In this document: positions 1 to 64,000 of the stretch, piece after piece | Position numbering within the stretch: position 1 is the first letter of the stretch | Layout: every line of letters begins with the position of its first letter | NCBI GenBank assembly: GCA_034505795.1 | Contig: JAPDQM010000001.1 | Location: 6,094 to 70,093 of the forward strand | Reading direction: 5' to 3' | Length of the DNA stretch: 64,000 nt | Source: Candidatus Zhuqueibacterota bacterium | Lineage (GTDB): Bacteria > Zhuqueibacterota > Zhuqueibacteria > Thermofontimicrobiales > Thermofontimicrobiaceae | Program-made: the position numbers and the translations under genes | Notes under the pieces: generated by a model | Told to the model about the DNA's origin: nothing | Databases searched by the model: none | The model's input: only the letters and a program-made list of their open reading frames with translations

Positions 1-652
1 ATTGTATCTCGGTCTTCATGGATTCCTGAATCAGGCGACTTTGGGGCGCAGCGAATTCTTCACTGCTGAGTTTGTCGATCAGCGACAAGCTTTCTTCTGA
101 TGGCCGCGTAGAATCTTCCAGCCATAATTCTCGTCCCCAATACATCATATTTTTGGCCAAAAAATCCGAGGAAATTTTCATTTTGGCCGCCACTTCCTCC
201 AGCTCGGGCGTACGGCCCAGTGCTTGCTCAAGCTCCTCCACGATCGAGACCACTTTCTGGAGTGCCCAGATATGATTGATCGGCAGCCGCACCATTCTCG
301 AATGATTCGCGAGCGCTCGCAGGATGGCCTGGCGAATCCACCACACCGCATAAGAAATAAACTTAATGCCTCGCTCCGCATCAAAGCGGCGAGCGGCTTC
401 CAGCAATCCCATATTGCCCTCGCTGATGAGTTCATCCAGCGGTAGGCCGCGGTCCTGGTATTCACGGGCGATAAAAACAACAAATCTGAGATTCGCATTC
501 ACCAACCGTGCCAGGGCCTGGCTATCGCCCTGGCTGATCCGTTTGGCCAACGAACGCTCTTCTTTTGGGGGTAATAATGGGATCTTTTCAATATCCCGTA
601 AATATTTCGCTAAAATATCACTTGATTTTCTTTCTTCGGTAGGATTTTTCAC
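1..652 (-). CDS. RNA polymerase sigma factor, sigma-70 family (primary-like; 3' end of gene lies beyond window start)
   Basis: Reverse-strand translation from GTG at 650-652 reads VKNPTEERKSSDILAKYLRDIEKIPLL...LVNANLRFVVFIAREYQ...DLISEGNMGLLEAARRFDAERGIKFISYAVWWIRQAI. This matches sigma-70 regions 1.2 and 2.1-2.4. An in-frame TAA lies upstream at 668-670. The frame stays open to position 1. The six-frame track ORFs 178..498(-) and 366..671(+) are in other frames/strand. Confidence 0.8.
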   Translation of the reverse strand, partial: MKNPTEERKSSDILAKYLRDIEKIPLLPPKEERSLAKRISQGDSQALARLVNANLRFVVFIAREYQDRGLPLDELISEGNMGLLEAARRFDAERGIKFISYAVWWIRQAILRALANHSRMVRLPINHIWALQKVVSIVEELEQALGRTPELEEVAAKMKISSDFLAKNMMYWGRELWLEDSTRPSEESLSLIDKLSSEEFAAPQSRLIQESMKTEIQ

Positions 653-953
653 GGTGCACCCCGATTTTTAGATATTCAAATAGCCCCGATGATTGAACGA
701 GTTACTTTCGAAATGATTGAGCTACGTTTGGTTGGAAATATTGATGAAATCATCCTCCAGGTTCTACCTGCCCTACCTGGTATCCTTGTTGTAGGCTCAA
801 TGGTGCACGTGCGATAAGGATGGTTCAAGAGCAGCAACTTTGGATCACAACAAAAATTCTTTGAAAAGAGCGTACAGTTAAATCATTTGAAAGCTGACTA
901 CCATCATTTAGAAAATGGTTACGATTTCTGGAATCATAAAAGATTTCTGTTAT

Positions 954-1799
954 CTAGATCTTATAGGTCGCACCCTCCGCTGCGGCATCAAGCTTCATGG
1001 GACTTTGCAAGCGATCCCTTTTTTGGCGATATTGCTCGATGATTTGATCGATCTCTTCGTCGGAACGATCGGGCTCGTGATGGAAAAAGATGAGGTGTTT
1101 GGCGTTGGCCTCTAATCCGAGCTGGAACACCTGTTCATAGGATGAATGCCCGAATCCGGTGGTCTCCAGCATTTCTTCTTGCAAATATTGCGCATCATGA
1201 ATCAACACATCCGCATCGCGACAAAAGTCGATAAAATCGTGCCAGGACGTTTGAGCCGAATTGTTGCCAGGCATGAGTTCATTGTCGGTGATGAAAACCA
1301 GCCGTTTGTTCGCCTCTTCTATTCGAAAACCATAAGACGCGCCGGGATGATTGTTTCGAATGAATGACAAATGGGCATTTTTTACCCATTCTTCGAGATG
1401 CTGGATTTCCTCGAACGAAATATTGGCCTTGAGATCATGGAAATTCACTGGAAAATAGCTCGATTCCATCTGGCTGGTTAAAATTTCTTTCAATTTATTG
1501 AAAGCAGGGGGACAACCAAAGATTTTAATCGCTACTTTTTCAGAATAGGCCGGCAAAAAAAAAGGAAATCCCTGAATATGATCCCAGTGCGAATGCGTTA
1601 GGAACAGGTGAATTGCGCCGTTCCGGTGATTCTGGACGATCGAATTTCCCAATTTGCGGATACCTGTGCCGGCATCAAAAATAACCAGTGTACCATCGCT
1701 TAGGGTCAACTCCAAACAGGTTGTATTTCCCCCAAATTTCACGGTGCTCAAGCCTGGAGAAGGAATAGAACCACGGGTGCCCCAAAATCTCAGAATCAA
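954..1799 (-). CDS. MBL-fold metallo-hydrolase
   Basis: Carries the HSHWDH (HxHxDH) zinc-binding motif and later His/Asp residues. TTG start at 1797-1799 is preceded by GAGGAGG at the right spacing. Confidence 0.75.
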   Translation of the reverse strand: MILRFWGTRGSIPSPGLSTVKFGGNTTCLELTLSDGTLVIFDAGTGIRKLGNSIVQNHRNGAIHLFLTHSHWDHIQGFPFFLPAYSEKVAIKIFGCPPAFNKLKEILTSQMESSYFPVNFHDLKANISFEEIQHLEEWVKNAHLSFIRNNHPGASYGFRIEEANKRLVFITDNELMPGNNSAQTSWHDFIDFCRDADVLIHDAQYLQEEMLETTGFGHSSYEQVFQLGLEANAKHLIFFHHEPDRSDEEIDQIIEQYRQKRDRLQSPMKLDAAAEGATYKI

Positions 1800-2742
1800 T
1801 TTCTACACCTCCTCATTGAAACAAATCGATTTGCATGGTGCCTTAAAAAAAATCAGTCACGAATATTTGTTGGTGATAAATAATCTGTTATTGATGAATA
1901 AATGCATACTTCAACACAACTATATCCTTTTGCATCTAATATAAATCAGCTTAACTCCGGATTTGTGTCGAAAATCACAGAACCAGGGATTATAATAATC
2001 AAATCTGGGTTGAATGTCAAATATTTTTTGTCGGATTACAAAATCTTTATATCAAAAAATTAGCGGACAGCCTCGGTTCGAAGACTCAAAAAAAGCAATG
2101 CTTCTTTAATTTTATTTTAGGCTTAACGATGCATATCTTTTCGCCTTGCCAATATCAAATTAGAAACACTATATCATCCCTGGTGAACTTCGTTGTCAGA
2201 CAGAATTTTCATTGCATCTTGTGATGATTATCCATTGATTCGATCTTAGTGCCTGCTTTATGATCTTTTGGATTACTGGCGCCGGCGCAATCTATGATTT
2301 TTTCGCTGAACTGTCAGGCTGGATGTAATCTGGCACCATAGCGCCAGATGGACAACTTTTTGCCAGTATCAAATCGATAATCAAAAGGGATTATTCCTGG
2401 TAGTATTGTCTCCCGCAGCCGCAGCCTTTTCGATACGAGCACTTGAGATCGCCTTGCTGCAGAAGAGGCTGACTGTCGAGGATTCTGTCGGTCCGTGGAG
2501 AAAGAGAATTACATTCATGACAAGCAAATGTTAAAAGCAAGCTGGCAGTGATGGAGAATCAACCACTAAAAAGAAGTCTTAAATCAGCCCAGGAAATGCC
2601 GGGATCGATTAAAGAAAGAATCAGGCGGCGCGTTTTTCGATGCGGCAGCCACATCTTTCGGAACTGCTATGACTTTGATTCCCGTCTCATTTTCCGCTAC
2701 TGGTCTATTAGAGCGTCCCATCATTGAATGCAGGGTAACAGC

Positions 2743-3072
2743 TTAGAAAGCAATGATATGATCTGCGTCGGCCGCCGCCAAATAAAAGTCATTAATACTT
2801 CCCATTTTGGCTTCTTCAAAGATCATGTTATGAATTTTGCGTACTTTCGTTGATTGATTGCAGGCAAATACCGCCAAGGCACCGCTGGCGCAAGCGGCTT
2901 TCAGTTTTTTAAGGATGCGATTACCCTTGATCAAATGATAGATCCCATCATCGACGAAAAATAAGGCGATCAATTTAATTTCCTGGTTGCCTGGTTCGAG
3001 TGCTGCCAGCAAATTATCTTCCAATAACTCAGCCGACAATTCATGAGTGATGATATAAGCAAACTTTTTCAT
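2743..3072 (-). CDS. DsrE/DsrF-like family protein
   Basis: 109 aa with length and conserved Cys placement typical of the DsrE/YchN fold. RBS AAGGAGGG sits upstream on the minus strand (3078-3085). Confidence 0.6.
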   Translation of the reverse strand: MKKFAYIITHELSAELLEDNLLAALEPGNQEIKLIALFFVDDGIYHLIKGNRILKKLKAACASGALAVFACNQSTKVRKIHNMIFEEAKMGSINDFYLAAADADHIIAF

Positions 3073-3854
3073 GATTCCCTCCTTGATTCGTAGAAGCTGT
3101 TTGCCGTGATAAACGCTATGATACTAAAAAAAATTCGATGTTGCTTCATCGTAAGAAAAATATGGCTATCGTTGCGTTATTAAAAAAAACTTTTGAATGA
3201 AAGCCGAATATTTAATGATATGAGGTTGAAAATGTTCCTTCATATAAGATTTTGAAAATAGTTTTCGTAACTTTATTATTGAAAAATGCATTTTTCAAAT
3301 TGCAATCGTTGTTGCATTTAAGCTTGGGATTAGAAACAAGGCGAGCTGAGTGATCGCAGATTTCAAGCTTAAGACTTGGCCTTGCCGCCAGCGAAACTGC
3401 GATCATTGACTCTTGGGCAGCGTGACAAATCATCTTCGGGGCTAGTGGGCATCAAAACGGAGAAGCAATTTCTAACCGAACACGGGGCAACTTAGACCTG
3501 CCATTCCGGATATGATTGTAATGATGGTAATCATGCAATTCGTTGGCCGTTGCCAGTGGCGTAACAGATTGGTCTCTCGGTTGATCAATGGATGAAAAGC
3601 GATGGCAGTTTTTTCGAAATCTGAAAATTAATAAAATTTAATTAATCCTCGATGCTGTGACGATTGCTTCGGTGCAGCATTAAAAAAGCAGATTACCAAT
3701 TCAGAATTTTATTTTGATTCAGATAACTACTTTAATATAAAATCACTAAACGATGTACTACCAAAACAGTGGGGCTTAAAAATTTGAGTTGTAGTGGTCT
3801 CGGGATTGGTCAGCTAAAAATTATTATCAATTTTCAGCCGAAATAATTTTTTTG

Positions 3855-3883
3855 TTGACATTTACGATAAAAATTTGTATCAT
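3855..3883 (+). promoter_or_regulatory. sigma70-type promoter TTGACA-17nt-TATCAT upstream of HU gene
   Basis: Consensus -35 TTGACA at 3855-3860, a 17-nt spacer, and TATCAT at 3878-3883, about 60 nt upstream of the hup start. Confidence 0.5.
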
Positions 3884-3944
3884 TATTCAAATTTTTAAAT
3901 CGCGGATTCATTAAATTTGTACTTTACCATTGAGGAGGCAAAAG

Positions 3945-4220
3945 ATGACGAAAGCAGAGCTTATTGATAAAGTAGCCGCTGTCGAAGGTATCCCTTCAAA
4001 GAAAGTGGCTGGCGAAGCTGTCGACGCAGTATTCGAAGCCGTGAAAAAGGCTTTGGCCAAGGGCGATTCGTTCACGGTGCAGGGCTTTGGGACTTTTAAG
4101 GTCCAGAAATATGCAGCCCGGACTGGGGTGAATCTGCAGACCAAAAAGAAAATCCAGATTCCGGCAACCAAGCGTCCCAAATTCGTTCCCAGCAAAGCTC
4201 TCAAAGATGCTGTGAAGTAA
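3945..4220 (+). CDS. hup: DNA-binding protein HU
   Basis: MTKAELIDKVA...VQGFGTFKV...R.GVN..T...I.IP..K.P.F is the classic HU/IHF signature. GAGGAGG RBS lies 6 nt upstream of the ATG at 3945. The track ORF starts at an in-frame TTG at 3930. Confidence 0.85.
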   Translation: MTKAELIDKVAAVEGIPSKKVAGEAVDAVFEAVKKALAKGDSFTVQGFGTFKVQKYAARTGVNLQTKKKIQIPATKRPKFVPSKALKDAVK

Positions 4221-4244
4221 GCTATGAAGAAGATCTAAAACGAT

Positions 4245-4285
4245 GGGACTCATCCCGCATTGGTGAGATGAGTCCCTTTTTTTTA
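4245..4285 (+). terminator. rho-independent terminator of hup
   Basis: Perfect 10-bp stem GGGACTCATC / GATGAGTCCC (4245-4254 / 4267-4276) followed by T8. Confidence 0.7.
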
Positions 4286-4331
4286 TTCAATTCATGATTT
4301 TTGTGGCAGCATATCAATTCGCGATCAATCC

Positions 4332-6668
4332 TCAAGAACGATACCACTCGGGGCCAGACATCCGCCACATGTAATTGGGATCAATATAGGGTTCGTCATT
4401 TTCCCGGCCTTGCATCAATTGTAGCCGCTTTTTCAGTAGTTCTCCAAAATTTTCACCGTGAATTAATGGCGTCTCGCCAACCTGAGAAATAACCATGAAA
4501 TCAACCGTTGATGATTCCCAAAGATTCAATAGTATTCGAGTGTTTTCGATTTCATCCAGCACTGCTTCCTTGACCAACTGTCGCCGAGCTTGTTTGATTT
4601 TGTCGTCCGGGTTTTCGAGAAAGCCGTGTACGCCGGCGATCCAGGCTGCGATGTTGCGATGGGTACGAAACCAGCAGCGAAGCGCAATTAGCCGATCGCG
4701 CTGATCGACAAAAAGACGATAGGCACTATCGTCTGTGGATATTTTGGCTAATACCCGATTGTAAATCGCCAGAGCTTGATCGATCAGAGACCACATCTTT
4801 TGATCCATGCGCTGCATCGCTAACAGACAGCGCTCTGGATCGGTGAGGTCAAATAGGACGTCCTTCATCAGGTCCACCATAGCCGGATTGTGCGGCGGCG
4901 AAATCATGAAATCCTCGTAATAGGCGCGGTCAGCTTTCGGAATTGCCTCGATGTTTGGCACCAGCGGTCGCACCCATAATCGCATCCAGGTGTGGCCCCA
5001 TAAAATGTACATCATCACCGGGATTGGAAACACGCGAATCGCTTGATCGGTGAGCCACCATGCTTCGACCAGATCTCCGGCCAATGACGTCCCGGCCCAT
5101 TTTTCAGCTATCTTCCGAATAACATTTTTAATATCGACAGAGGCATCGAGTTGAAATTCACGCCAGACTTCGTGATTGATGGACCAGGGCACCATGGTGG
5201 GCGGATTGATGCCGCCCATGCTGGCAAGGAAGCTGGCGCCTGTGTCGGCCAGTGCTTTCAATTTCTCATAAGTTAGCCATGGGGCTGGCGTGCCCAGCAG
5301 ACAGTCGAAGTTACTGACATTGCCATGTGCATAGACCACATGAGTGCGACAATCCTTCTGCGCTAGCCTATCCATTTCCGGTTTCTCTTTGGGATCGAAG
5401 GAGTTATGATAAATAGTGCCCATAACTTCGGTTACATCGTGGTACAGGGGATGGTGATAAGGGCTATCCCAGCCTTTGCTTAGCAGGGTTGCCACTTCCA
5501 CGTCCAGGCCATTGCCAATCTCGCGATCGATGACGTGGCGTTCTGCGGACAGTGCCTCCAGGCGGCTGATCACCCGAAATTCGGGATTAATTTGTCGGGC
5601 AGTATCTCGGAGCAGTTTCAGGAAGCGCATGATATTTTCGCCAGCACGATTGGCAATTTCTTCGTTGGACTTCCATTCCCGAATCAGATAAGCGCCTCCA
5701 TTCCGCCCGACATAAAGAGTGCTGGTATATTCAAAACCGGCGCCACTGTCATTGGTCCAGATCGAAATGTAGCCAAGCTCTGGTACTTCGTGCATCAATT
5801 TGGCCATCATTTCAGCGTAATGCTCTCGCACTGCCGGATGGGCTAATGTCAGATTGAAGCGAGGTTTGAGGCTACGGAAAGGATGATCGACGCGTGCTCC
5901 GCGAAGCATGGGATAGCGGTTTAGCAATTCATCGGGCACGTTGCGTGGCTCGAAGCACAGAAGCCCCGGCGTTAGCCCATATTTTAGTGCCAAAGCGGCG
6001 TTATTTTTTAGCAGGTTTAAATTCGCCTGGAGATAAACAGATGGATAGATGCCCTGATTCAGCCGGCTGTCGACAAATTGATCCAGTGCCGCACAATAAT
6101 TATAGAAATGGGGATAGACTTCGTCAGGCACGCCCTGCTCGTATGGCATGGGAGTGGCCAGACAATTGACCTCGATATGGGAGTAACCCAGCCGGGCGCA
6201 TTCGCGAATGTATGCTTCGCGATCAAAGTGCCGCGCAGTTCGATATTGGTGAGCAAAGAAGATATCCATCAGCGAGCGTTGCCAGTTGAAGGTAGTTCTG
6301 GCTGACCAGCCATGTTGAAATTGTTGCACATCCAGGTGTTGAAAGTCATCGGCGATACGGCAAAATAAGCCGTAGAGCAAATGTGGTTTTGAGGTGACCA
6401 ATTCGCCATTCCCAGCCTCATCCAATTGAAAAAACATCCAATCATTTTCGCTGCTATCCGGCATGGCGATGGGCGGCCCGAATTTTTCATCGGCAATGGA
6501 AATGCGGAGGACGTGGTTCTTGGCGGCAGTCGGATGATTCAACGGCGTCAATTGGGCTTTGGTCGCGAATTGCCGTTGGATGGCTTCAGCTACGGTTTTT
6601 ACTACCGGTCGACATGTGGTGGCATACTCAATTCTCTCGATTTTTTTCAACGCGTCACTTAAAATCAT
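4332..6668 (-). CDS. large conserved hypothetical protein (778 aa); possible glycoside-hydrolase-like TIM-barrel enzyme, family not recognised
   Basis: Uninterrupted 2.3-kb ORF with normal GC. No signal peptide is obvious. Sequence features such as GYSHIEVN and WTNDSGAGFEY suggest an enzyme-like TIM barrel, but I cannot assign a family. Confidence 0.6.
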   Translation of the reverse strand: MILSDALKKIERIEYATTCRPVVKTVAEAIQRQFATKAQLTPLNHPTAAKNHVLRISIADEKFGPPIAMPDSSENDWMFFQLDEAGNGELVTSKPHLLYGLFCRIADDFQHLDVQQFQHGWSARTTFNWQRSLMDIFFAHQYRTARHFDREAYIRECARLGYSHIEVNCLATPMPYEQGVPDEVYPHFYNYCAALDQFVDSRLNQGIYPSVYLQANLNLLKNNAALALKYGLTPGLLCFEPRNVPDELLNRYPMLRGARVDHPFRSLKPRFNLTLAHPAVREHYAEMMAKLMHEVPELGYISIWTNDSGAGFEYTSTLYVGRNGGAYLIREWKSNEEIANRAGENIMRFLKLLRDTARQINPEFRVISRLEALSAERHVIDREIGNGLDVEVATLLSKGWDSPYHHPLYHDVTEVMGTIYHNSFDPKEKPEMDRLAQKDCRTHVVYAHGNVSNFDCLLGTPAPWLTYEKLKALADTGASFLASMGGINPPTMVPWSINHEVWREFQLDASVDIKNVIRKIAEKWAGTSLAGDLVEAWWLTDQAIRVFPIPVMMYILWGHTWMRLWVRPLVPNIEAIPKADRAYYEDFMISPPHNPAMVDLMKDVLFDLTDPERCLLAMQRMDQKMWSLIDQALAIYNRVLAKISTDDSAYRLFVDQRDRLIALRCWFRTHRNIAAWIAGVHGFLENPDDKIKQARRQLVKEAVLDEIENTRILLNLWESSTVDFMVISQVGETPLIHGENFGELLKKRLQLMQGRENDEPYIDPNYMWRMSGPEWYRS

Positions 6669-6696
6669 AAGTTCTCCTCGCTTCGATTAAATTCTT

Positions 6697-6725
6697 ATTG
6701 ACATTTAGATTGAGATGTTGTAAAT
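6697..6725 (+). promoter_or_regulatory. sigma70-type promoter TTGACA-17-TAAATT upstream of cdaA
   Basis: TTGACA at 6697-6702, a 17-nt spacer, and TAAATT at 6720-6725. Confidence 0.4.
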
Positions 6726-6765
6726 TGATTTATGCAACAAAAAAGTTAATGAATCTTCCATTTAA

Positions 6766-8250
6766 ATGCAAGCGATTTGTTTCTGGGATATGGACATTTT
6801 TTCGTTACAGATTCAGACGATCCGCGCGATGCTGGATTGGCGAGTTTCTTTGGATATATTTTTCCTGACCATTCTTATTTTTTTCTTATACCAAAACTTG
6901 CGTACGGCGGGCACCTGGAAGATCGTGCTGGGAATCATGTTTGCGGCGGCGATATTTGCGGCCGCTAGATTTTTGAATTTGAAAGGGATCGAGTGGATTT
7001 ATTCCAATCTGAGCCAGATTTTGCTGCTGGCGCTGGTGATCATCTTTCAGCCCGAGTTGCGCAGGATTTTTGAACGGATGGCTTCACTGCAGCGCCGGGA
7101 TATCGGCAGCGCAGCATCACAATTGGCTTTCATTATCAGCGATGCGGCGTTCAGCTTAGCGCAACAACACCGCGGGGCATTAATTGTGCTACCAGGCAAA
7201 GACTCGGTCAAGGCCTGGACCTCCGAGGGGATTCAACTGGATGCAAAGCTCAGCTTTCCGCTGCTGATGAGCATTTTCGATCCCCATTCGCCCGGCCATG
7301 ATGGCGCAGTGATTATCGAAAATGGCAGAGCGACGGCATTTTCGGTCAAATTGCCGCTGTCCAAATCTTCGGTATTATCCGAGGAATATGGCACACGTCA
7401 CCACGCAGGGTTGGGTTTGTCAGAGGTGACGGATGCCTTTGTTATTACGGTTTCGGAGGAGCGAGGCACCGTAACCGTTTTCTCGCAGGGGGCAGTGGAA
7501 AAAATTGCCAGCAAAAACATATTGAGCGCCCAAATAAGTAACCACTGGAAAAATACTGCGGCGCACTTCCTGATCAGTCCAACGGAACCACGCAAGCGGA
7601 TTCTAATTGCTCGACTGGCAATTAGCTTTTTGCTGGCGTTCTTTTTCTGGTCGACAGTGGTGTTAAGCCAGAGCACACTTAAGCGGGTGTTTTTTACAAT
7701 ACCCATCGATTACTCGGGATTGCCCAAAAATTTGGTGCTCAATAATGAAAAAATGACTGACATCCGAATCGGCCTTATTGGCTCCAGCGTAGATCTGAAT
7801 AATGTCCATGCGCAACAGATCAGGGTTCACGTGGATCTATCGAAATTGATGCCGGGAAGAAATATTGTCCATCTTTCAGAAAAAAATGTTGACCTGCCGC
7901 CTGGTGTCAAATTGATCAGCATCGTGCCGGCCACACTGGAATTTGACTTGATGCAAATAACCGAGACCGACGCCAATGTCATTGCTCAAATCATCGGCAA
8001 TTTTCCTCGGAGCGTCGCGTTGGATACTATTCGAATTTCACCGCAGCGCATCCGCGTCATGGTACCAGTGGATGAGGCGAGCGACACTCCGGTAGTGTTA
8101 CAAACGACACCAATCTATGCGGAGAGCATCCGTGAAAACATGGTGATTCGTTGTCACGTCGTTGCTCCCCCTCAAATTCGTCCAGCGAATGGAGGCTGGC
8201 CAATTATTGAAGTACACATCTTGCTTAAACAAAGCGAACAGGGGAGATGA
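6766..8250 (+). CDS. cdaA: diadenylate cyclase CdaA fused to CdaR/YbbR-like domains
   Basis: N-terminal TM helices are followed by a DAC domain (HSPGHDGAVII...GTRHHAGLGLSEVTDAFVITVSEERGTV). A further TM helix and about 230 aa of YbbR-type repeats (IPIDYSGLPKN..., VHVDLSKL...) follow in the same ORF. Confidence 0.75.
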   Translation: MQAICFWDMDIFSLQIQTIRAMLDWRVSLDIFFLTILIFFLYQNLRTAGTWKIVLGIMFAAAIFAAARFLNLKGIEWIYSNLSQILLLALVIIFQPELRRIFERMASLQRRDIGSAASQLAFIISDAAFSLAQQHRGALIVLPGKDSVKAWTSEGIQLDAKLSFPLLMSIFDPHSPGHDGAVIIENGRATAFSVKLPLSKSSVLSEEYGTRHHAGLGLSEVTDAFVITVSEERGTVTVFSQGAVEKIASKNILSAQISNHWKNTAAHFLISPTEPRKRILIARLAISFLLAFFFWSTVVLSQSTLKRVFFTIPIDYSGLPKNLVLNNEKMTDIRIGLIGSSVDLNNVHAQQIRVHVDLSKLMPGRNIVHLSEKNVDLPPGVKLISIVPATLEFDLMQITETDANVIAQIIGNFPRSVALDTIRISPQRIRVMVPVDEASDTPVVLQTTPIYAESIRENMVIRCHVVAPPQIRPANGGWPIIEVHILLKQSEQGR

Positions 8251-8507
8251 CAAAACCAACAATGTGGGCCTGAAGAAGGCCTTATTGATGTCCAACAGAG
8301 TGGCGGATATAGAGCCCGAACGGGATAATCTGCTGCCGCTGCCAGCGATTGCATGTTTGGGGGTTCAGTCCAGTGCAAATGGGCGATTATGATATAGACG
8401 GCTGCTGTAATGCGAGTTTAAAAACGTAAATTCTCAATGGCTGATATGATTACTTATTGTTGATGGTTTTGCTCGATTGTCAACTCGGAGACACAGAGGG
8501 TACCTGT

Positions 8508-8696
8508 ATGAAAGCCAAAACCGTTGTCATTATTGTGCTGGTGGTCCTGTTTCTCATTCTGCTGATTCAAAATGTGCAAGTGGTTTATCTGCGGTTTCTG
8601 TTTTGGAAAATCAGCATGTCCCGCATTGTGTTTTATCCATTGATTCTTTTGACCGGCTTTTTACTTGGATATATCACCGCTAAGATCAGGAAATAG
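8508..8696 (+). CDS. LapA/DUF1049-like small membrane protein
   Basis: 62 aa with a single hydrophobic helix and the N-Q-V pattern typical of LapA-family proteins. The track ORF starts earlier at 8457. Confidence 0.5.
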   Translation: MKAKTVVIIVLVVLFLILLIQNVQVVYLRFLFWKISMSRIVFYPLILLTGFLLGYITAKIRK

Positions 8697-9025
8697 GAAA
8701 TCGCTTGAGCGCTATGTTCTTTGACACCATGGCACTAGCGGCTGGAAGTGTGGCTGGCTCGTCGGCCGGCCGTCAGAAAAGGGAACTCTTTGGCGGTCGA
8801 ATCATTAAATTGCTTTCGAATTTTCATTATATCTGGCTGGATTTCAAGTAACCAGTGATTTTTTCGGTGGGGCTATGATTTGCTACTGCCGAAAAATGAG
8901 TTATTGCTGAGCGCTGGCTGATGTTGGGGAGAGAATGGGAGAGGATGATGGAAATCTAAATCCTCATGCGAGCAGGGATCCGTCAGAGGTGTGATAAAGA
9001 AAGCATTTATGATTCGAGGTGACAA

Positions 9026-10510
9026 ATGGGTGAAGGTCTGGGAGGAAAGTCCCAAGCCATGATAGCGACAGGATTTGGCATAGCACGAACGGTAAGGGCC
9101 TTGCGATTGTCGATTTACGATGGCATCTTTGCAAATATCTATATCAATTTGACCGGCAGTGTTTTTCTGCCGGCATTTGCGCTGGCACTAGGCGCAAGTT
9201 CGCTGCAGATTGGCATTCTGGCGTCGATACCGCTATTTGCCAACATTGCCCAATTGGGCGGAACGTATTTGGTCGAAAAATACAATCGGCGGAAAAAAGT
9301 AGCCGTGCGTTCTGCTTTCGCCGCTCGAGCGTTGTGGTTGCCGATTGTTGTTTTGAGTGTGCTTTTAGCAAGCAGGAGCCCCTGGCTTGTTTTACAATTT
9401 GCGATTTTGTTGATTGCGATCTCCAGTGTCCTCGGCGCCGTTTCTGGGGTTGCCTGGTTGTCGTGGATGTCGTTCATTGTTCCGGGCGATATTCGCGGTC
9501 GGTATTTTGGCTTGCGAAATGCGATCCTGGGCGCGGCCAATATTGCCTTCACATTGTTGGCCGGGCGATTTCTGGACTGGTTTCGACAACAACAGCCCAA
9601 TGGTTCTCAACTCCATGCGTTTGAATTGCTCTTTGCCTTTGCGCTTGGTTGTGGATTGCTCAGCGTGCGTATTCTGGCGCGGCAGCCAGAGCCACCGTCG
9701 GCGCCGCAAGCCGATGTCAATTTCCGGGCAATCTATCGGGCGCCACTGAAGCAGAAGCACTATCGACTGCTATTGCGCTTTGCGGCGCTGTGGTCCTTTG
9801 CCGTGAACATGGCTGCACCGTTTTTTATTGTTTATATGCTCAAAGTCCTGGATCTGAGCTATACCATGATTGCGCTATTAACGGTTACTACAGCCGCAGC
9901 CGATCTATTGGGCATGTGGCTGTGGGGGCAAATCTCCGATCGCATCGGCAATCGACCGGTGGTATGGCTGTCGGCATGGATGATCACATTTTTGCCGATG
10001 CTATGGCTTTTTACCACCAAAACTTCGAGTTACTTGTTGGTGTTGTTGCCCTTGCTGCAGCTTTCCGCCGGCTTTTTTTGGGCGGCTTACAATTTGTGTT
10101 CGGTCAATTTGGTCCTGGGCATGGCGTCTAAAACTTCGAATTCCGCCTATTTTGCCTATTGGGCATCGGTTAATGGTGTGGCGGCTGGCCTGGGCGCTCT
10201 CAGCGGTGGCGTTCTGGCGAAGTATCTACATCATCTGGCGATTGATTTTTCGTTTTCGGCAGCGATGGAATTCAAGACTATATTTCTGATTTCCGGGCTG
10301 CTGCGATTGGTCAGCCTGTTCATGCTACGTCGGGTGCAAGAGCCACAACGAGCAGCAGGGAATCTGCAATCGGGTTGGTTGAACTGGTGGCCGCTGAAGA
10401 AAAACCGCCAGCCTCGAGCGACTGGCGGAATAGTACTGCCCAATCGCGCAGTAGATAGGGGAATCCCTGCCTATTGGCCATTGTGGCGGCTGCGTTTTAA
10501 TCGACAATAG
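9026..10510 (+). CDS. MFS transporter
   Basis: 12-TM hydrophobicity pattern with MFS-type loops (GRFLDW, G..SDRIGNR). Alternative start at 9059. Confidence 0.8.
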   Translation: MGEGLGGKSQAMIATGFGIARTVRALRLSIYDGIFANIYINLTGSVFLPAFALALGASSLQIGILASIPLFANIAQLGGTYLVEKYNRRKKVAVRSAFAARALWLPIVVLSVLLASRSPWLVLQFAILLIAISSVLGAVSGVAWLSWMSFIVPGDIRGRYFGLRNAILGAANIAFTLLAGRFLDWFRQQQPNGSQLHAFELLFAFALGCGLLSVRILARQPEPPSAPQADVNFRAIYRAPLKQKHYRLLLRFAALWSFAVNMAAPFFIVYMLKVLDLSYTMIALLTVTTAAADLLGMWLWGQISDRIGNRPVVWLSAWMITFLPMLWLFTTKTSSYLLVLLPLLQLSAGFFWAAYNLCSVNLVLGMASKTSNSAYFAYWASVNGVAAGLGALSGGVLAKYLHHLAIDFSFSAAMEFKTIFLISGLLRLVSLFMLRRVQEPQRAAGNLQSGWLNWWPLKKNRQPRATGGIVLPNRAVDRGIPAYWPLWRLRFNRQ

Positions 10511-10748
10511 CCAGCAATGTCGATGGCGGTCACGAATGCATTTGCAAGCGATAGCCGCCTGATGCGATATATTCGGTGAAGTAATTTCTGACACTGGAAG
10601 CAGCACCAATGACAAACCAGGTGTGTTGCTAATGTTGCTTTGCCGGGGTTCAGAAAAATCATTTCAATCGAGTTATGATTGATGATGCCTCATCAAATTG
10701 GAAACGCTAACACTTTTAATTTACCATAAAATTTATTGGAGGAGGAAG

Positions 10749-11249
10749 ATGACAGAGAATGAGAAATCATTTACGATAGATGTGGTGGTAGAAATTCCCA
10801 AAGGCAGCCGAAATAAATATGAATTCGATAAAGAAAAGAATGTCATCAAACTGGATCGGATGCTGTTCTCCGCGGTGCATTATCCCAGTGATTATGGTTT
10901 TATCACCGAAACCCTGGGTCAAGATGGTGACCCGTTAGATGCATTGGTACTGGTGACGGAGCCGACATTTCCTGGCTGTTTGATCGAAGCTCGACCCATT
11001 GGATTATTTAAAATGTGGGATGAGAAGGGACCTGATGAAAAAATTGTCTGTGTGCCAGTGGGCGATCCCTATTGGAATCAGATCGAAAAATTAGAAGATT
11101 TGCCCCCGCATTTGATGAAGGAGATCGAGCATTTTTTTGCTGTCTATAAGGAACTTGAGGAAAAGAAAACAGGCATTGATGGCTGGGAAAATCGCGATCT
11201 TGCGCTGCAAATCATTGCCGATGCTAGAGAACGCTATCGCAAGGGATAA
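10749..11249 (+). CDS. ppa: inorganic pyrophosphatase
   Basis: Family I PPase motifs are present (EIPKGSRNKYEFDKE, DGDPLDALVL). GGAGGAGGAAG RBS precedes the ATG at 10749. Confidence 0.9.
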   Translation: MTENEKSFTIDVVVEIPKGSRNKYEFDKEKNVIKLDRMLFSAVHYPSDYGFITETLGQDGDPLDALVLVTEPTFPGCLIEARPIGLFKMWDEKGPDEKIVCVPVGDPYWNQIEKLEDLPPHLMKEIEHFFAVYKELEEKKTGIDGWENRDLALQIIADARERYRKG

Positions 11250-11252
11250 GGC

Positions 11253-11699
11253 ATGCATGGGCTATTAGAAAAGTTCGACAAATTCATATTTGTGGCTTTG
11301 ATCATTTTGATGATGATTGTATTGCTGCTATCCTTGGTGGAGCTATGCTGGATCATCATCAAAGATATCATCAGTGAGCCAATGTTTATTCTGGAGATCG
11401 ATGAATTGCTGGACATTTTTGGTCTGTTCATGCTGGTGTTGATTGGAATTGAGTTGCTGGACACGATCAAAACCTATCTCAAGCAACGGGTAATGCACGT
11501 GGAGGTGGTGATGATCGTAGCCATGATTGCCATCTCGCGCAAGGTCATTATCCTGGATCTCAACAAATATTCCAGCCTCACGCTGATGGGCATTGCCGCG
11601 CTGATCATTTCATTGTCGGTGGGGTATTATTTTATCAAACGCATTCACCGGGCAGAAGAAAATTTCTCCGCGAGTATGGATGCTACTCCAGAACAATAA
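11253..11699 (+). CDS. psiE: PsiE family membrane protein
   Basis: 4-TM protein with PsiE-like layout (ELLDTIKTYL, VVMIVAMIAISRKVIILD). Starts 4 nt after the ppa stop. Confidence 0.6.
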   Translation: MHGLLEKFDKFIFVALIILMMIVLLLSLVELCWIIIKDIISEPMFILEIDELLDIFGLFMLVLIGIELLDTIKTYLKQRVMHVEVVMIVAMIAISRKVIILDLNKYSSLTLMGIAALIISLSVGYYFIKRIHRAEENFSASMDATPEQ

Positions 11700-11817
11700 T
11701 TTGCTTGAGGCAATGGACGCGAGTTCGATAGCCTCTGTTGTTCGGTAGATCGGCCAAAATTGATAGTATTTCGGATGAATACAGATATGAAAACAACACA
11801 GGAGGGGGTGAGTCACC

Positions 11818-12879
11818 ATTTCTCGAGTTAAAACGAAACGTTTCAAAAAAGCTGGTCTGCCACCGGGTACGCTGGTTCATGTGGGCGAAACAAAAATCGA
11901 GCAAACCCATCTGCACCTGTTTCGCTACCATGGCGATGGGTATGATGAATTGGAGCCCGATTCCATCGAAGCATGCTTCCCTTTTCCTCAGGCGCCAACC
12001 ATTGCCTGGCTCAATGTGGATGGCTTGCATGAGGTGGGCATCATCGAGAAAATCGGTGAACAACTGAATATCCACCCGCTGGTTTTGGAAGATATCCTCC
12101 ATACCGCGCAGCGGCCCAAAGTGGAAGATTATAGCCAGTATTTTTATATTGTGCTCAAAATGCTTTCCTTCACGGCTCAACGCGAGATCAAGGAAGAACA
12201 GATAAGCTTGATACTGGGTTCGAATTTTGTAGTTACTTTTCAAGAGGACGTGGGAGATGTATTCGATCCGGTGCGAGAGCGGATCCGAGCCGTTAAACTC
12301 CAATCCAAAAAGCTTCATGCCGATTATTTGGCCTATAGCCTCATCGATGCTGTGGTCGATACCTATTTTATCATTCTGGAAGAACTGGGGGAGGAAATCG
12401 AAGCCGCAGAGGATAACCTGATCAATAACCCCACGAGCGAAACATTGCAGCAGGTTTATGTCTTAAAAAGAAAACTGGTCACTCTTCGCAAATCCGTCTG
12501 GCCGTTGCGAGAAGTAATTAGCATTCTGCAACGGGAAGACTCCAACCTAATTCATCAATCGACTCAAATCTATTTAAAAGATGTCTATGATCACACGGTT
12601 CAGGTAATCGATACGCTAGAAACTTACCGCGATATGATTGGCGATATGCTCGATCTTTATCTCTCCAATATTAGCATCCGGCTCAATGAGGTAATGAAAG
12701 TGCTGACCATGATTGCGACTATTTTCATCCCATTGACTTTCATTGCTGGTGTTTATGGGATGAATTTTGAGTTTATGCCTGAATTAAAATGGCGGTATGG
12801 CTATCCCCTGGTCTGGCTGGTAATGGGACTGATCGGTGTGGGCATGATTTTTTATTTTAGAAAGAAAAAGTGGCTTTAG
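11818..12879 (+). CDS. corA: magnesium/cobalt transporter CorA (start uncertain; first canonical start is GTG 11881, a conserved N-terminus is encoded upstream)
   Basis: GMN motif (YGMNFEFMPE) and the C-terminal two TM helices ending KKKWL are present. The in-frame sequence upstream of GTG 11881 encodes SRVKTKRFKKAGLPPGTLVHVGE, which matches the conserved CorA N-terminus. Confidence 0.8.
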   Translation: MSRVKTKRFKKAGLPPGTLVHVGETKIEQTHLHLFRYHGDGYDELEPDSIEACFPFPQAPTIAWLNVDGLHEVGIIEKIGEQLNIHPLVLEDILHTAQRPKVEDYSQYFYIVLKMLSFTAQREIKEEQISLILGSNFVVTFQEDVGDVFDPVRERIRAVKLQSKKLHADYLAYSLIDAVVDTYFIILEELGEEIEAAEDNLINNPTSETLQQVYVLKRKLVTLRKSVWPLREVISILQREDSNLIHQSTQIYLKDVYDHTVQVIDTLETYRDMIGDMLDLYLSNISIRLNEVMKVLTMIATIFIPLTFIAGVYGMNFEFMPELKWRYGYPLVWLVMGLIGVGMIFYFRKKKWL

Positions 12880-12999
12880 TTACTCAGACATTTGAATTAT
12901 GAGCTTCGCATTAAGGGAAGTGTCGGCGCAATTGTATAGTGCCGAAGAGCAACGTTCTGATCGAATCAACTATCATCATTAACCTGAAGGAGGACAGAA

Positions 13000-14454
13000 A
13001 TGAATCCAAAGACCAGCTTGAAAATCCTGGTGAGCATCATTTTTGTGGCGCTCATTGCCTGGGCGATTTCCTGCGCTGTGAATCCTGTGACGGGCAAACG
13101 GGAATTTATGCTGCTGACGCAGTCCGATGAAATTGCGTTGGGTCAGCAGACCGATCAGGAGATCATAGCTACTTATGGCCTGTACAATGACCCACAGCTA
13201 CTGGCCTACGTGTCATCTGTTGGCAAGAAGTTAGGGGGTCTAAGCCATCGTCCCAATCTGGATTATCAATTTCGGATTCTGGATTCTCCGGTCATCAATG
13301 CCTTTGCAGTTCCGGGGGGCTTCATTTATGTCACGCGAGGCATTCTTTCGTATCTAAACGACGAAGCGGAATTGGCAGGCGTATTGGGGCATGAAATTGG
13401 ACATGTGACCGCCCGCCACAGCGCGGCACAATACAGTCGCGCCCAACTGGCGCAATTGGGACTGGGCATTGGTTATATGGTCTCTGAAACGTTTCGCAAG
13501 TACGCTGGTTTGGCCCAGTTTGGCGTGAGCATGCTATTCCTGCGCTTCAGTCGGGATAATGAGCGAGAGGCTGATGCGTTGGGAGTGCAATATTCGTCAA
13601 AAGGCGGTTGGGATGCCAATCACATGGCCAATTTTTTCGTAACGCTGGAGCGGCTGAATCCTGGCGAGGACCGCAGCGGCTTGCCCGGTTGGTTCTCAAC
13701 TCACCCCAATCCACCTGATCGTATTGCGGCCATCAAAAAAGATGCCCAAAAGTGGCAGACCCAATTGGCCGGAACGCAATTTGCGGTGAATCATGATCAG
13801 TATCTGCAAAAAGTTGATGGAGTGCTGTATGGCGAAGATCCGCGACAGGGATACGTAGAAGGCAATACGTTTTATCATCCGCTGCTAAAATTTCAATTCC
13901 CGGTCCCGGCAGGTTGGCAGTTAAACAATACGCCATCTCAGGTGCAGATGTTCACGCAGCAGCAAGATGCGGTGATGCTTTTTTCAGTGGCGCAAGAAAA
14001 CTCGCCGGCCGATGCCGCAAATGCGTTTGTCGCTAACACCAAGGCCGCCGTGGTTCAGTCGGAAGCGATTCGGGTGAGCGGTCTGAACGCACAGCGGGTC
14101 ATTTCGGATGTCACCACCGAGCAGGGTGTGATTCGCGTCGAATCGTATTTTATCCAAAAGGATAATTCGGTGTTCTATTTCCACGGCTATACCGGCCAGG
14201 CTCAATTTCAGAATTATCATTCCTCTTTTAGCCAGACCATGGGGCAATTCAAGCCGCTGACAGATCCGGCAAAGATCAATGTCACTCCCAGCAAACTGGT
14301 GATCAAGCGCACCACCGCGGCGGCAACCTTGCGGAGCCTGCTGCAACAATATGGTGCCCCAGCGGAAAAAATGGAAGAATTGGCCATTATGAATGAGATG
14401 CAACTGGATGAGATGGTACCTGCCAACACTCTCATTAAGGTGGTCGTGAAATAA
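13000..14454 (+). CDS. M48 family metallopeptidase (BepA/YfgC-like, secreted)
   Basis: HEIGH zinc motif (VLGHEIGHVTARH) and a signal peptide. GAAGGAGGA RBS is present. Confidence 0.8.
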   Translation: MNPKTSLKILVSIIFVALIAWAISCAVNPVTGKREFMLLTQSDEIALGQQTDQEIIATYGLYNDPQLLAYVSSVGKKLGGLSHRPNLDYQFRILDSPVINAFAVPGGFIYVTRGILSYLNDEAELAGVLGHEIGHVTARHSAAQYSRAQLAQLGLGIGYMVSETFRKYAGLAQFGVSMLFLRFSRDNEREADALGVQYSSKGGWDANHMANFFVTLERLNPGEDRSGLPGWFSTHPNPPDRIAAIKKDAQKWQTQLAGTQFAVNHDQYLQKVDGVLYGEDPRQGYVEGNTFYHPLLKFQFPVPAGWQLNNTPSQVQMFTQQQDAVMLFSVAQENSPADAANAFVANTKAAVVQSEAIRVSGLNAQRVISDVTTEQGVIRVESYFIQKDNSVFYFHGYTGQAQFQNYHSSFSQTMGQFKPLTDPAKINVTPSKLVIKRTTAAATLRSLLQQYGAPAEKMEELAIMNEMQLDEMVPANTLIKVVVK

Positions 14455-14836
14455 TCCATAACGTTTTGGATGCATGACAGCTATTTCAGCATGCGCTTTA
14501 GCTTTGCTGATGTTAGCTCATTCACGCAGCAGGCAATCGGTTGGCATAAACACAATTTGCTCGCAGGCGGAGATGGAGCTATTTATTCCGTTTTATTGCG
14601 GCGGTAGAATCCATTTCCGCCCGCTTGCCAATTTGGGATAAACCGATGGCCTAACAGCGCGCTTGCACATGAATTACCATTGCCGTTACAAATCTTTCCG
14701 ATTTCAAGCATCCGAAATTCATGCCTGTTACAATTATTTTCATTGACTCTCTAATACGAATTGTTTAATTTGTTTCAAAAAATATCAGGAATTGCTGATA
14801 GATTAACATCGAATTCCAGCAGCCACGAAATTCAAC

Positions 14837-16789
14837 ATGATTAAAATGGCTACTTTCGAGACCAGAGCCATTTTTGCAGAGGTTGTAGAAGTGAATTTTA
14901 GAAAATTAAAAAATCTCGGCAACACCAAACTTCCCTGGTTTATTTTGGCGAATGCTATCGTTGCCTATGTTGTCATTGTTGGGTACTGGGCGGTTAGTCG
15001 TTTCCAGAGCTACCAAGCGACATTATGGGATCTGGGAATCATGGCACAGGCCATCTGGAATACCGCCCATGGGCGCATTTTGCAGGAAAGCGTGAATCTT
15101 GGTTTTTCGGTCTCCCGACTGCACGTGGCGCACTGGGAGTTGATCTATTTGCCGTTAGCGTTGATCTACCGCGTGTTCCCGTCGATTCCGTTGCTTCTCT
15201 GGTTGCAGACTCTGATGCTGGCCTGCGGCGCTATCCCTATTTTTTTATTGGCAAAACAAAAGCTTGATTCCGAAGTGGCGGCGCTGTTCGCGGCGTTGGC
15301 CTATCTGTTCTATCCAGCCCTGCATGGGGCCAATTTGTTCGATATCCATGGCCTCACACTGGCTATTCCTTTATTGTTGTTCACCTTTTTATACCTGACC
15401 AGGGAGAAATACTCTGCAGCGCTTGCTTTTGCGATCATTAGCCTCCTCTGCCGTGAAGATGTGGCATTAGTTATCTTTATGCTGGGCTGGTATGTCCTGA
15501 TCAGTCGGAGGAATAGCAGGGTTGGCGCGGTGCTGATCTTTATTTCTGCCCTCTGGCTGTTGGCATTTGCCTGCCGCAGTTATTTCTGGCCAATGAACGA
15601 CATTCCGAGCAGCGCTAAATCGGCGGCCATTGTTTCTGAGATTAGGGAAAATGAAGCCATTCAGGTAGTTATTGGCCTGGTGCAAACGCCAATAGCGACG
15701 CTGACAAAGCTGATCCAAGTTGAAAATGTAGTTTATGCGGCAAAATTGCTATTACCCGTCGCTGGCTTGTGTCTCTTTGCGCCAAGCATCATGCTCCTTT
15801 CCGCGCCAAATTTGCTGATGAATCTATTGAGTCCCTGGCATTACATGCACCAGATTGAATATCACTATTCGGCGGCGATTATTCCGTTTATTTTTTTAGC
15901 TGCAGTTCAGGGTCTGGCCAATATTCTGAGGCACGTCCGCCGATATCGTAAGGTTCGGTGGTTCAGTACCGAAGCGATCATGGGCATTGTCCTCCTATCA
16001 GCTATGGTTTCGGCTGCACATTTTTCCATTCTCAGATTTCATCGACTATGGCAGGTGACGCCTCAACACCGAATGCTCAGCGATGCCTTGCGAGATATAC
16101 CAGCTCAATTGTCAGTTTCCACCACGGCGCGCGAGGGTGCGCATCTTGCTGAACGACAATACCTCTACCATTTTCCTGAGCGGGTGAATGATGCGGATAT
16201 TGTGGTGCTTGATTTGAAGCGGCCACTGATGGAAATTAAGGCATTTGCCGACAGCCAGCGGACGCGGCGATTGCCGGCGATGAATGAGTTGAGTTGGAGG
16301 GTGCTCCGGGATAGTTCCTGGGGCCTGCGCTTTGCGATTGACAATACATTTTGTCTGCAACGTGGCCTGGCTTCAAAGGAGAGCTTCGCACGGTATGCGC
16401 TTCAGGATTCGCTGCCAGCAGGCATCGACGGTCGTTTGAATATTCAAGTTGGCAGCGGCATTTGGTTGGTCGGTTGGTCGACGGTTTACATTGGCGCCGA
16501 CCAGGCCCACTTCCAGCTTTATTGGTATCGGGCCGCCGCAACTCCCCCTGGCTCGCCGGTCAAATTTTTATTGCAGAGCGAACATTGGAGTCGCGAATTC
16601 GATCACCAATTGCTGTTCGGACGTCTACAATTTGAAGGTATTCCTCCTGGTAAAATCCTCTGTGATCATCTTTTTATTAATAATCCGCAGCAGGCGGGCC
16701 AACGAACCTTTGCCGTGGCCATCGCTTCGGACGAAGCGATTCATAAAACACCACGCGTACTATTCTCGTTCAATTTTCCTGAACGATAA
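14837..16789 (+). CDS. DUF2079-like polytopic membrane protein (putative GT-C-type glycosyltransferase)
   Basis: About 12 TM helices with an LWDLGI motif near the N-terminus and a large C-terminal soluble domain. Confidence 0.55.
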   Translation: MIKMATFETRAIFAEVVEVNFRKLKNLGNTKLPWFILANAIVAYVVIVGYWAVSRFQSYQATLWDLGIMAQAIWNTAHGRILQESVNLGFSVSRLHVAHWELIYLPLALIYRVFPSIPLLLWLQTLMLACGAIPIFLLAKQKLDSEVAALFAALAYLFYPALHGANLFDIHGLTLAIPLLLFTFLYLTREKYSAALAFAIISLLCREDVALVIFMLGWYVLISRRNSRVGAVLIFISALWLLAFACRSYFWPMNDIPSSAKSAAIVSEIRENEAIQVVIGLVQTPIATLTKLIQVENVVYAAKLLLPVAGLCLFAPSIMLLSAPNLLMNLLSPWHYMHQIEYHYSAAIIPFIFLAAVQGLANILRHVRRYRKVRWFSTEAIMGIVLLSAMVSAAHFSILRFHRLWQVTPQHRMLSDALRDIPAQLSVSTTAREGAHLAERQYLYHFPERVNDADIVVLDLKRPLMEIKAFADSQRTRRLPAMNELSWRVLRDSSWGLRFAIDNTFCLQRGLASKESFARYALQDSLPAGIDGRLNIQVGSGIWLVGWSTVYIGADQAHFQLYWYRAAATPPGSPVKFLLQSEHWSREFDHQLLFGRLQFEGIPPGKILCDHLFINNPQQAGQRTFAVAIASDEAIHKTPRVLFSFNFPER

Positions 16790-16998
16790 ATTTCAGAGTC
16801 AAGGCAACCAGGTGCATCAAACTCGGCCGCAATTACCAGCCAGGCAAGCTGGATTGGCCGGCAATGGATTCCGCTCGAAACAGGAGATCAGCATGTGACT
16901 ACCACGCGCGTGAGTAGCAAAATCCTGTGGCGAAGCTTGACCGGAACAATGAAAAGTCTTGCAATTTTGATTGAATTCATCTATATTGGCACAAAATT

Positions 16999-17850
16999 TT
17001 GAATGGGGACTGGATGATGAAATTAGCTTTTTCGACACTGGGTTGTCCAGATTGGACTTTGGAGAAAATTATTTCCAATGCCAGGGGCTACGGTTTTTCT
17101 GGCATCGAAATTCGTGGTGTCGGTGAGCATCTGGACGTTACGATGCTCCCGCAATTCACCAGTCACAGCCAGGAGACCCTTCGCCAATTGGAGGATGCTG
17201 AACTGAATATCGTCTGTTTTTCCAGTTCAATTCTGCTTTCACCAGCCGAATCGTCCCTGGAGACTCCGCAGTTGGAGGAACTAAAACGCTATGCAGAATT
17301 ATGCAGTCGCTTTCAGACGAAATTCATCCGCATTTTCGGCGGTAAGCTCGGTCAACGGACCTGGGAACAAGCCATTGATGGGGCAGCGACTTATCTTGAG
17401 AAAATGATTGCTGCTCTGGGTTCATCTGATGTCAAAATCCTGGTTGAGACGCATGACGACTGGCTTAATAGCCACCACTTCCACCAGTTGCTGGAGCGTG
17501 TGCCATCTGATCATGTCGGGCTGTTGTGGGATATCAATCATCCATATATGTTCATTGGTGAGGAACCAGCGAGAACATGGCACAATGTCGGTAACTGGAT
17601 CGAACATACGCATTGGAAGGATTCGCGGCGGGTAGCTGTCTCTCCTGCCAGATGGGAACCCTGCCTGATGGGCGAAGGTGAAGTACCACATCGACAGATT
17701 TATCGAATATTGCGGAATGCTGGCTACACGGGTTATCTCTCACTCGAATGGGAAAAGCGCTGGCATCCGGAGTTGCCCCCGGCCGAAGTGGCATTTCCTC
17801 AATTTGTTGCATTTATGACCCGACTGGAGCAAGGCTATCAAAATGGATGA
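16999..17850 (+). CDS. sugar phosphate isomerase/epimerase (xylose-isomerase-like TIM barrel)
   Basis: KLAFSTLGCPDW N-terminus and His/Glu metal ligands typical of the AP-endonuclease-2/XI TIM family. Confidence 0.7.
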   Translation: MNGDWMMKLAFSTLGCPDWTLEKIISNARGYGFSGIEIRGVGEHLDVTMLPQFTSHSQETLRQLEDAELNIVCFSSSILLSPAESSLETPQLEELKRYAELCSRFQTKFIRIFGGKLGQRTWEQAIDGAATYLEKMIAALGSSDVKILVETHDDWLNSHHFHQLLERVPSDHVGLLWDINHPYMFIGEEPARTWHNVGNWIEHTHWKDSRRVAVSPARWEPCLMGEGEVPHRQIYRILRNAGYTGYLSLEWEKRWHPELPPAEVAFPQFVAFMTRLEQGYQNG

Positions 17851-18595
17851 AGGGATCAAATTGGCAGTACTCTTCATGGCTGGCTTGCTATCTGGCTTCA
17901 TCAATGTGATGGCGGGCGGCGGTTCGACCTTGACTTTGCCGGCATTGATTTTTCTGGGACTGGATAGCAGCCTGGCGAATGGCACTAATCGGGTAGCTGT
18001 GCTCATCCAGAATATTGCAGCAATTGTGGCTTTTAAACAAGAACGGTTGCATCAATTCAAATTAAGTTTGAAGCTGGCACTATTGACGTTGCCTGGTGCA
18101 ATTCTTGGCGCCCTGGTGGCAGTAAAGATCAGTGATAGTCTCTTTCAGCGGTTGCTGGGAATCGTGATCATGGGCATCATCATTACCCTCATCTTTCCGC
18201 AGTCGAACCGAAAAAATGGTTCAGCCCCAAAGCAGCCGGTTTCACCGATCTGGCTGTATGGGGTGATGTTTGGCATTGGATTCTACGGTGGTTTTATCCA
18301 GGCGGGCGTTGGCTTCTTATTGATGGCAGCATTTTATCATCTTCTGCAAGCTGACTTGCTTCACGTTAACATGCATAAGGTGTTCGTAGTGTTTATTTTT
18401 ACGCTGCCGGCAATCGTCATTTTCATTTTAACCGACAATATCAGTTGGGTGCATGCGCTGGTGCTATCGGCGGGAAATGGGCTGGGTGCCTGGTGCTCGG
18501 CCAAAGTCTCGGTCAAGAAAGGTGAAGGCGTGATTCGAGGAGTGCTGCTCATCGCCATGTTCATTATGGCACTCAAATTGCTTAACATCTTTTGA
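17843..18595 (+). CDS. sulfite exporter TauE/SafE family protein
   Basis: Duplicated 4-TM halves with GGGS..LTLP and GxG motifs. It overlaps the upstream gene by 8 nt, so the two are probably an operon. Confidence 0.75.
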   Translation: MDEGIKLAVLFMAGLLSGFINVMAGGGSTLTLPALIFLGLDSSLANGTNRVAVLIQNIAAIVAFKQERLHQFKLSLKLALLTLPGAILGALVAVKISDSLFQRLLGIVIMGIIITLIFPQSNRKNGSAPKQPVSPIWLYGVMFGIGFYGGFIQAGVGFLLMAAFYHLLQADLLHVNMHKVFVVFIFTLPAIVIFILTDNISWVHALVLSAGNGLGAWCSAKVSVKKGEGVIRGVLLIAMFIMALKLLNIF

Positions 18596-18612
18596 GGAAC
18601 AGGTGCCACCGG

Positions 18613-19005
18613 TCATCGCAACGGCATTGACCGATTGGATGTTTTGATGGGAATCAGAATTGTTTGGCCAGCCTGAAGCCGTGCGCTGTCAGATAGCGCG
18701 TTGGCCTCCAATATGGTTTGCCAATCGGTGCCGTATTGAACGGCAACATCCCGCAGCGTTTCCCCTGGTTTTAGAATGTGTTTTCGGACATGATAGGATT
18801 CGTCATCAGATAAAGATTGAAAAAAATCACCGCTATTGTGCGGCTGCGAATCTTTTTTGCTCTGCATTTGCTTGCCTAATGCCACGGCTTGCTTAATATC
18901 CTTTTCGCTTCTTTCGTAACTGCAACTATAAATCACCAGGCAGTACCATGGCAGTGACAAGCCTAGCAAAATTGCTCTAAAAAATACCGACCAGTTGAAG
19001 TGCAT
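18613..19005 (-). CDS. LysM domain protein
   Basis: C-terminal LysM (HILKPGETLRDVAVQYGTDWQTILEANAL...AGQTILIP) and an N-terminal TM helix. Confidence 0.6.
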   Translation of the reverse strand: MHFNWSVFFRAILLGLSLPWYCLVIYSCSYERSEKDIKQAVALGKQMQSKKDSQPHNSGDFFQSLSDDESYHVRKHILKPGETLRDVAVQYGTDWQTILEANALSDSARLQAGQTILIPIKTSNRSMPLR

Positions 19006-19229
19006 GATTTCCGTCCTCGCTGTTAGAATCACGGTTGATTGAACTAAGCGCGGGGCAATTTAGGCATTTTTTGATTGGCTGTCAACAGCTTTGTCATTTG
19101 TGCCAAAAAATTAATGGCGTTTCAATAACCTCGATCTTGATTATCTCTCAACTGGTTACGGTATTTGCCATATTAGCCAATCGATTTCGATCGGATAGCT
19201 TTCGTTGTGCATTCTAAAAATGTTGACCT

Positions 19230-20111
19230 TCAAATAGCGTCATAGATCAGCCGGGAGATGCGAGCGATGAGCGCCTCAGCCTGCTGGTGATCTTGAATAC
19301 CACGGGTGAGTACTACCAGAATATATGCATGATCAGGAGATTTGTATACAATCGCCGCGTCATGATCAATACTAAAAATGGAGCCGGTTTTATGGGCTAC
19401 TTTCACAGTTGGCGGCAGCAGCGCCGGTATTTTCTTGTTCAATTTCTGATCGGTAAGGATGCCAATCATCTCTTCGCATGCTACTGGCGTTACCACGGTT
19501 TTTTGAGCAATGGCTTTCATGATCAGCAGCATGTCGTAGGCATCGGTGGTGTTGTTCAAGCCCTTTTGAAACGCTTTTGGATCTTCGACCCCGCGCAAAA
19601 TGCGAATCCGATGGGCACCAATCTCCTGCATTGTCTGCATGACGGCTTTGGCAGTCACCAACTCGATCAGAATATTAGTGGCTAGGTTGCTGCTCATGGT
19701 GATCATCTGGTAGACCAGGCCGCGTATGGCCATTTTGTGGCCAATTTGGCGATAGACCATGTCGTCACTATCTTCTTTGATGTCAAGGGAAAAGGGGCTG
19801 CCATCGACAATGCTGCGGAACTCGTTTTTCACCAGCAAAGAATCGGATAGTTGAAAGCGCCCCTGTTGAGCTTGCTTGAAGACCTCAATCATCACCGCCG
19901 TCTTCATGGTGCTGGCCGCATGCATGGCCACTTTTTCGTTCAGATAAAATGTTTTGCCGGTCTTCAAATCTTCAAACGCGATAGCCACTGTGCCGCCAGA
20001 TTGCTTGATAAGCTTTTGGATTTCCGATTTGACCTGCTGCCAGTCACCTGCAGGAATTGAATTGGAACGGCTGATCAAGCCAGTTAGCACCAGTATTATA
20101 AGCATTCGCAT
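19230..20111 (-). CDS. class A beta-lactamase-family serine hydrolase
   Basis: STMK (SxxK), SSN (SDN loop) and KTG motifs at correct spacing, with signal peptide MRMLIILVLTG. The track ORF's extra 71-aa N-terminal extension looks non-coding. Confidence 0.75.
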   Translation of the reverse strand: MRMLIILVLTGLISRSNSIPAGDWQQVKSEIQKLIKQSGGTVAIAFEDLKTGKTFYLNEKVAMHAASTMKTAVMIEVFKQAQQGRFQLSDSLLVKNEFRSIVDGSPFSLDIKEDSDDMVYRQIGHKMAIRGLVYQMITMSSNLATNILIELVTAKAVMQTMQEIGAHRIRILRGVEDPKAFQKGLNNTTDAYDMLLIMKAIAQKTVVTPVACEEMIGILTDQKLNKKIPALLPPTVKVAHKTGSIFSIDHDAAIVYKSPDHAYILVVLTRGIQDHQQAEALIARISRLIYDAI

Positions 20112-21072
20112 GTTGACCCTCGCTTGGTTGAACGATTCTTCTTTATTTTCGCATCCTATAATCTCTTGCTGGGAGAAGTACAGCCGTATCATTCTAGGTC
20201 TGAAATGTCGGGGATTGATGACCGCACCAGGACACCATCGCACGAATGGATGCCCGGAATCGAAGCCGCCTTTGACCAGGTTTTCAGTCTGCTGACGTTT
20301 TTGAATTTGACCGAAAAAGTACAATAAACCAAATTATCTCTCTCGGATCGTTGTGGTTTTTGATGACCTGATGGTGAACATGGCGCTAGAAATTATCGTA
20401 ACCAGTAATCTGAGCCACCTCGAAGTCCAATAACTATCAAAGATGTTGCATCTCAGAGATATTTTAGCAAGATTTACGATGAAAATCAAGTGTAATTTCA
20501 CTGTTGTGCCAGAGGAAAAAAAATAATTCAAAAAAATTACTTGCATTTTTGGGATTAATTAATTAACTTTTGCCCGGTCAAAATTGAAGATCACCAATCT
20601 TCGGACCACTTTCTTCAATCAAAATGCCTGCATGTCCCATAGGTGGATGGTATAGATTGAGTGAATTTGTCTTGTGAAGCAAATGTGTTTTCGAGTGTGA
20701 TCGTTGCGCATGAGAAATTGATGATCATAAATATCTGCGTGCTTTGAAAGGGGGATCTCGGAGGAATAACATAGCGAAATACTCGAAACCCAAATAGCAC
20801 TCAACACTAGAGCCAGAAGCATTCACAACAATTTCGATTGCCCCTCTTGCCAAAAGCTAATGTTGGTGAATTAATCGTTTTATATAAAGCCGGTCATCTT
20901 GAAAATTAAAATGAGTTGATATCGCCGGGTCGGCAGCTTGCTATGGCCAGCGTGAATCTGACTTTGGTCGATCTGTCAGGCACCGGTGTGTCGTTTGCTG
21001 CTAACGATTGATCCGTTTGAGATTGCTAACCGCAATACCTGTTGTAATAATTTACTATTCAAGGAGTTTTAT

Positions 21073-21567
21073 ATGCGAAGCACTCAGCTTTTTGTTGAGC
21101 CGGCTCTGCCCGGGCTGGATGTCTATGATGGTTATCAGGTCATTCAAGAACGGCGCACGACCGACCAGCGACTGCGAAAATTTTTGAACGAAAAATTGGA
21201 TCGCCTGGAAAAGCAATTTGCTCGATTCGGTTTTCAATTGCGCCAACACGGCAGCCATAATTCGTTCGAATTGTTTGACCGCATTGTGCTAAGTCTCAAA
21301 ATGCTCTCCCAGTCGTTGATCGATCCAGCTTATAATTCCGGGCCATTTTTCAAGAAGAACGTCAATCCGGCCAAACTCCATCAGATTGTGGAATATGACC
21401 AGCATCTCGCCAGTCAAATCGATGTCCTGCTTGATGAAGCGCAACATTTGGAACAGATGGCTGACGATGAAGAAATAGAGGAGGTACTGAATCATCTCTA
21501 CGATTTGATCGATGGGGTAAATCAAACCTGGTCGGAACGAGAATTTTTGATTCTGGATGAAAACTGA
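21073..21567 (+). CDS. hypothetical protein
   Basis: AAGGAG RBS is 7 nt before the ATG at 21073. 164-aa acidic helical protein with no recognisable family. Confidence 0.5.
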   Translation: MRSTQLFVEPALPGLDVYDGYQVIQERRTTDQRLRKFLNEKLDRLEKQFARFGFQLRQHGSHNSFELFDRIVLSLKMLSQSLIDPAYNSGPFFKKNVNPAKLHQIVEYDQHLASQIDVLLDEAQHLEQMADDEEIEEVLNHLYDLIDGVNQTWSEREFLILDEN

Positions 21568-21864
21568 GTATCAAATCATAACTCCTTGAATGTTGGAAGA
21601 GCGAATGGGGCTATGGGTGCGCCATTCGCTTTTTTATGGTTTCCACCACGAACGCAGCAAAAGGCCACTGAACTTTGAATGGTTCGTCCCGGTTGAAACT
21701 GAAAAAATGGAAGGATGTTCAGCATAAAATCTCACATGGAATACCACTCATTTCGATAAAGTTATTACCAGGGTTTATGCATTTAAGAGCACCGGAATTC
21801 TCTGACACTATGGTCATCGCCAGACAACGAACTTCGATGCAAACACCAAAAAAGAAGATTTTCA

Positions 21865-23415
21865 ATGAGCAAAAAATTATCCAGCGAGTGGTTTCTCATT
21901 CTCGCTCTGGCTTTTTTGAAATTGATTATTCATTTCATAACCAATACCAACTATGAGCTCCATCGGGACGCCTATCTCTATTTAGCCCAGGGCGATCATC
22001 TGGATTGGAGCTTCCTCTCGGTTCCACCCACGACGGCAGTCATTGGCAATATCACCCGATTTTTATTCGGTGATTCAGTGTTTTCCATTCGGCTGTTCCC
22101 AGCCATTATCGGCGCAGTCTCGGTGATCATGATCGGTTTGATCATTAGAAATTTGGGTGGAAAAATATGGGCGATCCTGCTTGGCTGCACTGCTTTTATT
22201 GTGTCCCCTGCCTTCCTGCGAAGCAATACGCTGTTTCAACCCGTAGCATTCGATGCGTTTTATTGGCTGCTCAGCACCTATTTTATTTTGAAATTAATTC
22301 AAACCCAGAATCCGAAATTTTGGATTCATCTGGGCATCACCTGGGGACTGGCATTCTTGGCTAAGTACAATATCGGATTTCTGATCCTGGCTTTTGGTCT
22401 GGCGTTATTATTCACTTCCGATCGAAAGCTGTTCTTGTCAAAATATTTCTTGTATGGTTCATTACTCGGATTGCTTATCGTCTTGCCCAATCTAGTCTGG
22501 CAGTATAACCATAATTTCCCCGTGGTTTATCACATGACCCGCCTCCGCGAGACGCAATTGGCTCATGTCCGAGTCATCGATTTTTTAATGGCACAGGTGC
22601 TGATGAATTTTTCTAATCTATGGGTCTGGCTTTTGGGAATGGCATTTATTCTTTTTTTTAAAGCTGGCAAAAAATATCGAGTGCTGGGCTATACCTATCT
22701 GGCCGTCGTGTTGCTTTATATTTTGTTGAAAGGCAAAGGCTATTATGCCCTGGGAATTTATCCCATTTTATTTGCCTTCGGCGGAGTCGCTATTGAAAAA
22801 TATGCAGAGGGAAAATTGAGCTTTTTGAAGCCCGCTATTTTAGCTTTAATGATTTTGACGACTCTGCCATTGCTTCCGTACAGTCTGCCCGTGCTGCCGC
22901 TGGACAAAATGGTGGTGTACGGTGAAAAATCCAAGCAATTCGGCGGCGAGGGCGCGCTGCGCTGGGAGGATGGTCGCATTTATCCGTTGCCTCAGGATTA
23001 TGCGGACATGACTGGCTGGAAAGAATTGAGCGATATTGTGATCAAGGCTTATCAAAGTTTGAGCGATTCCGATAAATCCGATTGTGTCATCTATGCCGAG
23101 AATTATGGCCAGGCTGGGGCAATCAAATATTATGCTGAAAAATATGGACTGCCAGAGCCAGTCTGTTTCAGCGAGAGCTTCTTGTTCTGGGCGCCCGATA
23201 GCGCCAATTTTAAAACACTGATCTATGTGAACGATGATACGAACGATGTCTCCTACTATTTTACAACCGTGGAATTGGTGGGACGAATTACCGATCCGTA
23301 TGCCCGAGAAAGCGGGCTGCCAGTCTGGCTTTGCAGAACGCCTCGAAATGGGTTTGAACAATTTTATGCTGATAAGGTCAAGGGCATCAAAGATCGATTC
23401 CGCAGAAGTCAATGA
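21865..23415 (+). CDS. ArnT/PMT-family (GT-C) glycosyltransferase
   Basis: Polytopic N-terminal region with the PMT_2-type loop (YLAQGDHLDW) and a C-terminal soluble domain. Confidence 0.7.
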   Translation: MSKKLSSEWFLILALAFLKLIIHFITNTNYELHRDAYLYLAQGDHLDWSFLSVPPTTAVIGNITRFLFGDSVFSIRLFPAIIGAVSVIMIGLIIRNLGGKIWAILLGCTAFIVSPAFLRSNTLFQPVAFDAFYWLLSTYFILKLIQTQNPKFWIHLGITWGLAFLAKYNIGFLILAFGLALLFTSDRKLFLSKYFLYGSLLGLLIVLPNLVWQYNHNFPVVYHMTRLRETQLAHVRVIDFLMAQVLMNFSNLWVWLLGMAFILFFKAGKKYRVLGYTYLAVVLLYILLKGKGYYALGIYPILFAFGGVAIEKYAEGKLSFLKPAILALMILTTLPLLPYSLPVLPLDKMVVYGEKSKQFGGEGALRWEDGRIYPLPQDYADMTGWKELSDIVIKAYQSLSDSDKSDCVIYAENYGQAGAIKYYAEKYGLPEPVCFSESFLFWAPDSANFKTLIYVNDDTNDVSYYFTTVELVGRITDPYARESGLPVWLCRTPRNGFEQFYADKVKGIKDRFRRSQ

Positions 23416-23613
23416 TGTGAAACGCCTATATCGCTACATCTATCAGTGGGTTGTCGATGATATTAGATCGATGTTTTATAACAATGGAATACTGGAATAT
23501 TGGAATTTCATAAGACCTGAATGTCAATCTTCCATCATTCCACCTTTCCATTATTCCTTTTTTGGGGGTAGTCCATCCTATCATAAAACTAAAACCAATG
23601 AGGAGGAGGAAAA

Positions 23614-23967
23614 ATGTTAACCACCAAACGAGTTGTCATTGCCACCATCTGCGGATTTGTGTTTGGCATCGTCTGTATGTTATTAGCCAGCTCAAATCCC
23701 AATGAACCAATCTCAACTGTGATGAAATGGACAATTATCTTCAGCCGCACCATGCTGGGATTCACGATCGGCATCAGCGCTATCCGTTTGAATTGGTGGC
23801 TGCATGGCATTGTTTTAGGAGCAATTGCCAGCCTCCCTATGGCAATCCCGATCATTAACCGCCCAGCTATTGCCATCAGCACGATCGTGATGGGAATTAT
23901 TTATGGCTTCCTGACCGAGCTAATCACCTCGATTTTCTTCAAAGCCAAATCAGCCGCACGATCGTAG
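23614..23967 (+). CDS. small integral membrane protein (4 TM), hypothetical
   Basis: Strong RBS AATGAGGAGGAGGAAAA and four hydrophobic segments. Confidence 0.55.
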   Translation: MLTTKRVVIATICGFVFGIVCMLLASSNPNEPISTVMKWTIIFSRTMLGFTIGISAIRLNWWLHGIVLGAIASLPMAIPIINRPAIAISTIVMGIIYGFLTELITSIFFKAKSAARS

Positions 23968-24233
23968 CTTTGAATGAAGCAAGCCTTCGAGGTTGCTGAA
24001 ACCTCGAAGGTCTCATTCCCGAAAAGTGATGAACGCATATCAACCATAGTTAAAGACAGTTTCTTTATTCAATATTCAATTTTGATATTTTGATTTGAAG
24101 CATAATTGGTATTGATGCATACTCTGAAGAAGCAGAAAATTTGCGCTTGGCATTCAAAAAACTAGTTGCTTTTTTACTTGAAAAGCTTATATTTTAAATA
24201 CAACAAACACTACTTAGTCAGATTAAAAGACGA

Positions 24234-24343
24234 TGTGTCATCCCGAACGGATCCGTCCGCCTACTGGCGGGCGGAGAAGTGAGGAATCTGTATGTATTGA
24301 TGAATTCGGGGTAAACAGATTTCTCTCCGCCGACTGGCGGATC
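24234..24343. repeat. GC-rich structured element: outer inverted repeat GTGTCAT/ATGACAC enclosing two CCGCC-N4-GGCGG hairpins and a 10-bp palindrome ACGGATCCGT
   Basis: Hairpins at 24256-24269 (CCGCCtactGGCGG) and 24317-24330 (CCGCCgactGGCGG). Palindrome at 24246-24255. Outer inverted repeat at 24234-24240 / 24337-24343. The element sits in an otherwise AT-rich intergenic region. Confidence 0.4.
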
Positions 24344-24423
24344 GAAATGACACGCAAGGTGAATTAAGATAATTTGACTAAGTAGTACAAATTGACAAAC
24401 AAATAGTCGACCAAGAGAACAAA

Positions 24424-24528
24424 ATGACCAACCTTTCCCCATCCCCAAGCATGATGACAATGAGGATAATATTATTGCTCCTTGCGCCGTTGAGTTGGCT
24501 TATGTTCTGCTGGAAACCGAAGCAATAA
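24424..24528 (+). CDS. candidate small hydrophobic peptide (34 aa; type-I-toxin-like), speculative
   Basis: ORF MTNLSPSPSMMTMRIILLLLAPLSWLMFCWKPKQ has a hydrophobic helix and a basic C-terminus. It lies about 80 nt downstream of the structured element. The RBS is weak and there are alternative starts at 24451/24460. Confidence 0.2.
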   Translation: MTNLSPSPSMMTMRIILLLLAPLSWLMFCWKPKQ

Positions 24529-24785
24529 TCAGAATTCTTTTGTCAACTAAAATTCCACAATTTTCCCCTTGACATTGTAAAATCGTTTTTATATATTCAC
24601 ACCGAAAAGTGAAATAGTTATGTGAAAAGAAAGAAGTATTATAGTGAGTCGATAATTTTTTCTCAATTGATATCAATAAATCTTCTTTAATTTCTTTTTG
24701 GCAGAGAGTTGGATCAAATAGGCCAATGAACTACCTGTTCCGATACTATGCTTAGAGCATTTCATTTAAGAAAATCGGAGGTAAA

Positions 24786-24986
24786 ATGCGGGCATATAAA
24801 TATATAGTTGACGTAGATCAACACGGACAAATTAATGTCCCAAATATTCCTCAAGTAAAATCATCGAAGGTTGAAGTAATTATACTGCCGCTCCAAATTG
24901 ATGATTATTCCGATTTGATGAACGCATCAGAATCCTCAACTGATTTCTGGAACAACCCAGATGACGAGGTTTGGAATGACGTATAA
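24786..24986 (+). CDS. MazE/AbrB-like antitoxin (putative)
   Basis: 66 aa with an acidic C-terminus. GGAGG RBS is present. It overlaps the downstream MazF-like gene by 11 nt. Confidence 0.55.
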   Translation: MRAYKYIVDVDQHGQINVPNIPQVKSSKVEVIILPLQIDDYSDLMNASESSTDFWNNPDDEVWNDV

Positions 24987-25338
24987 TCAAAGAGACATTG
25001 TGCTTATTCCTATTCCTTTTACTGATTTATCGAGTCATAAAAAACGTCCAGTAATTATTATTTCAAATGACTATTATAACAAAACCAATCCTGACATTGT
25101 TGTAGTGGCGCTAACGTCGAATCTTATTTTTGAAAACAAATATACCATCGATATAGATAATCATAGCCTGGAAAGTGGCGAGCTCCCCACGAAAAGCAGA
25201 ATCAGATGTGACAAAATTTATACCTTATCCAGAAATATCGTTTTAAAAAAATTCTGTAAAGTCAACAATGAGACTTTCAAGTTAATAAAGGATAAAATAT
25301 GCGCACTGATTGATACTGACAATGAAATTTTGTTTTGA
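24976..25338 (+). CDS. MazF/PemK family endoribonuclease toxin
   Basis: N-terminus RDIVLIPIPFTDLSSHKKRPVIIIS matches the MazF/PemK signature (RGDIV.V.FPF....KKRPA.VIS). Low GC. Confidence 0.75.
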   Translation: MTYNQRDIVLIPIPFTDLSSHKKRPVIIISNDYYNKTNPDIVVVALTSNLIFENKYTIDIDNHSLESGELPTKSRIRCDKIYTLSRNIVLKKFCKVNNETFKLIKDKICALIDTDNEILF

Positions 25339-25695
25339 AATTTGATTAGCCTTCAGATTCGATTTCCTTATCAGTTGCCGCTTTTAATGGTAAGCCGCAC
25401 CAGTCCCAAACGATATTTCTAAAAACGACTCTGATTAAATTGATTAACATTTGCTTAAGATAAAGATACTGTCATCGATTTAAGAATGAACTTGGAATGT
25501 TGTTATTAAAAAAAATCATTCAATTTTCAGGCTGATTTTTTGAAAGCGGTTTTATTTTAAAACAATTTGCCCATCCAATTGCTGATTTTGTTAAATGAGT
25601 CTTTGTTAAAAAAATGATCAACAAGGATTTTGTGCCTCAAATAAGAAATGATAATAAATGTCGAATGCTGGCTTTACAAAGAAAAAGGATGAGAC

Positions 25696-26109
25696 ATGAG
25701 ATTCCACACCGAATACCTCTGGTTCAATACCTCTCGCAAACGAGAATTCATCAACATCACTCCTGAAGTTGAAAAAGTGCTGAAAAAAAGCGGCATCCAG
25801 GAAGGCATGATTTTGGTATCAGCCATGCACATTACGGCTGGCGTTTATGTGAATGACGCCGAATCGGGACTGATTCAAGATATTGAGGATTGGCTGCAAA
25901 AGTTAGCTCCCGAAGGGGTGAACTATCGCCATCATCGCACGGGCGAAGTGAATGGCGATGCCCATTTGAAAAATCTGCTCATTGGGCATCAGGTGATCGT
26001 GCCGATCACCAAAGGCGAGCTCGATCTCGGTCCCTGGCAGCAGATTTATTACGCCGAGTTCGATGGCCAGCGCCGCAAACGGGTGATCATCAAAGTGATG
26101 GGAGAATAA
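25696..26109 (+). CDS. YjbQ/UPF0047 family protein (secondary thiamine-phosphate synthase-like)
   Basis: 137 aa with conserved [11 protein letters not shown] and HLK..L.G motifs of UPF0047. Confidence 0.75.
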
Positions 26110-26115
26110 AATAAC

Positions 26116-27861
26116 ATGGCTAAGGTTATTCGAATTGCACTGGCGCAGATCAATGTGACCGTCGGCGATCTGACTGGCAATGAACAGAAAATTAAAGACT
26201 ACCTTCAAAGAGCACGAGATTTTCAGGCTGACCTCATCGCTTTTCCTGAGCTTGCGATTACAGGCTATCCGCCCGAAGATCTATTGCTCCGCCCCCAATT
26301 TGTTCAGGATAATATCAATTGCCTGCAACGGATCGTCCCTGCGACTGAAAATATCACAGCCATTGTGGGATTTGCCAATCGGGAAAAGGATAAATTATAC
26401 AATGCCGCTGCCATTCTTTCGGATGGCAAATTGATCAATATCTATCATAAAATTCATCTGCCCAATTATGGCGTGTTCGATGAAGAACGCTATTTTGAAG
26501 CTGGCGATCGCCCCTTGATTCTGGAGCTGAATGACATCAAAATTGGCATGAGTATTTGTGAGGACATCTGGATCCAAAACAGTGTGATCGAAACCCAGGC
26601 ATTGTCCATTGGCGCTGAAATTCTCCTGAATATTTCTTCCTCGCCCTATCATTCGGGCAAGGTGGAGGAGCGGGAGAATTTGCTCAAACACAATGCCGTG
26701 AACAATCGTGCCATCGTCTGCTATGTCAATCTTGTTGGGGGGCAGGATGAATTGGTGTTCGATGGGAATAGCCTGGTTTTAGATGAGCGGGGTGAAATTT
26801 TAATTCGGGGCCAGCAATTTGAAGAAGATTTGATGGTGTTCGATCTGGATGTCTCCGAGCTACAGAATATCCGTGCCAGAGATGAGTCTTATCAACAGCG
26901 AAAAGCGGATTTCGATCCACCGTTCAAAATTGAGCTGGTCGATCTGCCTGATCACCAGCGCATACCGTTCGATCAAAAGCCGAAGCTGCTGATCACACCA
27001 AATCCAAAACTTGATCCGATAATGGAAATTTATCAAGCATTAGTTTTGGGAACACGGGATTATGTGAGAAAGAATGGATTTAAAAAAGTGGTATTAGGTT
27101 TGAGCGGCGGCATCGATTCGGCGCTGACCGCTGCCATTGCTGTCGATGCGCTGGGATCAGAAAATGTCATCGGCGTGAGCATGCCATCGATTTTTTCGTC
27201 TCAGGGCAGTCTGGATGATGCGGCACAATTGGCCAGCAACTTGAAGATCAAAAATCTGGTGATTCCCATTCAGGACACGTTTGAAGCCTATTTGAAAATG
27301 CTCAAAGAAACGTTTAAAAATTTGCCGTCTGATATTGCCGAAGAAAATATTCAAGCTCGAATTCGGGGGAATATCATTATGGCGCTATCCAACAAGTTCG
27401 GCTGGCTGGCGCTGAGCACTGGCAATAAAAGCGAGATTAGTGTTGGGTATTGCACGCTGTATGGCGACATGGCGGGCGGCTTTGCTGTAATCAAAGACGT
27501 TCCCAAGACTTTGGTTTATCATTTGGCAAATAAATTGAATGAATCACGTGGTCGTGAAATTATCCCGCACAACACGATGATCAAACCGCCATCGGCTGAG
27601 CTGCGTCCGAATCAAAAGGATGAAGACAGCCTGCCGCCATACGATATTTTGGATCCGATTTTGGCTGAGTATGTGGAAAAGGATGCCACCATCGAACAGA
27701 TTGTGGCGCTTGGGTTTGATGAAGCGATCGTGAGAAAAGTGATTCGATTGGTGGATCAAAGCGAGTACAAACGTCGGCAGGGCGCGCCAGGGGTGAAAAT
27801 TACGCCGCGGGCCTTTGGCAAGGATCGCAGGATGCCGATTACGAATCGGTATCGGGTTTGA
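26116..27861 (+). CDS. nadE: glutamine-dependent NAD+ synthetase
   Basis: N-terminal nitrilase/CN-hydrolase domain (IALAQINV, FPEL, C in MSICED) and C-terminal NAD synthetase domain with the SGGIDS P-loop. It starts 7 nt after the yjbQ stop. Confidence 0.9.
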   Translation: MAKVIRIALAQINVTVGDLTGNEQKIKDYLQRARDFQADLIAFPELAITGYPPEDLLLRPQFVQDNINCLQRIVPATENITAIVGFANREKDKLYNAAAILSDGKLINIYHKIHLPNYGVFDEERYFEAGDRPLILELNDIKIGMSICEDIWIQNSVIETQALSIGAEILLNISSSPYHSGKVEERENLLKHNAVNNRAIVCYVNLVGGQDELVFDGNSLVLDERGEILIRGQQFEEDLMVFDLDVSELQNIRARDESYQQRKADFDPPFKIELVDLPDHQRIPFDQKPKLLITPNPKLDPIMEIYQALVLGTRDYVRKNGFKKVVLGLSGGIDSALTAAIAVDALGSENVIGVSMPSIFSSQGSLDDAAQLASNLKIKNLVIPIQDTFEAYLKMLKETFKNLPSDIAEENIQARIRGNIIMALSNKFGWLALSTGNKSEISVGYCTLYGDMAGGFAVIKDVPKTLVYHLANKLNESRGREIIPHNTMIKPPSAELRPNQKDEDSLPPYDILDPILAEYVEKDATIEQIVALGFDEAIVRKVIRLVDQSEYKRRQGAPGVKITPRAFGKDRRMPITNRYRV

Positions 27862-27889
27862 CGGCTTAATAACTATTTGGACCACGGAA

Positions 27890-27918
27890 CCGCCAGTGGG
27901 CGGTCCGCCTTTTGGCGG
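27890..27918. repeat. two adjacent CCGCC-N4-GGCGG palindromes (same family as at 24256 and 24317)
   Basis: CCGCCagtgGGCGG at 27890-27903 and CCGCCttttGGCGG at 27905-27918, immediately downstream of the nadE stop. Confidence 0.5.
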
Positions 27919-27937
27919 AATAGAACGACCACGGAAT

Positions 27938-28041
27938 TTTTTTGGTCTCAGAACTGAAAGGTCTCAGAAATAAAATTCTGAGGCATTTCGTTTCTGAGAC
28001 AAATTAATTTCTGATTATCATTTCTGTGGGACTGCAATTCT
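27938..28041. repeat. array of seven TTCTG(A/T)G(A/G) repeats at about 16-bp spacing (two inverted, five direct)
   Basis: Reverse-orientation copies GGTCTCAGAA at 27938 and 27954. Forward copies TTCTGAGG at 27970, TTCTGAGAC at 27986, TTCTGA at 28003, and TTCTGTGGGA at 28016 and 28032. Spacings are 16, 16, 16, 17, 13 and 16 bp. Confidence 0.45.
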
Positions 28042-28423
28042 GTGGGAGGAATTTTTTGTCTTATTCAGCTCCCAATACAGACCTCTTTTTTTTTCGGTTT
28101 CTATTTCTTTCCGTTTGACGCCCTTTAATCCCGATTCTAACACCTCTTTAATTAAAGTTCAATTGAAGATAAAAAATATGAGTAAAAGTCAAGCTAAAAT
28201 TTTCCCATAAAGTTGCTTGCAAAAATGTTTTGATTTTTGTATATTAAATCCCAGAACATGACCATCATCTGCCAATTAATGGGTAAAGGTTTCATTTGAA
28301 TAATACTCTATTTGGCTAACATAATTATTGAATTTTACCAAAGCGAAAAGCCAGTAGCCAGTAGCGAAGGGCGTAAAAGCATTACGACTAAACTCCCAAT
28401 ATCTCATTAAAAAATCGAATTCT

Positions 28424-28759
28424 ATGAATCCCATTACATTACAACAATGCCAGCACCTCGTCGACGAATGGATCAACACCATCGGCGTGCGCTATTTTTC
28501 CGAATTGACCAATCTGGCGCAATTGGTGGAAGAAGTCGGCGAGGTCGCCCGCATCATGTCCCGCACGTATGGCGACCAGAGCTTCAAAAAATCGGATGAG
28601 GAGAAAAAGCTATCAGAAGAATTGGCTGATGTATTTTTCGTGCTCGTCTGCATTGCCAATCAAACGGGCGTGGATTTGACCGAGGCGTTCTGGCAGGGGA
28701 TGGAAAAACGAACGGAACGGGATCGGGAACGACATCGGAATAACGAGAAATTGAAATAA
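28424..28759 (+). CDS. MazG-like nucleotide pyrophosphohydrolase (small all-alpha NTP-PPase)
   Basis: 111 aa with the EEVGEVARI...EELADVFFVL metal-binding EExxE/ExxD pattern of MazG/YpjD-type NTP pyrophosphatases. Confidence 0.7.
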   Translation: MNPITLQQCQHLVDEWINTIGVRYFSELTNLAQLVEEVGEVARIMSRTYGDQSFKKSDEEKKLSEELADVFFVLVCIANQTGVDLTEAFWQGMEKRTERDRERHRNNEKLK

Positions 28760-28800
28760 TGCAAATTCAGTCACTCGGCTACTCGCAATGTGAATGCCTA

Positions 28801-30258
28801 TTAATCAAAGTAGTTCGTTACATCAAAAATTTCTATACCTTTTCCCTGTAAGCTGATTTTTAAATCATCAGGTGAAACATCTCCGACAAAAACAGCCTTT
28901 CGATAGGTTTTGAAACGCCTTTTTTTTGAAATGATTTCTGATTGCTCCTGAAATTGATTAACGATAGCGCTGGTAATCCTTTTGCTGCTCAATTTGCATT
29001 CCCCGATCAAACATAAATCTCCTTTTTCCTGATAAGCCAGGAGATCGATTTCATTTTGCCCCCGATCCCAATATTTCCCCACAACATCAAAGGGAAACTG
29101 ATTGGGCTTTTCGATACATTGTCGTTGCAGCCAATCTAAAATTAATTTTTCAAATTGAACGCCAAAGAAATTGGGCAAGTCAGCTTTCACTTTGGGGATT
29201 ATTGCATCTCCAGAATAGTTTTCCAGCAGGCTAAAATTTTTATGGACATATCGAAACCAGAAGGTCAGAAAATTATCCTTCAAATAATAGCGATTACTTT
29301 TTCCTTCATCGCTACTGAAGACACTGGATTTTCGTTCAATCAAATCATAATAGTTCAGCAATTCATCCAGGTACTTGCCAATGCTATTCGGTAGAATTCC
29401 AGTGTGGGTAGAAATGTCGTTCCACTGAGTGAAGCCGCTAGCGATTGCCTCTAAAATTGAAAAATACCGGCCATAATTTTTACCAAATTCCTCAATCGTC
29501 AATTCTTTACCTTCATTGAAAAGAAGGCCGTCATTACGAAGTGCCAGACGTTGAATAATCTCAATGATGTCTTTGCCAAATAGATTTTCTCTTTCCATCA
29601 AATAATAATAAAAAGGGATGCCGTTGAACAGGAGCTGCAATTTTAGCTTTTCTCCCTGATTTAATTCAGTCTGTTGAGCAAACAAGCTGTTCATTTCTGC
29701 TACAGAAAAAGGCTTGAGGATCATCTTACCTGTTAAGCGTTTGAACAATGGTTCTTTTTGATCTTCAAATAGCGTATGCATGACGGTTTGCAGGGAGCCG
29801 ATGACAATGATGTGCCCTTTGATTTTATCCTTATACTCATCCCAATATTTTTGAACGATTGAAAAGACAGAAGCATCGACATAAAGAAAATTTTGAAACT
29901 CATCAAAAACAAAGGTATAATTTTTCCGTTCCAGCGTCTGGAAAAGAAATTTGAAAAATCCGTCGAAATTGGCAAATTGCAAGCCTGAAATTTCAGGGAA
30001 TTGTTGCGTCAAGAGCTCGGTGAACTCAACCAGCATGGCTTTGGGCTGTTTGCGAGAGACAAAAAAATAACAATTGGGGATATTATTTTGTTCTAGAAAA
30101 TGCTTGACCAGGGTAGTTTTTCCAATCCGTCTTCTGCCCGTGATCATGGTTAAATAGCCACCCACCGATGCGCGGGCAAGCTCATTGATCTCTCGAAGCC
30201 TGGCGAGCTCTGCTTTTCTTCCAATAAATTCCATTTTGACTGTACCATTTTGTATCAT
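28801..30258 (-). CDS. AAA+ ATPase (archaeal-ATPase/DEXX-box family) with C-terminal DUF234 / PD-(D/E)xK-like nuclease-fold domain
   Basis: N-terminal FIGRKAEL...ITGRRRIGKTTL Walker A and FDEFQ Walker B. The C-terminus carries EIDLLAY...LCLIGECK, which resembles a D-x(n)-E-x-K nuclease motif. GC is about 38%. Alternative start at 30234. Confidence 0.7.
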   Translation of the reverse strand: MIQNGTVKMEFIGRKAELARLREINELARASVGGYLTMITGRRRIGKTTLVKHFLEQNNIPNCYFFVSRKQPKAMLVEFTELLTQQFPEISGLQFANFDGFFKFLFQTLERKNYTFVFDEFQNFLYVDASVFSIVQKYWDEYKDKIKGHIIVIGSLQTVMHTLFEDQKEPLFKRLTGKMILKPFSVAEMNSLFAQQTELNQGEKLKLQLLFNGIPFYYYLMERENLFGKDIIEIIQRLALRNDGLLFNEGKELTIEEFGKNYGRYFSILEAIASGFTQWNDISTHTGILPNSIGKYLDELLNYYDLIERKSSVFSSDEGKSNRYYLKDNFLTFWFRYVHKNFSLLENYSGDAIIPKVKADLPNFFGVQFEKLILDWLQRQCIEKPNQFPFDVVGKYWDRGQNEIDLLAYQEKGDLCLIGECKLSSKRITSAIVNQFQEQSEIISKKRRFKTYRKAVFVGDVSPDDLKISLQGKGIEIFDVTNYFD

Positions 30259-30594
30259 ACCAATTCGTACGATAAATATAATGTTTTTAGATTAAAATGC
30301 AATAAGAATTTTTCAGCTATTCTTATTCTGCAATTATAAGGAGTAATATAGCTGCCAAAGCAGGATAAGGGGAAGAGGGAAAAAATTCAAGCCGAGAACG
30401 AAACCTATCAATCCGGCAAAGGTTAGGTATTTGATTGCTTGCCGTCTGAACAATAAAGGATTCTCTGCGGAGCTGAGGCAGGCATATGTTCAACCGTTGC
30501 GAAGGTTCGGAACCCTCGCAAGGCGAGTTCTTGTGTGAAAATTCATGGACAATCAGCAATTTTTTTGCCCCTTGTTCGACGCCATACTCCATGC

Positions 30595-31539
30595 CTAAAA
30601 CAACCCTACTGATTTTAAAAGAAAAACCCCCAACGATATGGTGAATATTGAGCCCAATGTGGTCATCACAATGATATTCCCGGCCAGGGCGCTGTTACTG
30701 CCCATGGCTTCGGCCATGACAAAGCTGACAATCGCCGAGGGCGTAGCGAATAACAAGAATATCACCCCCAGATCCTCGCCGGTCAGTCCCAGTCGCAACG
30801 CCAGCAAGGTAATAGTAGCGGGGATGACGACGATTTTCAATACCGTTGCGGCAATGGCCAGGCGGGATTCCTTTTTGATGCTTTCAAAATCCAGCGATCC
30901 GCCGATGCCCAACAATGCCAACGGCAGCGTGATGGCGGCCAGACTGTGGACTGTGGTGGTGATGAATTGTGGCAATTCAATGTCAAAATAGGAGAACGGA
31001 ATTGCTGCCGCTGTGGCCAGGATCAAGGGATTGGTGATGATCTCGAAAAGAATTTTCTTCCAGCCTAGCTTTTTCTCATGATGCAGCGGGGCGGTAAGGG
31101 CGACGATGGCCAGCACATTGTAAAGCGGCATGACAAAGGCCAACAAGATGGCCGCCTTGCCGAGCGCCCGGGTGCCAAACAGATTGGCTACCAGCGCAAA
31201 GCCGATGATGGCAAAATTGCTCCGAAAACTCCCCTGGATAAATGCCCCGCGGTCGCGACCACTGGAAGATAAAATTGAGGCCAGAAGCCAGCTCAGCGCA
31301 AAAAAGAAACATACGCTGGCATAGACGAAGCCTATTTCTTTCAGGCTGAACATGATTTGCAGGTCGGTTCGAGAGAGACTTTCAAAGACTAACGCCGGAG
31401 CTGCAAGCGAAAAGACAATTTTGGATGATAGGTTGATAAAGTTGCCGTTGATCAGCCCTCTTTTTTTTAGCCACCAACCGATGAAGACAATTAAAAATAC
31501 CGGGGCGACACCGTTGATTGAAAAGATCAAATTTTCCAT
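30595..31539 (-). CDS. AEC (auxin efflux carrier) family transporter
   Basis: 10-TM duplicated-repeat permease with AEC-type conserved loops. Confidence 0.75.
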   Translation of the reverse strand: MENLIFSINGVAPVFLIVFIGWWLKKRGLINGNFINLSSKIVFSLAAPALVFESLSRTDLQIMFSLKEIGFVYASVCFFFALSWLLASILSSSGRDRGAFIQGSFRSNFAIIGFALVANLFGTRALGKAAILLAFVMPLYNVLAIVALTAPLHHEKKLGWKKILFEIITNPLILATAAAIPFSYFDIELPQFITTTVHSLAAITLPLALLGIGGSLDFESIKKESRLAIAATVLKIVVIPATITLLALRLGLTGEDLGVIFLLFATPSAIVSFVMAEAMGSNSALAGNIIVMTTLGSIFTISLGVFLLKSVGLF

Positions 31540-31563
31540 GAAACGAATTTCTATTTTATTGGA

Positions 31564-32682
31564 TTACAAAATCGCCTTTTTCTTTTCGAGATAATACAGG
31601 TAATTTTCAAAGGTGACATCCGATGGCAGGCGATGATCCACCATCGGGATGTAGCCTCCCTGTTCGACGAGTGGCGCCAGCCGCGATAGTTCAAGGTCGA
31701 TAGCCGCCTTGCCTTTGATCAATTCCATTTTGTTCACGCCACCCATCAGCAGAAGATCCCGGCCATAGATTTGCCGCAATTTAATGGGATCGGTATGCAG
31801 CGCTTCGATAGGAAACATGCAATTGATACCTGCTTCCAGCCAGCCGGGAATCAATTCATAAATGCAGCCATCGCAATCCAGGATATTGAGATCAACACCA
31901 TATTTTTTCAGTGCTCGAGTGATTCGTTGATAGCGAGGCACCATTAATTCCTGAAACAATCGAGGCGAGATGAGTGGCCCTTTGTTGTAGCACATGTCTT
32001 CCCACCACCAGGCCATGTCGACAGTCACACCGGGCAGCGCTTTGTCGATGAGCGACAGCGTCAAATCGGTCAGATGTTCCATCATCTCTTCCACCCAATC
32101 CCGATCGGTCATAATGGCAATGGAGATGTTTTCTACACCCATCCAGTTGCGCAACACACCGTAAAGCGAACCGGCGTCGAATCGAATCGGCATTCCCTGT
32201 TGATGCGCTTGCTGCACTGCTTGTTGGATATCGCCGATGCGGGTGGCCAGAGCGCTGTTTAAGCGTTCTTCTTTATAGCGCTCCCAATCGGCTCGATTTT
32301 CGATGCCATATTTGAGGTAGCGAGGAATGCTCTCGCCGGTTTTCGGCACCTCGCAGATAATCCCCTCCTCGTTCTGAATGACCCTGTATTTCTCTGATTC
32401 TTCCAGGATACGATACTCAAACCGAGGGAATAGAACATTTTTCACCGGGAGCCAGGGTATGATTTCGACACCCTCCAGCCCCAGATATCGTTCCACATCT
32501 TCATTTGTTCTGATTGTCAACGGCAAACCTTGATGATGCCATTTTTCAATGGTCTCATCCCAATAACCGAATTCCATGTTGGGAATGCAATCGGGCTGTT
32601 GCCAATGCATGACTTTCTGAAAGCGCTCTCGAGTCGTCAAGTTCGTCTCCAATTTTATCGCGGATGTTTTGTTCCCGGGCAA
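31564..32682 (-). CDS. uroporphyrinogen decarboxylase (URO-D)-like family protein
   Basis: URO-D fold motifs (RERF..V..., DHRLPSD). It lies 25 nt upstream of the AEC gene on the same strand. Confidence 0.65.
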   Translation of the reverse strand: MPGNKTSAIKLETNLTTRERFQKVMHWQQPDCIPNMEFGYWDETIEKWHHQGLPLTIRTNEDVERYLGLEGVEIIPWLPVKNVLFPRFEYRILEESEKYRVIQNEEGIICEVPKTGESIPRYLKYGIENRADWERYKEERLNSALATRIGDIQQAVQQAHQQGMPIRFDAGSLYGVLRNWMGVENISIAIMTDRDWVEEMMEHLTDLTLSLIDKALPGVTVDMAWWWEDMCYNKGPLISPRLFQELMVPRYQRITRALKKYGVDLNILDCDGCIYELIPGWLEAGINCMFPIEALHTDPIKLRQIYGRDLLLMGGVNKMELIKGKAAIDLELSRLAPLVEQGGYIPMVDHRLPSDVTFENYLYYLEKKKAIL

Positions 32683-32986
32683 TCTAATAATCGCTGACCA
32701 AAAAGCAATGACTGCTAAAATATCATTTGCTCATTATGAAAGATCGATCCAATCCATATAGCGGCGCGATTTATAAAGGCATTTAATATAAGTTTTGCTT
32801 TGTTAAATAGCAAGCTAAAAGTTCGGCAATTTTCAAAATTCTGATGTGATCTGGGAAGATGAAATGATCAATCAGGTAGAGGACCTCCACTGGTCGTAGC
32901 ACCGAGCCAGAGAAAAACGTGTGCTGAAATATGGACAGAATTCAATCAGCATATAGCTATCGATCGATCAATCAATTCAAATACGG

Positions 32987-33020
32987 CTAACTGGTTATTG
33001 ATACGACCGGTTAGCCGTTA
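32987..33020 (-). terminator. putative terminator hairpin downstream of S8 protease gene
   Basis: CGGCTAACTGG / CCGGTTAGCCG form an 11-bp stem with one mismatch, followed on the minus strand by T-rich TATTTGAATT. Confidence 0.35.
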
Positions 33021-33055
33021 CCGCATAGTTATGGAATATGCTTCGAAGGAATAGT

Positions 33056-36000
33056 TCAGCGAGCCAAAACCATTTTTCGTGAGGCTTCGAAATCTCCAGC
33101 TTTCATTTTATAAATAAAAATGCCACTCCCGACATGGCGGCCTTGATCATCCAGCCCATCCCACTGAATCCGATAATGGCCGGGTTTTTTAATCTCACCC
33201 ACCAGCGTTCGCAGAAGTTGGCCCATCAAGTTGAAGACCTCGATACGCACGGCTGCTGTCTTCGGAACCTCATAGCTGATTATCGTTTGGCTGTTGAAGG
33301 GATTGGGGTAATTTTGAAGCAATTTCCAATTCCTGGGCAAATCCTGTTCCCACGTTCGTTCGATGGCGGTGATGGTATGAGGTTGGTCGTCGATCATGAC
33401 TTCAGCCAGGGTGACATCGGCTGCCGAAGGATTCGATGGCACCTGCTGATTAAAAATGAATTCGAAGGTGATGGATTTATTTATTAGTGTCTGGCTAACC
33501 GCAAAGGCGACCCTCACCTCCTGTTGGGAGGTTGTGGCTGCTTGAATGAGCCCAGCCTGGGATGGCTGAACGATCCGGCAGCCTTGAAATTTGAGGCTGG
33601 GATTATTGAGAACTAATTTGAAGTTGCCACCAAAGGCCTCGTCGGCTATTTCCAGGTCAATCGATAATTTCACCCTATCATCGGCGGTCGGTTGGAATGG
33701 ATGAAAATAAGCCGCCAGCCGGGACGAGCCCTGCCCCGGAAGTATGGCCCAATTACCAGAAACATCACCGGTCAGTATGCCCACAAAATCCTGGTTTGCT
33801 TGATCCGCTTGAAGCGGTGAAAATGTCCGAGAAAGCGGTGCGCTGGCCCAATTGTTCCTATCGAGAGGGTAGTCGTGGGGCAGAAAGGTCCATTCTCGAT
33901 TTGAGGGAAATTCGTTGATGAGGCCAACGAAGTATTGTAGGATGAGAGCCGCATCCATAGAACTGACCTCACCATTGCCATTCACATCAGCAGCGATCAT
34001 CTGATAAGGCGACAGGGTCAGGCTGCCCGCTACGTGACGCAAGATCAGCGACGCGTCGTAGGGGCTAATGGCATTTTTGGTATGTCCCTGGTGCTTAGGG
34101 GTGACTCTGTAATCACCAATTGCCAGATGAGAAAAGGCGTAGCCACCATTGTTATCCGTAATGATTCGTTGGGATGCCGAGCCATCCAACTGGACGGTTA
34201 CGTTCGGTACAGCAGCGGCGGAGTTGCTGAAATATTTCAAACGACCGCTGATGTTCGAGAAGCGATTTTTAACTTGCATTGTTACGGGAAGGATTGTGGT
34301 CGGCCGACTCGGATCATTGCTGGCGATAAGAACATTACCATAATAGGTGCCAGCCACGAGCGTATCGCCAGCGACTATGGTGTTGAACGAAACTTGAACA
34401 TCCTGATGGTTGGCTGGGGCTAATTCACCGGCGGTTGGGGATAATTGCACCCATGGCGCCACCGATTCGCCGACAACTGCAATATCGTCCACAGCGATAT
34501 CGGCATTGTTGCTGGCCAACACTTGAAAAGCAATCCTCACACGAGGCCAGCCGCGATAAGCAGAGAGATCAATAACTGTATAGTACCAGGTAAAATCCTC
34601 CCAGACGCCGATGTCGCCGAACGTCCATAACGACTTCCAGGTGGTGCCGCCGTCGGTGCTGACTTTGACGAATAAATCGCCATTGTCATTAGGATCCACA
34701 TGCCAGTAGTAGCTACTGAGCCACCAAAAGCTCAATGCAGGAGACGCCACCGTTGAAAAATCCAGGTCGGGCGTGATTAGCCATTCATTCAGGTCATAGC
34801 CCCAGTAACAGCTTGCACTGTAATTGCCCGAAAAAAGGTAGGTCAGGCTGTCGATGGTCCAGTGGGCAGGATTGGTGCTGCCGGGCTTGCTGTTGCCGTC
34901 AATTTTGGTCCAGCCGCGCGGTGGCATAAGTCCCGCTTCGAAGCTTTCAAATAACAGGATTTCTGAGGCGGAAATTGCTGAATGGTGGGAACGCCAATCT
35001 GTGCTCGTTAATTCTGGATGGATCTGTCGCTGCGCATTATGTGCGGGCGTAAGCGATGGTATGGGGCGAGGTTGGAGCATAGTTTTGGCCTGTGTCGGTT
35101 CAATTGGGATTTTACGCTTTTGGCTGTTGGCTATCAGGTTCCAGGTTTGAGAATTTGGTTGCCAGCTCAAACTATAACTGAGCGTTTTGCCACCGGCATT
35201 GGAAATGGACATGATTCGAGTGGCGCTTTCGCCACGAAATAGCGAAACACTGAAAGAGTCCGGCGCAACGGTGATGGTTGGCGGCGGCACTAGAGCCGCA
35301 GAGATGGCGTGATAGGTATTGAGCCGGCCAAAGCCAAAGGCGTAATCGTATCCAACAAGCCCCAGATCGATAGCCGTACTGTTCAACAATTCACCGACGT
35401 TTATTGCGTTGAGGGAAGCATCTGCTTCTCGCACCAGCGCGGCAATTCCTGCGGCGTGCGGGGCTGCAGCCGACGTGCCAAAGAATGGATTGCTGAAATA
35501 GCCCAGTTGGCCGACTTTGGTTTGAACCCCATCAATAGCGGCGTGGTCTGGTTTGTTACGTTCCTGGCTGGTTAAGGGATTGCCCTGCAGGTCGTAGGCA
35601 TAGATGCGAACCGGCCCCTGACTGCTGTAATATTCGATGTCGTCATTGCCAGGATCTTTGGCATAGATGGCGCCCACCGTTAGGCAGCGATTGGCGCCTG
35701 CGTGGCCATAAATAGCACCTCCCTGGCCTACATACTGGGTGGGAGTGACACCAGTTCCAAAGGTATAGATCGATAGATTTCGAGCCGCCCCACTGTTTTT
35801 GCGCACACACAGATGGACTTTTACCGTGGCGGTTTTGGAATTGGTATAGCTGAGAATTTCGGTGGGATCGTCATTTCCATCCTGAAAAGTGATGCTGGAG
35901 GCCAAGTCGATCGTTAACTGCTCGTTATAGAGATAGAGATCATAATCGTCATGCGATTGACCGAAACGATTGTTCCATTGCAGCACGGCGATAATTTTCG

Positions 36001-37102
36001 CTTTGGAATTGAGCTGAATATCCATGGTTTCGTCATCAGAGGCAAAATTGTACCAACCATCGTCATCGGTATCAACAAAATCGCCCTCATGATGATCCTG
36101 CTGCAAATTGCCGGCGGCAGAAATATAAACTACATTGCTATCCTTGACGATCGAGTCCACGATCTGCGCAATGATGCCATCTTCATACACGGGCTCGAGG
36201 TGATAGAGGACATCATCGCAAATGATCGAGCAGCCGGCTTTTTTCAGTAGCAGAATGTTATTTGCAAAATCGGCCTGATCATTACCATAATCGGCAAATG
36301 CCAGCGCCGCTGCGGGTGCAATGTCGTGGATAATTTCCATCATTGCCGTGCCTTCATCTCCGCTAAAACGATGCTTAATAATGTCCACCGATGTTGGCAA
36401 ATCGCCGCTGGCTTGAGCATTGGAAAGATGAGTGCAGGCATCGGAAATAACGCCGATTTTCTGCCCGGCACCGGAAACCCCGAAGCTGGTGCGGGCCTGG
36501 TCAGCCCAGAGGATGCCATCGCCTTCGGTGGTCACCGCACCCGTCAGAATCTCTGGTTTATCTGTGGGACGAATATGAAAGATGGGCGTTAAGCGGGCAA
36601 CCTCGATAATGCGATCGTAGGGCAGCCAGCCGGTAATCGCATGAAGATGGGGAGCGATGGGCAAATGTTGGGTGGTAGCTTCTATTTCGAATTCCAATCC
36701 TGCAAGCGTAGATAGCAGCGAAGGTGTTATCTCGGTGGTTCTCAGCGTGAGGTGGCAGCGACCTCTGGCGTCTACTTCCAACAGCGGGGTTGAGAAATCG
36801 GCAACGATGCGCTGCTGCGCTAACGTCTGACGGCTGAGGCCAAGAGTGTTGATGGCAGTGAGAACATCATAGAGATGGGAACTGAGTTTGTGCATGTGAG
36901 ATGGCAGCGCCAGGCGCTCGTTTTTCCCGGCGAGGGCTTGTCGTGTGGTCTGCTCTGGCATCTGTTGTCCGTATCCTGGATTCAACCAGCCGAGGCCATG
37001 GATGAGCCAAACGATGATCGCCAATCGAAAGGTGATTTGCAATTTTCTGAGAATCATATCGAGACCCCCATAGAGATTAGATTGAGCTTGTGGCGCAAGC
37101 AA
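33056..37102 (-). CDS. secreted S8 subtilisin-like peptidase (1348 aa) with dockerin-like repeat and C-terminal T9SS-type sorting domain
   Basis: Signal peptide is present. Asp, His and Ser (GTSAAAPHAAGIAALV) catalytic motifs are present. Contains DVNGNGEVSSMDAALILQYFVGL (dockerin-type calcium-binding repeat). The C-terminal roughly 80 aa begins NYPNPFNSQTIISYEVP... and looks like a Por/T9SS C-terminal sorting domain. Confidence 0.8.
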   Translation of the reverse strand: MLAPQAQSNLYGGLDMILRKLQITFRLAIIVWLIHGLGWLNPGYGQQMPEQTTRQALAGKNERLALPSHMHKLSSHLYDVLTAINTLGLSRQTLAQQRIVADFSTPLLEVDARGRCHLTLRTTEITPSLLSTLAGLEFEIEATTQHLPIAPHLHAITGWLPYDRIIEVARLTPIFHIRPTDKPEILTGAVTTEGDGILWADQARTSFGVSGAGQKIGVISDACTHLSNAQASGDLPTSVDIIKHRFSGDEGTAMMEIIHDIAPAAALAFADYGNDQADFANNILLLKKAGCSIICDDVLYHLEPVYEDGIIAQIVDSIVKDSNVVYISAAGNLQQDHHEGDFVDTDDDGWYNFASDDETMDIQLNSKAKIIAVLQWNNRFGQSHDDYDLYLYNEQLTIDLASSITFQDGNDDPTEILSYTNSKTATVKVHLCVRKNSGAARNLSIYTFGTGVTPTQYVGQGGAIYGHAGANRCLTVGAIYAKDPGNDDIEYYSSQGPVRIYAYDLQGNPLTSQERNKPDHAAIDGVQTKVGQLGYFSNPFFGTSAAAPHAAGIAALVREADASLNAINVGELLNSTAIDLGLVGYDYAFGFGRLNTYHAISAALVPPPTITVAPDSFSVSLFRGESATRIMSISNAGGKTLSYSLSWQPNSQTWNLIANSQKRKIPIEPTQAKTMLQPRPIPSLTPAHNAQRQIHPELTSTDWRSHHSAISASEILLFESFEAGLMPPRGWTKIDGNSKPGSTNPAHWTIDSLTYLFSGNYSASCYWGYDLNEWLITPDLDFSTVASPALSFWWLSSYYWHVDPNDNGDLFVKVSTDGGTTWKSLWTFGDIGVWEDFTWYYTVIDLSAYRGWPRVRIAFQVLASNNADIAVDDIAVVGESVAPWVQLSPTAGELAPANHQDVQVSFNTIVAGDTLVAGTYYGNVLIASNDPSRPTTILPVTMQVKNRFSNISGRLKYFSNSAAAVPNVTVQLDGSASQRIITDNNGGYAFSHLAIGDYRVTPKHQGHTKNAISPYDASLILRHVAGSLTLSPYQMIAADVNGNGEVSSMDAALILQYFVGLINEFPSNREWTFLPHDYPLDRNNWASAPLSRTFSPLQADQANQDFVGILTGDVSGNWAILPGQGSSRLAAYFHPFQPTADDRVKLSIDLEIADEAFGGNFKLVLNNPSLKFQGCRIVQPSQAGLIQAATTSQQEVRVAFAVSQTLINKSITFEFIFNQQVPSNPSAADVTLAEVMIDDQPHTITAIERTWEQDLPRNWKLLQNYPNPFNSQTIISYEVPKTAAVRIEVFNLMGQLLRTLVGEIKKPGHYRIQWDGLDDQGRHVGSGIFIYKMKAGDFEASRKMVLAR

Positions 37103-37408
37103 TTGGCAGAATTGTTATAACTGCCCTGAATCGCAGCACCCGTACGGCACCCATTCTTTGTTGATAGCAAAGGAGAATGAGATTCACCGAATACAAATTT
37201 AAGTAAATTAGCACGCAATTTTCAAATAAGCAACAGGAGATTGCTATGGTGAAATTTTTCTGCAAAGATTGAGCCAAACGGAATGGATGAAAATTCATCG
37301 GGTAAATTGCCTTGCAAAATTAATTATTGTTTCATGTTAAAAAAATGTCTACATTAAGGACAGCATTAAATTGAACCATCAGCATCGAGACAGGAGGGAT
37401 AGCTAATC

Positions 37409-39370
37409 ATGGGCGCTAAAAATTATCTTTTCGGTTTTACCATGATCATTGTGGTGCTGCTCATGCTCAGTGAGGTTGCGGCTCAAAATAGGCGCTCGCT
37501 GCTCCAGCAAAGCCTATCAGCAACTTCGCTTGATCAGATATTGGTGGGCAGAGAGACGTGGCGACCATATCCAAAATGGGCGGAGCGGCAGGCCTGGCTG
37601 TCGTTGCCTGCGCCATTGCAGCGGGAACTGGTGCAGCGGGGAGAAAGCTTTCTGCAATATTCCTGGCCAGCATTGCCGGCAGTGCTGTTCCTGGAATTTG
37701 CTAGAAAGGGCAATCGCGAAAATTTTCAAAATGCGCAATTTGAGCGGCGAACGGCTTTGATTAACCTCGTCCTTGCCGAATGCATCGAAGGCCGCGGGCG
37801 CTTTCTGGACGACATTATCAATGGCATCTGGATCATCTGCGAGGAGTCATTCTGGGGCGTTCCGGCGCATCTCGGCATGCAAAAACGAGGTGTCGGCTTG
37901 CCCGATGTCACTGAACCGGTCGTTGACTTGTTTGTCAATGAGACAGGTGCGCTGTTGGCATGGACCCACTATTTATTAAAGCAGCCACTCGATGACGCCT
38001 CACCATTGATCTGCCAGCGAATTGAAGTAGAGGTCGATAAACGCATCTTGAAACCATGTCTGGAACGGAATGACTTCTGGTGGATGAGCTTTCGTCCTAT
38101 GGTTACTATCAACAATTGGAATCCCTGGAACAATTCCAATTGGTTGACCTCAGTCCTATTGCTGGAGCAAGACGCGGGTCGTCGTGCCGCGGCGGTTAAC
38201 AAAATTATGCAGAGCCTGGATCGATTTATCGACAGCTATCCGGATGATGGCGGCTGCGATGAAGGACCTGGCTACTGGAATCGTGCGGCTGGTTCATTGT
38301 TTGATTGTCTGGAACTGCTGCACAGTGCAACGAATGGCGCAGTGGATATTTATTCTCAGCCCCTCATTCAAGAGATGGGGAGATATATTTATCGTGCCCA
38401 TATCGGCGGCCGGCATTTTATTAATTTTGCTGATGCACCAGCAATAGCCACCATCGAATCGGATCTGGTTCACCGCTATGGTCAGCGCATCGGCGATGCG
38501 TCGATGATGGGATTCGCAGCTTATATCGATAGCCTTCAGCACCAAAATGGACGCAGCTTTGAGGGCAGCATTGGTCGGCAACTGGCCGCTATTTTCAATT
38601 TCACTTCATTCTCGGCCACTCGACCACAGGCGCCGTTGCCGCGAGATGTTTGGCTCCCTGGAAATCAGGTGATGGTGGCACGAGATGCGGCAGGTACTTC
38701 GGTTGGATTTTTTGTAGCTGCTCAAGGTGGACATAATGACGAGAGCCATAATCACAATGATGTGGGCAATTTTATTGTTTATTTGGATGGCAAGCCGCTC
38801 GTCATCGATGTCGGCGTGGAAACCTACACCAGAAAAACCTTCAGCGCCCAGCGCTACGATATCTGGACCATGCAATCAGCCTATCATAATTTGCCCACCG
38901 TTAATGGCATTATGCAGCAGGAGGGTCGTAACTTTGCTGCCCGCGACGTGCAATATGCGACGGATGATGATCATGCCCAACTGCGGCTCGACATTGCCGG
39001 TGCTTATCCAGAGACTGCAGGCATCAATCGCTGGATTCGCACAATTCGCCTGAATCGGCAGCAGGAAATAGAGCTGACCGATGCATTTGAGTTGCAGCAA
39101 GCGACATCGCAGATTGAGCTGACGCTGATGACGCCATGCCAGGTTTCGGTCGATCCGCCCGGGCGGCTGAATTTAAAACGAGGCAATGACCCAACAGCAA
39201 TCGAAGCTCATATCATATACGATGAAACGAAATTGACTCCTGCGATTGAAACCATAGCGATCAATGATGCCAATTTGAGAAAGAATTGGGGCCATCGCAT
39301 CTATCGTGTGTTGCTCAAAAGCACTGTGGCCAGGAAACGAGACACCTGGAAACTTCGAATTACCAGATGA
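37409..39370 (+). CDS. heparinase II/III-like family protein (secreted)
   Basis: Signal peptide and alpha/alpha toroid region, followed by C-terminal HNHNDVGNF and YHNLPTVNG motifs typical of Hepar_II_III proteins. Confidence 0.65.
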   Translation: MGAKNYLFGFTMIIVVLLMLSEVAAQNRRSLLQQSLSATSLDQILVGRETWRPYPKWAERQAWLSLPAPLQRELVQRGESFLQYSWPALPAVLFLEFARKGNRENFQNAQFERRTALINLVLAECIEGRGRFLDDIINGIWIICEESFWGVPAHLGMQKRGVGLPDVTEPVVDLFVNETGALLAWTHYLLKQPLDDASPLICQRIEVEVDKRILKPCLERNDFWWMSFRPMVTINNWNPWNNSNWLTSVLLLEQDAGRRAAAVNKIMQSLDRFIDSYPDDGGCDEGPGYWNRAAGSLFDCLELLHSATNGAVDIYSQPLIQEMGRYIYRAHIGGRHFINFADAPAIATIESDLVHRYGQRIGDASMMGFAAYIDSLQHQNGRSFEGSIGRQLAAIFNFTSFSATRPQAPLPRDVWLPGNQVMVARDAAGTSVGFFVAAQGGHNDESHNHNDVGNFIVYLDGKPLVIDVGVETYTRKTFSAQRYDIWTMQSAYHNLPTVNGIMQQEGRNFAARDVQYATDDDHAQLRLDIAGAYPETAGINRWIRTIRLNRQQEIELTDAFELQQATSQIELTLMTPCQVSVDPPGRLNLKRGNDPTAIEAHIIYDETKLTPAIETIAINDANLRKNWGHRIYRVLLKSTVARKRDTWKLRITR

Positions 39371-39411
39371 GATCGATCAAGTGGTGCAATTGAATGGGAT
39401 AAATTTAATGG

Positions 39412-39449
39412 GACCAAAAAAAAACGGCGGAGGCCGATGGCTTCGGCTC
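39412..39449 (-). terminator. rho-independent terminator of OMP gene
   Basis: GGCGGAGGCCGA/TCGGCTCCGCC 11-bp stem with a one-nt bulge and loop TGGCT. On the minus strand it is followed by T9 (A9 at 39412-39420 on plus). Confidence 0.65.
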
Positions 39450-39469
39450 CGCCGATAACGTGTTTGGCC

Positions 39470-40186
39470 TTAGAAATTGAACGTCACGCCAATATTGGTC
39501 ATAAGTAGATCGGTGGTAGAGCGACTGGGTGTAAAAATTACCTGGTTGTTCAACCGCTTGATGTCGCCTTTTTTCAGATAGGCTGCCTCGCCGCCAAAGA
39601 GGTAGCGAGCACCCAGATCAACATTGATGGAATAGAACCCTTCGGAATTTTCCTTTTTCCCCTGGTAAACACGAATCATCAGACCCGCGCCACCGCCATA
39701 GCTCATCGCAGCATCATCATAGTTTTTGGAGCTAATGTCGTCATCCTCATCCCAATCCCAATCTTTCAATCTCGTTTCGGTCCACAAATAATTGAATCCA
39801 AACAAGCCTTCGAGATAAGGTTTGAAGGGGCTATCGCTAGCAATCGGCTGTACCCGCATCATCAAATGACCGGTGAGAATGTTATTGGTGGTTTCAACTT
39901 CCACGACAATGTCGGGAATATTGGGGCTCAACGCTTCTCTTCGGGATTCCATACCATAAATTAAAAATCCCAGGGATGCGCCCACTGTCAACGGAGTGCC
40001 GGGAAATTGATAGCCGAAATGGCCAGAGAGGCCGTAACCGTTATTATTGACATTATTGGCAAATTCCCCCTGAGGAAAACCCATGGCAAAGTGAACCCCT
40101 GCCTGAAATGGGGATTGTGCCAACACCAACGATTCAGTCATCACCAACATTAACAAAGACATGATTATCCATTTGATCGGTTTCAT
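39470..40186 (-). CDS. outer membrane beta-barrel protein (OmpA-like/porin family)
   Basis: Signal peptide, alternating amphipathic beta-strands, and a C-terminal ...TFNF aromatic terminus. Confidence 0.6.
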   Translation of the reverse strand: MKPIKWIIMSLLMLVMTESLVLAQSPFQAGVHFAMGFPQGEFANNVNNNGYGLSGHFGYQFPGTPLTVGASLGFLIYGMESRREALSPNIPDIVVEVETTNNILTGHLMMRVQPIASDSPFKPYLEGLFGFNYLWTETRLKDWDWDEDDDISSKNYDDAAMSYGGGAGLMIRVYQGKKENSEGFYSINVDLGARYLFGGEAAYLKKGDIKRLNNQVIFTPSRSTTDLLMTNIGVTFNF

Positions 40187-40515
40187 AATCTCGCTTCCTT
40201 TCAAATTATTATGTTCAAATTAGGCAAGAAAGTAAACGAAAGAACCGACACAAAGTTTCTGGAAAATTTTTGGCGAAATAAACCACCTGGTGGTTCAACT
40301 ACTTATGCAGTTAATTGATACCCATATTGATTAGCTCTCCCGGATAAAAATTGAGACGTACCGGTTCGACAGCCGGGATAGAAATTGAATAGCAGAAGGT
40401 TTGGTGGAAAAAAATAATTACTCCTGTCAGCTTCTGGCGTGGTGGCGGGTCCTAAGAAAAGCTTTGCTTTCAAGTCAGTCAGAGCGGTAACCTTGGGAAC
40501 GATTCAAGACATCGG

Positions 40516-41145
40516 TTACTGTTTTTTGGCCGGGATTTTTCCTATAATATCATAGCCTCGCCGCTCCCAATAGCCAATATGCTGGGTTTTCGAGAATTCG
40601 ATCCGCTCGATCCATTTGGCGCTTTTATAGCCCCAAAAACTGGGTACCACCAGCCGCAGCGGGGCGCCATGATCTGGCGGTAGAGGTTTGTCATCCACTT
40701 TAAAAGCTAATAGCACACTGCTATCCATTGCTTGTTCCATGGATAGACTTTCGGAATAGACTTCACCGGAGCAGTGAAAGGTGACAAATTGAGCTTCTGG
40801 CAATGGTTTCACCTGATCGATAAGCGTTTTCAATTTGAGCCCTTCCCAATTTAGCCTTCGCACCGACCAGCGTTCGACACAGTCCAGATCCGAAGTCTGG
40901 TGGGTGAGTGGCATCTTTTTTAAATCATCCAGGCTAAACGACGCGGGATGTTCTACCAATCCGGTGACGGTAAGCCGCCAGGTTAGTGGATCAAAGGGCG
41001 GTGGCGTTTTTTCGACGCTGCGCACTGGCCAAATTCTCCTGGCCAGACTTTTCATCGGGAAAACCAGCCACCCAATCATCCCCATCAAAAGCTGAAGAAA
41101 TGTCCGCCGTGTGCTTGTGCCTTCAGGGCCGTTGAAAAATGACAT
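40516..41145 (-). CDS. molybdopterin-dependent oxidoreductase (sulfite-oxidase/YedY fold), Tat-exported
   Basis: Tat motif TRRTFLQ. Mo-domain features (conserved Cys in FHCSGE, RLVVP..GYKSAKW). Confidence 0.7.
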   Translation of the reverse strand: MSFFNGPEGTSTRRTFLQLLMGMIGWLVFPMKSLARRIWPVRSVEKTPPPFDPLTWRLTVTGLVEHPASFSLDDLKKMPLTHQTSDLDCVERWSVRRLNWEGLKLKTLIDQVKPLPEAQFVTFHCSGEVYSESLSMEQAMDSSVLLAFKVDDKPLPPDHGAPLRLVVPSFWGYKSAKWIERIEFSKTQHIGYWERRGYDIIGKIPAKKQ

Positions 41146-41159
41146 ACTCTTGGTTCCAT

Positions 41160-41942
41160 TTATCTTGGTTTAGCTACAGCGATCTTTGTCCCTTCGCTCA
41201 AAGCGGTCAGATAGCAACAAAGTGCCACAATTGTTTTGTGATCCAATGGCAGGGGAGTGCCACTCAGGTTCTTTTCGATGCACCAATTGATCTGTTGTTC
41301 CAGGGTCACCACTTTATCCATTGCCGGGCGAAATTGCGGAAAGGTGGCCGCAACGCCTTTTAATGGAATTATCTGTTGCGCTGTGGCGGATGTGCTTTTT
41401 TGGGGCCTTTCGGCATGACAACTGGCGCAACTCAACCCATTGCTCCCGAGCCGGTTATCGAGAAAAATAGCTTTTCCCTGGTTTACCCAATCATCCTTGT
41501 AATCTTTTGGGCCCTCCATGCGGATGGTTTTGCCATTGGCCAGAAAGGTGACATATAGCACGAGAGCATTGGCATCGTCACTGCCCAGTTCCCAGGGCTG
41601 GCCTTTGCTCTCGTTGACGACGGCAAAATTATGCGTCATCGATAGCGTGGCCATGGTTCGGAGCACGTGTTTGTAGCGCGGATAATTCTCGGCGCGTGTA
41701 ATTTCGCCGTGTGGATGGCAGGATTCACAACTGCGGCCATTGCTGCCAAGATTGGGATCGAACCACATCTGACGCCCCTTTGCCAATGCTTGTTGCTCGG
41801 CAGCCAGCGCTTTTTCCGATTTTGGTTCGGCTTTTTTTCGTTGTGCTCCTTGCGAGCCACAACCCGAGAGAAAAAGACATTGCGACAGCAACATGATGAT
41901 CGAGACGACAATCGCTACGGTTCGCGCGTGGTTTAACGACAT
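41160..41942 (-). CDS. dihaem c-type cytochrome
   Basis: Two CxxCH motifs (CESCH, CASCH) and a lipoprotein-like signal. The stop lies 15 nt upstream of the Mo-enzyme gene. Confidence 0.7.
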   Translation of the reverse strand: MSLNHARTVAIVVSIIMLLSQCLFLSGCGSQGAQRKKAEPKSEKALAAEQQALAKGRQMWFDPNLGSNGRSCESCHPHGEITRAENYPRYKHVLRTMATLSMTHNFAVVNESKGQPWELGSDDANALVLYVTFLANGKTIRMEGPKDYKDDWVNQGKAIFLDNRLGSNGLSCASCHAERPQKSTSATAQQIIPLKGVAATFPQFRPAMDKVVTLEQQINWCIEKNLSGTPLPLDHKTIVALCCYLTALSEGTKIAVAKPR

Positions 41943-42096
41943 AACATTTCATCCTAACTTGCTTAAACCCGGTCTAATCGTTTTGAATGATTGAACAGAA
42001 GGAGGAATTAAAATGTTCCTGAAACGATTGTCTATTAATGCTGCACGTTACCTGGTCAGACTGAGTCCTTGATGTGATGCAACAAAATTTTTTCTT

Positions 42097-42125
42097 GACT
42101 TTTTGGGAAGAAATTATTATTAATA
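42097..42125 (+). promoter_or_regulatory. sigma70-type promoter TTGACT-17-TATTAA upstream of htpG
   Basis: -35 at 42097-42102, 17-nt spacer, -10 TATTAA. Confidence 0.4.
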
Positions 42126-42193
42126 CGCACTTTCATTGGTATGAACTCACAGGGAAAATGATTGGATGTGATCGAAATACGGAGGTGTGAATT

Positions 42194-44122
42194 ATGGAAG
42201 AAGTAAAGACCGAAACCAAAACTTATAAATTTAAAGCCGAAGTCAAACAGTTACTGGATATTCTGGCCAAATCCCTATATACTAATCGAGAAGTTTTTGT
42301 GCGCGAATTGGTATCCAATGCCTCTGATGCGTTGGATAAGGTGCGATTTGAAAGCTTGCGAGGAACGGAAATCTATCAACCCGACCTACCATTCGAGATC
42401 AGCATCGAACTCGACAAAGAGAAGAAGACGTTCACTATTACCGATACAGGCATTGGTATGACGCGGGATGAGCTGATCAAGAATATTGGCACGATCGCGC
42501 ATTCTGGCTCGGCAGAATTTTTGAAAAGTGCAGTTAAAGACACGCCCCAGGGACCCACGTTGATTGGCCAGTTTGGGGTCGGCTTTTATTCGGTCTACAT
42601 GGTGGCAGATAATGTGGTCATTACGACGCGGTCGTATTTGAAAGATGAAATCGCGTGGCAGTGGCAAAGCGATGGGACCGGCAGCTACACGATCGAGTCG
42701 GTGGGACAAGCGCCGCGGGGAACGAAGATTGTGGTGCACCTGAAGGACGATGCGGTTGAGTTTGCCGAAAAATTCCGGATCGAAACAGTGATCAGGAAAT
42801 ATTCCAATTTCGTACCTTTTCCGATCAAATTGGCTGGTGAACAGGTGAATAAAATTTCGGCCATCTGGCGGGAGCCGAAAACAGCCATCAAAGATGAACA
42901 ATATCAGGAGTTCTATAAGTTTTTTGCCAATACCTCGGAAGAACCATTGAGCTGGCTCCATTTTACCGCCGATGCGCCGATTCAATTGAACGCCTTACTT
43001 TTCTTTCCTAAGACGAATTATGAAATATTGGGCTTCAGTCCTCGAGAGCATGGCGTGAATTTATTCGTCAAGCGCATTCTGATCCAGACTGAGAATAAGG
43101 ATCTGCTGCCGCCGTATTTGCGCTTCGTAAAGGGTGTGGTGGACACAGAAGACCTGCCACTGAATATCTCCCGAGAAACGCTGCAGGAGAACATGACCAT
43201 CATCAAAATCCGCAGCCTGCTGGTCAAGCGTATTCTGTCGCACCTGGCGGATATGGCCAAGGATGAAGCCGACAAATATCAAGCATTCTGGCAGCAATTT
43301 GGTCGAGTCCTGAAAGAGGGCTACACCGATTTTTCAAATCGTGAAAAAGTCGCTGAACTCTTTCGGTATAATTCTTCCATCCATACTGATGAAGATGGTC
43401 TGTGTTCACTGGACGATTATACTGGTCGCATGAAGGATGGTCAGGCAGAAATTTACTATCTTTCCGGAGCTAATCGGGAGGCGATCGAGCGCAATCCGCA
43501 CCTGGAAATTTTCAAGCGCAAAGGAATCGAAGTGCTCTATTGCTTTGATCCCATCGATGAATTTGTCTTTGCTGGCTTATCCGAGTTCAAGAAGAAAAAA
43601 CTGGTCTCGGCTGATCAGGCCGATTTAAAGGCATTGCAGGAAATAAAAACCGGCGACGGGCAGCCAGAACAAGAAACGGCTAAGGAGGAACTGAAAAAGC
43701 GCGACCGCCGGGAGCTGGAAAAACTGTGCACTCGGATCAAAAATATTCTGGGTGACCGCGTGGAGGAGGTTCGGCTGTCGGATCGACTAACGGATAGCCC
43801 GGCGGTTCTGGTGTCTAAGGATACTGGCATTTCGTCCCAGATGCAAAAAATCTTGCAGGTGATTCACCAGGACACGCCACCGCTCAAGAAGATATTGGAG
43901 ATCAATGGCAGCCACGATCTTGTCTTGAACATGCTAAGCATTTTTCAACATGATCCCAAAGACCCCTATCTGGAAAAAGCGGTAACGGAACTGTTTTATA
44001 GCGTCCAATTGCAGGATGGCTTTGTGCTCGATCCCTACCAGATGGTAAGCGGCATGCAATCGTTATTGCTCGATGCCACGGGGTGGTATCTCAAGGATAA
44101 AAATTGGTCAAAGGAGACATGA
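42194..44122 (+). CDS. htpG: molecular chaperone HtpG (Hsp90)
   Basis: GHKL ATPase N-domain motifs (LVSNASDALDK, DTGIGMT, GQFGVGFYS) and a full-length 642 aa protein. Confidence 0.95.
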   Translation: MEEVKTETKTYKFKAEVKQLLDILAKSLYTNREVFVRELVSNASDALDKVRFESLRGTEIYQPDLPFEISIELDKEKKTFTITDTGIGMTRDELIKNIGTIAHSGSAEFLKSAVKDTPQGPTLIGQFGVGFYSVYMVADNVVITTRSYLKDEIAWQWQSDGTGSYTIESVGQAPRGTKIVVHLKDDAVEFAEKFRIETVIRKYSNFVPFPIKLAGEQVNKISAIWREPKTAIKDEQYQEFYKFFANTSEEPLSWLHFTADAPIQLNALLFFPKTNYEILGFSPREHGVNLFVKRILIQTENKDLLPPYLRFVKGVVDTEDLPLNISRETLQENMTIIKIRSLLVKRILSHLADMAKDEADKYQAFWQQFGRVLKEGYTDFSNREKVAELFRYNSSIHTDEDGLCSLDDYTGRMKDGQAEIYYLSGANREAIERNPHLEIFKRKGIEVLYCFDPIDEFVFAGLSEFKKKKLVSADQADLKALQEIKTGDGQPEQETAKEELKKRDRRELEKLCTRIKNILGDRVEEVRLSDRLTDSPAVLVSKDTGISSQMQKILQVIHQDTPPLKKILEINGSHDLVLNMLSIFQHDPKDPYLEKAVTELFYSVQLQDGFVLDPYQMVSGMQSLLLDATGWYLKDKNWSKET

Positions 44123-44269
44123 TTTGGAAATGCTGCAATTGACAGCGCCAATCAATTGGCTGGTTGGTACAGCAACATTCTTATCTGCTATGATTGATCG
44201 AATGACAGATGAACTGTTGCCGATGTGTTCTTGACTCAGAATAAGATTTTTAGGTAAGGTTTTAAAAGC

Positions 44270-44304
44270 AAAACGGGAACAGCTAATCCATCTGTTCCCG
44301 TTTT
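44270..44304. terminator. bidirectional rho-independent terminator between htpG and pepD
   Basis: AAAACGGGAACAG / CTGTTCCCGTTTT perfect stem with a 9-nt loop. U-tracts are available in both orientations. It lies 45 nt past the pepD stop. Confidence 0.55.
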
Positions 44305-44348
44305 CATGACTATTATGAAGAAGCACGTTTTGCGGAGAAAAGCTATAA

Positions 44349-45821
44349 CTACGCCATCGCCTGCGCCGTCTTCAACTCTTTCAACAACGCCACCAGAAAG
44401 TCCCACACTTTGCCAATAGCGCTGATTTTAATTTTTTCATCCGGCGAGTGGGGATTTTTCAGGTCAGGTCCGATAGAAATCATATCCATTCCCGGATTGC
44501 GATCGCCGATGATGCCGCATTCCAGACCTGCGTGGATGACTTCAACTACTGGCTCTTTATGGAACAACCGCTGGTACAGCTTTTTGCTTTTATCCAGGAG
44601 CGGCGAATCCATTTTGGGCGGCCAGGGTGGATAGCCATCACCACTCGCCGCGGTGCCGCCGGCCAACCGGGCAATAGCTTCGATGCGGTTGGTATGGGCT
44701 TTCAGCCGTGAAACCACTGAACTCCTCTGGCTGCTCAGCAGTTTTGCAGTTTGATTTTCAATCTTAATATTGGCGACATTATTCGACGTTTCGACCAGCC
44801 CTGGAATATCGGTGGACATGGCAGCTACGCCATGGGGCAGTGCCAGAATGAGATCGATTAACCGCTGAGCATCTTTTGGGGTGATTGCCTGCTGAAATTT
44901 GCTATCGGTGACAGGGTCGAAGATCAATTTTAAATCCGGGTCAGTGTTCTTGAATTCATTTTTCAATATGTGTTCCATTTCAGCGATGGCTTGTTTGCAT
45001 TCAGTTTCATCTTTGGGCTGAATGAAAATAACCGCTTCGCAGTCGCGAGGAATGGCGTTATGGGCACGGCCGCCGGAGAAGTCTGCCAGCCGCAGATTGA
45101 CCTTCGATTGCAAAAGATCCAATACGCGTGCGAGTACTTTTATGGCATTGGCGCGTTCTTCTTTGATATTGACACCGGAATGACCGCCTTTCATGCCGCC
45201 CGCCTGCAACTTATAGGGTTTGTAAGTGGCGGGGATTTTTTCAAAGGCCAGTGGCAGATCAATTTTGGTATTTACTCCGCCGGCGCAACCTACTGTGAAT
45301 ACCCCTTCGTCCTCAGAATCCAGATTGATCAAAATTTTGCCCTCAATAAAGCCTGGTTCCAGGGCATTAGCCCCGGTGAGGCCGGTTTCTTCGTCGACCG
45401 TAAACAATAATTCCAGCGGCGGATGCTGAATTTTTTGATCCAGCGCAGCGGTCATGGCCATGGCGATGGCAATTCCATTGTCAGCACCGAGGGTGGTGCC
45501 ATCGGCTTTCAGCCAATCGCCATCAAAAACCAATTTAATCGCATCTTTAGAAAAATCGTGGGTAGATTCTGGCGTCTTCTCGCAGACCATGTCCATGTGA
45601 CCCTGCAACACAACTATCGGGGCTGCTTCATAACCCGGTGAGGCAGGCACTTTGATCACAATATTGCCAACCTTGTCGGTTCGAGTTTGGAAATGGTGTT
45701 GCTGGGCCCAGTTGAGCAGCCAGGTGCGAATCTTATCCTCGTGCTTGGAACAGCGGGGGATCTTGGTAATTTCAGTGAACCATTTGATAATTTCATTGGT
45801 CGCTTCATGTTCAAATTTCAT
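44349..45821 (-). CDS. pepD: aminoacyl-histidine dipeptidase PepD (M20C)
   Basis: M20 metal ligands (HMDMV, ADNG, EE) and a PepD-like N-terminus. The track ORF starts 4 codons earlier. Confidence 0.8.
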   Translation of the reverse strand: MKFEHEATNEIIKWFTEITKIPRCSKHEDKIRTWLLNWAQQHHFQTRTDKVGNIVIKVPASPGYEAAPIVVLQGHMDMVCEKTPESTHDFSKDAIKLVFDGDWLKADGTTLGADNGIAIAMAMTAALDQKIQHPPLELLFTVDEETGLTGANALEPGFIEGKILINLDSEDEGVFTVGCAGGVNTKIDLPLAFEKIPATYKPYKLQAGGMKGGHSGVNIKEERANAIKVLARVLDLLQSKVNLRLADFSGGRAHNAIPRDCEAVIFIQPKDETECKQAIAEMEHILKNEFKNTDPDLKLIFDPVTDSKFQQAITPKDAQRLIDLILALPHGVAAMSTDIPGLVETSNNVANIKIENQTAKLLSSQRSSVVSRLKAHTNRIEAIARLAGGTAASGDGYPPWPPKMDSPLLDKSKKLYQRLFHKEPVVEVIHAGLECGIIGDRNPGMDMISIGPDLKNPHSPDEKIKISAIGKVWDFLVALLKELKTAQAMA

Positions 45822-46179
45822 CACGTCCTCCATAATTTTGGATCGCTATGTATTGGCCTGGGTTTGCAGGATTATCATTCAACGAAGATTTGCTTGATTT
45901 ATTTTGCTCCTTGCTTGATTGAACAATGGCCGCCGATAATAGTTCAATGAGTAACATAATGCAGCCACAAATCGGTGACAACGTTGTCGTTAATGGTCGA
46001 AAAACTAACATTCTTTATTTCGGGTCATTGGCAACCTAATATAGCTAATTCAACACTCTTTGTCAAGCAAAAAGCTTACTCTGCTGAAAATCAGATGACA
46101 TAGCAAGCTGGCTGCCTGGAACTGATATTTAATCTGCCTGCTGCCGAGCCACAGCAGGTGATGGAAGCTGAAAAATTGC

Positions 46180-46208
46180 TTGCATTTTTTAGATTGAATT
46201 GCTATATT
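46180..46208 (+). promoter_or_regulatory. sigma70-type promoter TTGCAT-17-TATATT upstream of ppiD
   Basis: -35 at 46180-46185, -10 at 46203-46208. Confidence 0.4.
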
Positions 46209-46279
46209 GAAGGTTTACAATTCATGAGTCAAAGTCATATTTAGATTGATTTATTTTAGCATGTCAAAGGAGCAATGTT

Positions 46280-48094
46280 ATGCCGGTAATGCATAAGATG
46301 AGAGAGAACACGCATATTATTTTGTTCTTTCTGTTGGTCATGTTTCTGTTGAGTATGACGATCGGTGGTCTGGTTGGTGGAGCCGATATTACGCATCTTT
46401 TCGGCCGACGACCAGATACGATCCTGTCGGTCAATGGCGAAAATATCTCCGCGCAATATTACGATCAATTCCATAAACGCCAATATGATCTGTATCGACA
46501 GCAGAACCAGAAAGATCCCCAGGGATATGAACAACAGCAATTGGAAGATGAAATCTGGGAGTCGTTGATTCGGGATGTGTTATTGCGTCAGGCCGCTGAA
46601 AAGATGAATATTAAAGTGACCAAAGAGGAGATCAAGTATTATTTTGAGAATCCACCCGCGTTTCTGCGTCAGGATCCGAATTTTCTGGATGAGCAGGGCA
46701 ATTTTGATATGAAAAAATATCAAGCGGCATTGAATGATGAGCGCAATGTGCAATATTGGGATAACATCCAGGCATATCTTGAAGCGACGTTGCCCTTCAA
46801 CAAAATTTACCAACAGGTGCAGTCGTCCGTATTTGTAACCGATGAGGAAGTGCGGCAGGAATACCTCAAGCAAAATCAAAAAGTGCGGGTCAAGTATGTG
46901 ACGTTCGATCTGGTGAGTTTCAAGGTTGAAGATTCGGCGATCAGCGCCAAAGACATCGAAAAATATTACAACGAGCATCAGGAAAGCTATAAGGAAGAGG
47001 AGAAGCGAAAGATCCAATATGTGATGTTCAATCTGGTGCCTTCGGCTGCAGATTCTGAAGAGGTCGTGGCCACCGCTGAGTCATTGATCGACAGCTTGCG
47101 AGAAGGGAGCGACTTTGCCACTTTAGCCAAAACCTATTCTGAGGATCCTGGATCGGCGCAAAATGGTGGTGATCTCAACTATTTCGAGCGCGGTATGATG
47201 ACGAAGCCGTTCGAGGAAGCCGCTTTTGCCGCTAAGGTCGGTGATGTGGTAGGCCCGGTCGTCACGCAATTTGGGGTTCACGTGATAAAGGTCGAGGATA
47301 GGAAAACTGAGGATGGCAAAGAAAAAGTTAAAGCTCGACACATCCTGCTGAAGTTTAAGCCATCCAATAACACGATCGAAGCTGCGCGGGACAATGCCAA
47401 TTATTTTCTGGAAAATGCCAATGAGGTCGGATTCGATGCCGCGGTCGTCGCAGAGAAATTGAAGGTGGACACCACCGATTATTTTGCCAATACCGGTTTT
47501 ATTCCCCGGCTGGGCGTGCAGCGACAGATGGTTGATGCTATCTTCCACGCCAAAGTTGGTAAAATGAGCCGGGTGCATTATATCGAAGATCGAGGCTATA
47601 TCATCTATCAACTGCTGGCAATTCAGAAAGCACGGGTGAAGCCGCTCAAGGACGTGGAGGCGGCTATCCGTAGTACTCTGAAACGCGAAAAACAAAAAGC
47701 ATTGGCTGAACAAGCGGCGCAGCAATTTCGACAGAAAATTCAGAATCCCGATGACTTTGAACTCATCGCACAACAAAGCTCGCTCAACATTGTGGAGACA
47801 GAGCCATTTACGCTCACCGGTTTTGTGCGCAACTTTGGTCGAGAACCGAAATTTAACGGTGCGGCCTTTCGATTGAATGTGGGCGAAGTTTCGCCGGTGA
47901 TCTCTGGTGTGCGAGGCGCTTTCGTTTTGAAGGTGATCGAAAAAACGCCCTTTGATGAAACTGATTTTCTAACGAAAAAGGAAAATCTCACCAGAGAATT
48001 GTATGAGAAAAAGCAACAAGCGGTTTACAAAGACTGGTATGAGAATTTGAAAGAAAATGCTAAGATCAAAGATTACCGTTATATATTTTTCTAA
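46280..48094 (+). CDS. ppiD: periplasmic chaperone PpiD (SurA_N plus parvulin PPIase)
   Basis: N-terminal TM anchor, then a long SurA-N-like region, then a parvulin domain (GGDLNYFERGMM..FEEAAF...GPVVTQFGVHVIKV). Confidence 0.75.
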   Translation: MPVMHKMRENTHIILFFLLVMFLLSMTIGGLVGGADITHLFGRRPDTILSVNGENISAQYYDQFHKRQYDLYRQQNQKDPQGYEQQQLEDEIWESLIRDVLLRQAAEKMNIKVTKEEIKYYFENPPAFLRQDPNFLDEQGNFDMKKYQAALNDERNVQYWDNIQAYLEATLPFNKIYQQVQSSVFVTDEEVRQEYLKQNQKVRVKYVTFDLVSFKVEDSAISAKDIEKYYNEHQESYKEEEKRKIQYVMFNLVPSAADSEEVVATAESLIDSLREGSDFATLAKTYSEDPGSAQNGGDLNYFERGMMTKPFEEAAFAAKVGDVVGPVVTQFGVHVIKVEDRKTEDGKEKVKARHILLKFKPSNNTIEAARDNANYFLENANEVGFDAAVVAEKLKVDTTDYFANTGFIPRLGVQRQMVDAIFHAKVGKMSRVHYIEDRGYIIYQLLAIQKARVKPLKDVEAAIRSTLKREKQKALAEQAAQQFRQKIQNPDDFELIAQQSSLNIVETEPFTLTGFVRNFGREPKFNGAAFRLNVGEVSPVISGVRGAFVLKVIEKTPFDETDFLTKKENLTRELYEKKQQAVYKDWYENLKENAKIKDYRYIFF

Positions 48095-48242
48095 CTGACA
48101 GGTGATTATTGATGAGAACGGGGACTGGTTGGTTGATGGTATGAGCGAGGCTGCCATCGGCTGGCTTAGTCCCCAATTCGTTGATGCGCTTTTTTCTCAG
48201 TACATGCATGAGAATTATACTTGACCAGGTTAGCAAGCGCAG

Positions 48243-48998
48243 ATGCAGTCAAGAGGGAGAGAGAACGTGATGAATGTACCAATAAAGCCGATTTATCTTT
48301 TTGCGGATAGTCAGCTACTGTTCTGGAAATCTGATGGGCATTTATTTCTGGAAACATTAAAAGATCACCTTGCCGCTGCTGATCCCAAAGCGGCTTACAT
48401 TGGGGCTGCCAATGGCGATAATCCAGAATTTTTTGAAATTTTCAAATCAGCCATGGAGGGCATTGGCATTACCAATTGTCGCATGATTCAGTCTCAATTT
48501 TCAGCCGCGGACCATGATTATCTGGCAGAAGCAGATCTTATCCTGCTGGCTGGTGGAGAGTTGAAAAGAGGCTGGGATATTCTGGTCAAAACCGGCATGA
48601 GGGATTTGGTCATTAAGAAATACTACGCCGGTGCTACACTTATTGGAATATCAGCCGGAGCTGTTCAATTGTGTCTCGGCGGCTGGGCCGATGGCGATAT
48701 GTTCGTGGATAATTTTATCTATACGTTTAAATTGACTCCATTGCTGCTTGGCACTCATGAGGAGAAAGAGGATTGGAGGCGCTTGCGAAAATCAGTCCGG
48801 GTCATGGGCAACCGCATCAAAGCCATCGGCGTTTCTGCCGGAGGTGGGTTAATTTACTACCCGGACCATACGCTGGAACCGATTCGGTTTCCGGTTCATG
48901 AATTTGTGGTCAAAAATAATAAGCTGGTTTATTGCCTGGTATATCCGCCCACCGGGAATGAGAGAGAATGTACTGAAGAACTCATGATGCTTCATTAA
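48243..48998 (+). CDS. S51 family peptidase (PepE-like / class I glutamine-amidotransferase-like fold)
   Basis: LILLAGGE and IGISAGAV motifs. Alternative start at 48270. Confidence 0.6.
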   Translation: MQSRGRENVMNVPIKPIYLFADSQLLFWKSDGHLFLETLKDHLAAADPKAAYIGAANGDNPEFFEIFKSAMEGIGITNCRMIQSQFSAADHDYLAEADLILLAGGELKRGWDILVKTGMRDLVIKKYYAGATLIGISAGAVQLCLGGWADGDMFVDNFIYTFKLTPLLLGTHEEKEDWRRLRKSVRVMGNRIKAIGVSAGGGLIYYPDHTLEPIRFPVHEFVVKNNKLVYCLVYPPTGNERECTEELMMLH

Positions 48999-49025
48999 CG
49001 ATTTCTACCTTAAGGTGATAAGCGA

Positions 49026-49739
49026 ATGACCGAGTTGCTGTTTCAGACAGATAGCTATATTAAAAATTTTCCAGCGACAGTGGTCGCAATTAATACTGAA
49101 GAAAATGCGATTGGTCTGGATCGCACCGCTTTTTATCCCGGCGGAGGCGGCCAGCCGTGTGATATTGGTCACATCCAGGTAGACGACCTCCTGCTGCCGG
49201 TTACCAAAGTCAAATCTATTGACGGTGTGGTCTGGCATTGGATCGATGGTAAACTACCGGCAATGGGTGCTCAAGTGACGGGTCATCTCAATTGGGATTA
49301 TCGGTATCAATTGATGCGCACGCATACGGCGCTGCATATCCTTTGCGGAGTGGTCTGGCGAGATTATGGCGCCCAGGTGACCGGCGGCAATATGGAACCG
49401 CTTCAGGGACGAATGGATTTTGAGTTTGAATCGTTGCAAAAAGAATTGGTGCATGAGATCGAGGAAAAGGTCAACCTGGAAGTGAAACAGGGTCGGGAAG
49501 TTCGGGTGAAAATTTTGCCGAGGGCAGAGGCGTTCAAAATCCCGGACCTGATTCGTACCAAAATCAATCTGTTGCCTGAGCAAATCCAGCAGGTACGAAC
49601 GGTAGAAATCGTCGGATTGGATTTACAAGCCGATGGCGGTACTCATGTGGCCAACACCCGCGAGGTAGGTTATATTCGGGTGGTGGATTACAAAAGCAAA
49701 GGCCAGATCAATAAACGAATTTACATTCAGTTGGAATAA
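49026..49739 (+). CDS. AlaX-type alanyl-tRNA editing protein
   Basis: HxxxH zinc motif (HTALHIL) and the CxxxH-type editing-domain layout, 237 aa. Confidence 0.75.
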   Translation: MTELLFQTDSYIKNFPATVVAINTEENAIGLDRTAFYPGGGGQPCDIGHIQVDDLLLPVTKVKSIDGVVWHWIDGKLPAMGAQVTGHLNWDYRYQLMRTHTALHILCGVVWRDYGAQVTGGNMEPLQGRMDFEFESLQKELVHEIEEKVNLEVKQGREVRVKILPRAEAFKIPDLIRTKINLLPEQIQQVRTVEIVGLDLQADGGTHVANTREVGYIRVVDYKSKGQINKRIYIQLE

Positions 49740-49750
49740 TTGTCAACCCA

Positions 49751-50542
49751 TTGAAAATTGCCATGCCATTCCCCCTCTATCAGATCGATGCATTCACCAG
49801 TCAAGTCTTTGCTGGAAATCCCGCCGCAGTCGTTCTGTTGCCCTACTGGCTCGATGATCGCACGTTGCAGTCGATTGCTATGGAAAACAATCTCTCAGAA
49901 ACCGCTTTTTTGTTCCGGCAGGCGGATCATTATGAGCTGCGCTGGTTTACACCCGTTGCAGAAGTGGATCTTTGCGGTCATGCCACCCTTGCCTCGGCTT
50001 ACGTTGTTTTTCAGTTTCTGGAACCAGCAAGCCGTTCCGTCACTTTTAAAACCAGGAGTGGTTTGCTGGCAGTGCAACGAGAAGATGATTTATTAGCGAT
50101 GGATTTTCCGGCGCGGCGGGCATTGCCAGCGCCGCCCGTAGACTACTTGCTGAAAGGGTTGGGGGTTACTCCCGACGAAGTTTTGGTGGCAAGAGATCAT
50201 CTGGTCGTCTATCCATCGGAAGCGATAGTGCGTGCGCTTAAACCGGATATGGCGCTGCTGGCGCAGTTGGATTCCCTGGGCGTAATTGCTACTGCACCGG
50301 GCGAGGAAGCTGATTTTGTTTCTCGATTTTTCGCCCCTAAGGTAGGAGTGCCTGAAGACCCGGTCACCGGCTCAGCACATTGTACCCTGATTCCTTATTG
50401 GTCTGAGCGACTGGGTCGAAAAAAACTGCAGGCACAGCAGGTTTCAGCGCGTGGTGGCGAACTGTTCTGTGAGGATCAGGGGACGCGGGTCAAGATCGCC
50501 GGACGGGCGGCGCTCTATCTGAAGGGCGAGATTTTTATTTAG
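49751..50542 (+). CDS. PhzF family isomerase
   Basis: PLYQIDAFT N-terminus and ETAF..., EVDLCGHATLA motifs of PhzF/YddE. Confidence 0.8.
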   Translation: MKIAMPFPLYQIDAFTSQVFAGNPAAVVLLPYWLDDRTLQSIAMENNLSETAFLFRQADHYELRWFTPVAEVDLCGHATLASAYVVFQFLEPASRSVTFKTRSGLLAVQREDDLLAMDFPARRALPAPPVDYLLKGLGVTPDEVLVARDHLVVYPSEAIVRALKPDMALLAQLDSLGVIATAPGEEADFVSRFFAPKVGVPEDPVTGSAHCTLIPYWSERLGRKKLQAQQVSARGGELFCEDQGTRVKIAGRAALYLKGEIFI

Positions 50543-50622
50543 CTGGAATTGTTGCTGGTAACTTTTCGACTCGACTGACCTGCTGCATTGTGACAGGGCA
50601 AAAATACGCTTTTGGAGCTAAC

Positions 50623-52191
50623 CTAATTTTGATAAAATGTCATGGTCAGCATCAGGCCAAAAGTGTCATGTTTGCCTTGCTGCGATGCATTCGGGCGTTG
50701 ATTGCCGAAATATGCGTATCCCTCGACTTCTGCTGCATGAAAGGTGTAGGCCAGACCGCCATGGAACTGGTGAGAGCGATGGCCCGATAAAACTTCGCTA
50801 AATTGAAGCAGCGTTCTGTCAATTCGTTGATAGGCTGTCAGGTAGCCCATTCTTAGCTTAACGGATTCAAGCACTTTTAATTCTGCCCCCATTCTCAGCT
50901 CATTTCGCTCTATCTGCCCTCTGGCAATTATCGGGTCGCGGCCGTAATCTTTTTTGCTTTTATCCGCCTGACTGTGATAATACTCGATTCCCAAAATCAG
51001 CGGCCTCTTTTCTGGCTCATACGCCAGGCCGACACCGATCCGGTTCTCTCGCAGCCAATCATCTCCCCAAATGACCGTATTGGCTGGATTGCTGGCGCAA
51101 TCGGCTATTTCGTTGTAATCGACGGACAAAGCACATCGAATCGGCAACGCAGGGAATTGAAAACGGTTTTTCCAATGAAGTTCCAATCCGAACAATTTCC
51201 AGAGCCCATTTTTTTGGGGTTGCGTGAGACTTTCGGCAACATCGAGTCTTTGTCTTTGGTAATTAAAGGCAAATCCGCTTTCCCAAAAATCGAGTGGCTG
51301 AAAATAGCCCTGCAGGCCGAAGCCGCTGACCTGGGTGGTCAGGAATTGCTCCAAACTGCCAACATGATCGACTGAAAGATTTTCATTGCGAAATTGCTTG
51401 ATATAGATCGTTCGTGTCTCGTTGGCGCTGGGGGGCAGGCACTCGATGAATTCCTGCGTATGAGTGTAATTGAGCGTGGCACCCACTACCAGTCGATTGG
51501 ACCAGCGATAGGCGATGCCGGCACCGCTGCCTGCCGAACGGTAAATGGTACGTGGTTGGGGAAACTGATCCTTCAAACCGGTCTCGATGCTGTAATTCAA
51601 TAACGCGCCCAAAAATAATTTTTTTTGAATGGCCTGCCGACTGTATTGTGCGCTCACCGCTGGTCCCCAGTAATGGATATCGGCAATAGAACTATCTACC
51701 AGTCGGAATGGGTGCTCCTCATAAGGATTGCGATTGATCGCGCCGGTCACCTGCTCCAATGTGTAATCGTGGTAGTTGGCCGCGCCACGAAACGCCTGTT
51801 GCGGGTCCATTATCTTTACACCCTCAAAGGTGGCCAAAATATCGTGCCGTCTTTGGGGGTCATAGAATCGTTTGAAATCTCCTCGACTATCGGTAATGAT
51901 AAAGCCTGGACGCAGCCATGTTTGCTGTTGGTCAATGATCAACCAGGCCGGGTTCCGGCCGAAGTCATAGAGATTGATCTGGTTATCATCGTCATTCAGC
52001 ACCAGCCAGAGCTGGCCCATGGCCGCGACGCGCAGGTCTGATGCCTGAGTGGGCGAGAATAGGTACAGGTTGATCATAAAACATGTGGTGAGAATAATTG
52101 CTCGCAATAGCGTCATCAGTAAGTTCCAAAATTGAACATGAATTCCGTATTCGCGACCACGCTGCCGAGTGCCTTCGCCTGAACTTTTCAA
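50623..52191 (-). CDS. hypothetical secreted/outer-membrane protein
   Basis: Signal-peptide-like N-terminus (probable start at 52116). Tyr/Gly-rich alternating pattern. No recognisable family. Confidence 0.5.
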   Translation of the reverse strand: MKSSGEGTRQRGREYGIHVQFWNLLMTLLRAIILTTCFMINLYLFSPTQASDLRVAAMGQLWLVLNDDDNQINLYDFGRNPAWLIIDQQQTWLRPGFIITDSRGDFKRFYDPQRRHDILATFEGVKIMDPQQAFRGAANYHDYTLEQVTGAINRNPYEEHPFRLVDSSIADIHYWGPAVSAQYSRQAIQKKLFLGALLNYSIETGLKDQFPQPRTIYRSAGSGAGIAYRWSNRLVVGATLNYTHTQEFIECLPPSANETRTIYIKQFRNENLSVDHVGSLEQFLTTQVSGFGLQGYFQPLDFWESGFAFNYQRQRLDVAESLTQPQKNGLWKLFGLELHWKNRFQFPALPIRCALSVDYNEIADCASNPANTVIWGDDWLRENRIGVGLAYEPEKRPLILGIEYYHSQADKSKKDYGRDPIIARGQIERNELRMGAELKVLESVKLRMGYLTAYQRIDRTLLQFSEVLSGHRSHQFHGGLAYTFHAAEVEGYAYFGNQRPNASQQGKHDTFGLMLTMTFYQN

Positions 52192-52258
52192 AAAGACCAG
52201 TGAACATCAATTATTTTCCTGCCCCAGCGTTGTTCATAACTTCGTTCAGCAGAATTGG

Positions 52259-53428
52259 TCATCTTTTGGGTATCACTACTTCGGTTGAAAAGTGCTGCCT
52301 TTTGGGCATAGCATGAATAAGAGTAATAAAATCGAATGAGCTATTATTGCTATCATAACCAGGTCCGCCCGAAATGGGATGATGCCGTTCAATGGAGCGG
52401 CCGCTGAATCGCGAAATATCTGTTCCTGCATATCCTCGGTCGATTCTTGGGTCAATTAACTTATTATCGGGCTGCGAAATATATTTGACCCCATCGACGA
52501 CATCAGCCACTCGGAATAGTAAATAGCCGTTCGCATTGATGGAGGGTTTTTCACTGGGTTTGATGAGCAAAACAATGTCGTGCAAGGTGTCGATTTGAAA
52601 ATCATTTCTAGCGCTTGTGCTGTTAATCGGCACCAGATTCGGCACGCTTGGATTATCAAAGTCACAGTCGCTGAAGCACTCATAATCGGCTTGGGAGAGA
52701 TCGATGCTAATGGAAGCATACTCTCGATGGTCCAATGCATCCTGGGCGATGACGATAAAATCGTGGGGGGGCACTAAATATTCATTGTCCCTGCCGACAA
52801 ATTGATAGGCATAGACACATTCCACGAATTCAGTGCCAATATAATCCTTATTTGAGGCGCCTCGAGCAATCACATATCCGTTCAGGTCGATGGTTTCGGT
52901 GGTAGGGTTATATAATTCGACAAACTGATCGTCGCAGTAAGTTTGCTTATCATATTTTATTCCTGCATAATAGACTTCATTGATGACCAGATTGTCAGGC
53001 ATTTTGCAGCCAATCGTCACAGTGTGAATTAAGCCGCTCTCCGATGGGGAGATTTCTATTTCCGAATTGCCAGCCAGCAGCAAGGTTTCGTCTTCGCCAT
53101 TGTTCGCAAGCCTGATTTCTTTGGTAGCTAAAATTTGATAATGCCCGGCCAACAGATTAACAAACTCTGCTTTGCCTGTGCTATCAGTGTACTGCTCGGC
53201 CAAAATTTTATACACATTACATGTGAGTTGGACTTTCGCCTCGGCTACAGGAGACGGGTCAATGGACATTCTTGTGGTATCGAGGACCATAATTTTCACT
53301 GCGAACGTGCCGTCAATGGCAGTTGGTTTCTCCAGACTACAAACGAAACCAAAGCTTGTGAATAGCATCGTAATTAGAGAAATCAGAATTTCTTTGGCCA
53401 AGCTGTGCTTAGATTCCTGATTTTGCAT
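52259..53428 (-). CDS. lamin-tail-domain (LTD) containing secreted protein with N-terminal CarboxypepD_reg-like domain
   Basis: LVINEVYY...DQFVELYNPTTETIDLNGYVI matches the LTD signature (INE...EFIELYN...DLSGW). Confidence 0.65.
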   Translation of the reverse strand: MQNQESKHSLAKEILISLITMLFTSFGFVCSLEKPTAIDGTFAVKIMVLDTTRMSIDPSPVAEAKVQLTCNVYKILAEQYTDSTGKAEFVNLLAGHYQILATKEIRLANNGEDETLLLAGNSEIEISPSESGLIHTVTIGCKMPDNLVINEVYYAGIKYDKQTYCDDQFVELYNPTTETIDLNGYVIARGASNKDYIGTEFVECVYAYQFVGRDNEYLVPPHDFIVIAQDALDHREYASISIDLSQADYECFSDCDFDNPSVPNLVPINSTSARNDFQIDTLHDIVLLIKPSEKPSINANGYLLFRVADVVDGVKYISQPDNKLIDPRIDRGYAGTDISRFSGRSIERHHPISGGPGYDSNNSSFDFITLIHAMPKRQHFSTEVVIPKR

Positions 53429-53489
53429 GACTCAACTCATTTGAAATTTAAACCTAAACAGGTATCATTGGGCGTTATAAGTTTGATGG

Positions 53490-56204
53490 TTAAAAAGCAC
53501 GGTCCAATAACATGCTGCATTCGATGCCGTAAAAAATCTCTGGATTCCGGGCTTGGAATTGACCCGGAAAGAATGGTTTTTCCTGGATGGCGCGATCATT
53601 GAATAGGTTATTGACGTACAGGGAAACCTCAGATCCTCGAAATAGCGATTTACTCACCCGCACATTGAACAGCCATTTATTCCGGTAATTCAGTACCCGA
53701 TAGAGCGAAGACAACGGCAACAGAACGTCTTCTGGTTGGGACTGTTTTGGGGCTGCAATCGGAATGATCTGATTGGAAGCTGCAACGTAATAGGCGACGG
53801 GGTGCAAATTGCGAGGATCGTTGTTCCTGGTACGGTAATGAGGCATTTGCTGCGCCGTTAGCGAGATCCAGATGCCTAACAGCGGTGAAATATAATTGGC
53901 CTGATAGGTTAGCAGCAGTTTCTGCGTCCAGCTTGTACTTCGATGATAAAGCTGGACGATTGAATCTTTAATTGCTGGTCCCCAGACGAAGCCTCTGCCA
54001 CCGCTTTTGGCATGATGGTAAGTCGTCGAGATCATAAAGTCCATATTGAGAGCTTTTAGCCGAAGTGTTTTTAGTAGCATTTCGACGCCGTCGAACTGAG
54101 TCCACCCTTCATTAGCCCAGGTATAGGCTATCCTCAGTTTCTGGCTGGCCAGCCATTTTTCGTCAGTTGCTGGCCAATTGAAACGATAGAATTGGGGATA
54201 AAGCAATGGTCGCCCTTGAAGGACCGGTTCATGCCGTCGGTGGCAATAGAAACCGATTAGCGACAGCCCCACTGGTCCGGCCTCATGATCAATGGCCAGC
54301 TCGATTTTTTTCTCGTCCATGCCTTTGAGTTTTGGATTCGCCAGATCGAAGGTATAGGTTGTCATCAGGCTATCTCTGATCAGCAGAGAATCGGTTTGAC
54401 GTGGGATAACCAGAATGTCCTGAACGTCCACATATTCCAGATCAGGATAGATCTGGTCGATGCAAGGTGCTTTGGCTGTCTGGCCATACCCCAGTCGCAA
54501 TTGGGTGTGTCGACCGAGCAAATAAGCCAGATTGAGACGGGGATGAAGGAATAGCCCATTTTTTGATCCGAAGAATTGTAGCCGCTCCAGGTGGCCGGTC
54601 TGATATCGTTCCCATCGCAGTCCCACATTAATCGTAAATTCTTTCCACCATTTGGCAGTCATTTCGTCCATCACAAAAATGCTATGCTGCAATAAACCCG
54701 GCAACCGGTCGAACGAGCGAGGTCGATCTCCCACCGCTGCGGGAAAGCGCACATCAAAGTCGAGACCCCGGCCGTTGTTTTCATCGAAAAGGATTTCGCT
54801 ACCAATGGCCAGCCGATGAAAGGAACGACCCAGGAAAAGTCGCTGACTCCACTCCAGTTGATGGCCAAAATTGATTTCATCACCGATAATAGAGTAGCGA
54901 TAGATAATATCGCCGGACTGTTTGAGGCCAGGCATCGTTCCCTCGGTCATGAGCGTAGAGACCACGCGATTGTTGGCTGGCACGCGATACTGCTTCAAGG
55001 AATCATGTCGACGATAGTTGAGGAACAGATGGGAATTGAGCGTTTGCCAGCGATCCCTGCGCCAATCGGAACGATTGGCAAAGCTGAAACGATAACCTTT
55101 ATTGATGCTGATGAGGGCATCGGGATCAGATGGATTCAGCCGAACTTCCTCGAACAGGCGATAATAGTTGAACTGATTGGTGACGCTTAGGCGATTTCCC
55201 AAGAATTGATTTCTGGAAATAAGCTGGCCCGCAAGCCGCTGGGTGTCATCATTTTGTTTTCGAATATCCTCGACGCTATAGGCCCAGTTCAAATTATAGG
55301 TGAGGCTGGTGCGGCCCAGCGGCAGATTGCCCCCCAGGTTCAGTTCTCTGGTATCCGGGTTATGTTTTGCTTTAAGTCGATAGCTCGTTCGGTTACTGGT
55401 TTTGGTGGTTACTCGGACCACACCACCAACAAAATCGCCATAGTTGGCCGGGGCAATGCCACGAATTACCTCAACCTGAGCGATATTTTCGGCGGGAAAT
55501 TCCCGCAGGTCGATACCGCCATTGGTACCGCTGTAAACGCCAGCAAGCAAACCTCCTTGCAAATTGGCATTATTTGTAAAGGGAATATCATCCACCAGCA
55601 ATTTGGCGCCGAACGCGGTCAGGTTATTAAGCGGCCTGGGGTCGCGAATCATAGCCGTTACCGGATCCTTCAAAGCGGGCTGGTTTTTCATTTCCACCCC
55701 AGGCACCAGATCGAGAACATCGCCCAGGCTAATGGCCTGGATGTGTTCGATATCGCCAGCATTGATGATGGTTGCGGTTTCTGCTTTTTCTGGTAGCGAT
55801 TCCCTGGCAGCGTTAATCTCAATACCGCCAATGACGATAACGGCGTCGGTGGTATCGCTCTGAGGTGCAATTTCGGCGACCAGGTAGGTTATCTGGCCAC
55901 TACGGATGATCTGATTGGCAAATTTGGTGGTCTGAAAGCCCGTCTTTTTGAATTCGACGTAATAATTACCGGGAGGAATACCGGCTAAAATGAATTCTCC
56001 CCGCAAGCCGGAGCTGGTGTGGGCGCCGATGATTGGAACTCTAATGTCGACATCTTTTAGCGGCGTCTTCGTTAAGAGATCACTAACGAGTCCTCTCAGC
56101 TCTCCGGATGGTTCCTGGGCAAGAAGAAGCGGCGTTGCTATCCGCAATAGAAAAAGCACTGTGAACGTGGTGCTGCGCAGTGTATGTTTTTTGAATACCC
56201 TCAT
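53490..56204 (-). CDS. TonB-dependent receptor with N-terminal carboxypeptidase-regulatory-like domain
   Basis: Signal peptide, CarbopepD_reg-like beta-sandwich, plug domain (DLVPGVEM..., VIRGIAPANYG), a 22-strand-barrel-length C-region, and a terminal ...DRAF. Confidence 0.8.
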   Translation of the reverse strand: MRVFKKHTLRSTTFTVLFLLRIATPLLLAQEPSGELRGLVSDLLTKTPLKDVDIRVPIIGAHTSSGLRGEFILAGIPPGNYYVEFKKTGFQTTKFANQIIRSGQITYLVAEIAPQSDTTDAVIVIGGIEINAARESLPEKAETATIINAGDIEHIQAISLGDVLDLVPGVEMKNQPALKDPVTAMIRDPRPLNNLTAFGAKLLVDDIPFTNNANLQGGLLAGVYSGTNGGIDLREFPAENIAQVEVIRGIAPANYGDFVGGVVRVTTKTSNRTSYRLKAKHNPDTRELNLGGNLPLGRTSLTYNLNWAYSVEDIRKQNDDTQRLAGQLISRNQFLGNRLSVTNQFNYYRLFEEVRLNPSDPDALISINKGYRFSFANRSDWRRDRWQTLNSHLFLNYRRHDSLKQYRVPANNRVVSTLMTEGTMPGLKQSGDIIYRYSIIGDEINFGHQLEWSQRLFLGRSFHRLAIGSEILFDENNGRGLDFDVRFPAAVGDRPRSFDRLPGLLQHSIFVMDEMTAKWWKEFTINVGLRWERYQTGHLERLQFFGSKNGLFLHPRLNLAYLLGRHTQLRLGYGQTAKAPCIDQIYPDLEYVDVQDILVIPRQTDSLLIRDSLMTTYTFDLANPKLKGMDEKKIELAIDHEAGPVGLSLIGFYCHRRHEPVLQGRPLLYPQFYRFNWPATDEKWLASQKLRIAYTWANEGWTQFDGVEMLLKTLRLKALNMDFMISTTYHHAKSGGRGFVWGPAIKDSIVQLYHRSTSWTQKLLLTYQANYISPLLGIWISLTAQQMPHYRTRNNDPRNLHPVAYYVAASNQIIPIAAPKQSQPEDVLLPLSSLYRVLNYRNKWLFNVRVSKSLFRGSEVSLYVNNLFNDRAIQEKPFFPGQFQARNPEIFYGIECSMLLDRAF

Positions 56205-56567
56205 GGTTCAGCTTGTGCTCGAAGATACTACCACATGAAATTAAAATTAAGATGCCATAAGTTTCGGGATGGCGTATCAGGGCGATCCCTCAGGTTGTTT
56301 CTCAGTCTCCAATTCGGCCTAAAAAATATAATCAGAAATATCTTGGTTGTCAACATAATTCTTAAGACACAGGGAAATTTTAAGCTACTGGGAGAGACAA
56401 TTTCATCACCCAGCGAGGCCAGCCAGGGATTGCTCAACGAGAATTAATATCCTCGACAGCAAGTGGGCAAGAATCGGATGCGAGATGCTCTCCCAACAGA
56501 AAAGCGGATTGCTGGTATGCATCTGCGCGACCGATGGCAGGCTGAGGTAAATCGTTAAAACATATTT

Positions 56568-58367
56568 TTAAAATGCCTGTCCCACTGAAAAATAGATTTC
56601 TCCAGGCGTTTCACCAGAGCGCCGATCCAGTTTCAGGCCGTAATCCAGCCGCAGAATACCAAGTGGCGAATTAAAACGCAGGCCGAATCCCATGCCTTTC
56701 CTGAAATCAAGCTTTTCAACCTGATGCAGACCAGACCACACATTGCCCACATCCAGAAAGGCTATGGCGGAGAATTTTTTATAAAACATATACCGCACTT
56801 CCATCAGATTGAGCACCAGCAACATATTGCCACCGACGGGATTCCGTCGCTGGTCCAGCGGCCCCACAAATTTTTCTTTGAAACCGCGCACCGATGATGC
56901 GCCACCGGTGAAAAATCGCTCTTGAATGGGAATGTCGGTAGAGGAGCCAAACTTGTCCATCCAGCCGGCAGTCAAAGCTGATGCCAATACCAGGCGCTCA
57001 CCGAGGGTATAAAAATACTTGTGCCGGGCAGAAATTTTCACAAACGTCGCCGTGCCCTTTAAAAAGGCGCCAGCGCTTTCCACATCCAGCGAACTGAACG
57101 CGCCACGCGTGGTATTGACCAGGTCGTTACGTGAGTCTCGCACCAGGCTTAACGTCAGGCTGCGCGTATTGCCCCGTCGAGTTGATCGCAGAGTGTCAGG
57201 AATCGCCTCGCCAGACAAATGGACGATTTCGTAACGATAGGATAGGTTTAACTTGGAGAGCATTCCCAGACGGCGGCCCAGGGTAAATTTGGTGCCATAA
57301 TGCCGTAAGCTATAGCCAGGCTCTTCCCGGCGTTCAAAAAATTCGTTGATGTCGGCCTTAGTTCTAGTGTTGAATAGCCAGGGATCTGAAAATGAAAGTT
57401 CCAGTCGCCGCGCAATGGTACTTACGAATGCGGATAGTCCAATTTGACGCGCCGTACCGGCAACATTGTTTTGCAGCAGCTCGATCGATCCTCGCCAGCG
57501 ATCCAGCGTGCCATAGCCAAAACCAAAATTCAATTCACCGTTTTTCTTTTCTTCCGCCTCGATGCGAATGTTACGAACTATGGCTTCGGTCGTACTTCGG
57601 TCATCCGGTCGAATAAAGACGCTGGTGAAAAGGCCTGTCAGATACAGGTTGTGCTGGCTAGCTAAAATGCGACTGTGATGATAGATGTCGCCCGATTGAA
57701 AATCCAATTCTCGCAACAAAACCCGCCGGCGGGTTTTCTTCAAACCATCAATCACCAATTCGCCAATCCGAATCTGTGGGCCTTCGTCAATATTGAAATC
57801 AATCAGGATGGTATGTTGCTCTGAATTGACCTTCAAAGCCGGGGAGACTTGCGCTTCGATATAACCCCGATCGGCGTAAAACGACAACAGACGATAGGTA
57901 TCGTCTTCCAGCGTGCTTTTGCGAAACGGCTGGCCAACTACGGATTTGATCTGGCCATGCAATACCGAATCGGCAGCGATTTGATTGCCAAAAAATGAAA
58001 TTCCGGCAATGGTGGTCTGCTCGCCTTCATGGATTGTGATGTGAATGGAAACCTGCTGGCGCAAGGAATCAAAAGTCAGGGAACGGTCATCGATCCGGGC
58101 ATCCAAAAAACCATCGTTGATGTAAAATTTGATCAGATGATCCAGATCATCTTCAAACAGATTGGGATCAAAATAGCGTTTCGCCAGCAGATTCGACGGC
58201 CGGGTCAACATCATCCGCTGCAACTGCCGGCTGGAGTACAGGCGATTGCCGGAGAATTCGATCGATCGCACCCTAAATTTTTCAGAGCCGGTAGCGCCGC
58301 TCATGGTTGAAAGACTCAGGAGGGCGATGATAATGGGTGCCAGTTTGAATTTGCTGGAGATGCTCAT
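56568..58367 (-). CDS. tamA: Omp85-family translocation and assembly module protein TamA
   Basis: Signal peptide, three POTRA-like repeats, a C-terminal surface-antigen barrel, and terminal GQAF. The start is 8 nt downstream of the tamB stop. Confidence 0.75.
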   Translation of the reverse strand: MSISSKFKLAPIIIALLSLSTMSGATGSEKFRVRSIEFSGNRLYSSRQLQRMMLTRPSNLLAKRYFDPNLFEDDLDHLIKFYINDGFLDARIDDRSLTFDSLRQQVSIHITIHEGEQTTIAGISFFGNQIAADSVLHGQIKSVVGQPFRKSTLEDDTYRLLSFYADRGYIEAQVSPALKVNSEQHTILIDFNIDEGPQIRIGELVIDGLKKTRRRVLLRELDFQSGDIYHHSRILASQHNLYLTGLFTSVFIRPDDRSTTEAIVRNIRIEAEEKKNGELNFGFGYGTLDRWRGSIELLQNNVAGTARQIGLSAFVSTIARRLELSFSDPWLFNTRTKADINEFFERREEPGYSLRHYGTKFTLGRRLGMLSKLNLSYRYEIVHLSGEAIPDTLRSTRRGNTRSLTLSLVRDSRNDLVNTTRGAFSSLDVESAGAFLKGTATFVKISARHKYFYTLGERLVLASALTAGWMDKFGSSTDIPIQERFFTGGASSVRGFKEKFVGPLDQRRNPVGGNMLLVLNLMEVRYMFYKKFSAIAFLDVGNVWSGLHQVEKLDFRKGMGFGLRFNSPLGILRLDYGLKLDRRSGETPGEIYFSVGQAF

Positions 58368-58374
58368 GGTACGA

Positions 58375-61300
58375 CTAATAAAATTTAAAATTGAATTTCA
58401 AGTCCAGGCCTGATTGCCCTCGCTGGCCGGTATTGCCGACAACCGAAATGAATCGATAAAGCTGATAACCCAATCGTATCTGTTGATCATTGGTCTGTCC
58501 GATGACCGTGGAATACGTGATATTGATGCGATCGGATAATTGCTTGGTGGCCGTGAGGCGTGGTCCCCATGATTTATCAATTTGAAACAAGTTGCCCTCG
58601 ATGGAGACGTTTTCCAATGCCAGCGTTTCACTGAGTTTTTGCTCGGTCATACCGGCCAGGCGCTGACTGGTGATTTCTTTGAAACGGCTAAACATCACGT
58701 CTTGCAGCGACTCCCGTGGCCCATTGACAGCCGTTGGAAAAAGATCGCGGCGAGTACGGCCGACAGTGAGCAAGGCAACGATATCGGCATTATCCAATGG
58801 CGGCGAAGCGCTCAGTTCAAACGAAGGCTTATCCAGAGTGCCAGATAATTTAAGCGTGATTTCATAGCGTCGCTCAACCGCAGTTTGATAGTCGGTAATG
58901 CTGCAGATCGCTGTCAACTGGATGAGCGGATTGATGCGATGCGGATCATTGAAATCCATGACGCCCTGGATGATTTTAAATTTCCGATCGAGGTACAGCA
59001 CATAGCCTTTATGAACCAGAATTCGTCCGGCAATGTTGGGTTGATTGAGGGTTCCTGCCAGGTTGAGGTTGGCGCTGAGTTGAATTTTGGCTAAGTTGTT
59101 TTCGATCCAGACATTTTCCTGGCCCTGAATAATGACATCCAGCGCCAGTTGGTTGAAAAATTGATTACGATAAGCTGCCGAGCGGTTCGGTACATGAGTC
59201 AGGAAATCCCGTACTCGCGGCCGAAAATCCTGGATGTATTTGGTTTCGGCCAACCGCACCTGGCCGGCCAGACGAAACTGCTGGTTGGCCTGCGTCAGAT
59301 GCAGCTCACCCCGCTCAATGCCCAGAACAAAGATATTTGATGATCTCAAATTGATCTGATTGAGCAGCAGCGACAGGTTGGCATTTGTTAGCTCCAACTC
59401 ATCTATGGTCAATCCTCCGCTTAAATAAAAGGTGCCGCTACCCATCTCGCCGGCGAAATGATGAATTCGAATCTGGTTGTCCTGACACTGGAGTTCGGCG
59501 TTGAGGTTGCTGATGGCCGGGGCGATGGTCGGCAAGCTCAGACTCATCTGCTGCAGCCGCAACGTGCCATTGAGCTTAGGTTGGCGCAGCGATCCCATCA
59601 TCGTCAAATTGAAGCTCGCCTTGCCTGAAAGCGTTGCCAGGGAAGGAAGCAACGGCTTTAGCCAGCTTATATCAAGGTTGTCGGCTGAGGTGACTAAGCG
59701 TAGGCTATCCAGCCCTACGGGCAATTGGTCATCCGTAGCCAATTGGATGGGCAATGTTCCGGCCAGATAAATGCGACCGGTTCCGATTTTAAAACCCGAT
59801 TCCTGGAAGCTGATCACCTGCTGATCGTACCGACCAAAGATGTGGAGCGAGTCGATGGTGGTTTGTTCGATGGAAATTTGATCGCTGGTCAATTTAATGG
59901 CCATCTCGGGAGCCTCGATACGACCTGCGAGAGCGATCTCCAGATTGAGCCATCCATTAAGCCGGGCGTGAGTAGGGGAGATGAGAGCCAGTTTGCTCAA
60001 GTCCAGACGATCCAGCCGAAGTTGTCCGGCCAGGATCTCGCCCGCCCGAACCGTGCTGGCAAACTGCATCGCTCCGAGCTGAGGGGCGCGACAAGATAAT
60101 GTCACCGTAAAATTCTTTACGTCTTCGATTTCTGCCGCACCAGCGCCGGTGAATCCGACAGAGCCAATTTTGCCGGCCAGTTGCTGAATTTCAATGCGTT
60201 GATCCTGAAACTGCAGTTTGAGTTTCAGAGAGTCGATAGTGGAGCCGGTGGTCGAATTGAGTACTCCGTCGATAACTTCCAGGTTACCGTAAAGTTTGGG
60301 CGCACTCAAATTCCCCCGAAAAGCCAGCTCTGTCTTAAGCAAGCCGCGAATATCTGTTGGCAGATGGAACAGCCGGATTACTGGTTGAAGTGCCAGTCCA
60401 TCGGTTCGAAGCGATCCGTTGATAGACTGCTCATCGAAACTGGCGTGTAGATCCAGCCGGCCCTGGCTGGCAATAATTTTTTGTGCGCTATCCAACTCAA
60501 ATGCTGCTACAGCCAATTCTGTTGCCAAACGCTCTTGCCAATCGATGTGTCCGGACAACTGCAGCAATTGCTGCGGTTGCTTCAAATCGAATTGTTCGAT
60601 CACCAATTGGGGACCTTGCGTTTTGAGTTCACATTTCAAGCTATCGAAGCGAATTGTCGCAATCTGACCGGAAGTCCAACAGATTCCAATCGTGGCCTGC
60701 AACTCATCCAGTGCGCCATGGGCAGTGATATAATAGCTGCCGGTTCCAGCCAACGAATCTATCTTCAGATACCGCGCCAGTTGCCGAAAGTCGTGAAGGT
60801 AGCCCTGGCCCGTAAGATTTGACAGACTGAGCTCCTGGTTTTGTAAATAGAGCCCACCTTTGAGACTATCGATGGGCACACCGAAATAGGAACCTTCCTG
60901 CAGTTGAAAATTAAGAAGTGCTTCGGGAGAATTGATTGTTCCCGCGAACTGTCCAGCAAACGATAACTTGCCAGTGGCCTGCGGTACATTGACGAGGTTG
61001 GCAATAGCTGTGATGGATGCGAGCTGGCCGGCCACGCGACCGGCAATCAAGCTGTCCTGGATATTTCCGACCAAGCGGATCGCTGAACCATTTTGGTACA
61101 GATGGAATTGGAGTTCGCCGCGATCGAGGCGAAGATCTGCTTGCATCTTTTCAACCGGCTGATCATCGAGAGACAACTGCGAGAGGCTGAGTTCGGCAGC
61201 GGCACGTAGTTGTTGCCAATCGAGGTTGCGGCCGTTAAGCGAGAGCGTGCCAGTAATTGTTCCGCTCAAAGACGTTGAATCTTGATCATAGATGTATTGC

Positions 61301-62412
61301 AATAGTTTTTGAATCTGCAAATCTTTCAATGCCAGGCGTAATTGATACTCCAGGGCACTATCCTTAATTAGGATTTCGCCGGCTCCGACAAGTTTCGCTG
61401 ACCAAGCTGCCAGCAGCAATGAATCCAGTTGCAATCGTCGCTCAGCGAGTGCAAATGTGGCGCGAAAAATATCTATTGGAACGTGCTGAATTCTTCCACG
61501 AAGCAGTTGCGCTGTTAGGATACCTGCCGGGCGATCCAATGGGCCAGCGAGGGAAGCGCGAATTGCCAAATTGCCTGCGCTGGCGCTGTCCTGGGTGGTT
61601 GCCGTGAGTTGATTTAGAGCGCGCAATTGCAGATCAATCGCCAGCCGGGTATTGGCCAGCCGGTCTTCGGCGAGCGAATAGGTGCCGCTTACCTGCGCCA
61701 CCAGGTCATCGGTTGCCAGATGAAAATCGGTTAGCGTGAGATCATTATTCTGAAGTTGAAAAGACAAATTGAGTTGGTGCAGATTTTGTTGGAGATTTTT
61801 CCACCAAATGCTGCCCCCTTTCGCTGTTAGGCTACCGGCCAGATGGTCGGAGCTATTGCTGGCGTGGACGCTGCCATTCACGCCTGATAACTGGATGGTT
61901 ACCGAGTCGGCAATGTCGTGAAATGCCAATTCGAGATTTTGAATCGTTAGCTTTTGAAGTTCAAATTGAAAGCCAGTCCGGTCCGTTGGTGTTGGCGAAG
62001 TTGCGTCACGGTCTGTGGCCAGCAACCTGGTGGGGAGATGAAAACGTCCGCCAGCATCCCGAACAATCATTAACTTGGGACGATCAATCAGCAACTCGTG
62101 AATCGACAGCCTGGCGGCAAAAAGCTGGAATAGATTGTATCGGATTTTAAGGCGAGCGAAAGTCAAAATGGGCGGTTGGCTGTCGCTGGAGTCATGCAGG
62201 GCAAAATTATTGATCTGAATTTGCGTGAACAAATTCGTTCGCAGGCTTTCCATGGCGATAGGGGCCTCGAGCCAGCGCGTCAGTTGGTGCTGGGCAATTT
62301 TCATAATCAAATAATTGCCCGGTGGCGTCATCAAGAACAAGAGGATTGCCAGGATGCCACTAATGACTACAACCACTAAGATTCTAAATATCTTCCAGCC
62401 AGCAATTTTCAT
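58375..62412 (-). CDS. tamB: translocation and assembly module protein TamB (AsmA-like, DUF490 C-terminus)
   Basis: N-terminal TM anchor (MKIAGWKIFRILVVVVISGILAILLF), a roughly 1300-aa repetitive beta-rich body, and a C-terminal DUF490-like region ending KFNFKFY. The track ORF's 60-aa N-terminal extension is rejected. Confidence 0.75.
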   Translation of the reverse strand: MKIAGWKIFRILVVVVISGILAILLFLMTPPGNYLIMKIAQHQLTRWLEAPIAMESLRTNLFTQIQINNFALHDSSDSQPPILTFARLKIRYNLFQLFAARLSIHELLIDRPKLMIVRDAGGRFHLPTRLLATDRDATSPTPTDRTGFQFELQKLTIQNLELAFHDIADSVTIQLSGVNGSVHASNSSDHLAGSLTAKGGSIWWKNLQQNLHQLNLSFQLQNNDLTLTDFHLATDDLVAQVSGTYSLAEDRLANTRLAIDLQLRALNQLTATTQDSASAGNLAIRASLAGPLDRPAGILTAQLLRGRIQHVPIDIFRATFALAERRLQLDSLLLAAWSAKLVGAGEILIKDSALEYQLRLALKDLQIQKLLQYIYDQDSTSLSGTITGTLSLNGRNLDWQQLRAAAELSLSQLSLDDQPVEKMQADLRLDRGELQFHLYQNGSAIRLVGNIQDSLIAGRVAGQLASITAIANLVNVPQATGKLSFAGQFAGTINSPEALLNFQLQEGSYFGVPIDSLKGGLYLQNQELSLSNLTGQGYLHDFRQLARYLKIDSLAGTGSYYITAHGALDELQATIGICWTSGQIATIRFDSLKCELKTQGPQLVIEQFDLKQPQQLLQLSGHIDWQERLATELAVAAFELDSAQKIIASQGRLDLHASFDEQSINGSLRTDGLALQPVIRLFHLPTDIRGLLKTELAFRGNLSAPKLYGNLEVIDGVLNSTTGSTIDSLKLKLQFQDQRIEIQQLAGKIGSVGFTGAGAAEIEDVKNFTVTLSCRAPQLGAMQFASTVRAGEILAGQLRLDRLDLSKLALISPTHARLNGWLNLEIALAGRIEAPEMAIKLTSDQISIEQTTIDSLHIFGRYDQQVISFQESGFKIGTGRIYLAGTLPIQLATDDQLPVGLDSLRLVTSADNLDISWLKPLLPSLATLSGKASFNLTMMGSLRQPKLNGTLRLQQMSLSLPTIAPAISNLNAELQCQDNQIRIHHFAGEMGSGTFYLSGGLTIDELELTNANLSLLLNQINLRSSNIFVLGIERGELHLTQANQQFRLAGQVRLAETKYIQDFRPRVRDFLTHVPNRSAAYRNQFFNQLALDVIIQGQENVWIENNLAKIQLSANLNLAGTLNQPNIAGRILVHKGYVLYLDRKFKIIQGVMDFNDPHRINPLIQLTAICSITDYQTAVERRYEITLKLSGTLDKPSFELSASPPLDNADIVALLTVGRTRRDLFPTAVNGPRESLQDVMFSRFKEITSQRLAGMTEQKLSETLALENVSIEGNLFQIDKSWGPRLTATKQLSDRINITYSTVIGQTNDQQIRLGYQLYRFISVVGNTGQRGQSGLDLKFNFKFY

Positions 62413-62713
62413 TTTAAATCCAAAGGATGAGGATGAGTTTTCTTTAGCATGTCTTCCATGACTGTTCAATTGATCGCATTCAACCAGCTTGATGCATCGG
62501 CGGTTTGTGACTGGTTCATGGATTATAGTCTTAATTTTACCTTTGAGTTCCAGAACAAATATAATAAACGCATTCCATTGAAGCAAGATCAATGTGACTC
62601 TGCGTTGGCGCGAATAGGCAATGCGAAAAGAAATAATTGGACCGATGGATGATTCATGCTCAAATTAAAAATTTGATATTGAAGATTAAATTCCATTTGA
62701 TCCAAAATTTTGC

Positions 62714-62742
62714 TTGACAATGCCACCGGTTTATTCTATATT
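62714..62742 (+). promoter_or_regulatory. sigma70 promoter TTGACA-17-TATATT
   Basis: Perfect -35 TTGACA at 62714-62719 and -10 TATATT at 62737-62742, about 60 nt upstream of the AAGGAG RBS and the ATG at 62806. Confidence 0.5.
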
Positions 62743-62805
62743 CTACACGTTCAAAATGAATTCAATCGTAATCAAAAACTTCAACGAAAACTCAAGGAGA
62801 TGGGG

Positions 62806-64000
62806 ATGAAAGAGCACACGCATCAACTAAGCCGGACAATGTTCATTGTGCTGATCATGGTGGTCATGTCGTTATCGATTTTTTCCACTGCTATAATTGC
62901 TCAAACGCTAAAATGTTTTATTCTGACACCGCCGGAACAACTGCTGGAGGGGGTAAAACGACTGGCCATCACGGATTTTTCAGTGACCACCAGTTACAGT
63001 AGCGACGATCCTCCAGGCAAAGGCAAGAAAAAAGATTGGGAGAAGGTGCTGGATGTGGTCAGTAAAGTGGCGGACAAGGAAAAAGGGCAGCAGCGGTTTC
63101 TGGACAGCGGCGAAAAGATGGCCAATCTCATGATTGCGGCGCTACTGGAGGAAGATCGTGGCATAAGAGATGTGGGCAGCGGCTTTTTGGGACTCAGCAA
63201 AAAAGAAGGCAAGAGTTTTCAGCAGGGAGCTCGCACCAATGTCTTCGAGATCGTTGAACGCAGTCAAATCGCTCGGGTGATGCAAGAGCTACAACTGGCG
63301 CAAACCGGTATCGTCGATGAAGCCCAGGCGGCTCAGGTTGGCAAGATGCTCGGCGTGGATGCCATCATTACCGGCACGGTCACGGTTTCTTGCAATGACC
63401 AATGGGTCAAAGAAACTCGCAAGGATAAGAAGAAGGGGAATTATACTGTGGATTGCAATAAGCGGGCAGCCAGTGCCTTTGCCACAATCCGTTTTATCCA
63501 GGTAGAAACCGGTCAAGTGATTGGCTCCAAGCAGGCGCAACATAAGGAAGAACTGAAGAAATGCGAAGGCGAGTACGGTAGCGAATTGCCCACGCCAGAG
63601 ACAACGGTGGATAAGTGCTTACAAACGGTGGCGGCTGAACTGGTAAAATATTTTGCCCCACGCTTTGAATTGCAAAAGATGGAATTGGCCAAAATCGAAG
63701 GCAATGAATATAAACGTTATGCCGAGACTGCCAAAAATGCGCTGGATCGCTACGATCTGGATACGGCCTATTTGCAATATGTGGCCATTGTTGAGAGCGA
63801 TCCCTATAATCACGCTGCATTGTTCAATGTTGGAGTGTTGGAGGAAGCCGTTGGTAATTATAGCCGGGCGCTGGAAAAATACACCATGGCTGCCAAGCTG
63901 AAAAGCAAAGAGGATAAATATTTCAAAGCCCAAAGCCGGGTCGCCAAGCAGGTCGGTTTCTGGGAAAAATTGAATGCCATGGGAATTTACTTGCAGGAGC
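62806..64000 (+). CDS. CsgG/LpoB-like fold protein with C-terminal TPR-like repeats (partial, continues past window end)
   Basis: AAGGAG RBS and a signal peptide. Core ...ERSQIARVMQELQLAQTGIVDEAQAAQVGKMLGVDAIITGTV resembles CsgG-family proteins. TPR-like helices follow. The ORF is missing from the track because it runs off the end. Confidence 0.45.
   Translation, partial: MKEHTHQLSRTMFIVLIMVVMSLSIFSTAIIAQTLKCFILTPPEQLLEGVKRLAITDFSVTTSYSSDDPPGKGKKKDWEKVLDVVSKVADKEKGQQRFLDSGEKMANLMIAALLEEDRGIRDVGSGFLGLSKKEGKSFQQGARTNVFEIVERSQIARVMQELQLAQTGIVDEAQAAQVGKMLGVDAIITGTVTVSCNDQWVKETRKDKKKGNYTVDCNKRAASAFATIRFIQVETGQVIGSKQAQHKEELKKCEGEYGSELPTPETTVDKCLQTVAAELVKYFAPRFELQKMELAKIEGNEYKRYAETAKNALDRYDLDTAYLQYVAIVESDPYNHAALFNVGVLEEAVGNYSRALEKYTMAAKLKSKEDKYFKAQSRVAKQVGFWEKLNAMGIYLQE

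Follow-up and report, generated by a model that had tools for sequence, protein, structure and literature searches.

The region between positions 23,968 and 30,594 of the 64-kb stretch of Candidatus Zhuqueibacterota DNA analyzed here (the window) is very probably a mosaic and not a system: a housekeeping block whose spacers independently took up small accessory DNA. We show gene identities, folds, catalytic motifs, presence or absence relative to related loci and independent contexts elsewhere; what the proteins do biochemically, whether any of them acts against phage and how the insertions arrived are matters of inference. A first uptake would have placed about 1.4-1.7 kb between a membrane-protein gene and yjbQ, consisting of a MITE-like element and a type II toxin-antitoxin (TA) cassette that encodes a 66-aa antitoxin and a MazF/PemK endoribonuclease. 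A second would have put a 30-nt double GC hairpin into the already repeat-rich nadE-mazG spacer. A third would have brought about 1.8 kb between mazG and the AEC gene, namely a self-contained gene for a P-loop ATPase-PD-(D/E)xK nuclease (PDC-S27). Nearly all the features listed in the preliminary description were found, but they do not make up one system: the region is an ordinary mosaic of selfish or defence cassettes, and its repeat elements are a minor curiosity.

In this genome, which belongs to an uncultured bacterium of candidate division KSB1, the block is made up of a PMT_2 glycosyltransferase, a 117-aa membrane protein, yjbQ, nadE, a ypjD-like mazG, an AEC transporter and a URO-D-like gene. 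Seven related loci have in common the order PMT_2, membrane protein, yjbQ, nadE, mazG, after which comes AEC-URO-D in some and a GT2 gene in others. Two more assemblies of this species agree with the locus at 99.7-99.9% identity, and its proteins give 100% matches to KSB1 MAG proteins at NCBI. Both yjbQ (UPF0047; 25,696-26,109, + strand; Pfam UPF0047/YjbQ, E = 3e-40) and the glutamine-dependent nadE (26,116-27,861, + strand; Pfam NAD_synthase and CN_hydrolase) are core housekeeping genes with 77-96% amino acid identity to their counterparts, an adjacency kept in the seven related loci and a GC content of 47-49%. These two genes belong to no insertion.

On either side of them lie two low-GC segments that are absent from relatives, and the comparison of synteny thus bears out the earlier suggestion of variable insertions flanking yjbQ-nadE. 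The upstream segment (~24.2-25.6 kb) contains a 178-nt palindromic element and the antitoxin/PemK-MazF pair; the downstream one (28,764-30,590) contains a single ATPase_2+DUF234 gene. The membrane-protein gene and yjbQ are separated by about 36 nt in locus L005, where the alignment blocks correspond to window positions 23,575-24,011 and 25,696-27,889, versus 1.68 kb in the window. In L001, homology picks up again at 25,614, and the spacer of L006 has sequence in common with the window up to 24,193. Similarly, the gap between mazG and the AEC gene measures 50 nt in L001 and 200 nt in L008 versus 1.83 kb in the window. The insertions are accompanied by no recombinase, transposase or tRNA gene and show no clear target-site duplication.

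The preliminary description had presented the GC content as uniform, at about 48%, everywhere except in this islet. Its two troughs are real (23.75-26.0 kb, minimum 0.329; 28.0-30.5 kb, 0.375-0.39), but the whole window has 46.9% GC (1-kb windows: mean 0.469, sd 0.039) and the troughs are not unique, because positions 1.25-4.0 kb are also below 0.40. The accompanying claim that intergenic DNA falls under 35% GC holds for only one of four spacers (25,339-25,695, 30.8%), the others reaching 36.3% (23,968-24,785), 35.9% (27,862-28,423) and 40.8% (30,259-30,594). The low GC belongs to the two cassettes themselves plus AT-rich spacers.

This composition could also be explained if the cassettes were ancestral at these positions and had been deleted in the sampled relatives, their low GC being a family-specific bias instead of a sign of acquisition. 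The polarity of gain and loss is read from two informative relatives per junction, and the ATPase homologues with ~80% DNA identity have diverged about as much as core genes. Moreover, both cassette families are GC-poor wherever they are found (5-14 GC points under their surroundings in every locus examined), and therefore low GC alone cannot date their acquisition. Nevertheless, the junctions in L005 and L001/L008 are short, clean and free of cassette remnants, and homologues of 66-84% identity occur at unrelated loci. In addition, L006 has different cargo in the same spacers, with a weak-PIN two-gene cassette between nadE and mazG and a 74-aa ORF upstream of yjbQ. We consider ancestral presence followed by deletion quite unlikely and favor independent uptake by the spacers.

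The small MazG NTP pyrophosphohydrolase gene (28,424-28,759, + strand; PF03819, E = 2.7e-14) had been counted among the members of the islet, but it is a core gene and lies outside it. It is found downstream of nadE in five relatives (L001 and L005-L008) with 87-93% amino acid identity, and both its GC content (49.1%) and its GC3 (0.616) are normal for the window. The 111-aa protein matches B. subtilis YpjD over its full length (PDB 2gta, E = 8e-20) and resembles the YpjD type of small MazG also in its EExxE...ExxD metal-binding pattern and chromosomal housekeeping context, with no notable difference. An assignment to phage or defence-island MazG types was rejected in favor of this YpjD-like identity. 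The protein would have a house-cleaning role as an NTP pyrophosphatase, and its gene is probably expressed together with nadE.

This placement bears on the proposal that the TA pair, the MazG-like NTPase and the ATPase-nuclease together make up a single, previously undescribed system of several components for stress response or phage defence. The genes all lie within 6.6 kb, the ATPase gene matches a PADLOC candidate, and the families of MazF, of MazG and of the ATPase-nuclease are each known from defence contexts in other places. Yet the MazG-like gene has a host-like GC content and its protein has no PADLOC match, and in the five relatives it lies beside nadE without the ATPase gene at that position; the two whose upstream spacer can be seen, L005 and L006, are devoid of the TA pair as well. 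The expected co-occurrence was not observed in eight contexts of close ATPase homologues, which in other genomes are never beside MazG, nor in three contexts of the TA pair. Finally, the components are on different strands, with 3.4 kb of core genes between them. The single system is already largely refuted and we regard it as extremely improbable.

In the mosaic, the TA pair is a cassette of its own. The antitoxin gene (24,786-24,986, + strand; 37.3% GC) overlaps the start of the PemK/MazF-family toxin gene (24,961-25,338, + strand; 32.0% GC, GC3 0.34), whose longest ORF encodes 125 aa and whose NCBI start at 24,976 gives 120 aa. The toxin matches PF02452 (E = 8.4e-18; 65 bits, far over the cut-off of 23.1), is 100% identical to a KSB1 protein that carries the annotation PemK/MazF toxin, and aligns with S. 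aureus MazF with retention of the RPV and (L/I)T(S/G) motifs of the catalytic region. Both genes move as a pair, being found in three other unrelated contexts with 75-77% DNA identity, where the 66-aa ORF is kept directly upstream of the PemK homologues (71-79% amino acid identity). The pair thus resembles MazEF/PemIK type II modules in its small upstream antitoxin gene overlapping a gene for a PemK/MazF-fold toxin, its mobility, its low GC and its varied contexts. It differs from them in the antitoxin, which has no Pfam model, reaches no NCBIfam antitoxin model above threshold (a weak match to the RelN antitoxin, E = 0.003, is confined to the N-terminus) and comes from a small family without characterised members (70 representative clusters at E <= 1e-3). 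MazF would cleave single-stranded RNA and be kept inactive by the labile antitoxin, and the pair would therefore persist by addiction; it may abort the growth of stressed or infected cells.

The GC-rich structured element of the preliminary description was located upstream of this cassette, at 24,209-24,386 (+ strand), by inverted-repeat detection and RNA folding. This palindromic, MITE-like element is bounded by 17-nt terminal inverted repeats (ACTACTTAGTCAGATTA, 16/17 complementary), and its interior consists of a GTGTCAT/ATGACAC stem and a three-way junction, with two nested CCGCC-N4-GGCGG hairpins (24,257-24,270 and 24,327-24,340). Its fold reaches -81.3 kcal/mol (z = -8.9 on the + strand and -7.8 on the - strand). 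Related copies lie at contig ends in L011/L012, directly 3' (10 nt) of an ATPase homologue; L008 (4,636-4,778) has the same ends with a different GC-hairpin core, and L013 a single end. Non-coding, intergenic, strongly folding elements of 140-180 nt with 17-nt terminal inverted repeats, which are present or absent at orthologous sites and break assemblies, are reminiscent of MITEs and REP/BIME palindromes, and short GC-rich hairpins arranged as a doublet right after a stop codon recall REP doublets. The differences are a low copy number (one element and four hairpins in 64 kb), the lack of a clear target-site duplication, of an identified partner transposase or of a RAYT gene, and cores that are entirely different between copies whose ends are retained.

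Another possibility is that the element is a structured non-coding RNA, for example a folded leader at the 5' end of a type-I-like toxin mRNA encoding the 34-aa hydrophobic ORF found downstream (24,424-24,528). The stronger fold on the + strand, a promoter-like TTGCTT-N17-TATATT ending 15 nt upstream of the element and partly kept in L006, and an 11/12 sigma-70-like site on the - strand (24,666-24,638) that could give an antisense RNA would all suit such a role. Nevertheless, the 20 promoter-like matches in the region do not exceed what shuffling predicts (16.3), the element has no Rfam match, and the terminal inverted repeats, both-strand fold, contig breaks inside and swapped-core copies better fit DNA-level repeats. 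As for the type-I-like mini-ORF suggested earlier, the ORF is present but nothing supports its function as such, and none of the loci fetched from outside this species conserves it. A non-coding RNA seems very unlikely, and we retain the MITE-like interpretation.

The downstream cassette is a single gene (28,801-30,258, - strand; ATPase_2/AAA_14 and DUF234, Pfam E = 2.6e-20; the NCBI start at 30,234 gives 477 aa). With 38.3% GC and a GC3 of 0.407 (z = -3.0), it is the lowest of the 33 ORFs of at least 150 aa. Its product combines an Orc/Cdc6/STAND-like P-loop ATPase, a helical/winged-helix region and a C-terminal DUF234 PD-(D/E)xK nuclease domain of restriction-endonuclease-like fold, with invariant Walker A/B and D...ExK residues; Pfam profiles and structure comparison thus agree with the domain calls made for this protein, for PemK and for MazG in the preliminary description. 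The DUF234 family has been placed in the PD-(D/E)xK superfamily (PMC3424549). The ATPase-nuclease is nonetheless no novelty: a full-length match (E = 9e-63) assigns it to the PADLOC candidate PDC-S27, for which an ATPase-PD-(D/E)xK fusion has been described (PMC12988326), and it is therefore a known candidate defence gene with a putative anti-phage role. The family is itself a computational candidate, and when a PDC-S27 representative was challenged with T4, T5 and T7 in E. coli B, it did not figure among the four candidates for which protection was reported (bioRxiv 10.1101/2024.09.26.614923). Like PDC-S27 (COG1672-type 'archaeal ATPase' PF01637 + DUF234), the gene stands alone, but the copy in the window sits between housekeeping genes and in no recognised defence island. 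The ATPase core also superimposes on ORC/Cdc6, plant NLRs and Avs4, and a nuclease effector fused in one polypeptide is shared with STAND/Orc-Cdc6-like immune sensors such as Avs. Compared to Avs-type sensors, however, the protein is far shorter, at 485 aa, has no sensor domain of the repeat type and ends in its nuclease at the C-terminus, its best structural matches being the uncharacterised archaeal ATPases 2qen and 2fna. It most likely works alone as an NTP-switched sensor, in which the ATPase and the helical DNA-binding region would license the restriction-endonuclease-like domain to cut nucleic acid.

Close homologues of this ATPase (66-84% protein identity) occur in unrelated contexts, next to a Tricorn protease, ferredoxin/C_GCAxxG genes, TrkA, TumE, or a racemase or beta-propeller gene, and the DNA common to the copies is the gene plus ~60 nt upstream. 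In the interval that separates the ATPase gene from the AEC stop codon lies a conserved non-coding motif of ~100 nt (30,376-30,483, - strand), which precedes the ATPase start by 119-226 nt; nhmmer recovers it in L024 (E = 4.7e-9) and L022 (E = 0.018), there immediately downstream of the homologous ATPase gene. This change of side resembles a circular permutation, and the 178-nt element, possibly together with this motif, could be a recombination or capture site (integron attC-like or MITE-mediated) that brought promoter-poor cassettes into the spacers. Some 400 nt separate the element from the TA cassette in the window, in L011/L012 it adjoins the ATPase homologue, its ends are conserved and its cores exchangeable as in attC sites, and the DNA common to cassette copies barely exceeds the coding sequence. 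Against this, the element is missing in five of six other distinct ATPase contexts and in all three other TA contexts, and there are no RYYYAAC/GTTRRRY core sites, integrase or cassette array. Besides, the L008 copy lies between two core genes without any cassette, and the element therefore behaves as an independent dispersed repeat. We hold a capture site to be quite unlikely, and such an independent repeat to be the better reading.

The CCGCC-N4-GGCGG palindromes had been proposed to pair at both ends of the region. Four exact copies exist in the 64 kb (24,257, 24,327, 27,890 and 27,905), all within 23,968-30,594, but a role as the limits of a mobile segment is not supported: they are small 27-30-nt insertions specific to this species. 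With one mismatch allowed, seven matches are found versus 1.65 expected from shuffles, none of which reached seven, and the motif is absent from 17 of the fetched loci (about 240 kb). Comparison with L001 and L005 shows the tandem pair at 27,889-27,918, 28 nt after the nadE stop codon, to be a clean insertion of 30 nt. Further along the same spacer, the supposed seven-copy periodic array (27,947-28,047) does hold seven TTCTG(A/T)G motifs spaced 13-17 nt, six strict and one degenerate, but Tandem Repeats Finder makes no call and the orientation is mixed: two inverted copies precede four strict and one degenerate direct copies, and the cluster is therefore a palindrome plus direct repeats. Homologous modules are absent from L007, L008 and L010 and present, in differing copy numbers, in the nadE-mazG spacer of L001, L005 and L006. 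In the window, the first four copies form a long hairpin (arms 27,934-27,969 and 27,976-28,011; fold z = -6.7).

The AT-rich islet of the window (23968-30594) consists of small, mutually independent insertions that surround a core yjbQ-nadE-mazG block: a MazEF-family toxin-antitoxin (TA) cassette by a MITE-like palindrome, a stand-alone PDC-S27 gene (a PADLOC candidate in which a P-loop ATPase is fused to a DUF234 PD-(D/E)xK domain) and GC hairpins specific to the species, located in a spacer rich in repeats. According to the ORF and Pfam map, it follows the genes for a PMT_2 glycosyltransferase (21865-23415, + strand) and a 117-aa membrane protein (23614-23967, +), and it is followed by those for an AEC transporter (30595-31539, -) and a URO-D-like protein (31564-32682, -). 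The GC content of the window is 46.9% (1-kb windows: mean 0.469, sd 0.039) and the islet contains two troughs: GC falls to a minimum of 0.329 at 23.75-26.0 kb and to 0.375-0.39 at 28.0-30.5 kb. A low-GC, gene-poor stretch is also found outside the islet at 1251-4000 (1-kb windows down to 0.361), with a 109-aa ORF (2743-3072, -) and an HU-like gene (3930-4220, +). The islet is therefore not the sole compositional anomaly in the window, and the windowed analysis contradicts the preliminary description, in which GC was uniform at about 48% everywhere else. Within the islet, the TA genes have a GC3 of 0.34 and the ATPase-DUF234 gene one of 0.407 (z = -3.0), the lowest among the 33 ORFs with 150 aa or more; the values of MazG (0.616), YjbQ (0.587) and NadE (0.510) are like those of the rest of the genome. 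Both cassettes lie 5-14 GC points under their surroundings in every locus examined.

A MAG of candidate division KSB1 has NCBI proteins that match PemK and the ATPase with 100% identity. The locus is also present, 99.7-99.9% identical and with an unchanged arrangement, in two more assemblies of this species. More distant comparisons were provided by seven related loci recovered by NadE scans (NadE identity 77-86%). One of them, L005, matches the window at 23575-24011 and then at 25696-27889; since only ~36 nt separate both blocks, the window sequence at 24012-25695 is extra. The spacer sequence of L006 is common with the window up to 24193 and the homology with L001 restarts at 25614, which places the added DNA at ~24.2-25.6 kb. 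On the other side, 50 nt (L001) or 200 nt (L008) separate MazG from the AEC gene that follows it, and the region 28764-30590, with the ATPase-DUF234 gene inside, is extra relative to both. The comparison of synteny thus supports the earlier suggestion that variable insertions flank the housekeeping yjbQ-nadE genes. A classical genomic or defence island is a poor description of this arrangement: the ORF and Pfam map revealed no integrase or transposase gene in 23.9-30.6 kb, a repeat search found no flanking direct repeats around the islet, the cassettes are split by core genes and only one PADLOC match was obtained.

The core block is made up of UPF0047/YjbQ (25696-26109, +), a glutamine-dependent NadE (26116-27861, +) and a 111-aa MazG-domain protein (28424-28759, +), all assigned from ORFs and Pfam. 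MazG is a core gene: it lies downstream of NadE in five relatives (L001 and L005-L008) with 87-93% amino acid identity. It is probably co-transcribed with nadE; the gap between both genes is only 24 nt in L008. The possibility of a defence-associated MazG was rejected given this synteny, its GC3, its best PDB match, which is B. subtilis YpjD (2gta, full length, E 8e-20), and the lack of any PADLOC match, a result shared by PemK, the antitoxin, YjbQ and the membrane protein. Searches against PHROGs returned generic MazF and MazG matches only. Judging from family membership, motifs and fold, MazG would be a house-cleaning NTP pyrophosphatase.

The first cassette consists of a PemK/MazF toxin (24961-25338, +) whose start is overlapped by a co-oriented 66-aa ORF (24786-24986, +), the putative antitoxin gene. 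The toxin matches PF02452 over profile positions 2-108/109 with 65 bits (gathering score 23.1; E 8.4e-18) and aligns to S. aureus MazF, with the RPV and T(S/G) motifs retained. The antitoxin has no Pfam model, and 70 representatives related to it were found at E<=1e-3. Besides L019, both genes occur in three further contexts (L015, L016 and L017), always as a pair and with 75-77% DNA identity; the 66-aa proteins are mutually 71-79% identical. The family, motifs and folds of these proteins suggest that MazF would cleave RNA and be restrained by the 66-aa antitoxin. The gene records of the NCBI assembly of this species, GCA_034505535.1 (L018:5522-6529; window 24786-24986), do not include the 66-aa gene; those of the Logan/JGI contigs do.

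The second cassette is the single ATPase_2/AAA_14 + DUF234 gene (28801-30258, -; ORF and Pfam). Its product matches the PADLOC profiles PDLC04985 (PDC-S27; E 8.9e-63, residues 9-483 against profile positions 4-479/484) and PDLC04984 (E 2.6e-36); the public annotation starts at Met9 of the 485-aa ORF. The Walker A (GRRRIGKT) and Walker B (hhhhDE) motifs are invariant in the homologue alignment, and the residues conserved in all 50 aligned homologues include G33, R35, G38 and K39 of Walker A, D111 and E112 of Walker B, and D397...E412-x-K414. AlphaFold models the protein with high confidence (pLDDT 92.9), and Foldseek groups its N-terminal two-thirds with the archaeal ATPases 2qen (E 8e-15) and 2fna, followed by ORC/Cdc6, plant NLRs and Avs4. 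These Walker motifs and the Orc/Cdc6-like fold identify an AAA+/STAND-like P-loop NTPase, and the restriction-endonuclease-like fold and conserved D...(D/E)xK signature of the DUF234 domain are those of the PD-(D/E)xK superfamily, to which DUF234 belongs (PMC3424549). From family membership, motifs and folds, the protein may act as an NTP-switched, self-contained nuclease. PDC-S27 is a widespread candidate, with 3,503 archaeal and 4,562 bacterial instances (PMC12988326); a representative challenged with T4, T5 and T7 in E. coli B was not among the four candidates reported as protective (10.1101/2024.09.26.614923).

Homologues with 84-66% amino acid identity are found in unrelated neighbourhoods (Tricorn protease, ferredoxin/C_GCAxxG, TrkA, TumE, racemase, beta-propeller), where the DNA in common with the window covers only 28803-30321 (the ATPase gene and ~60 nt upstream). 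Eight such contexts have no conserved partner gene and unrelated neighbours, as is characteristic of a stand-alone single-gene PDC-S27, and in none of them is the gene adjacent to MazG, so the proposed co-occurrence of MazG and ATPase-DUF234 genes was not recovered. More distant homologues (<=34% identity) are carried by 164 plasmids, and the plasmid neighbourhoods examined include a zeta toxin, DUF3990, a Fic-like DUF4172, a WYL protein and an integrase. TA-like pairs were observed within ~2 kb of homologues of both cassettes, namely a HEPN gene and its 97-aa partner near an ATPase homologue (L014:11262-11938) and a PIN_3 + RHH_1 pair near a MazEF homologue (L015:1161-1777), which suggests small accessory clusters in those genomes. 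A ~100-nt non-coding motif located upstream of the ATPase gene in the window (30376-30483) was also detected by nhmmer on two other contigs (E 4.7e-9 and 0.018), directly downstream of the respective homologues (L024:1962-2068 and L022:3315-3364); two possible explanations are a further dispersed 3'-end repeat and a circular permutation of the cassette.

Nothing links the parts of the islet functionally. The preliminary description had proposed one combined stress/anti-phage system, a proposal at odds with the core status of MazG and with the separate, unrelated contexts in which the ATPase gene and the TA pair occur. The significance of these results is mainly corrective: a core MazG, a MazEF-family cassette and a candidate defence gene already catalogued are neighbours by chance and only look like an exotic combination. 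The locus also offers a clean natural example of PDC-S27 presence/absence in a poorly studied phylum, and the high-confidence model and invariant catalytic residues could guide the biochemistry of a very common ATPase-nuclease family.

The TA cassette lies by a 178-nt palindrome (24209-24386, +) with 17-nt terminal inverted repeats (16/17 complementary) and a predicted RNA fold of -81.3 kcal/mol, with z-scores of -8.9 (+ strand) and -7.8 (- strand). A copy with the ends and inner stems of this element is found 10 nt after the ATPase homologue in L011 and L012, at contig ends, and L013 has one element end only. In the relative L008, a 143-nt element (4636-4778) has identical-type terminal inverted repeats around an unrelated C/G-run hairpin core (fold z = -6.9) and occupies the URO-D/AEC spacer, which measures 24 nt in the window. 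Terminal inverted repeats, a non-coding sequence, several copies and presence/absence polymorphism are the defining features of MITEs, and the element behaves like a dispersed MITE-like repeat. No convincing target-site duplication was found in the flanks of the window and L008 copies, a scan of viral contigs for the element end found nothing, and literature full-text searches for its GTCAT(T/C)CCGA motif returned irrelevant primer matches only. Three independent short-read contigs end within the element (L011 and L012 at their 3' ends, and L019, which starts inside it, at its 5' end), as fits a repeated or hairpin-forming, assembly-breaking sequence.

Several other identities were considered for the palindrome. 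An integron attC site is contradicted by its ends, ACTACTTAGTCAGATTA and TAATTTGACTAAGTAGT, which lack the AAC/GTT cores (RYYYAAC...GTTRRRY), and integron gene cassettes by the ORF and Pfam map, on which the cassettes are single and have no integrase nearby. Neither a retron msr/msd nor an IS200/IS605 end was retained, as there is no reverse transcriptase and no TnpA/TnpB near the element. The element does not travel with the ATPase cassette as a general rule, given that this association is restricted to L011/L012 and absent in L013, L014 and L022-L024; nor is it beside the TA pair in L015-L017. It seems quite improbable that the conserved 17-nt element ends with exchangeable cores and the ~100-nt motif, located upstream of the ATPase gene in one genome and downstream of it in others, mark a recombinase-independent or new route inserting promoter-poor cassettes into KSB1 spacers. 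Such a route would be analogous in function to integron attC sites and unrelated to them in sequence; if real, TA and single-gene defence cassettes would enter intergenic spacers of KSB1-group genomes by it. Downstream of the element, a 34-aa ORF (24424-24528, +; MTNLSPSPSMMTMRIILLLLAPLSWLMFCWKPKQ) encodes a hydrophobic core and a basic tail and was not seen outside the species among the fetched loci; a sigma-70-like site (11/12) lies opposite to it on the - strand (24666-24638) and resembles an antisense promoter. A type I TA module would require such a small hydrophobic toxin ORF to be conserved and overlapped by an antisense RNA.

The MITE-like palindrome may be of interest for the study of intergenic repeats in uncultured lineages, together with the 27-30-nt GC hairpins and the copy-variable TTCTG(A/T)G modules of the islet; Rfam searches, at gathering thresholds and at E<=1, gave no match for any of these three. 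Exactly four CCGCC-N4-GGCGG hairpins exist in the window and all are in the islet, two within the palindrome and the others as a tandem pair 28 nt downstream of the nadE stop. When one mismatch is allowed, there are 7 matches against 1.65 expected, a number reached by no shuffle, and the motif is absent from 17 fetched loci (~240 kb, most from relatives). REP/BIME elements, for comparison, are short extragenic palindromes that reach many copies per genome and are accompanied by a RAYT gene. Compared with L001 and L005, the double hairpin on the nadE side is cleanly inserted and adds 30 nt; the first hairpin of the palindrome is an insertion of 27 nt compared with the copy in L012. The hairpins were rejected as borders of a mobile yjbQ-nadE segment because this segment is core in all relatives.

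The spacer between nadE and mazG carries six strict TTCTG(A/T)G copies and a degenerate one (27947-28047; fold z = -6.7). This is the 7-copy array of the preliminary description; its copies are in mixed orientation, and it went undetected by Tandem Repeats Finder. Two of the seven point the opposite way from the other five, and the first four consequently make a long hairpin. Similar modules exist in the equivalent spacers of L001, L005 and L006, in different copy numbers. The L001 spacer (2370-2930) has at least three tandem ~158-nt units made of TTCTGAG/TTCTGTGGG modules and a GC-rich 'gaccgcgaattgcgcg...ccttacggcttaa' module; a stretch of Ns breaks up these units, which indicates that the repeat was not resolved by the assembler. 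Tandem 'ccttttaaaagccttacggcttaactccttg' units occupy the equivalent place in L007. The L006 spacer (11531-13802, -) contains a two-gene cassette encoding a 154-aa protein (weak PIN match, E 8.5e-4) and a 101-aa protein, flanked by ~460-nt direct repeats (87.7% identity) in which the final 151 nt of nadE and the TTCTG array are contained. This displaced 3' part of nadE shares 90.7% identity with the nadE of the window, against 89.4% with L006's own copy.

Follow-up and report, generated by a model that had tools for sequence, protein, structure and literature searches.

PDC-S27 is an abundant, single-gene family that is already known as one of a set of 145 phage-defence candidates (PDCs) in PADLOC, where it has candidate status only (Payne et al. 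2024, preprint, 10.1101/2024.01.29.577857). It is described as a PD-(D/E)XK nuclease fused to an ATPase, with nucleic acids as the probable target; counts stand at 3,503 instances in archaea and 4,562 in bacteria. The family was reported in 71% of Halobacteria genomes and, for archaea, as one of the commonest immune-gene candidates. The PDC models were derived from genes found inside BREX, DISARM or type I restriction-modification (RM) loci, and PDCs are reported as mostly 'solo'. In the single published phage assay a PDC-S27 representative in E. coli B, challenged with T4, T5 and T7, was not listed among the four protecting candidates. DUF234/COG1672 proteins, classed as PD-(D/E)XK family 76 (Steczkiewicz et al. 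2012), have the same published architecture, i.e. an AAA+ 'DEXX-box' ATPase plus a PD-(D/E)XK domain; they occur across prokaryotes, with evidence of horizontal transfer. In the literature searched we found no functional study of DUF234, COG1672, PF01637 or PABY2304, and a literal string search of the papers covered found no mention of the promoter-overlapping operator.

The gene described here lies in a window of 64 kb, by which we mean the whole stretch of DNA that was analysed. The original prediction, made from the sequence alone, read it as an ATPase-nuclease fusion of a kind frequent among defence or mobile-element proteins, and suggested a PADLOC search. That search gives a full-length match to PDC-S27 (profile PDLC04985, E 8.9e-63; residues 9-483 align with positions 4-479 of the 484 in the profile). 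The protein is a member of the ATPase_2-wHTH-DUF234 family, and an ordinary one, with an architecture that does not differ from that of PDC-S27. The fusion is thus a PADLOC candidate, the defence role itself being a prediction. The examined family loci with gene calls showed no conserved partner. We hold with moderate confidence that this is a horizontally acquired, solitary PDC-S27 member that would act as an ATP-dependent DNA endonuclease in restriction-like defence and would repress itself. The features of the gene and its product are given below, with residues numbered throughout on the 485-aa ORF.

28801..30258, minus strand: ORF of 485 aa, as originally predicted
28801..30234, minus strand: probable CDS of the ATPase-wHTH-nuclease protein, 477 aa from the invariant M9 (NCBI P0001)
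29524..30234, minus strand: AAA+/ORC-Cdc6-like P-loop ATPase with helical lid, residues 9-245 (Pfam, PDB 2qen, Foldseek)
30112-30138, minus strand: Walker A, GRRRIGKTT, residues 41-49 (sequence)
29893-29910, minus strand: Walker B, VFDEFQ, residues 117-122 (sequence)
29794-29799, minus strand: G154/S155, invariant in the alignment
29737-29739, minus strand: R174, invariant in the alignment
29275..29523, minus strand: winged helix-turn-helix (wHTH), residues 246-328 (model topology; aligned to the 2qen/2fna winged helix)
Residues 290-303, minus strand: putative recognition helix PNSIGKYLDELLNY (model topology; co-varies with operator type)
28804..29274, minus strand: DUF234, a PD-(D/E)xK nuclease domain, residues 329-485
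29149-29151, minus strand: catalytic candidate E370, at least 90% conserved
29044-29046, minus strand: catalytic candidate D405 (in EID), invariant
28993-29001, minus strand: catalytic candidates E420-C-K422, with E420 and K422 invariant

The true coding sequence is most likely 28801..30234, starting at M9, rather than the whole 485-aa ORF. The upstream ATG at 30258 falls within the conserved non-coding operator described below (and reads ATC in two homologous loci, L001 and L002), M9 does not vary among the aligned homologues, the NCBI protein has 477 aa and is 100% identical to the ORF product, and residues 1-8 have a pLDDT below 50 in the predicted model.

The assignment of the N-terminus to the archaeal-ATPase clade holds. 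Both ATPase_2 (PF01637; 40.1 bits, cut-off 33.2) and AAA_14 (41.6 bits, cut-off 27) score above their cut-offs, PDB 2qen is matched by sequence (E 5e-8), and Foldseek matches the ATPase half to 2qen, 2fna, ORC/Cdc6 and STAND NTPases, with RuvB also among the closest solved folds. [quoted passage not shown] G154-S155 and R174 are candidates for sensor-1 and the arginine finger, assigned by position alone. In the predicted model the wHTH consists of helices 249-273, 279-286 and 290-303 and strands 307-310 and 323-326.

The original prediction also named a C-terminal DUF234 region with D...E-C-K residues, and it would have been undermined by a C-terminus without a nuclease fold. DUF234 (PF03008) matches residues 334-425 of the whole protein (E 2.6e-20; 73.1 bits, gathering threshold 22.5), and the isolated C-terminus also exceeds the curated threshold, with 75.7 bits. 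The domain has the alpha-beta-beta-beta-alpha-beta core of the PD-(D/E)xK superfamily and its catalytic pattern, i.e. an acid on alpha1, D on beta2 and (D/E)xK on beta3 (positions from the predicted model). D405, E420 and K422 are invariant both in the 46 homologues and in 25 C-terminal sequences. No PDB chain matched the C-terminal domain by sequence and no NCBIfam model matched the protein. We count the domain architecture, the nuclease fold and the conserved catalytic residues as established.

How does this protein compare with better characterized relatives? It shares an ATPase-lid-winged-helix arrangement with PABY2304 (PDB 2qen), SSO1545 (PDB 2fna) and ORC1/Cdc6; for 2qen and 2fna the Foldseek E-values are 1.5e-14 and 2e-13, with a TM-score of ~0.67 on the target. 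The chains of 2qen and 2fna have ~350 aa and, going by this length and the aligned range, would end roughly at the wHTH, whereas the protein here continues into the nuclease domain. ORC/Cdc6 binds replication origins; we see no sign of an origin role here. Defence effectors of the type of Avs4 (a STAND ATPase with an Mrr-like PD-(D/E)xK domain), McrBC, Shedu SduA and Hachiman HamA are among the structural neighbours of the protein's two halves, and likewise couple a P-loop ATPase to a PD-(D/E)xK nuclease. However, Avs carries a sensor repeat domain and McrBC and HamAB a separate partner subunit, all of which are lacking here, and the domain order and ATPase clade also differ from those of such effectors.

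The gene is set apart from its surroundings by composition, as had been noticed at first reading. With a GC content of 38.5% it falls at the 2.6th percentile of equal-length stretches (the window as a whole has 46.9%), and its GC3 is 41% against 51-63% in the adjoining genes. The following features describe its insertion site.

28801..30590, no strand: inserted segment, 1,790 nt long, which close relatives lack at the syntenic site
30591-30597 and 28794-28800: 7-nt direct repeat TAGGCAT flanking the insert
28424-28759, plus strand: convergent MazG-like gene (PF03819, E 2.7e-14)

When the locus is compared by BLAST with two close KSB1 relatives (L105 and L106), homology ends at 30591 and restarts at 28763. 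These two and a third relative (L110) have an empty site between the same flanking genes, with a syntenic interval of 42-76 nt versus ~1.8 kb here. Homologues of 61-84% identity lie in unrelated, differing neighbourhoods, and the family is spread patchily over many bacterial and archaeal phyla. The original prediction had proposed this survey of distribution and neighbourhood, and had allowed that the gene might turn out to be vertically conserved with its housekeeping neighbours. That is not what is found: on the combined evidence of the GC and GC3 deficit, the empty site in three relatives, the differing neighbours and the patchy spread, the gene is horizontally acquired. At the level of sequence comparison, the clean pair of occupied and empty sites shows that it moves as a single-gene cassette.

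The neighbours are NadE, YjbQ, MazG, an AEC transporter and a URO-D-like gene. These are housekeeping genes, known defence genes are not enriched around the gene, and the locus is not a defence island. The convergent MazG-like gene had been highlighted at first; it is present, but the adjacency is coincidental, and a functional tie is ruled out because relatives lacking the ATPase-nuclease gene have MazG in that position too. A MazF/PemK toxin module 3.5 kb away is likewise present in relatives without that gene. The position outside a defence island and the non-listing in the E. coli B assay both count against the defence reading.

A mobile single-gene cassette could also be selfish: the ATPase-nuclease would then drive its own spread or retention, much as free-standing homing endonucleases or addiction modules do, with no net defence function and an operator that merely limits the cost to the host. 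We consider this unlikely, although several of the results above are what it would lead one to expect. The cassette is low in GC, has its own promoter and operator, recurs in unrelated intergenic sites, and is inserted precisely between convergent housekeeping genes within TAGGCAT direct repeats; some family members sit on a conjugative-element-like contig, and PDC-S27 was absent from the listed protectors in the phage assay. However, there are no terminal inverted repeats at 30590 and 28801, no integrase or transposase, and no second copy of the operator at the other end, and the closest homologous cassettes do not share the insert's leftmost ~270 nt, so that no mobile element is defined. The 7-nt repeat is one case and may reflect chance or microhomology, the odds of which we put at roughly 1 in 100 given positional freedom. 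The loci from which the PDC models derive (BREX, DISARM, type I RM) also speak against a purely selfish gene.

Two specific vehicles were discarded. A classical transposon is out, given the missing inverted repeats and second operator copy and the unshared left part of the insert. A phage-borne gene was rejected with only 18 relatives among 2.9 million IMG/VR contigs, and the best group examined (L088), with a TraG/TraD coupling protein and ParB, resembles a conjugative element.

The controller (C) proteins of RM systems have two adjacent palindromic operators directly upstream of their own gene, overlapping its promoter. A similar layout is found here.

30242..30270, minus strand: tandem-palindrome operator GTAC-N6-GTAT-g-ATAC-N6-GTAC, 29 bp, two 14-bp dyads, ending 7 nt before the M9 ATG
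30273..30303, minus strand: putative core promoter, two boxes with a 19-nt spacer (a tentative assignment for KSB1)
30273-30280, minus strand: putative -7/-10-like box TATATTTA, columns conserved in alignment A3
30299-30303, minus strand: putative -33/-35-like box aTTGC, columns conserved in alignment A3

The operator has one match in the 64-kb window, at the gene's own promoter. All 16 half-site positions are kept in three homologous loci (L001, L002 and L022), where four-fold degenerate sites are 25-34% identical. This persistence after synonymous saturation argues for selection on the half-sites; co-variation alone would also be expected from co-inheritance. Equivalent elements lie upstream of most examined family members, bacterial and archaeal. 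A dyad score of at least 11/15 is reached by 76% of 83 unique family upstream regions versus 1.8% of random windows and 7.3% of the regions upstream of other ORFs, and the dyad centre lies at a median of 29 nt ahead of the ATG. A clear dyad is absent in a few members (L032_8125, L067 and L079). Complementarity is 91-100% in the half-sites and 38-43% in the spacers; this split points to protein half-sites one helical turn apart, and the non-complementary spacers rule out an RNA hairpin. Since the half-sites are split, a generic inverted-repeat finder and a sigma-70 scan missed both operator and promoter.

The type of operator goes with the recognition helix and is independent of the host. In KSB1 bacteria and Methanosarcinales the helix GIxxNSxGKYLxEL is paired with the N6 type. 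The N4 type, as in GCAAC-N4-GTTAC-n-GTAAC-N4-GTTGC, accompanies GI---ExGGYLDKLE, which is three residues shorter, in Bacteroidales, Legionella, Spirochaetia and Eggerthellaceae; 84 N4-type units fall within 90 nt of family gene starts versus 29 in the other 1.1 Mb. Even two paralogues encoded by a single contig (L030) differ from each other in both operator and helix. The operator is joined to the host's own core promoter type, be it TAnnTTTG, TTGACA-N17-TATAAT or an archaeal TATA box. The putative promoter here is in an analogous position, and its columns in alignment A3 are conserved across loci with unrelated flanks. On this comparative evidence we count it as established that the operator is conserved family-wide, overlaps the promoter and co-varies with the protein. 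It is new here, having been missed at first reading.

The original prediction did note two palindromes in the region 5' of the gene.

30299..30331, no strand: palindrome A, GCAGAATAAGAAT...ATTCTTATTGC (sequence; alignment A3)
30494..30524, minus strand: palindrome B, a hairpin with a 14-bp stem, ~70 nt downstream of the stop codon of the AEC-transporter gene

Both exist, but neither is the relevant cis-element. The sole arm of palindrome A that is conserved in relatives is the one overlapping the -33-like box, and its left arm is not conserved. Palindrome B sits in a lineage-specific part of the insert, with no similarity to its region in any fetched locus, and may be the terminator of the AEC-transporter gene. 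As regulatory elements they are out, the left arm of A and all of B being unconserved in homologous loci. The 336-nt 5' spacer folds no better than its shuffles (z -0.66), so as a whole it is not a structured RNA, and Rfam gave no match to the whole window at gathering thresholds or to the spacer at E up to 1.

The arrangement of a clade-specific tandem palindrome on the promoter predicts sequence-specific DNA binding by the winged helix, and autoregulation. We infer ATP-dependent cleavage, a defence role and operator binding by the protein itself, and from the last of these autorepression through the operator. Judging by its domains and by analogues of these, the protein would bind ATP with its ORC/Cdc6-like AAA+ module, which would drive oligomerisation or remodelling on DNA. 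The winged helix would hold the DNA and the C-terminal PD-(D/E)xK domain would cleave it via E370, D405, E420 and K422. The protein would repress its own promoter when the winged helix occupies the two adjacent 14-bp palindromes at 30242-30270, which by comparison with other lineages overlap the core promoter and transcription start. Such autorepression would keep a potentially toxic nuclease low and make the cassette self-contained on moving between hosts. By analogy, the biological role is most likely restriction-like defence against invading DNA. The logic shared with C proteins, i.e. autoregulated nuclease expression (proposed here) in a mobile cassette, is not homology. C proteins are small, separate HTH proteins without ATPase or nuclease, whereas here the putative DNA reader, a winged helix, is part of the nuclease polypeptide itself, and the locus has no methyltransferase.

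A bolder version, which we rate as improbable, is that controller, motor and nuclease form a one-polypeptide cassette, in which the winged helix that reads the operator also determines which DNA the enzyme targets. The upstream region of each of the thousands of PDC-S27 variants would then directly reveal that variant's specificity, and the family would amount to a restriction-like system that is sequence-programmed, ATP-driven and free of a methyltransferase. Titration of the protein onto invading DNA would cause derepression, a built-in alarm.

Very doubtful, in our view, is a DNA-binding regulator or replication/repair factor that governs other genes or acts on DNA structures, with the nuclease serving repair and the protein not being an immune effector. 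Its closest solved folds (ORC/Cdc6, RuvB and the archaeal ATPases 2qen and 2fna) and the presumed sequence-specific operator binding would suit such a protein, as would one locus (L047) in which a neighbouring ABC-ATPase-like ORF is also preceded by an operator pair of this type. But in the 64-kb window the gene's own operator is the only one, the nuclease residues are invariant, and patchy distribution, multiple divergent paralogues and empty sites misfit a housekeeping role. It is equally hard to believe that the upstream palindromes are bound by a host factor, form an RNA leader or are conserved by hitch-hiking with the gene: co-inheritance alone would yield some correlation between clade and operator type, but bacteria and archaea, which have no transcription factors in common, show this same architecture, half-sites stay intact at loci whose four-fold degenerate sites have become random, non-complementary spacers and the lack of an Rfam match argue against an RNA stem, and in archaea and Bacteroidales the transcription start would fall within the element, leaving only part of it in the RNA.

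The occupied/empty site pair, the operator and the operator/helix pairs are three concrete handles on PDC-S27. The pairs of operator and recognition helix are a ready specificity table for experiments. Cultured carriers of the family exist, e.g. Bacteroides cellulosilyticus DSM 14838 (L063).

The protein encoded by the DUF234 gene belongs to a family that is already known. It matches the PADLOC profile PDC-S27 from end to end (E 8.9e-63), PDC-S27 is described in published surveys as a fusion of an ATPase with a PD-(D/E)XK nuclease, and DUF234 had been placed in the PD-(D/E)XK superfamily already in 2012. The 145 phage-defence candidates (PDCs) were proposed since some members are embedded in BREX, DISARM or type I RM loci, and in archaea PDC-S27 is, according to later surveys, one of the most frequent candidate systems. 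The locus contains the following features:

28801-30258, minus strand, ORF of 485 aa (DUF234 gene)
28424-28759, MazG-family gene, convergent to the DUF234 gene
28801-30590, inserted segment of 1,790 nt, flanked by the direct repeat TAGGCAT
30299-30331, palindrome in the 5′ spacer
30494-30524, palindrome in the 5′ spacer

The original prediction had described a low-GC ATPase-nuclease gene, a convergent MazG-like neighbour and two palindromes in the 5′ region, all of which we recovered. Walker A (GRRRIGKTT), Walker B (VFDEFQ) and D405...E420-C-K422 all lie in the ORF, with coordinates verified. The gene has 38.5% GC versus 46.9% for the window (2.6th percentile among windows of equal length), and its GC3 is 41%, compared with 51-63% in the flanking genes. 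The coding sequence is most likely 28801-30234 rather than 28801-30258, because the ATG at 30258 falls within a conserved non-coding element (two homologous loci have ATC instead), M9 is invariant in the alignment of homologues, the protein annotated at NCBI, from a MAG of candidate division KSB1, has 477 aa, and residues 1-8 are disordered in the AlphaFold2 model. The 5′ spacer as a whole folds no better than shuffles (z -0.66) and matched no Rfam family.

The Pfam families ATPase_2 (PF01637), AAA_14 and DUF234 (PF03008, residues 334-425, E 2.6e-20) all exceed their curated cut-offs in this protein. In the AlphaFold2 model, built with 46 homologues as input (pLDDT 91, pTM 0.88), the N-terminal two-thirds form a P-loop ATPase with a helical lid and a winged helix (H279-286, H290-303 and two beta strands). 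These superpose on the archaeal Walker-type ATPases 2qen and 2fna, followed by ORC/Cdc6, RuvB and STAND NTPases; a sequence search likewise retrieves 2qen (E 5e-8). The C-terminus bears out the expected PD-(D/E)xK-like domain. The candidate catalytic residues lie on the canonical elements (E370 on alpha1, D405 on beta2, E420-x-K422 on beta3) and, like the Walker residues, are invariant or nearly so among homologues down to 34% identity. At E up to 1e-3, a profile of the nuclease domain retrieved 4,454 representative clusters. Most of the best 150 carry the domain at the C-terminus, in proteins some 435-500 aa long, and contig fragments probably account for the shorter ones, so that fusion to the ATPase appears to be the family's usual form.

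In three close KSB1 relatives (L105, L106 and L110), whose AEC transporter is 86-87% identical to that of the window, the gene order is S8 peptidase, URO-D-like, AEC transporter, then convergent MazG, NadE, YjbQ and PemK, with just 42-76 nt between transporter and MazG. Because similarity to these relatives ends at 30591 and restarts at 28763, the comparison indicates that about 1.8 kb is inserted between the two genes, and that MazG is an unrelated neighbour. We rejected MazG as a functional partner, as relatives without the DUF234 gene keep it at the same place. The 7-nt repeat TAGGCAT borders the insert exactly, at 30591-30597 and 28794-28800. The left copy contains the transporter stop codon; the right copy directly follows the DUF234 stop codon and precedes TCACA, a sequence that the empty site of L105 has as well. 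The repeat may be a target-site duplication or microhomology, or, being a single case, due to chance. No terminal inverted repeats were found at the ends of the insert, and the closest homologous loci contain nothing that corresponds to its leftmost 270 nt or so. Homologues of 61-84% identity sit between wholly different housekeeping genes, and the family is scattered across many bacterial and archaeal phyla, a patchy distribution rather than vertical conservation with the neighbours. It is rare on viral contigs (18 loci).

The explanation towards which we lean is that the gene was horizontally acquired, is self-repressed and encodes an endonuclease that would cut DNA in an ATP-dependent manner, probably invading DNA. 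The analysis shows the domain architecture and fold, the conserved residues, the insertion and the conservation of the operator; cleavage coupled to ATP, action in defence and binding of the protein to its own operator are proposed from these. The PDC-S27 match and the insertion relative to an empty site support the original interpretation of a defence or mobile-element protein, with defence as its predicted role. This role is weakened because the one PDC-S27 representative assayed in a heterologous host, E. coli B challenged with T4, T5 and T7, is not listed with the four candidates that reportedly gave protection, and because the neighbourhood in the window is of a housekeeping kind. A selfish gene without defence benefit seems unlikely. 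A regulator or repair factor, with the ORC/Cdc6 and RuvB superpositions on its side and the conserved nuclease residues on the other, is less probable still.

Upstream regions were aligned for five loci without flanking genes in common. About 75-95 nt before M9 are conserved, ending in a tandem palindrome, GTAC-N6-GTAT-g-ATAC-N6-GTAC, at 30242-30270. This putative operator occurs only once in the 64-kb window. Between the window and L001, L002 or L022 (three homologous loci) all 16 half-site bases are retained; at four-fold degenerate sites identity is 25-34%, near random expectation. In a wider set of 83 unique regions upstream of bacterial and archaeal family genes, 76% attain a dyad score of 11/15 or more, a score that random windows attain in 1.8% of cases and the upstreams of other ORFs in 7.3%; the dyad is centred at a median of 29 nt before the ATG. 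The architecture is constant (paired 14-bp palindromes with a 1-base gap, half-sites one helical turn apart) and the sequence is clade-specific. The type rTAC-N6-GTAT-n-ATAC-N6-GTAy is found in KSB1, Thermodesulfovibrionales, Patescibacteria and Methanosarcinales, GCAAC-N4-GTTAC-n-GTAAC-N4-GTTGC in Bacteroidales, Legionella, Spirochaetia and others, and TACTAC...GTAGTA in ANME/Methanoperedens. Of the N4 units, 84 lie no more than 90 nt from the start of a family gene and 29 in the other 1.1 Mb; among these 29 are several tandem pairs beside family genes that the filter overlooked. Complementarity is 91-100% in the half-sites but only 38-43% in the spacers, consistent with sites bound by protein rather than an RNA stem. 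When the open literature was searched literally for operator strings and family names, no description of the element came up.

Operator type follows the recognition helix, which is three residues shorter in N4-type proteins, and not the host. On one Bacteroidales contig (L030), family paralogues at 6000 and 11774 have different recognition helices and different operators (GCAAC/GTTAC type versus CATTAAATTAATG type). The operator is fused to the core promoter of the respective host, which is TAnnTTTG in Bacteroidales (17 loci) and TTGACA-N17-TATAAT in Patescibacteria; in archaea it is a TATA-like box. Since these hosts have no factor in common other than the encoded protein, we infer that it represses its own gene, its winged helix binding the operator that overlaps the promoter. 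Binding of the operator by some other factor we consider improbable. The pair of occupied and empty sites, together with a family-wide operator, makes the abundant PDC-S27 candidates experimentally approachable.

In two Bacteroidales loci (L034 5864-5892, L048 5868-5896), a further tandem operator pair lies upstream of the promoter-proximal one, at a distance of about 120-160 nt. A Muribaculaceae contig (L047) has, at 460-490, a second tandem N4-type pair that precedes a 448-aa ORF (631-1977) by about 150 nt. This ORF lies directly upstream of the family gene and was judged ABC/AAA_15-like by sequence alone; the operator may also control a neighbouring gene. One group of viral contigs is conjugative-element-like: the IMG/VR contigs L087-L090 (e.g. 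L088 13-5453) carry a 34% identical family member with a TraG/TraD-type coupling protein, ParB, an S24 peptidase and three CGAAAC-N4-GTTTCG units as operator, and resemble integrative conjugative elements more than phages.

Elsewhere in the window, a MazF/PemK-like toxin gene (24786-25338, plus strand; PF02452, E 8e-18) is overlapped by a small upstream ORF and has a GC of only 32%, the lowest in that part of the window. It predates the DUF234 insertion, as L105 has a PemK gene at the same place. The 560-nt gap between NadE and the MazG-like gene (27862-28423, GC about 35%) has no Rfam match and is of unequal length in close relatives, measuring 447 nt in L105 and 675 nt in L106. Finally, a 1,348-aa protein (33056-37102, minus strand) is a member of the conserved synteny block, and its L105 and L106 orthologues match Peptidase_S8 and, faintly, Por_Secre_tail (type IX secretion).
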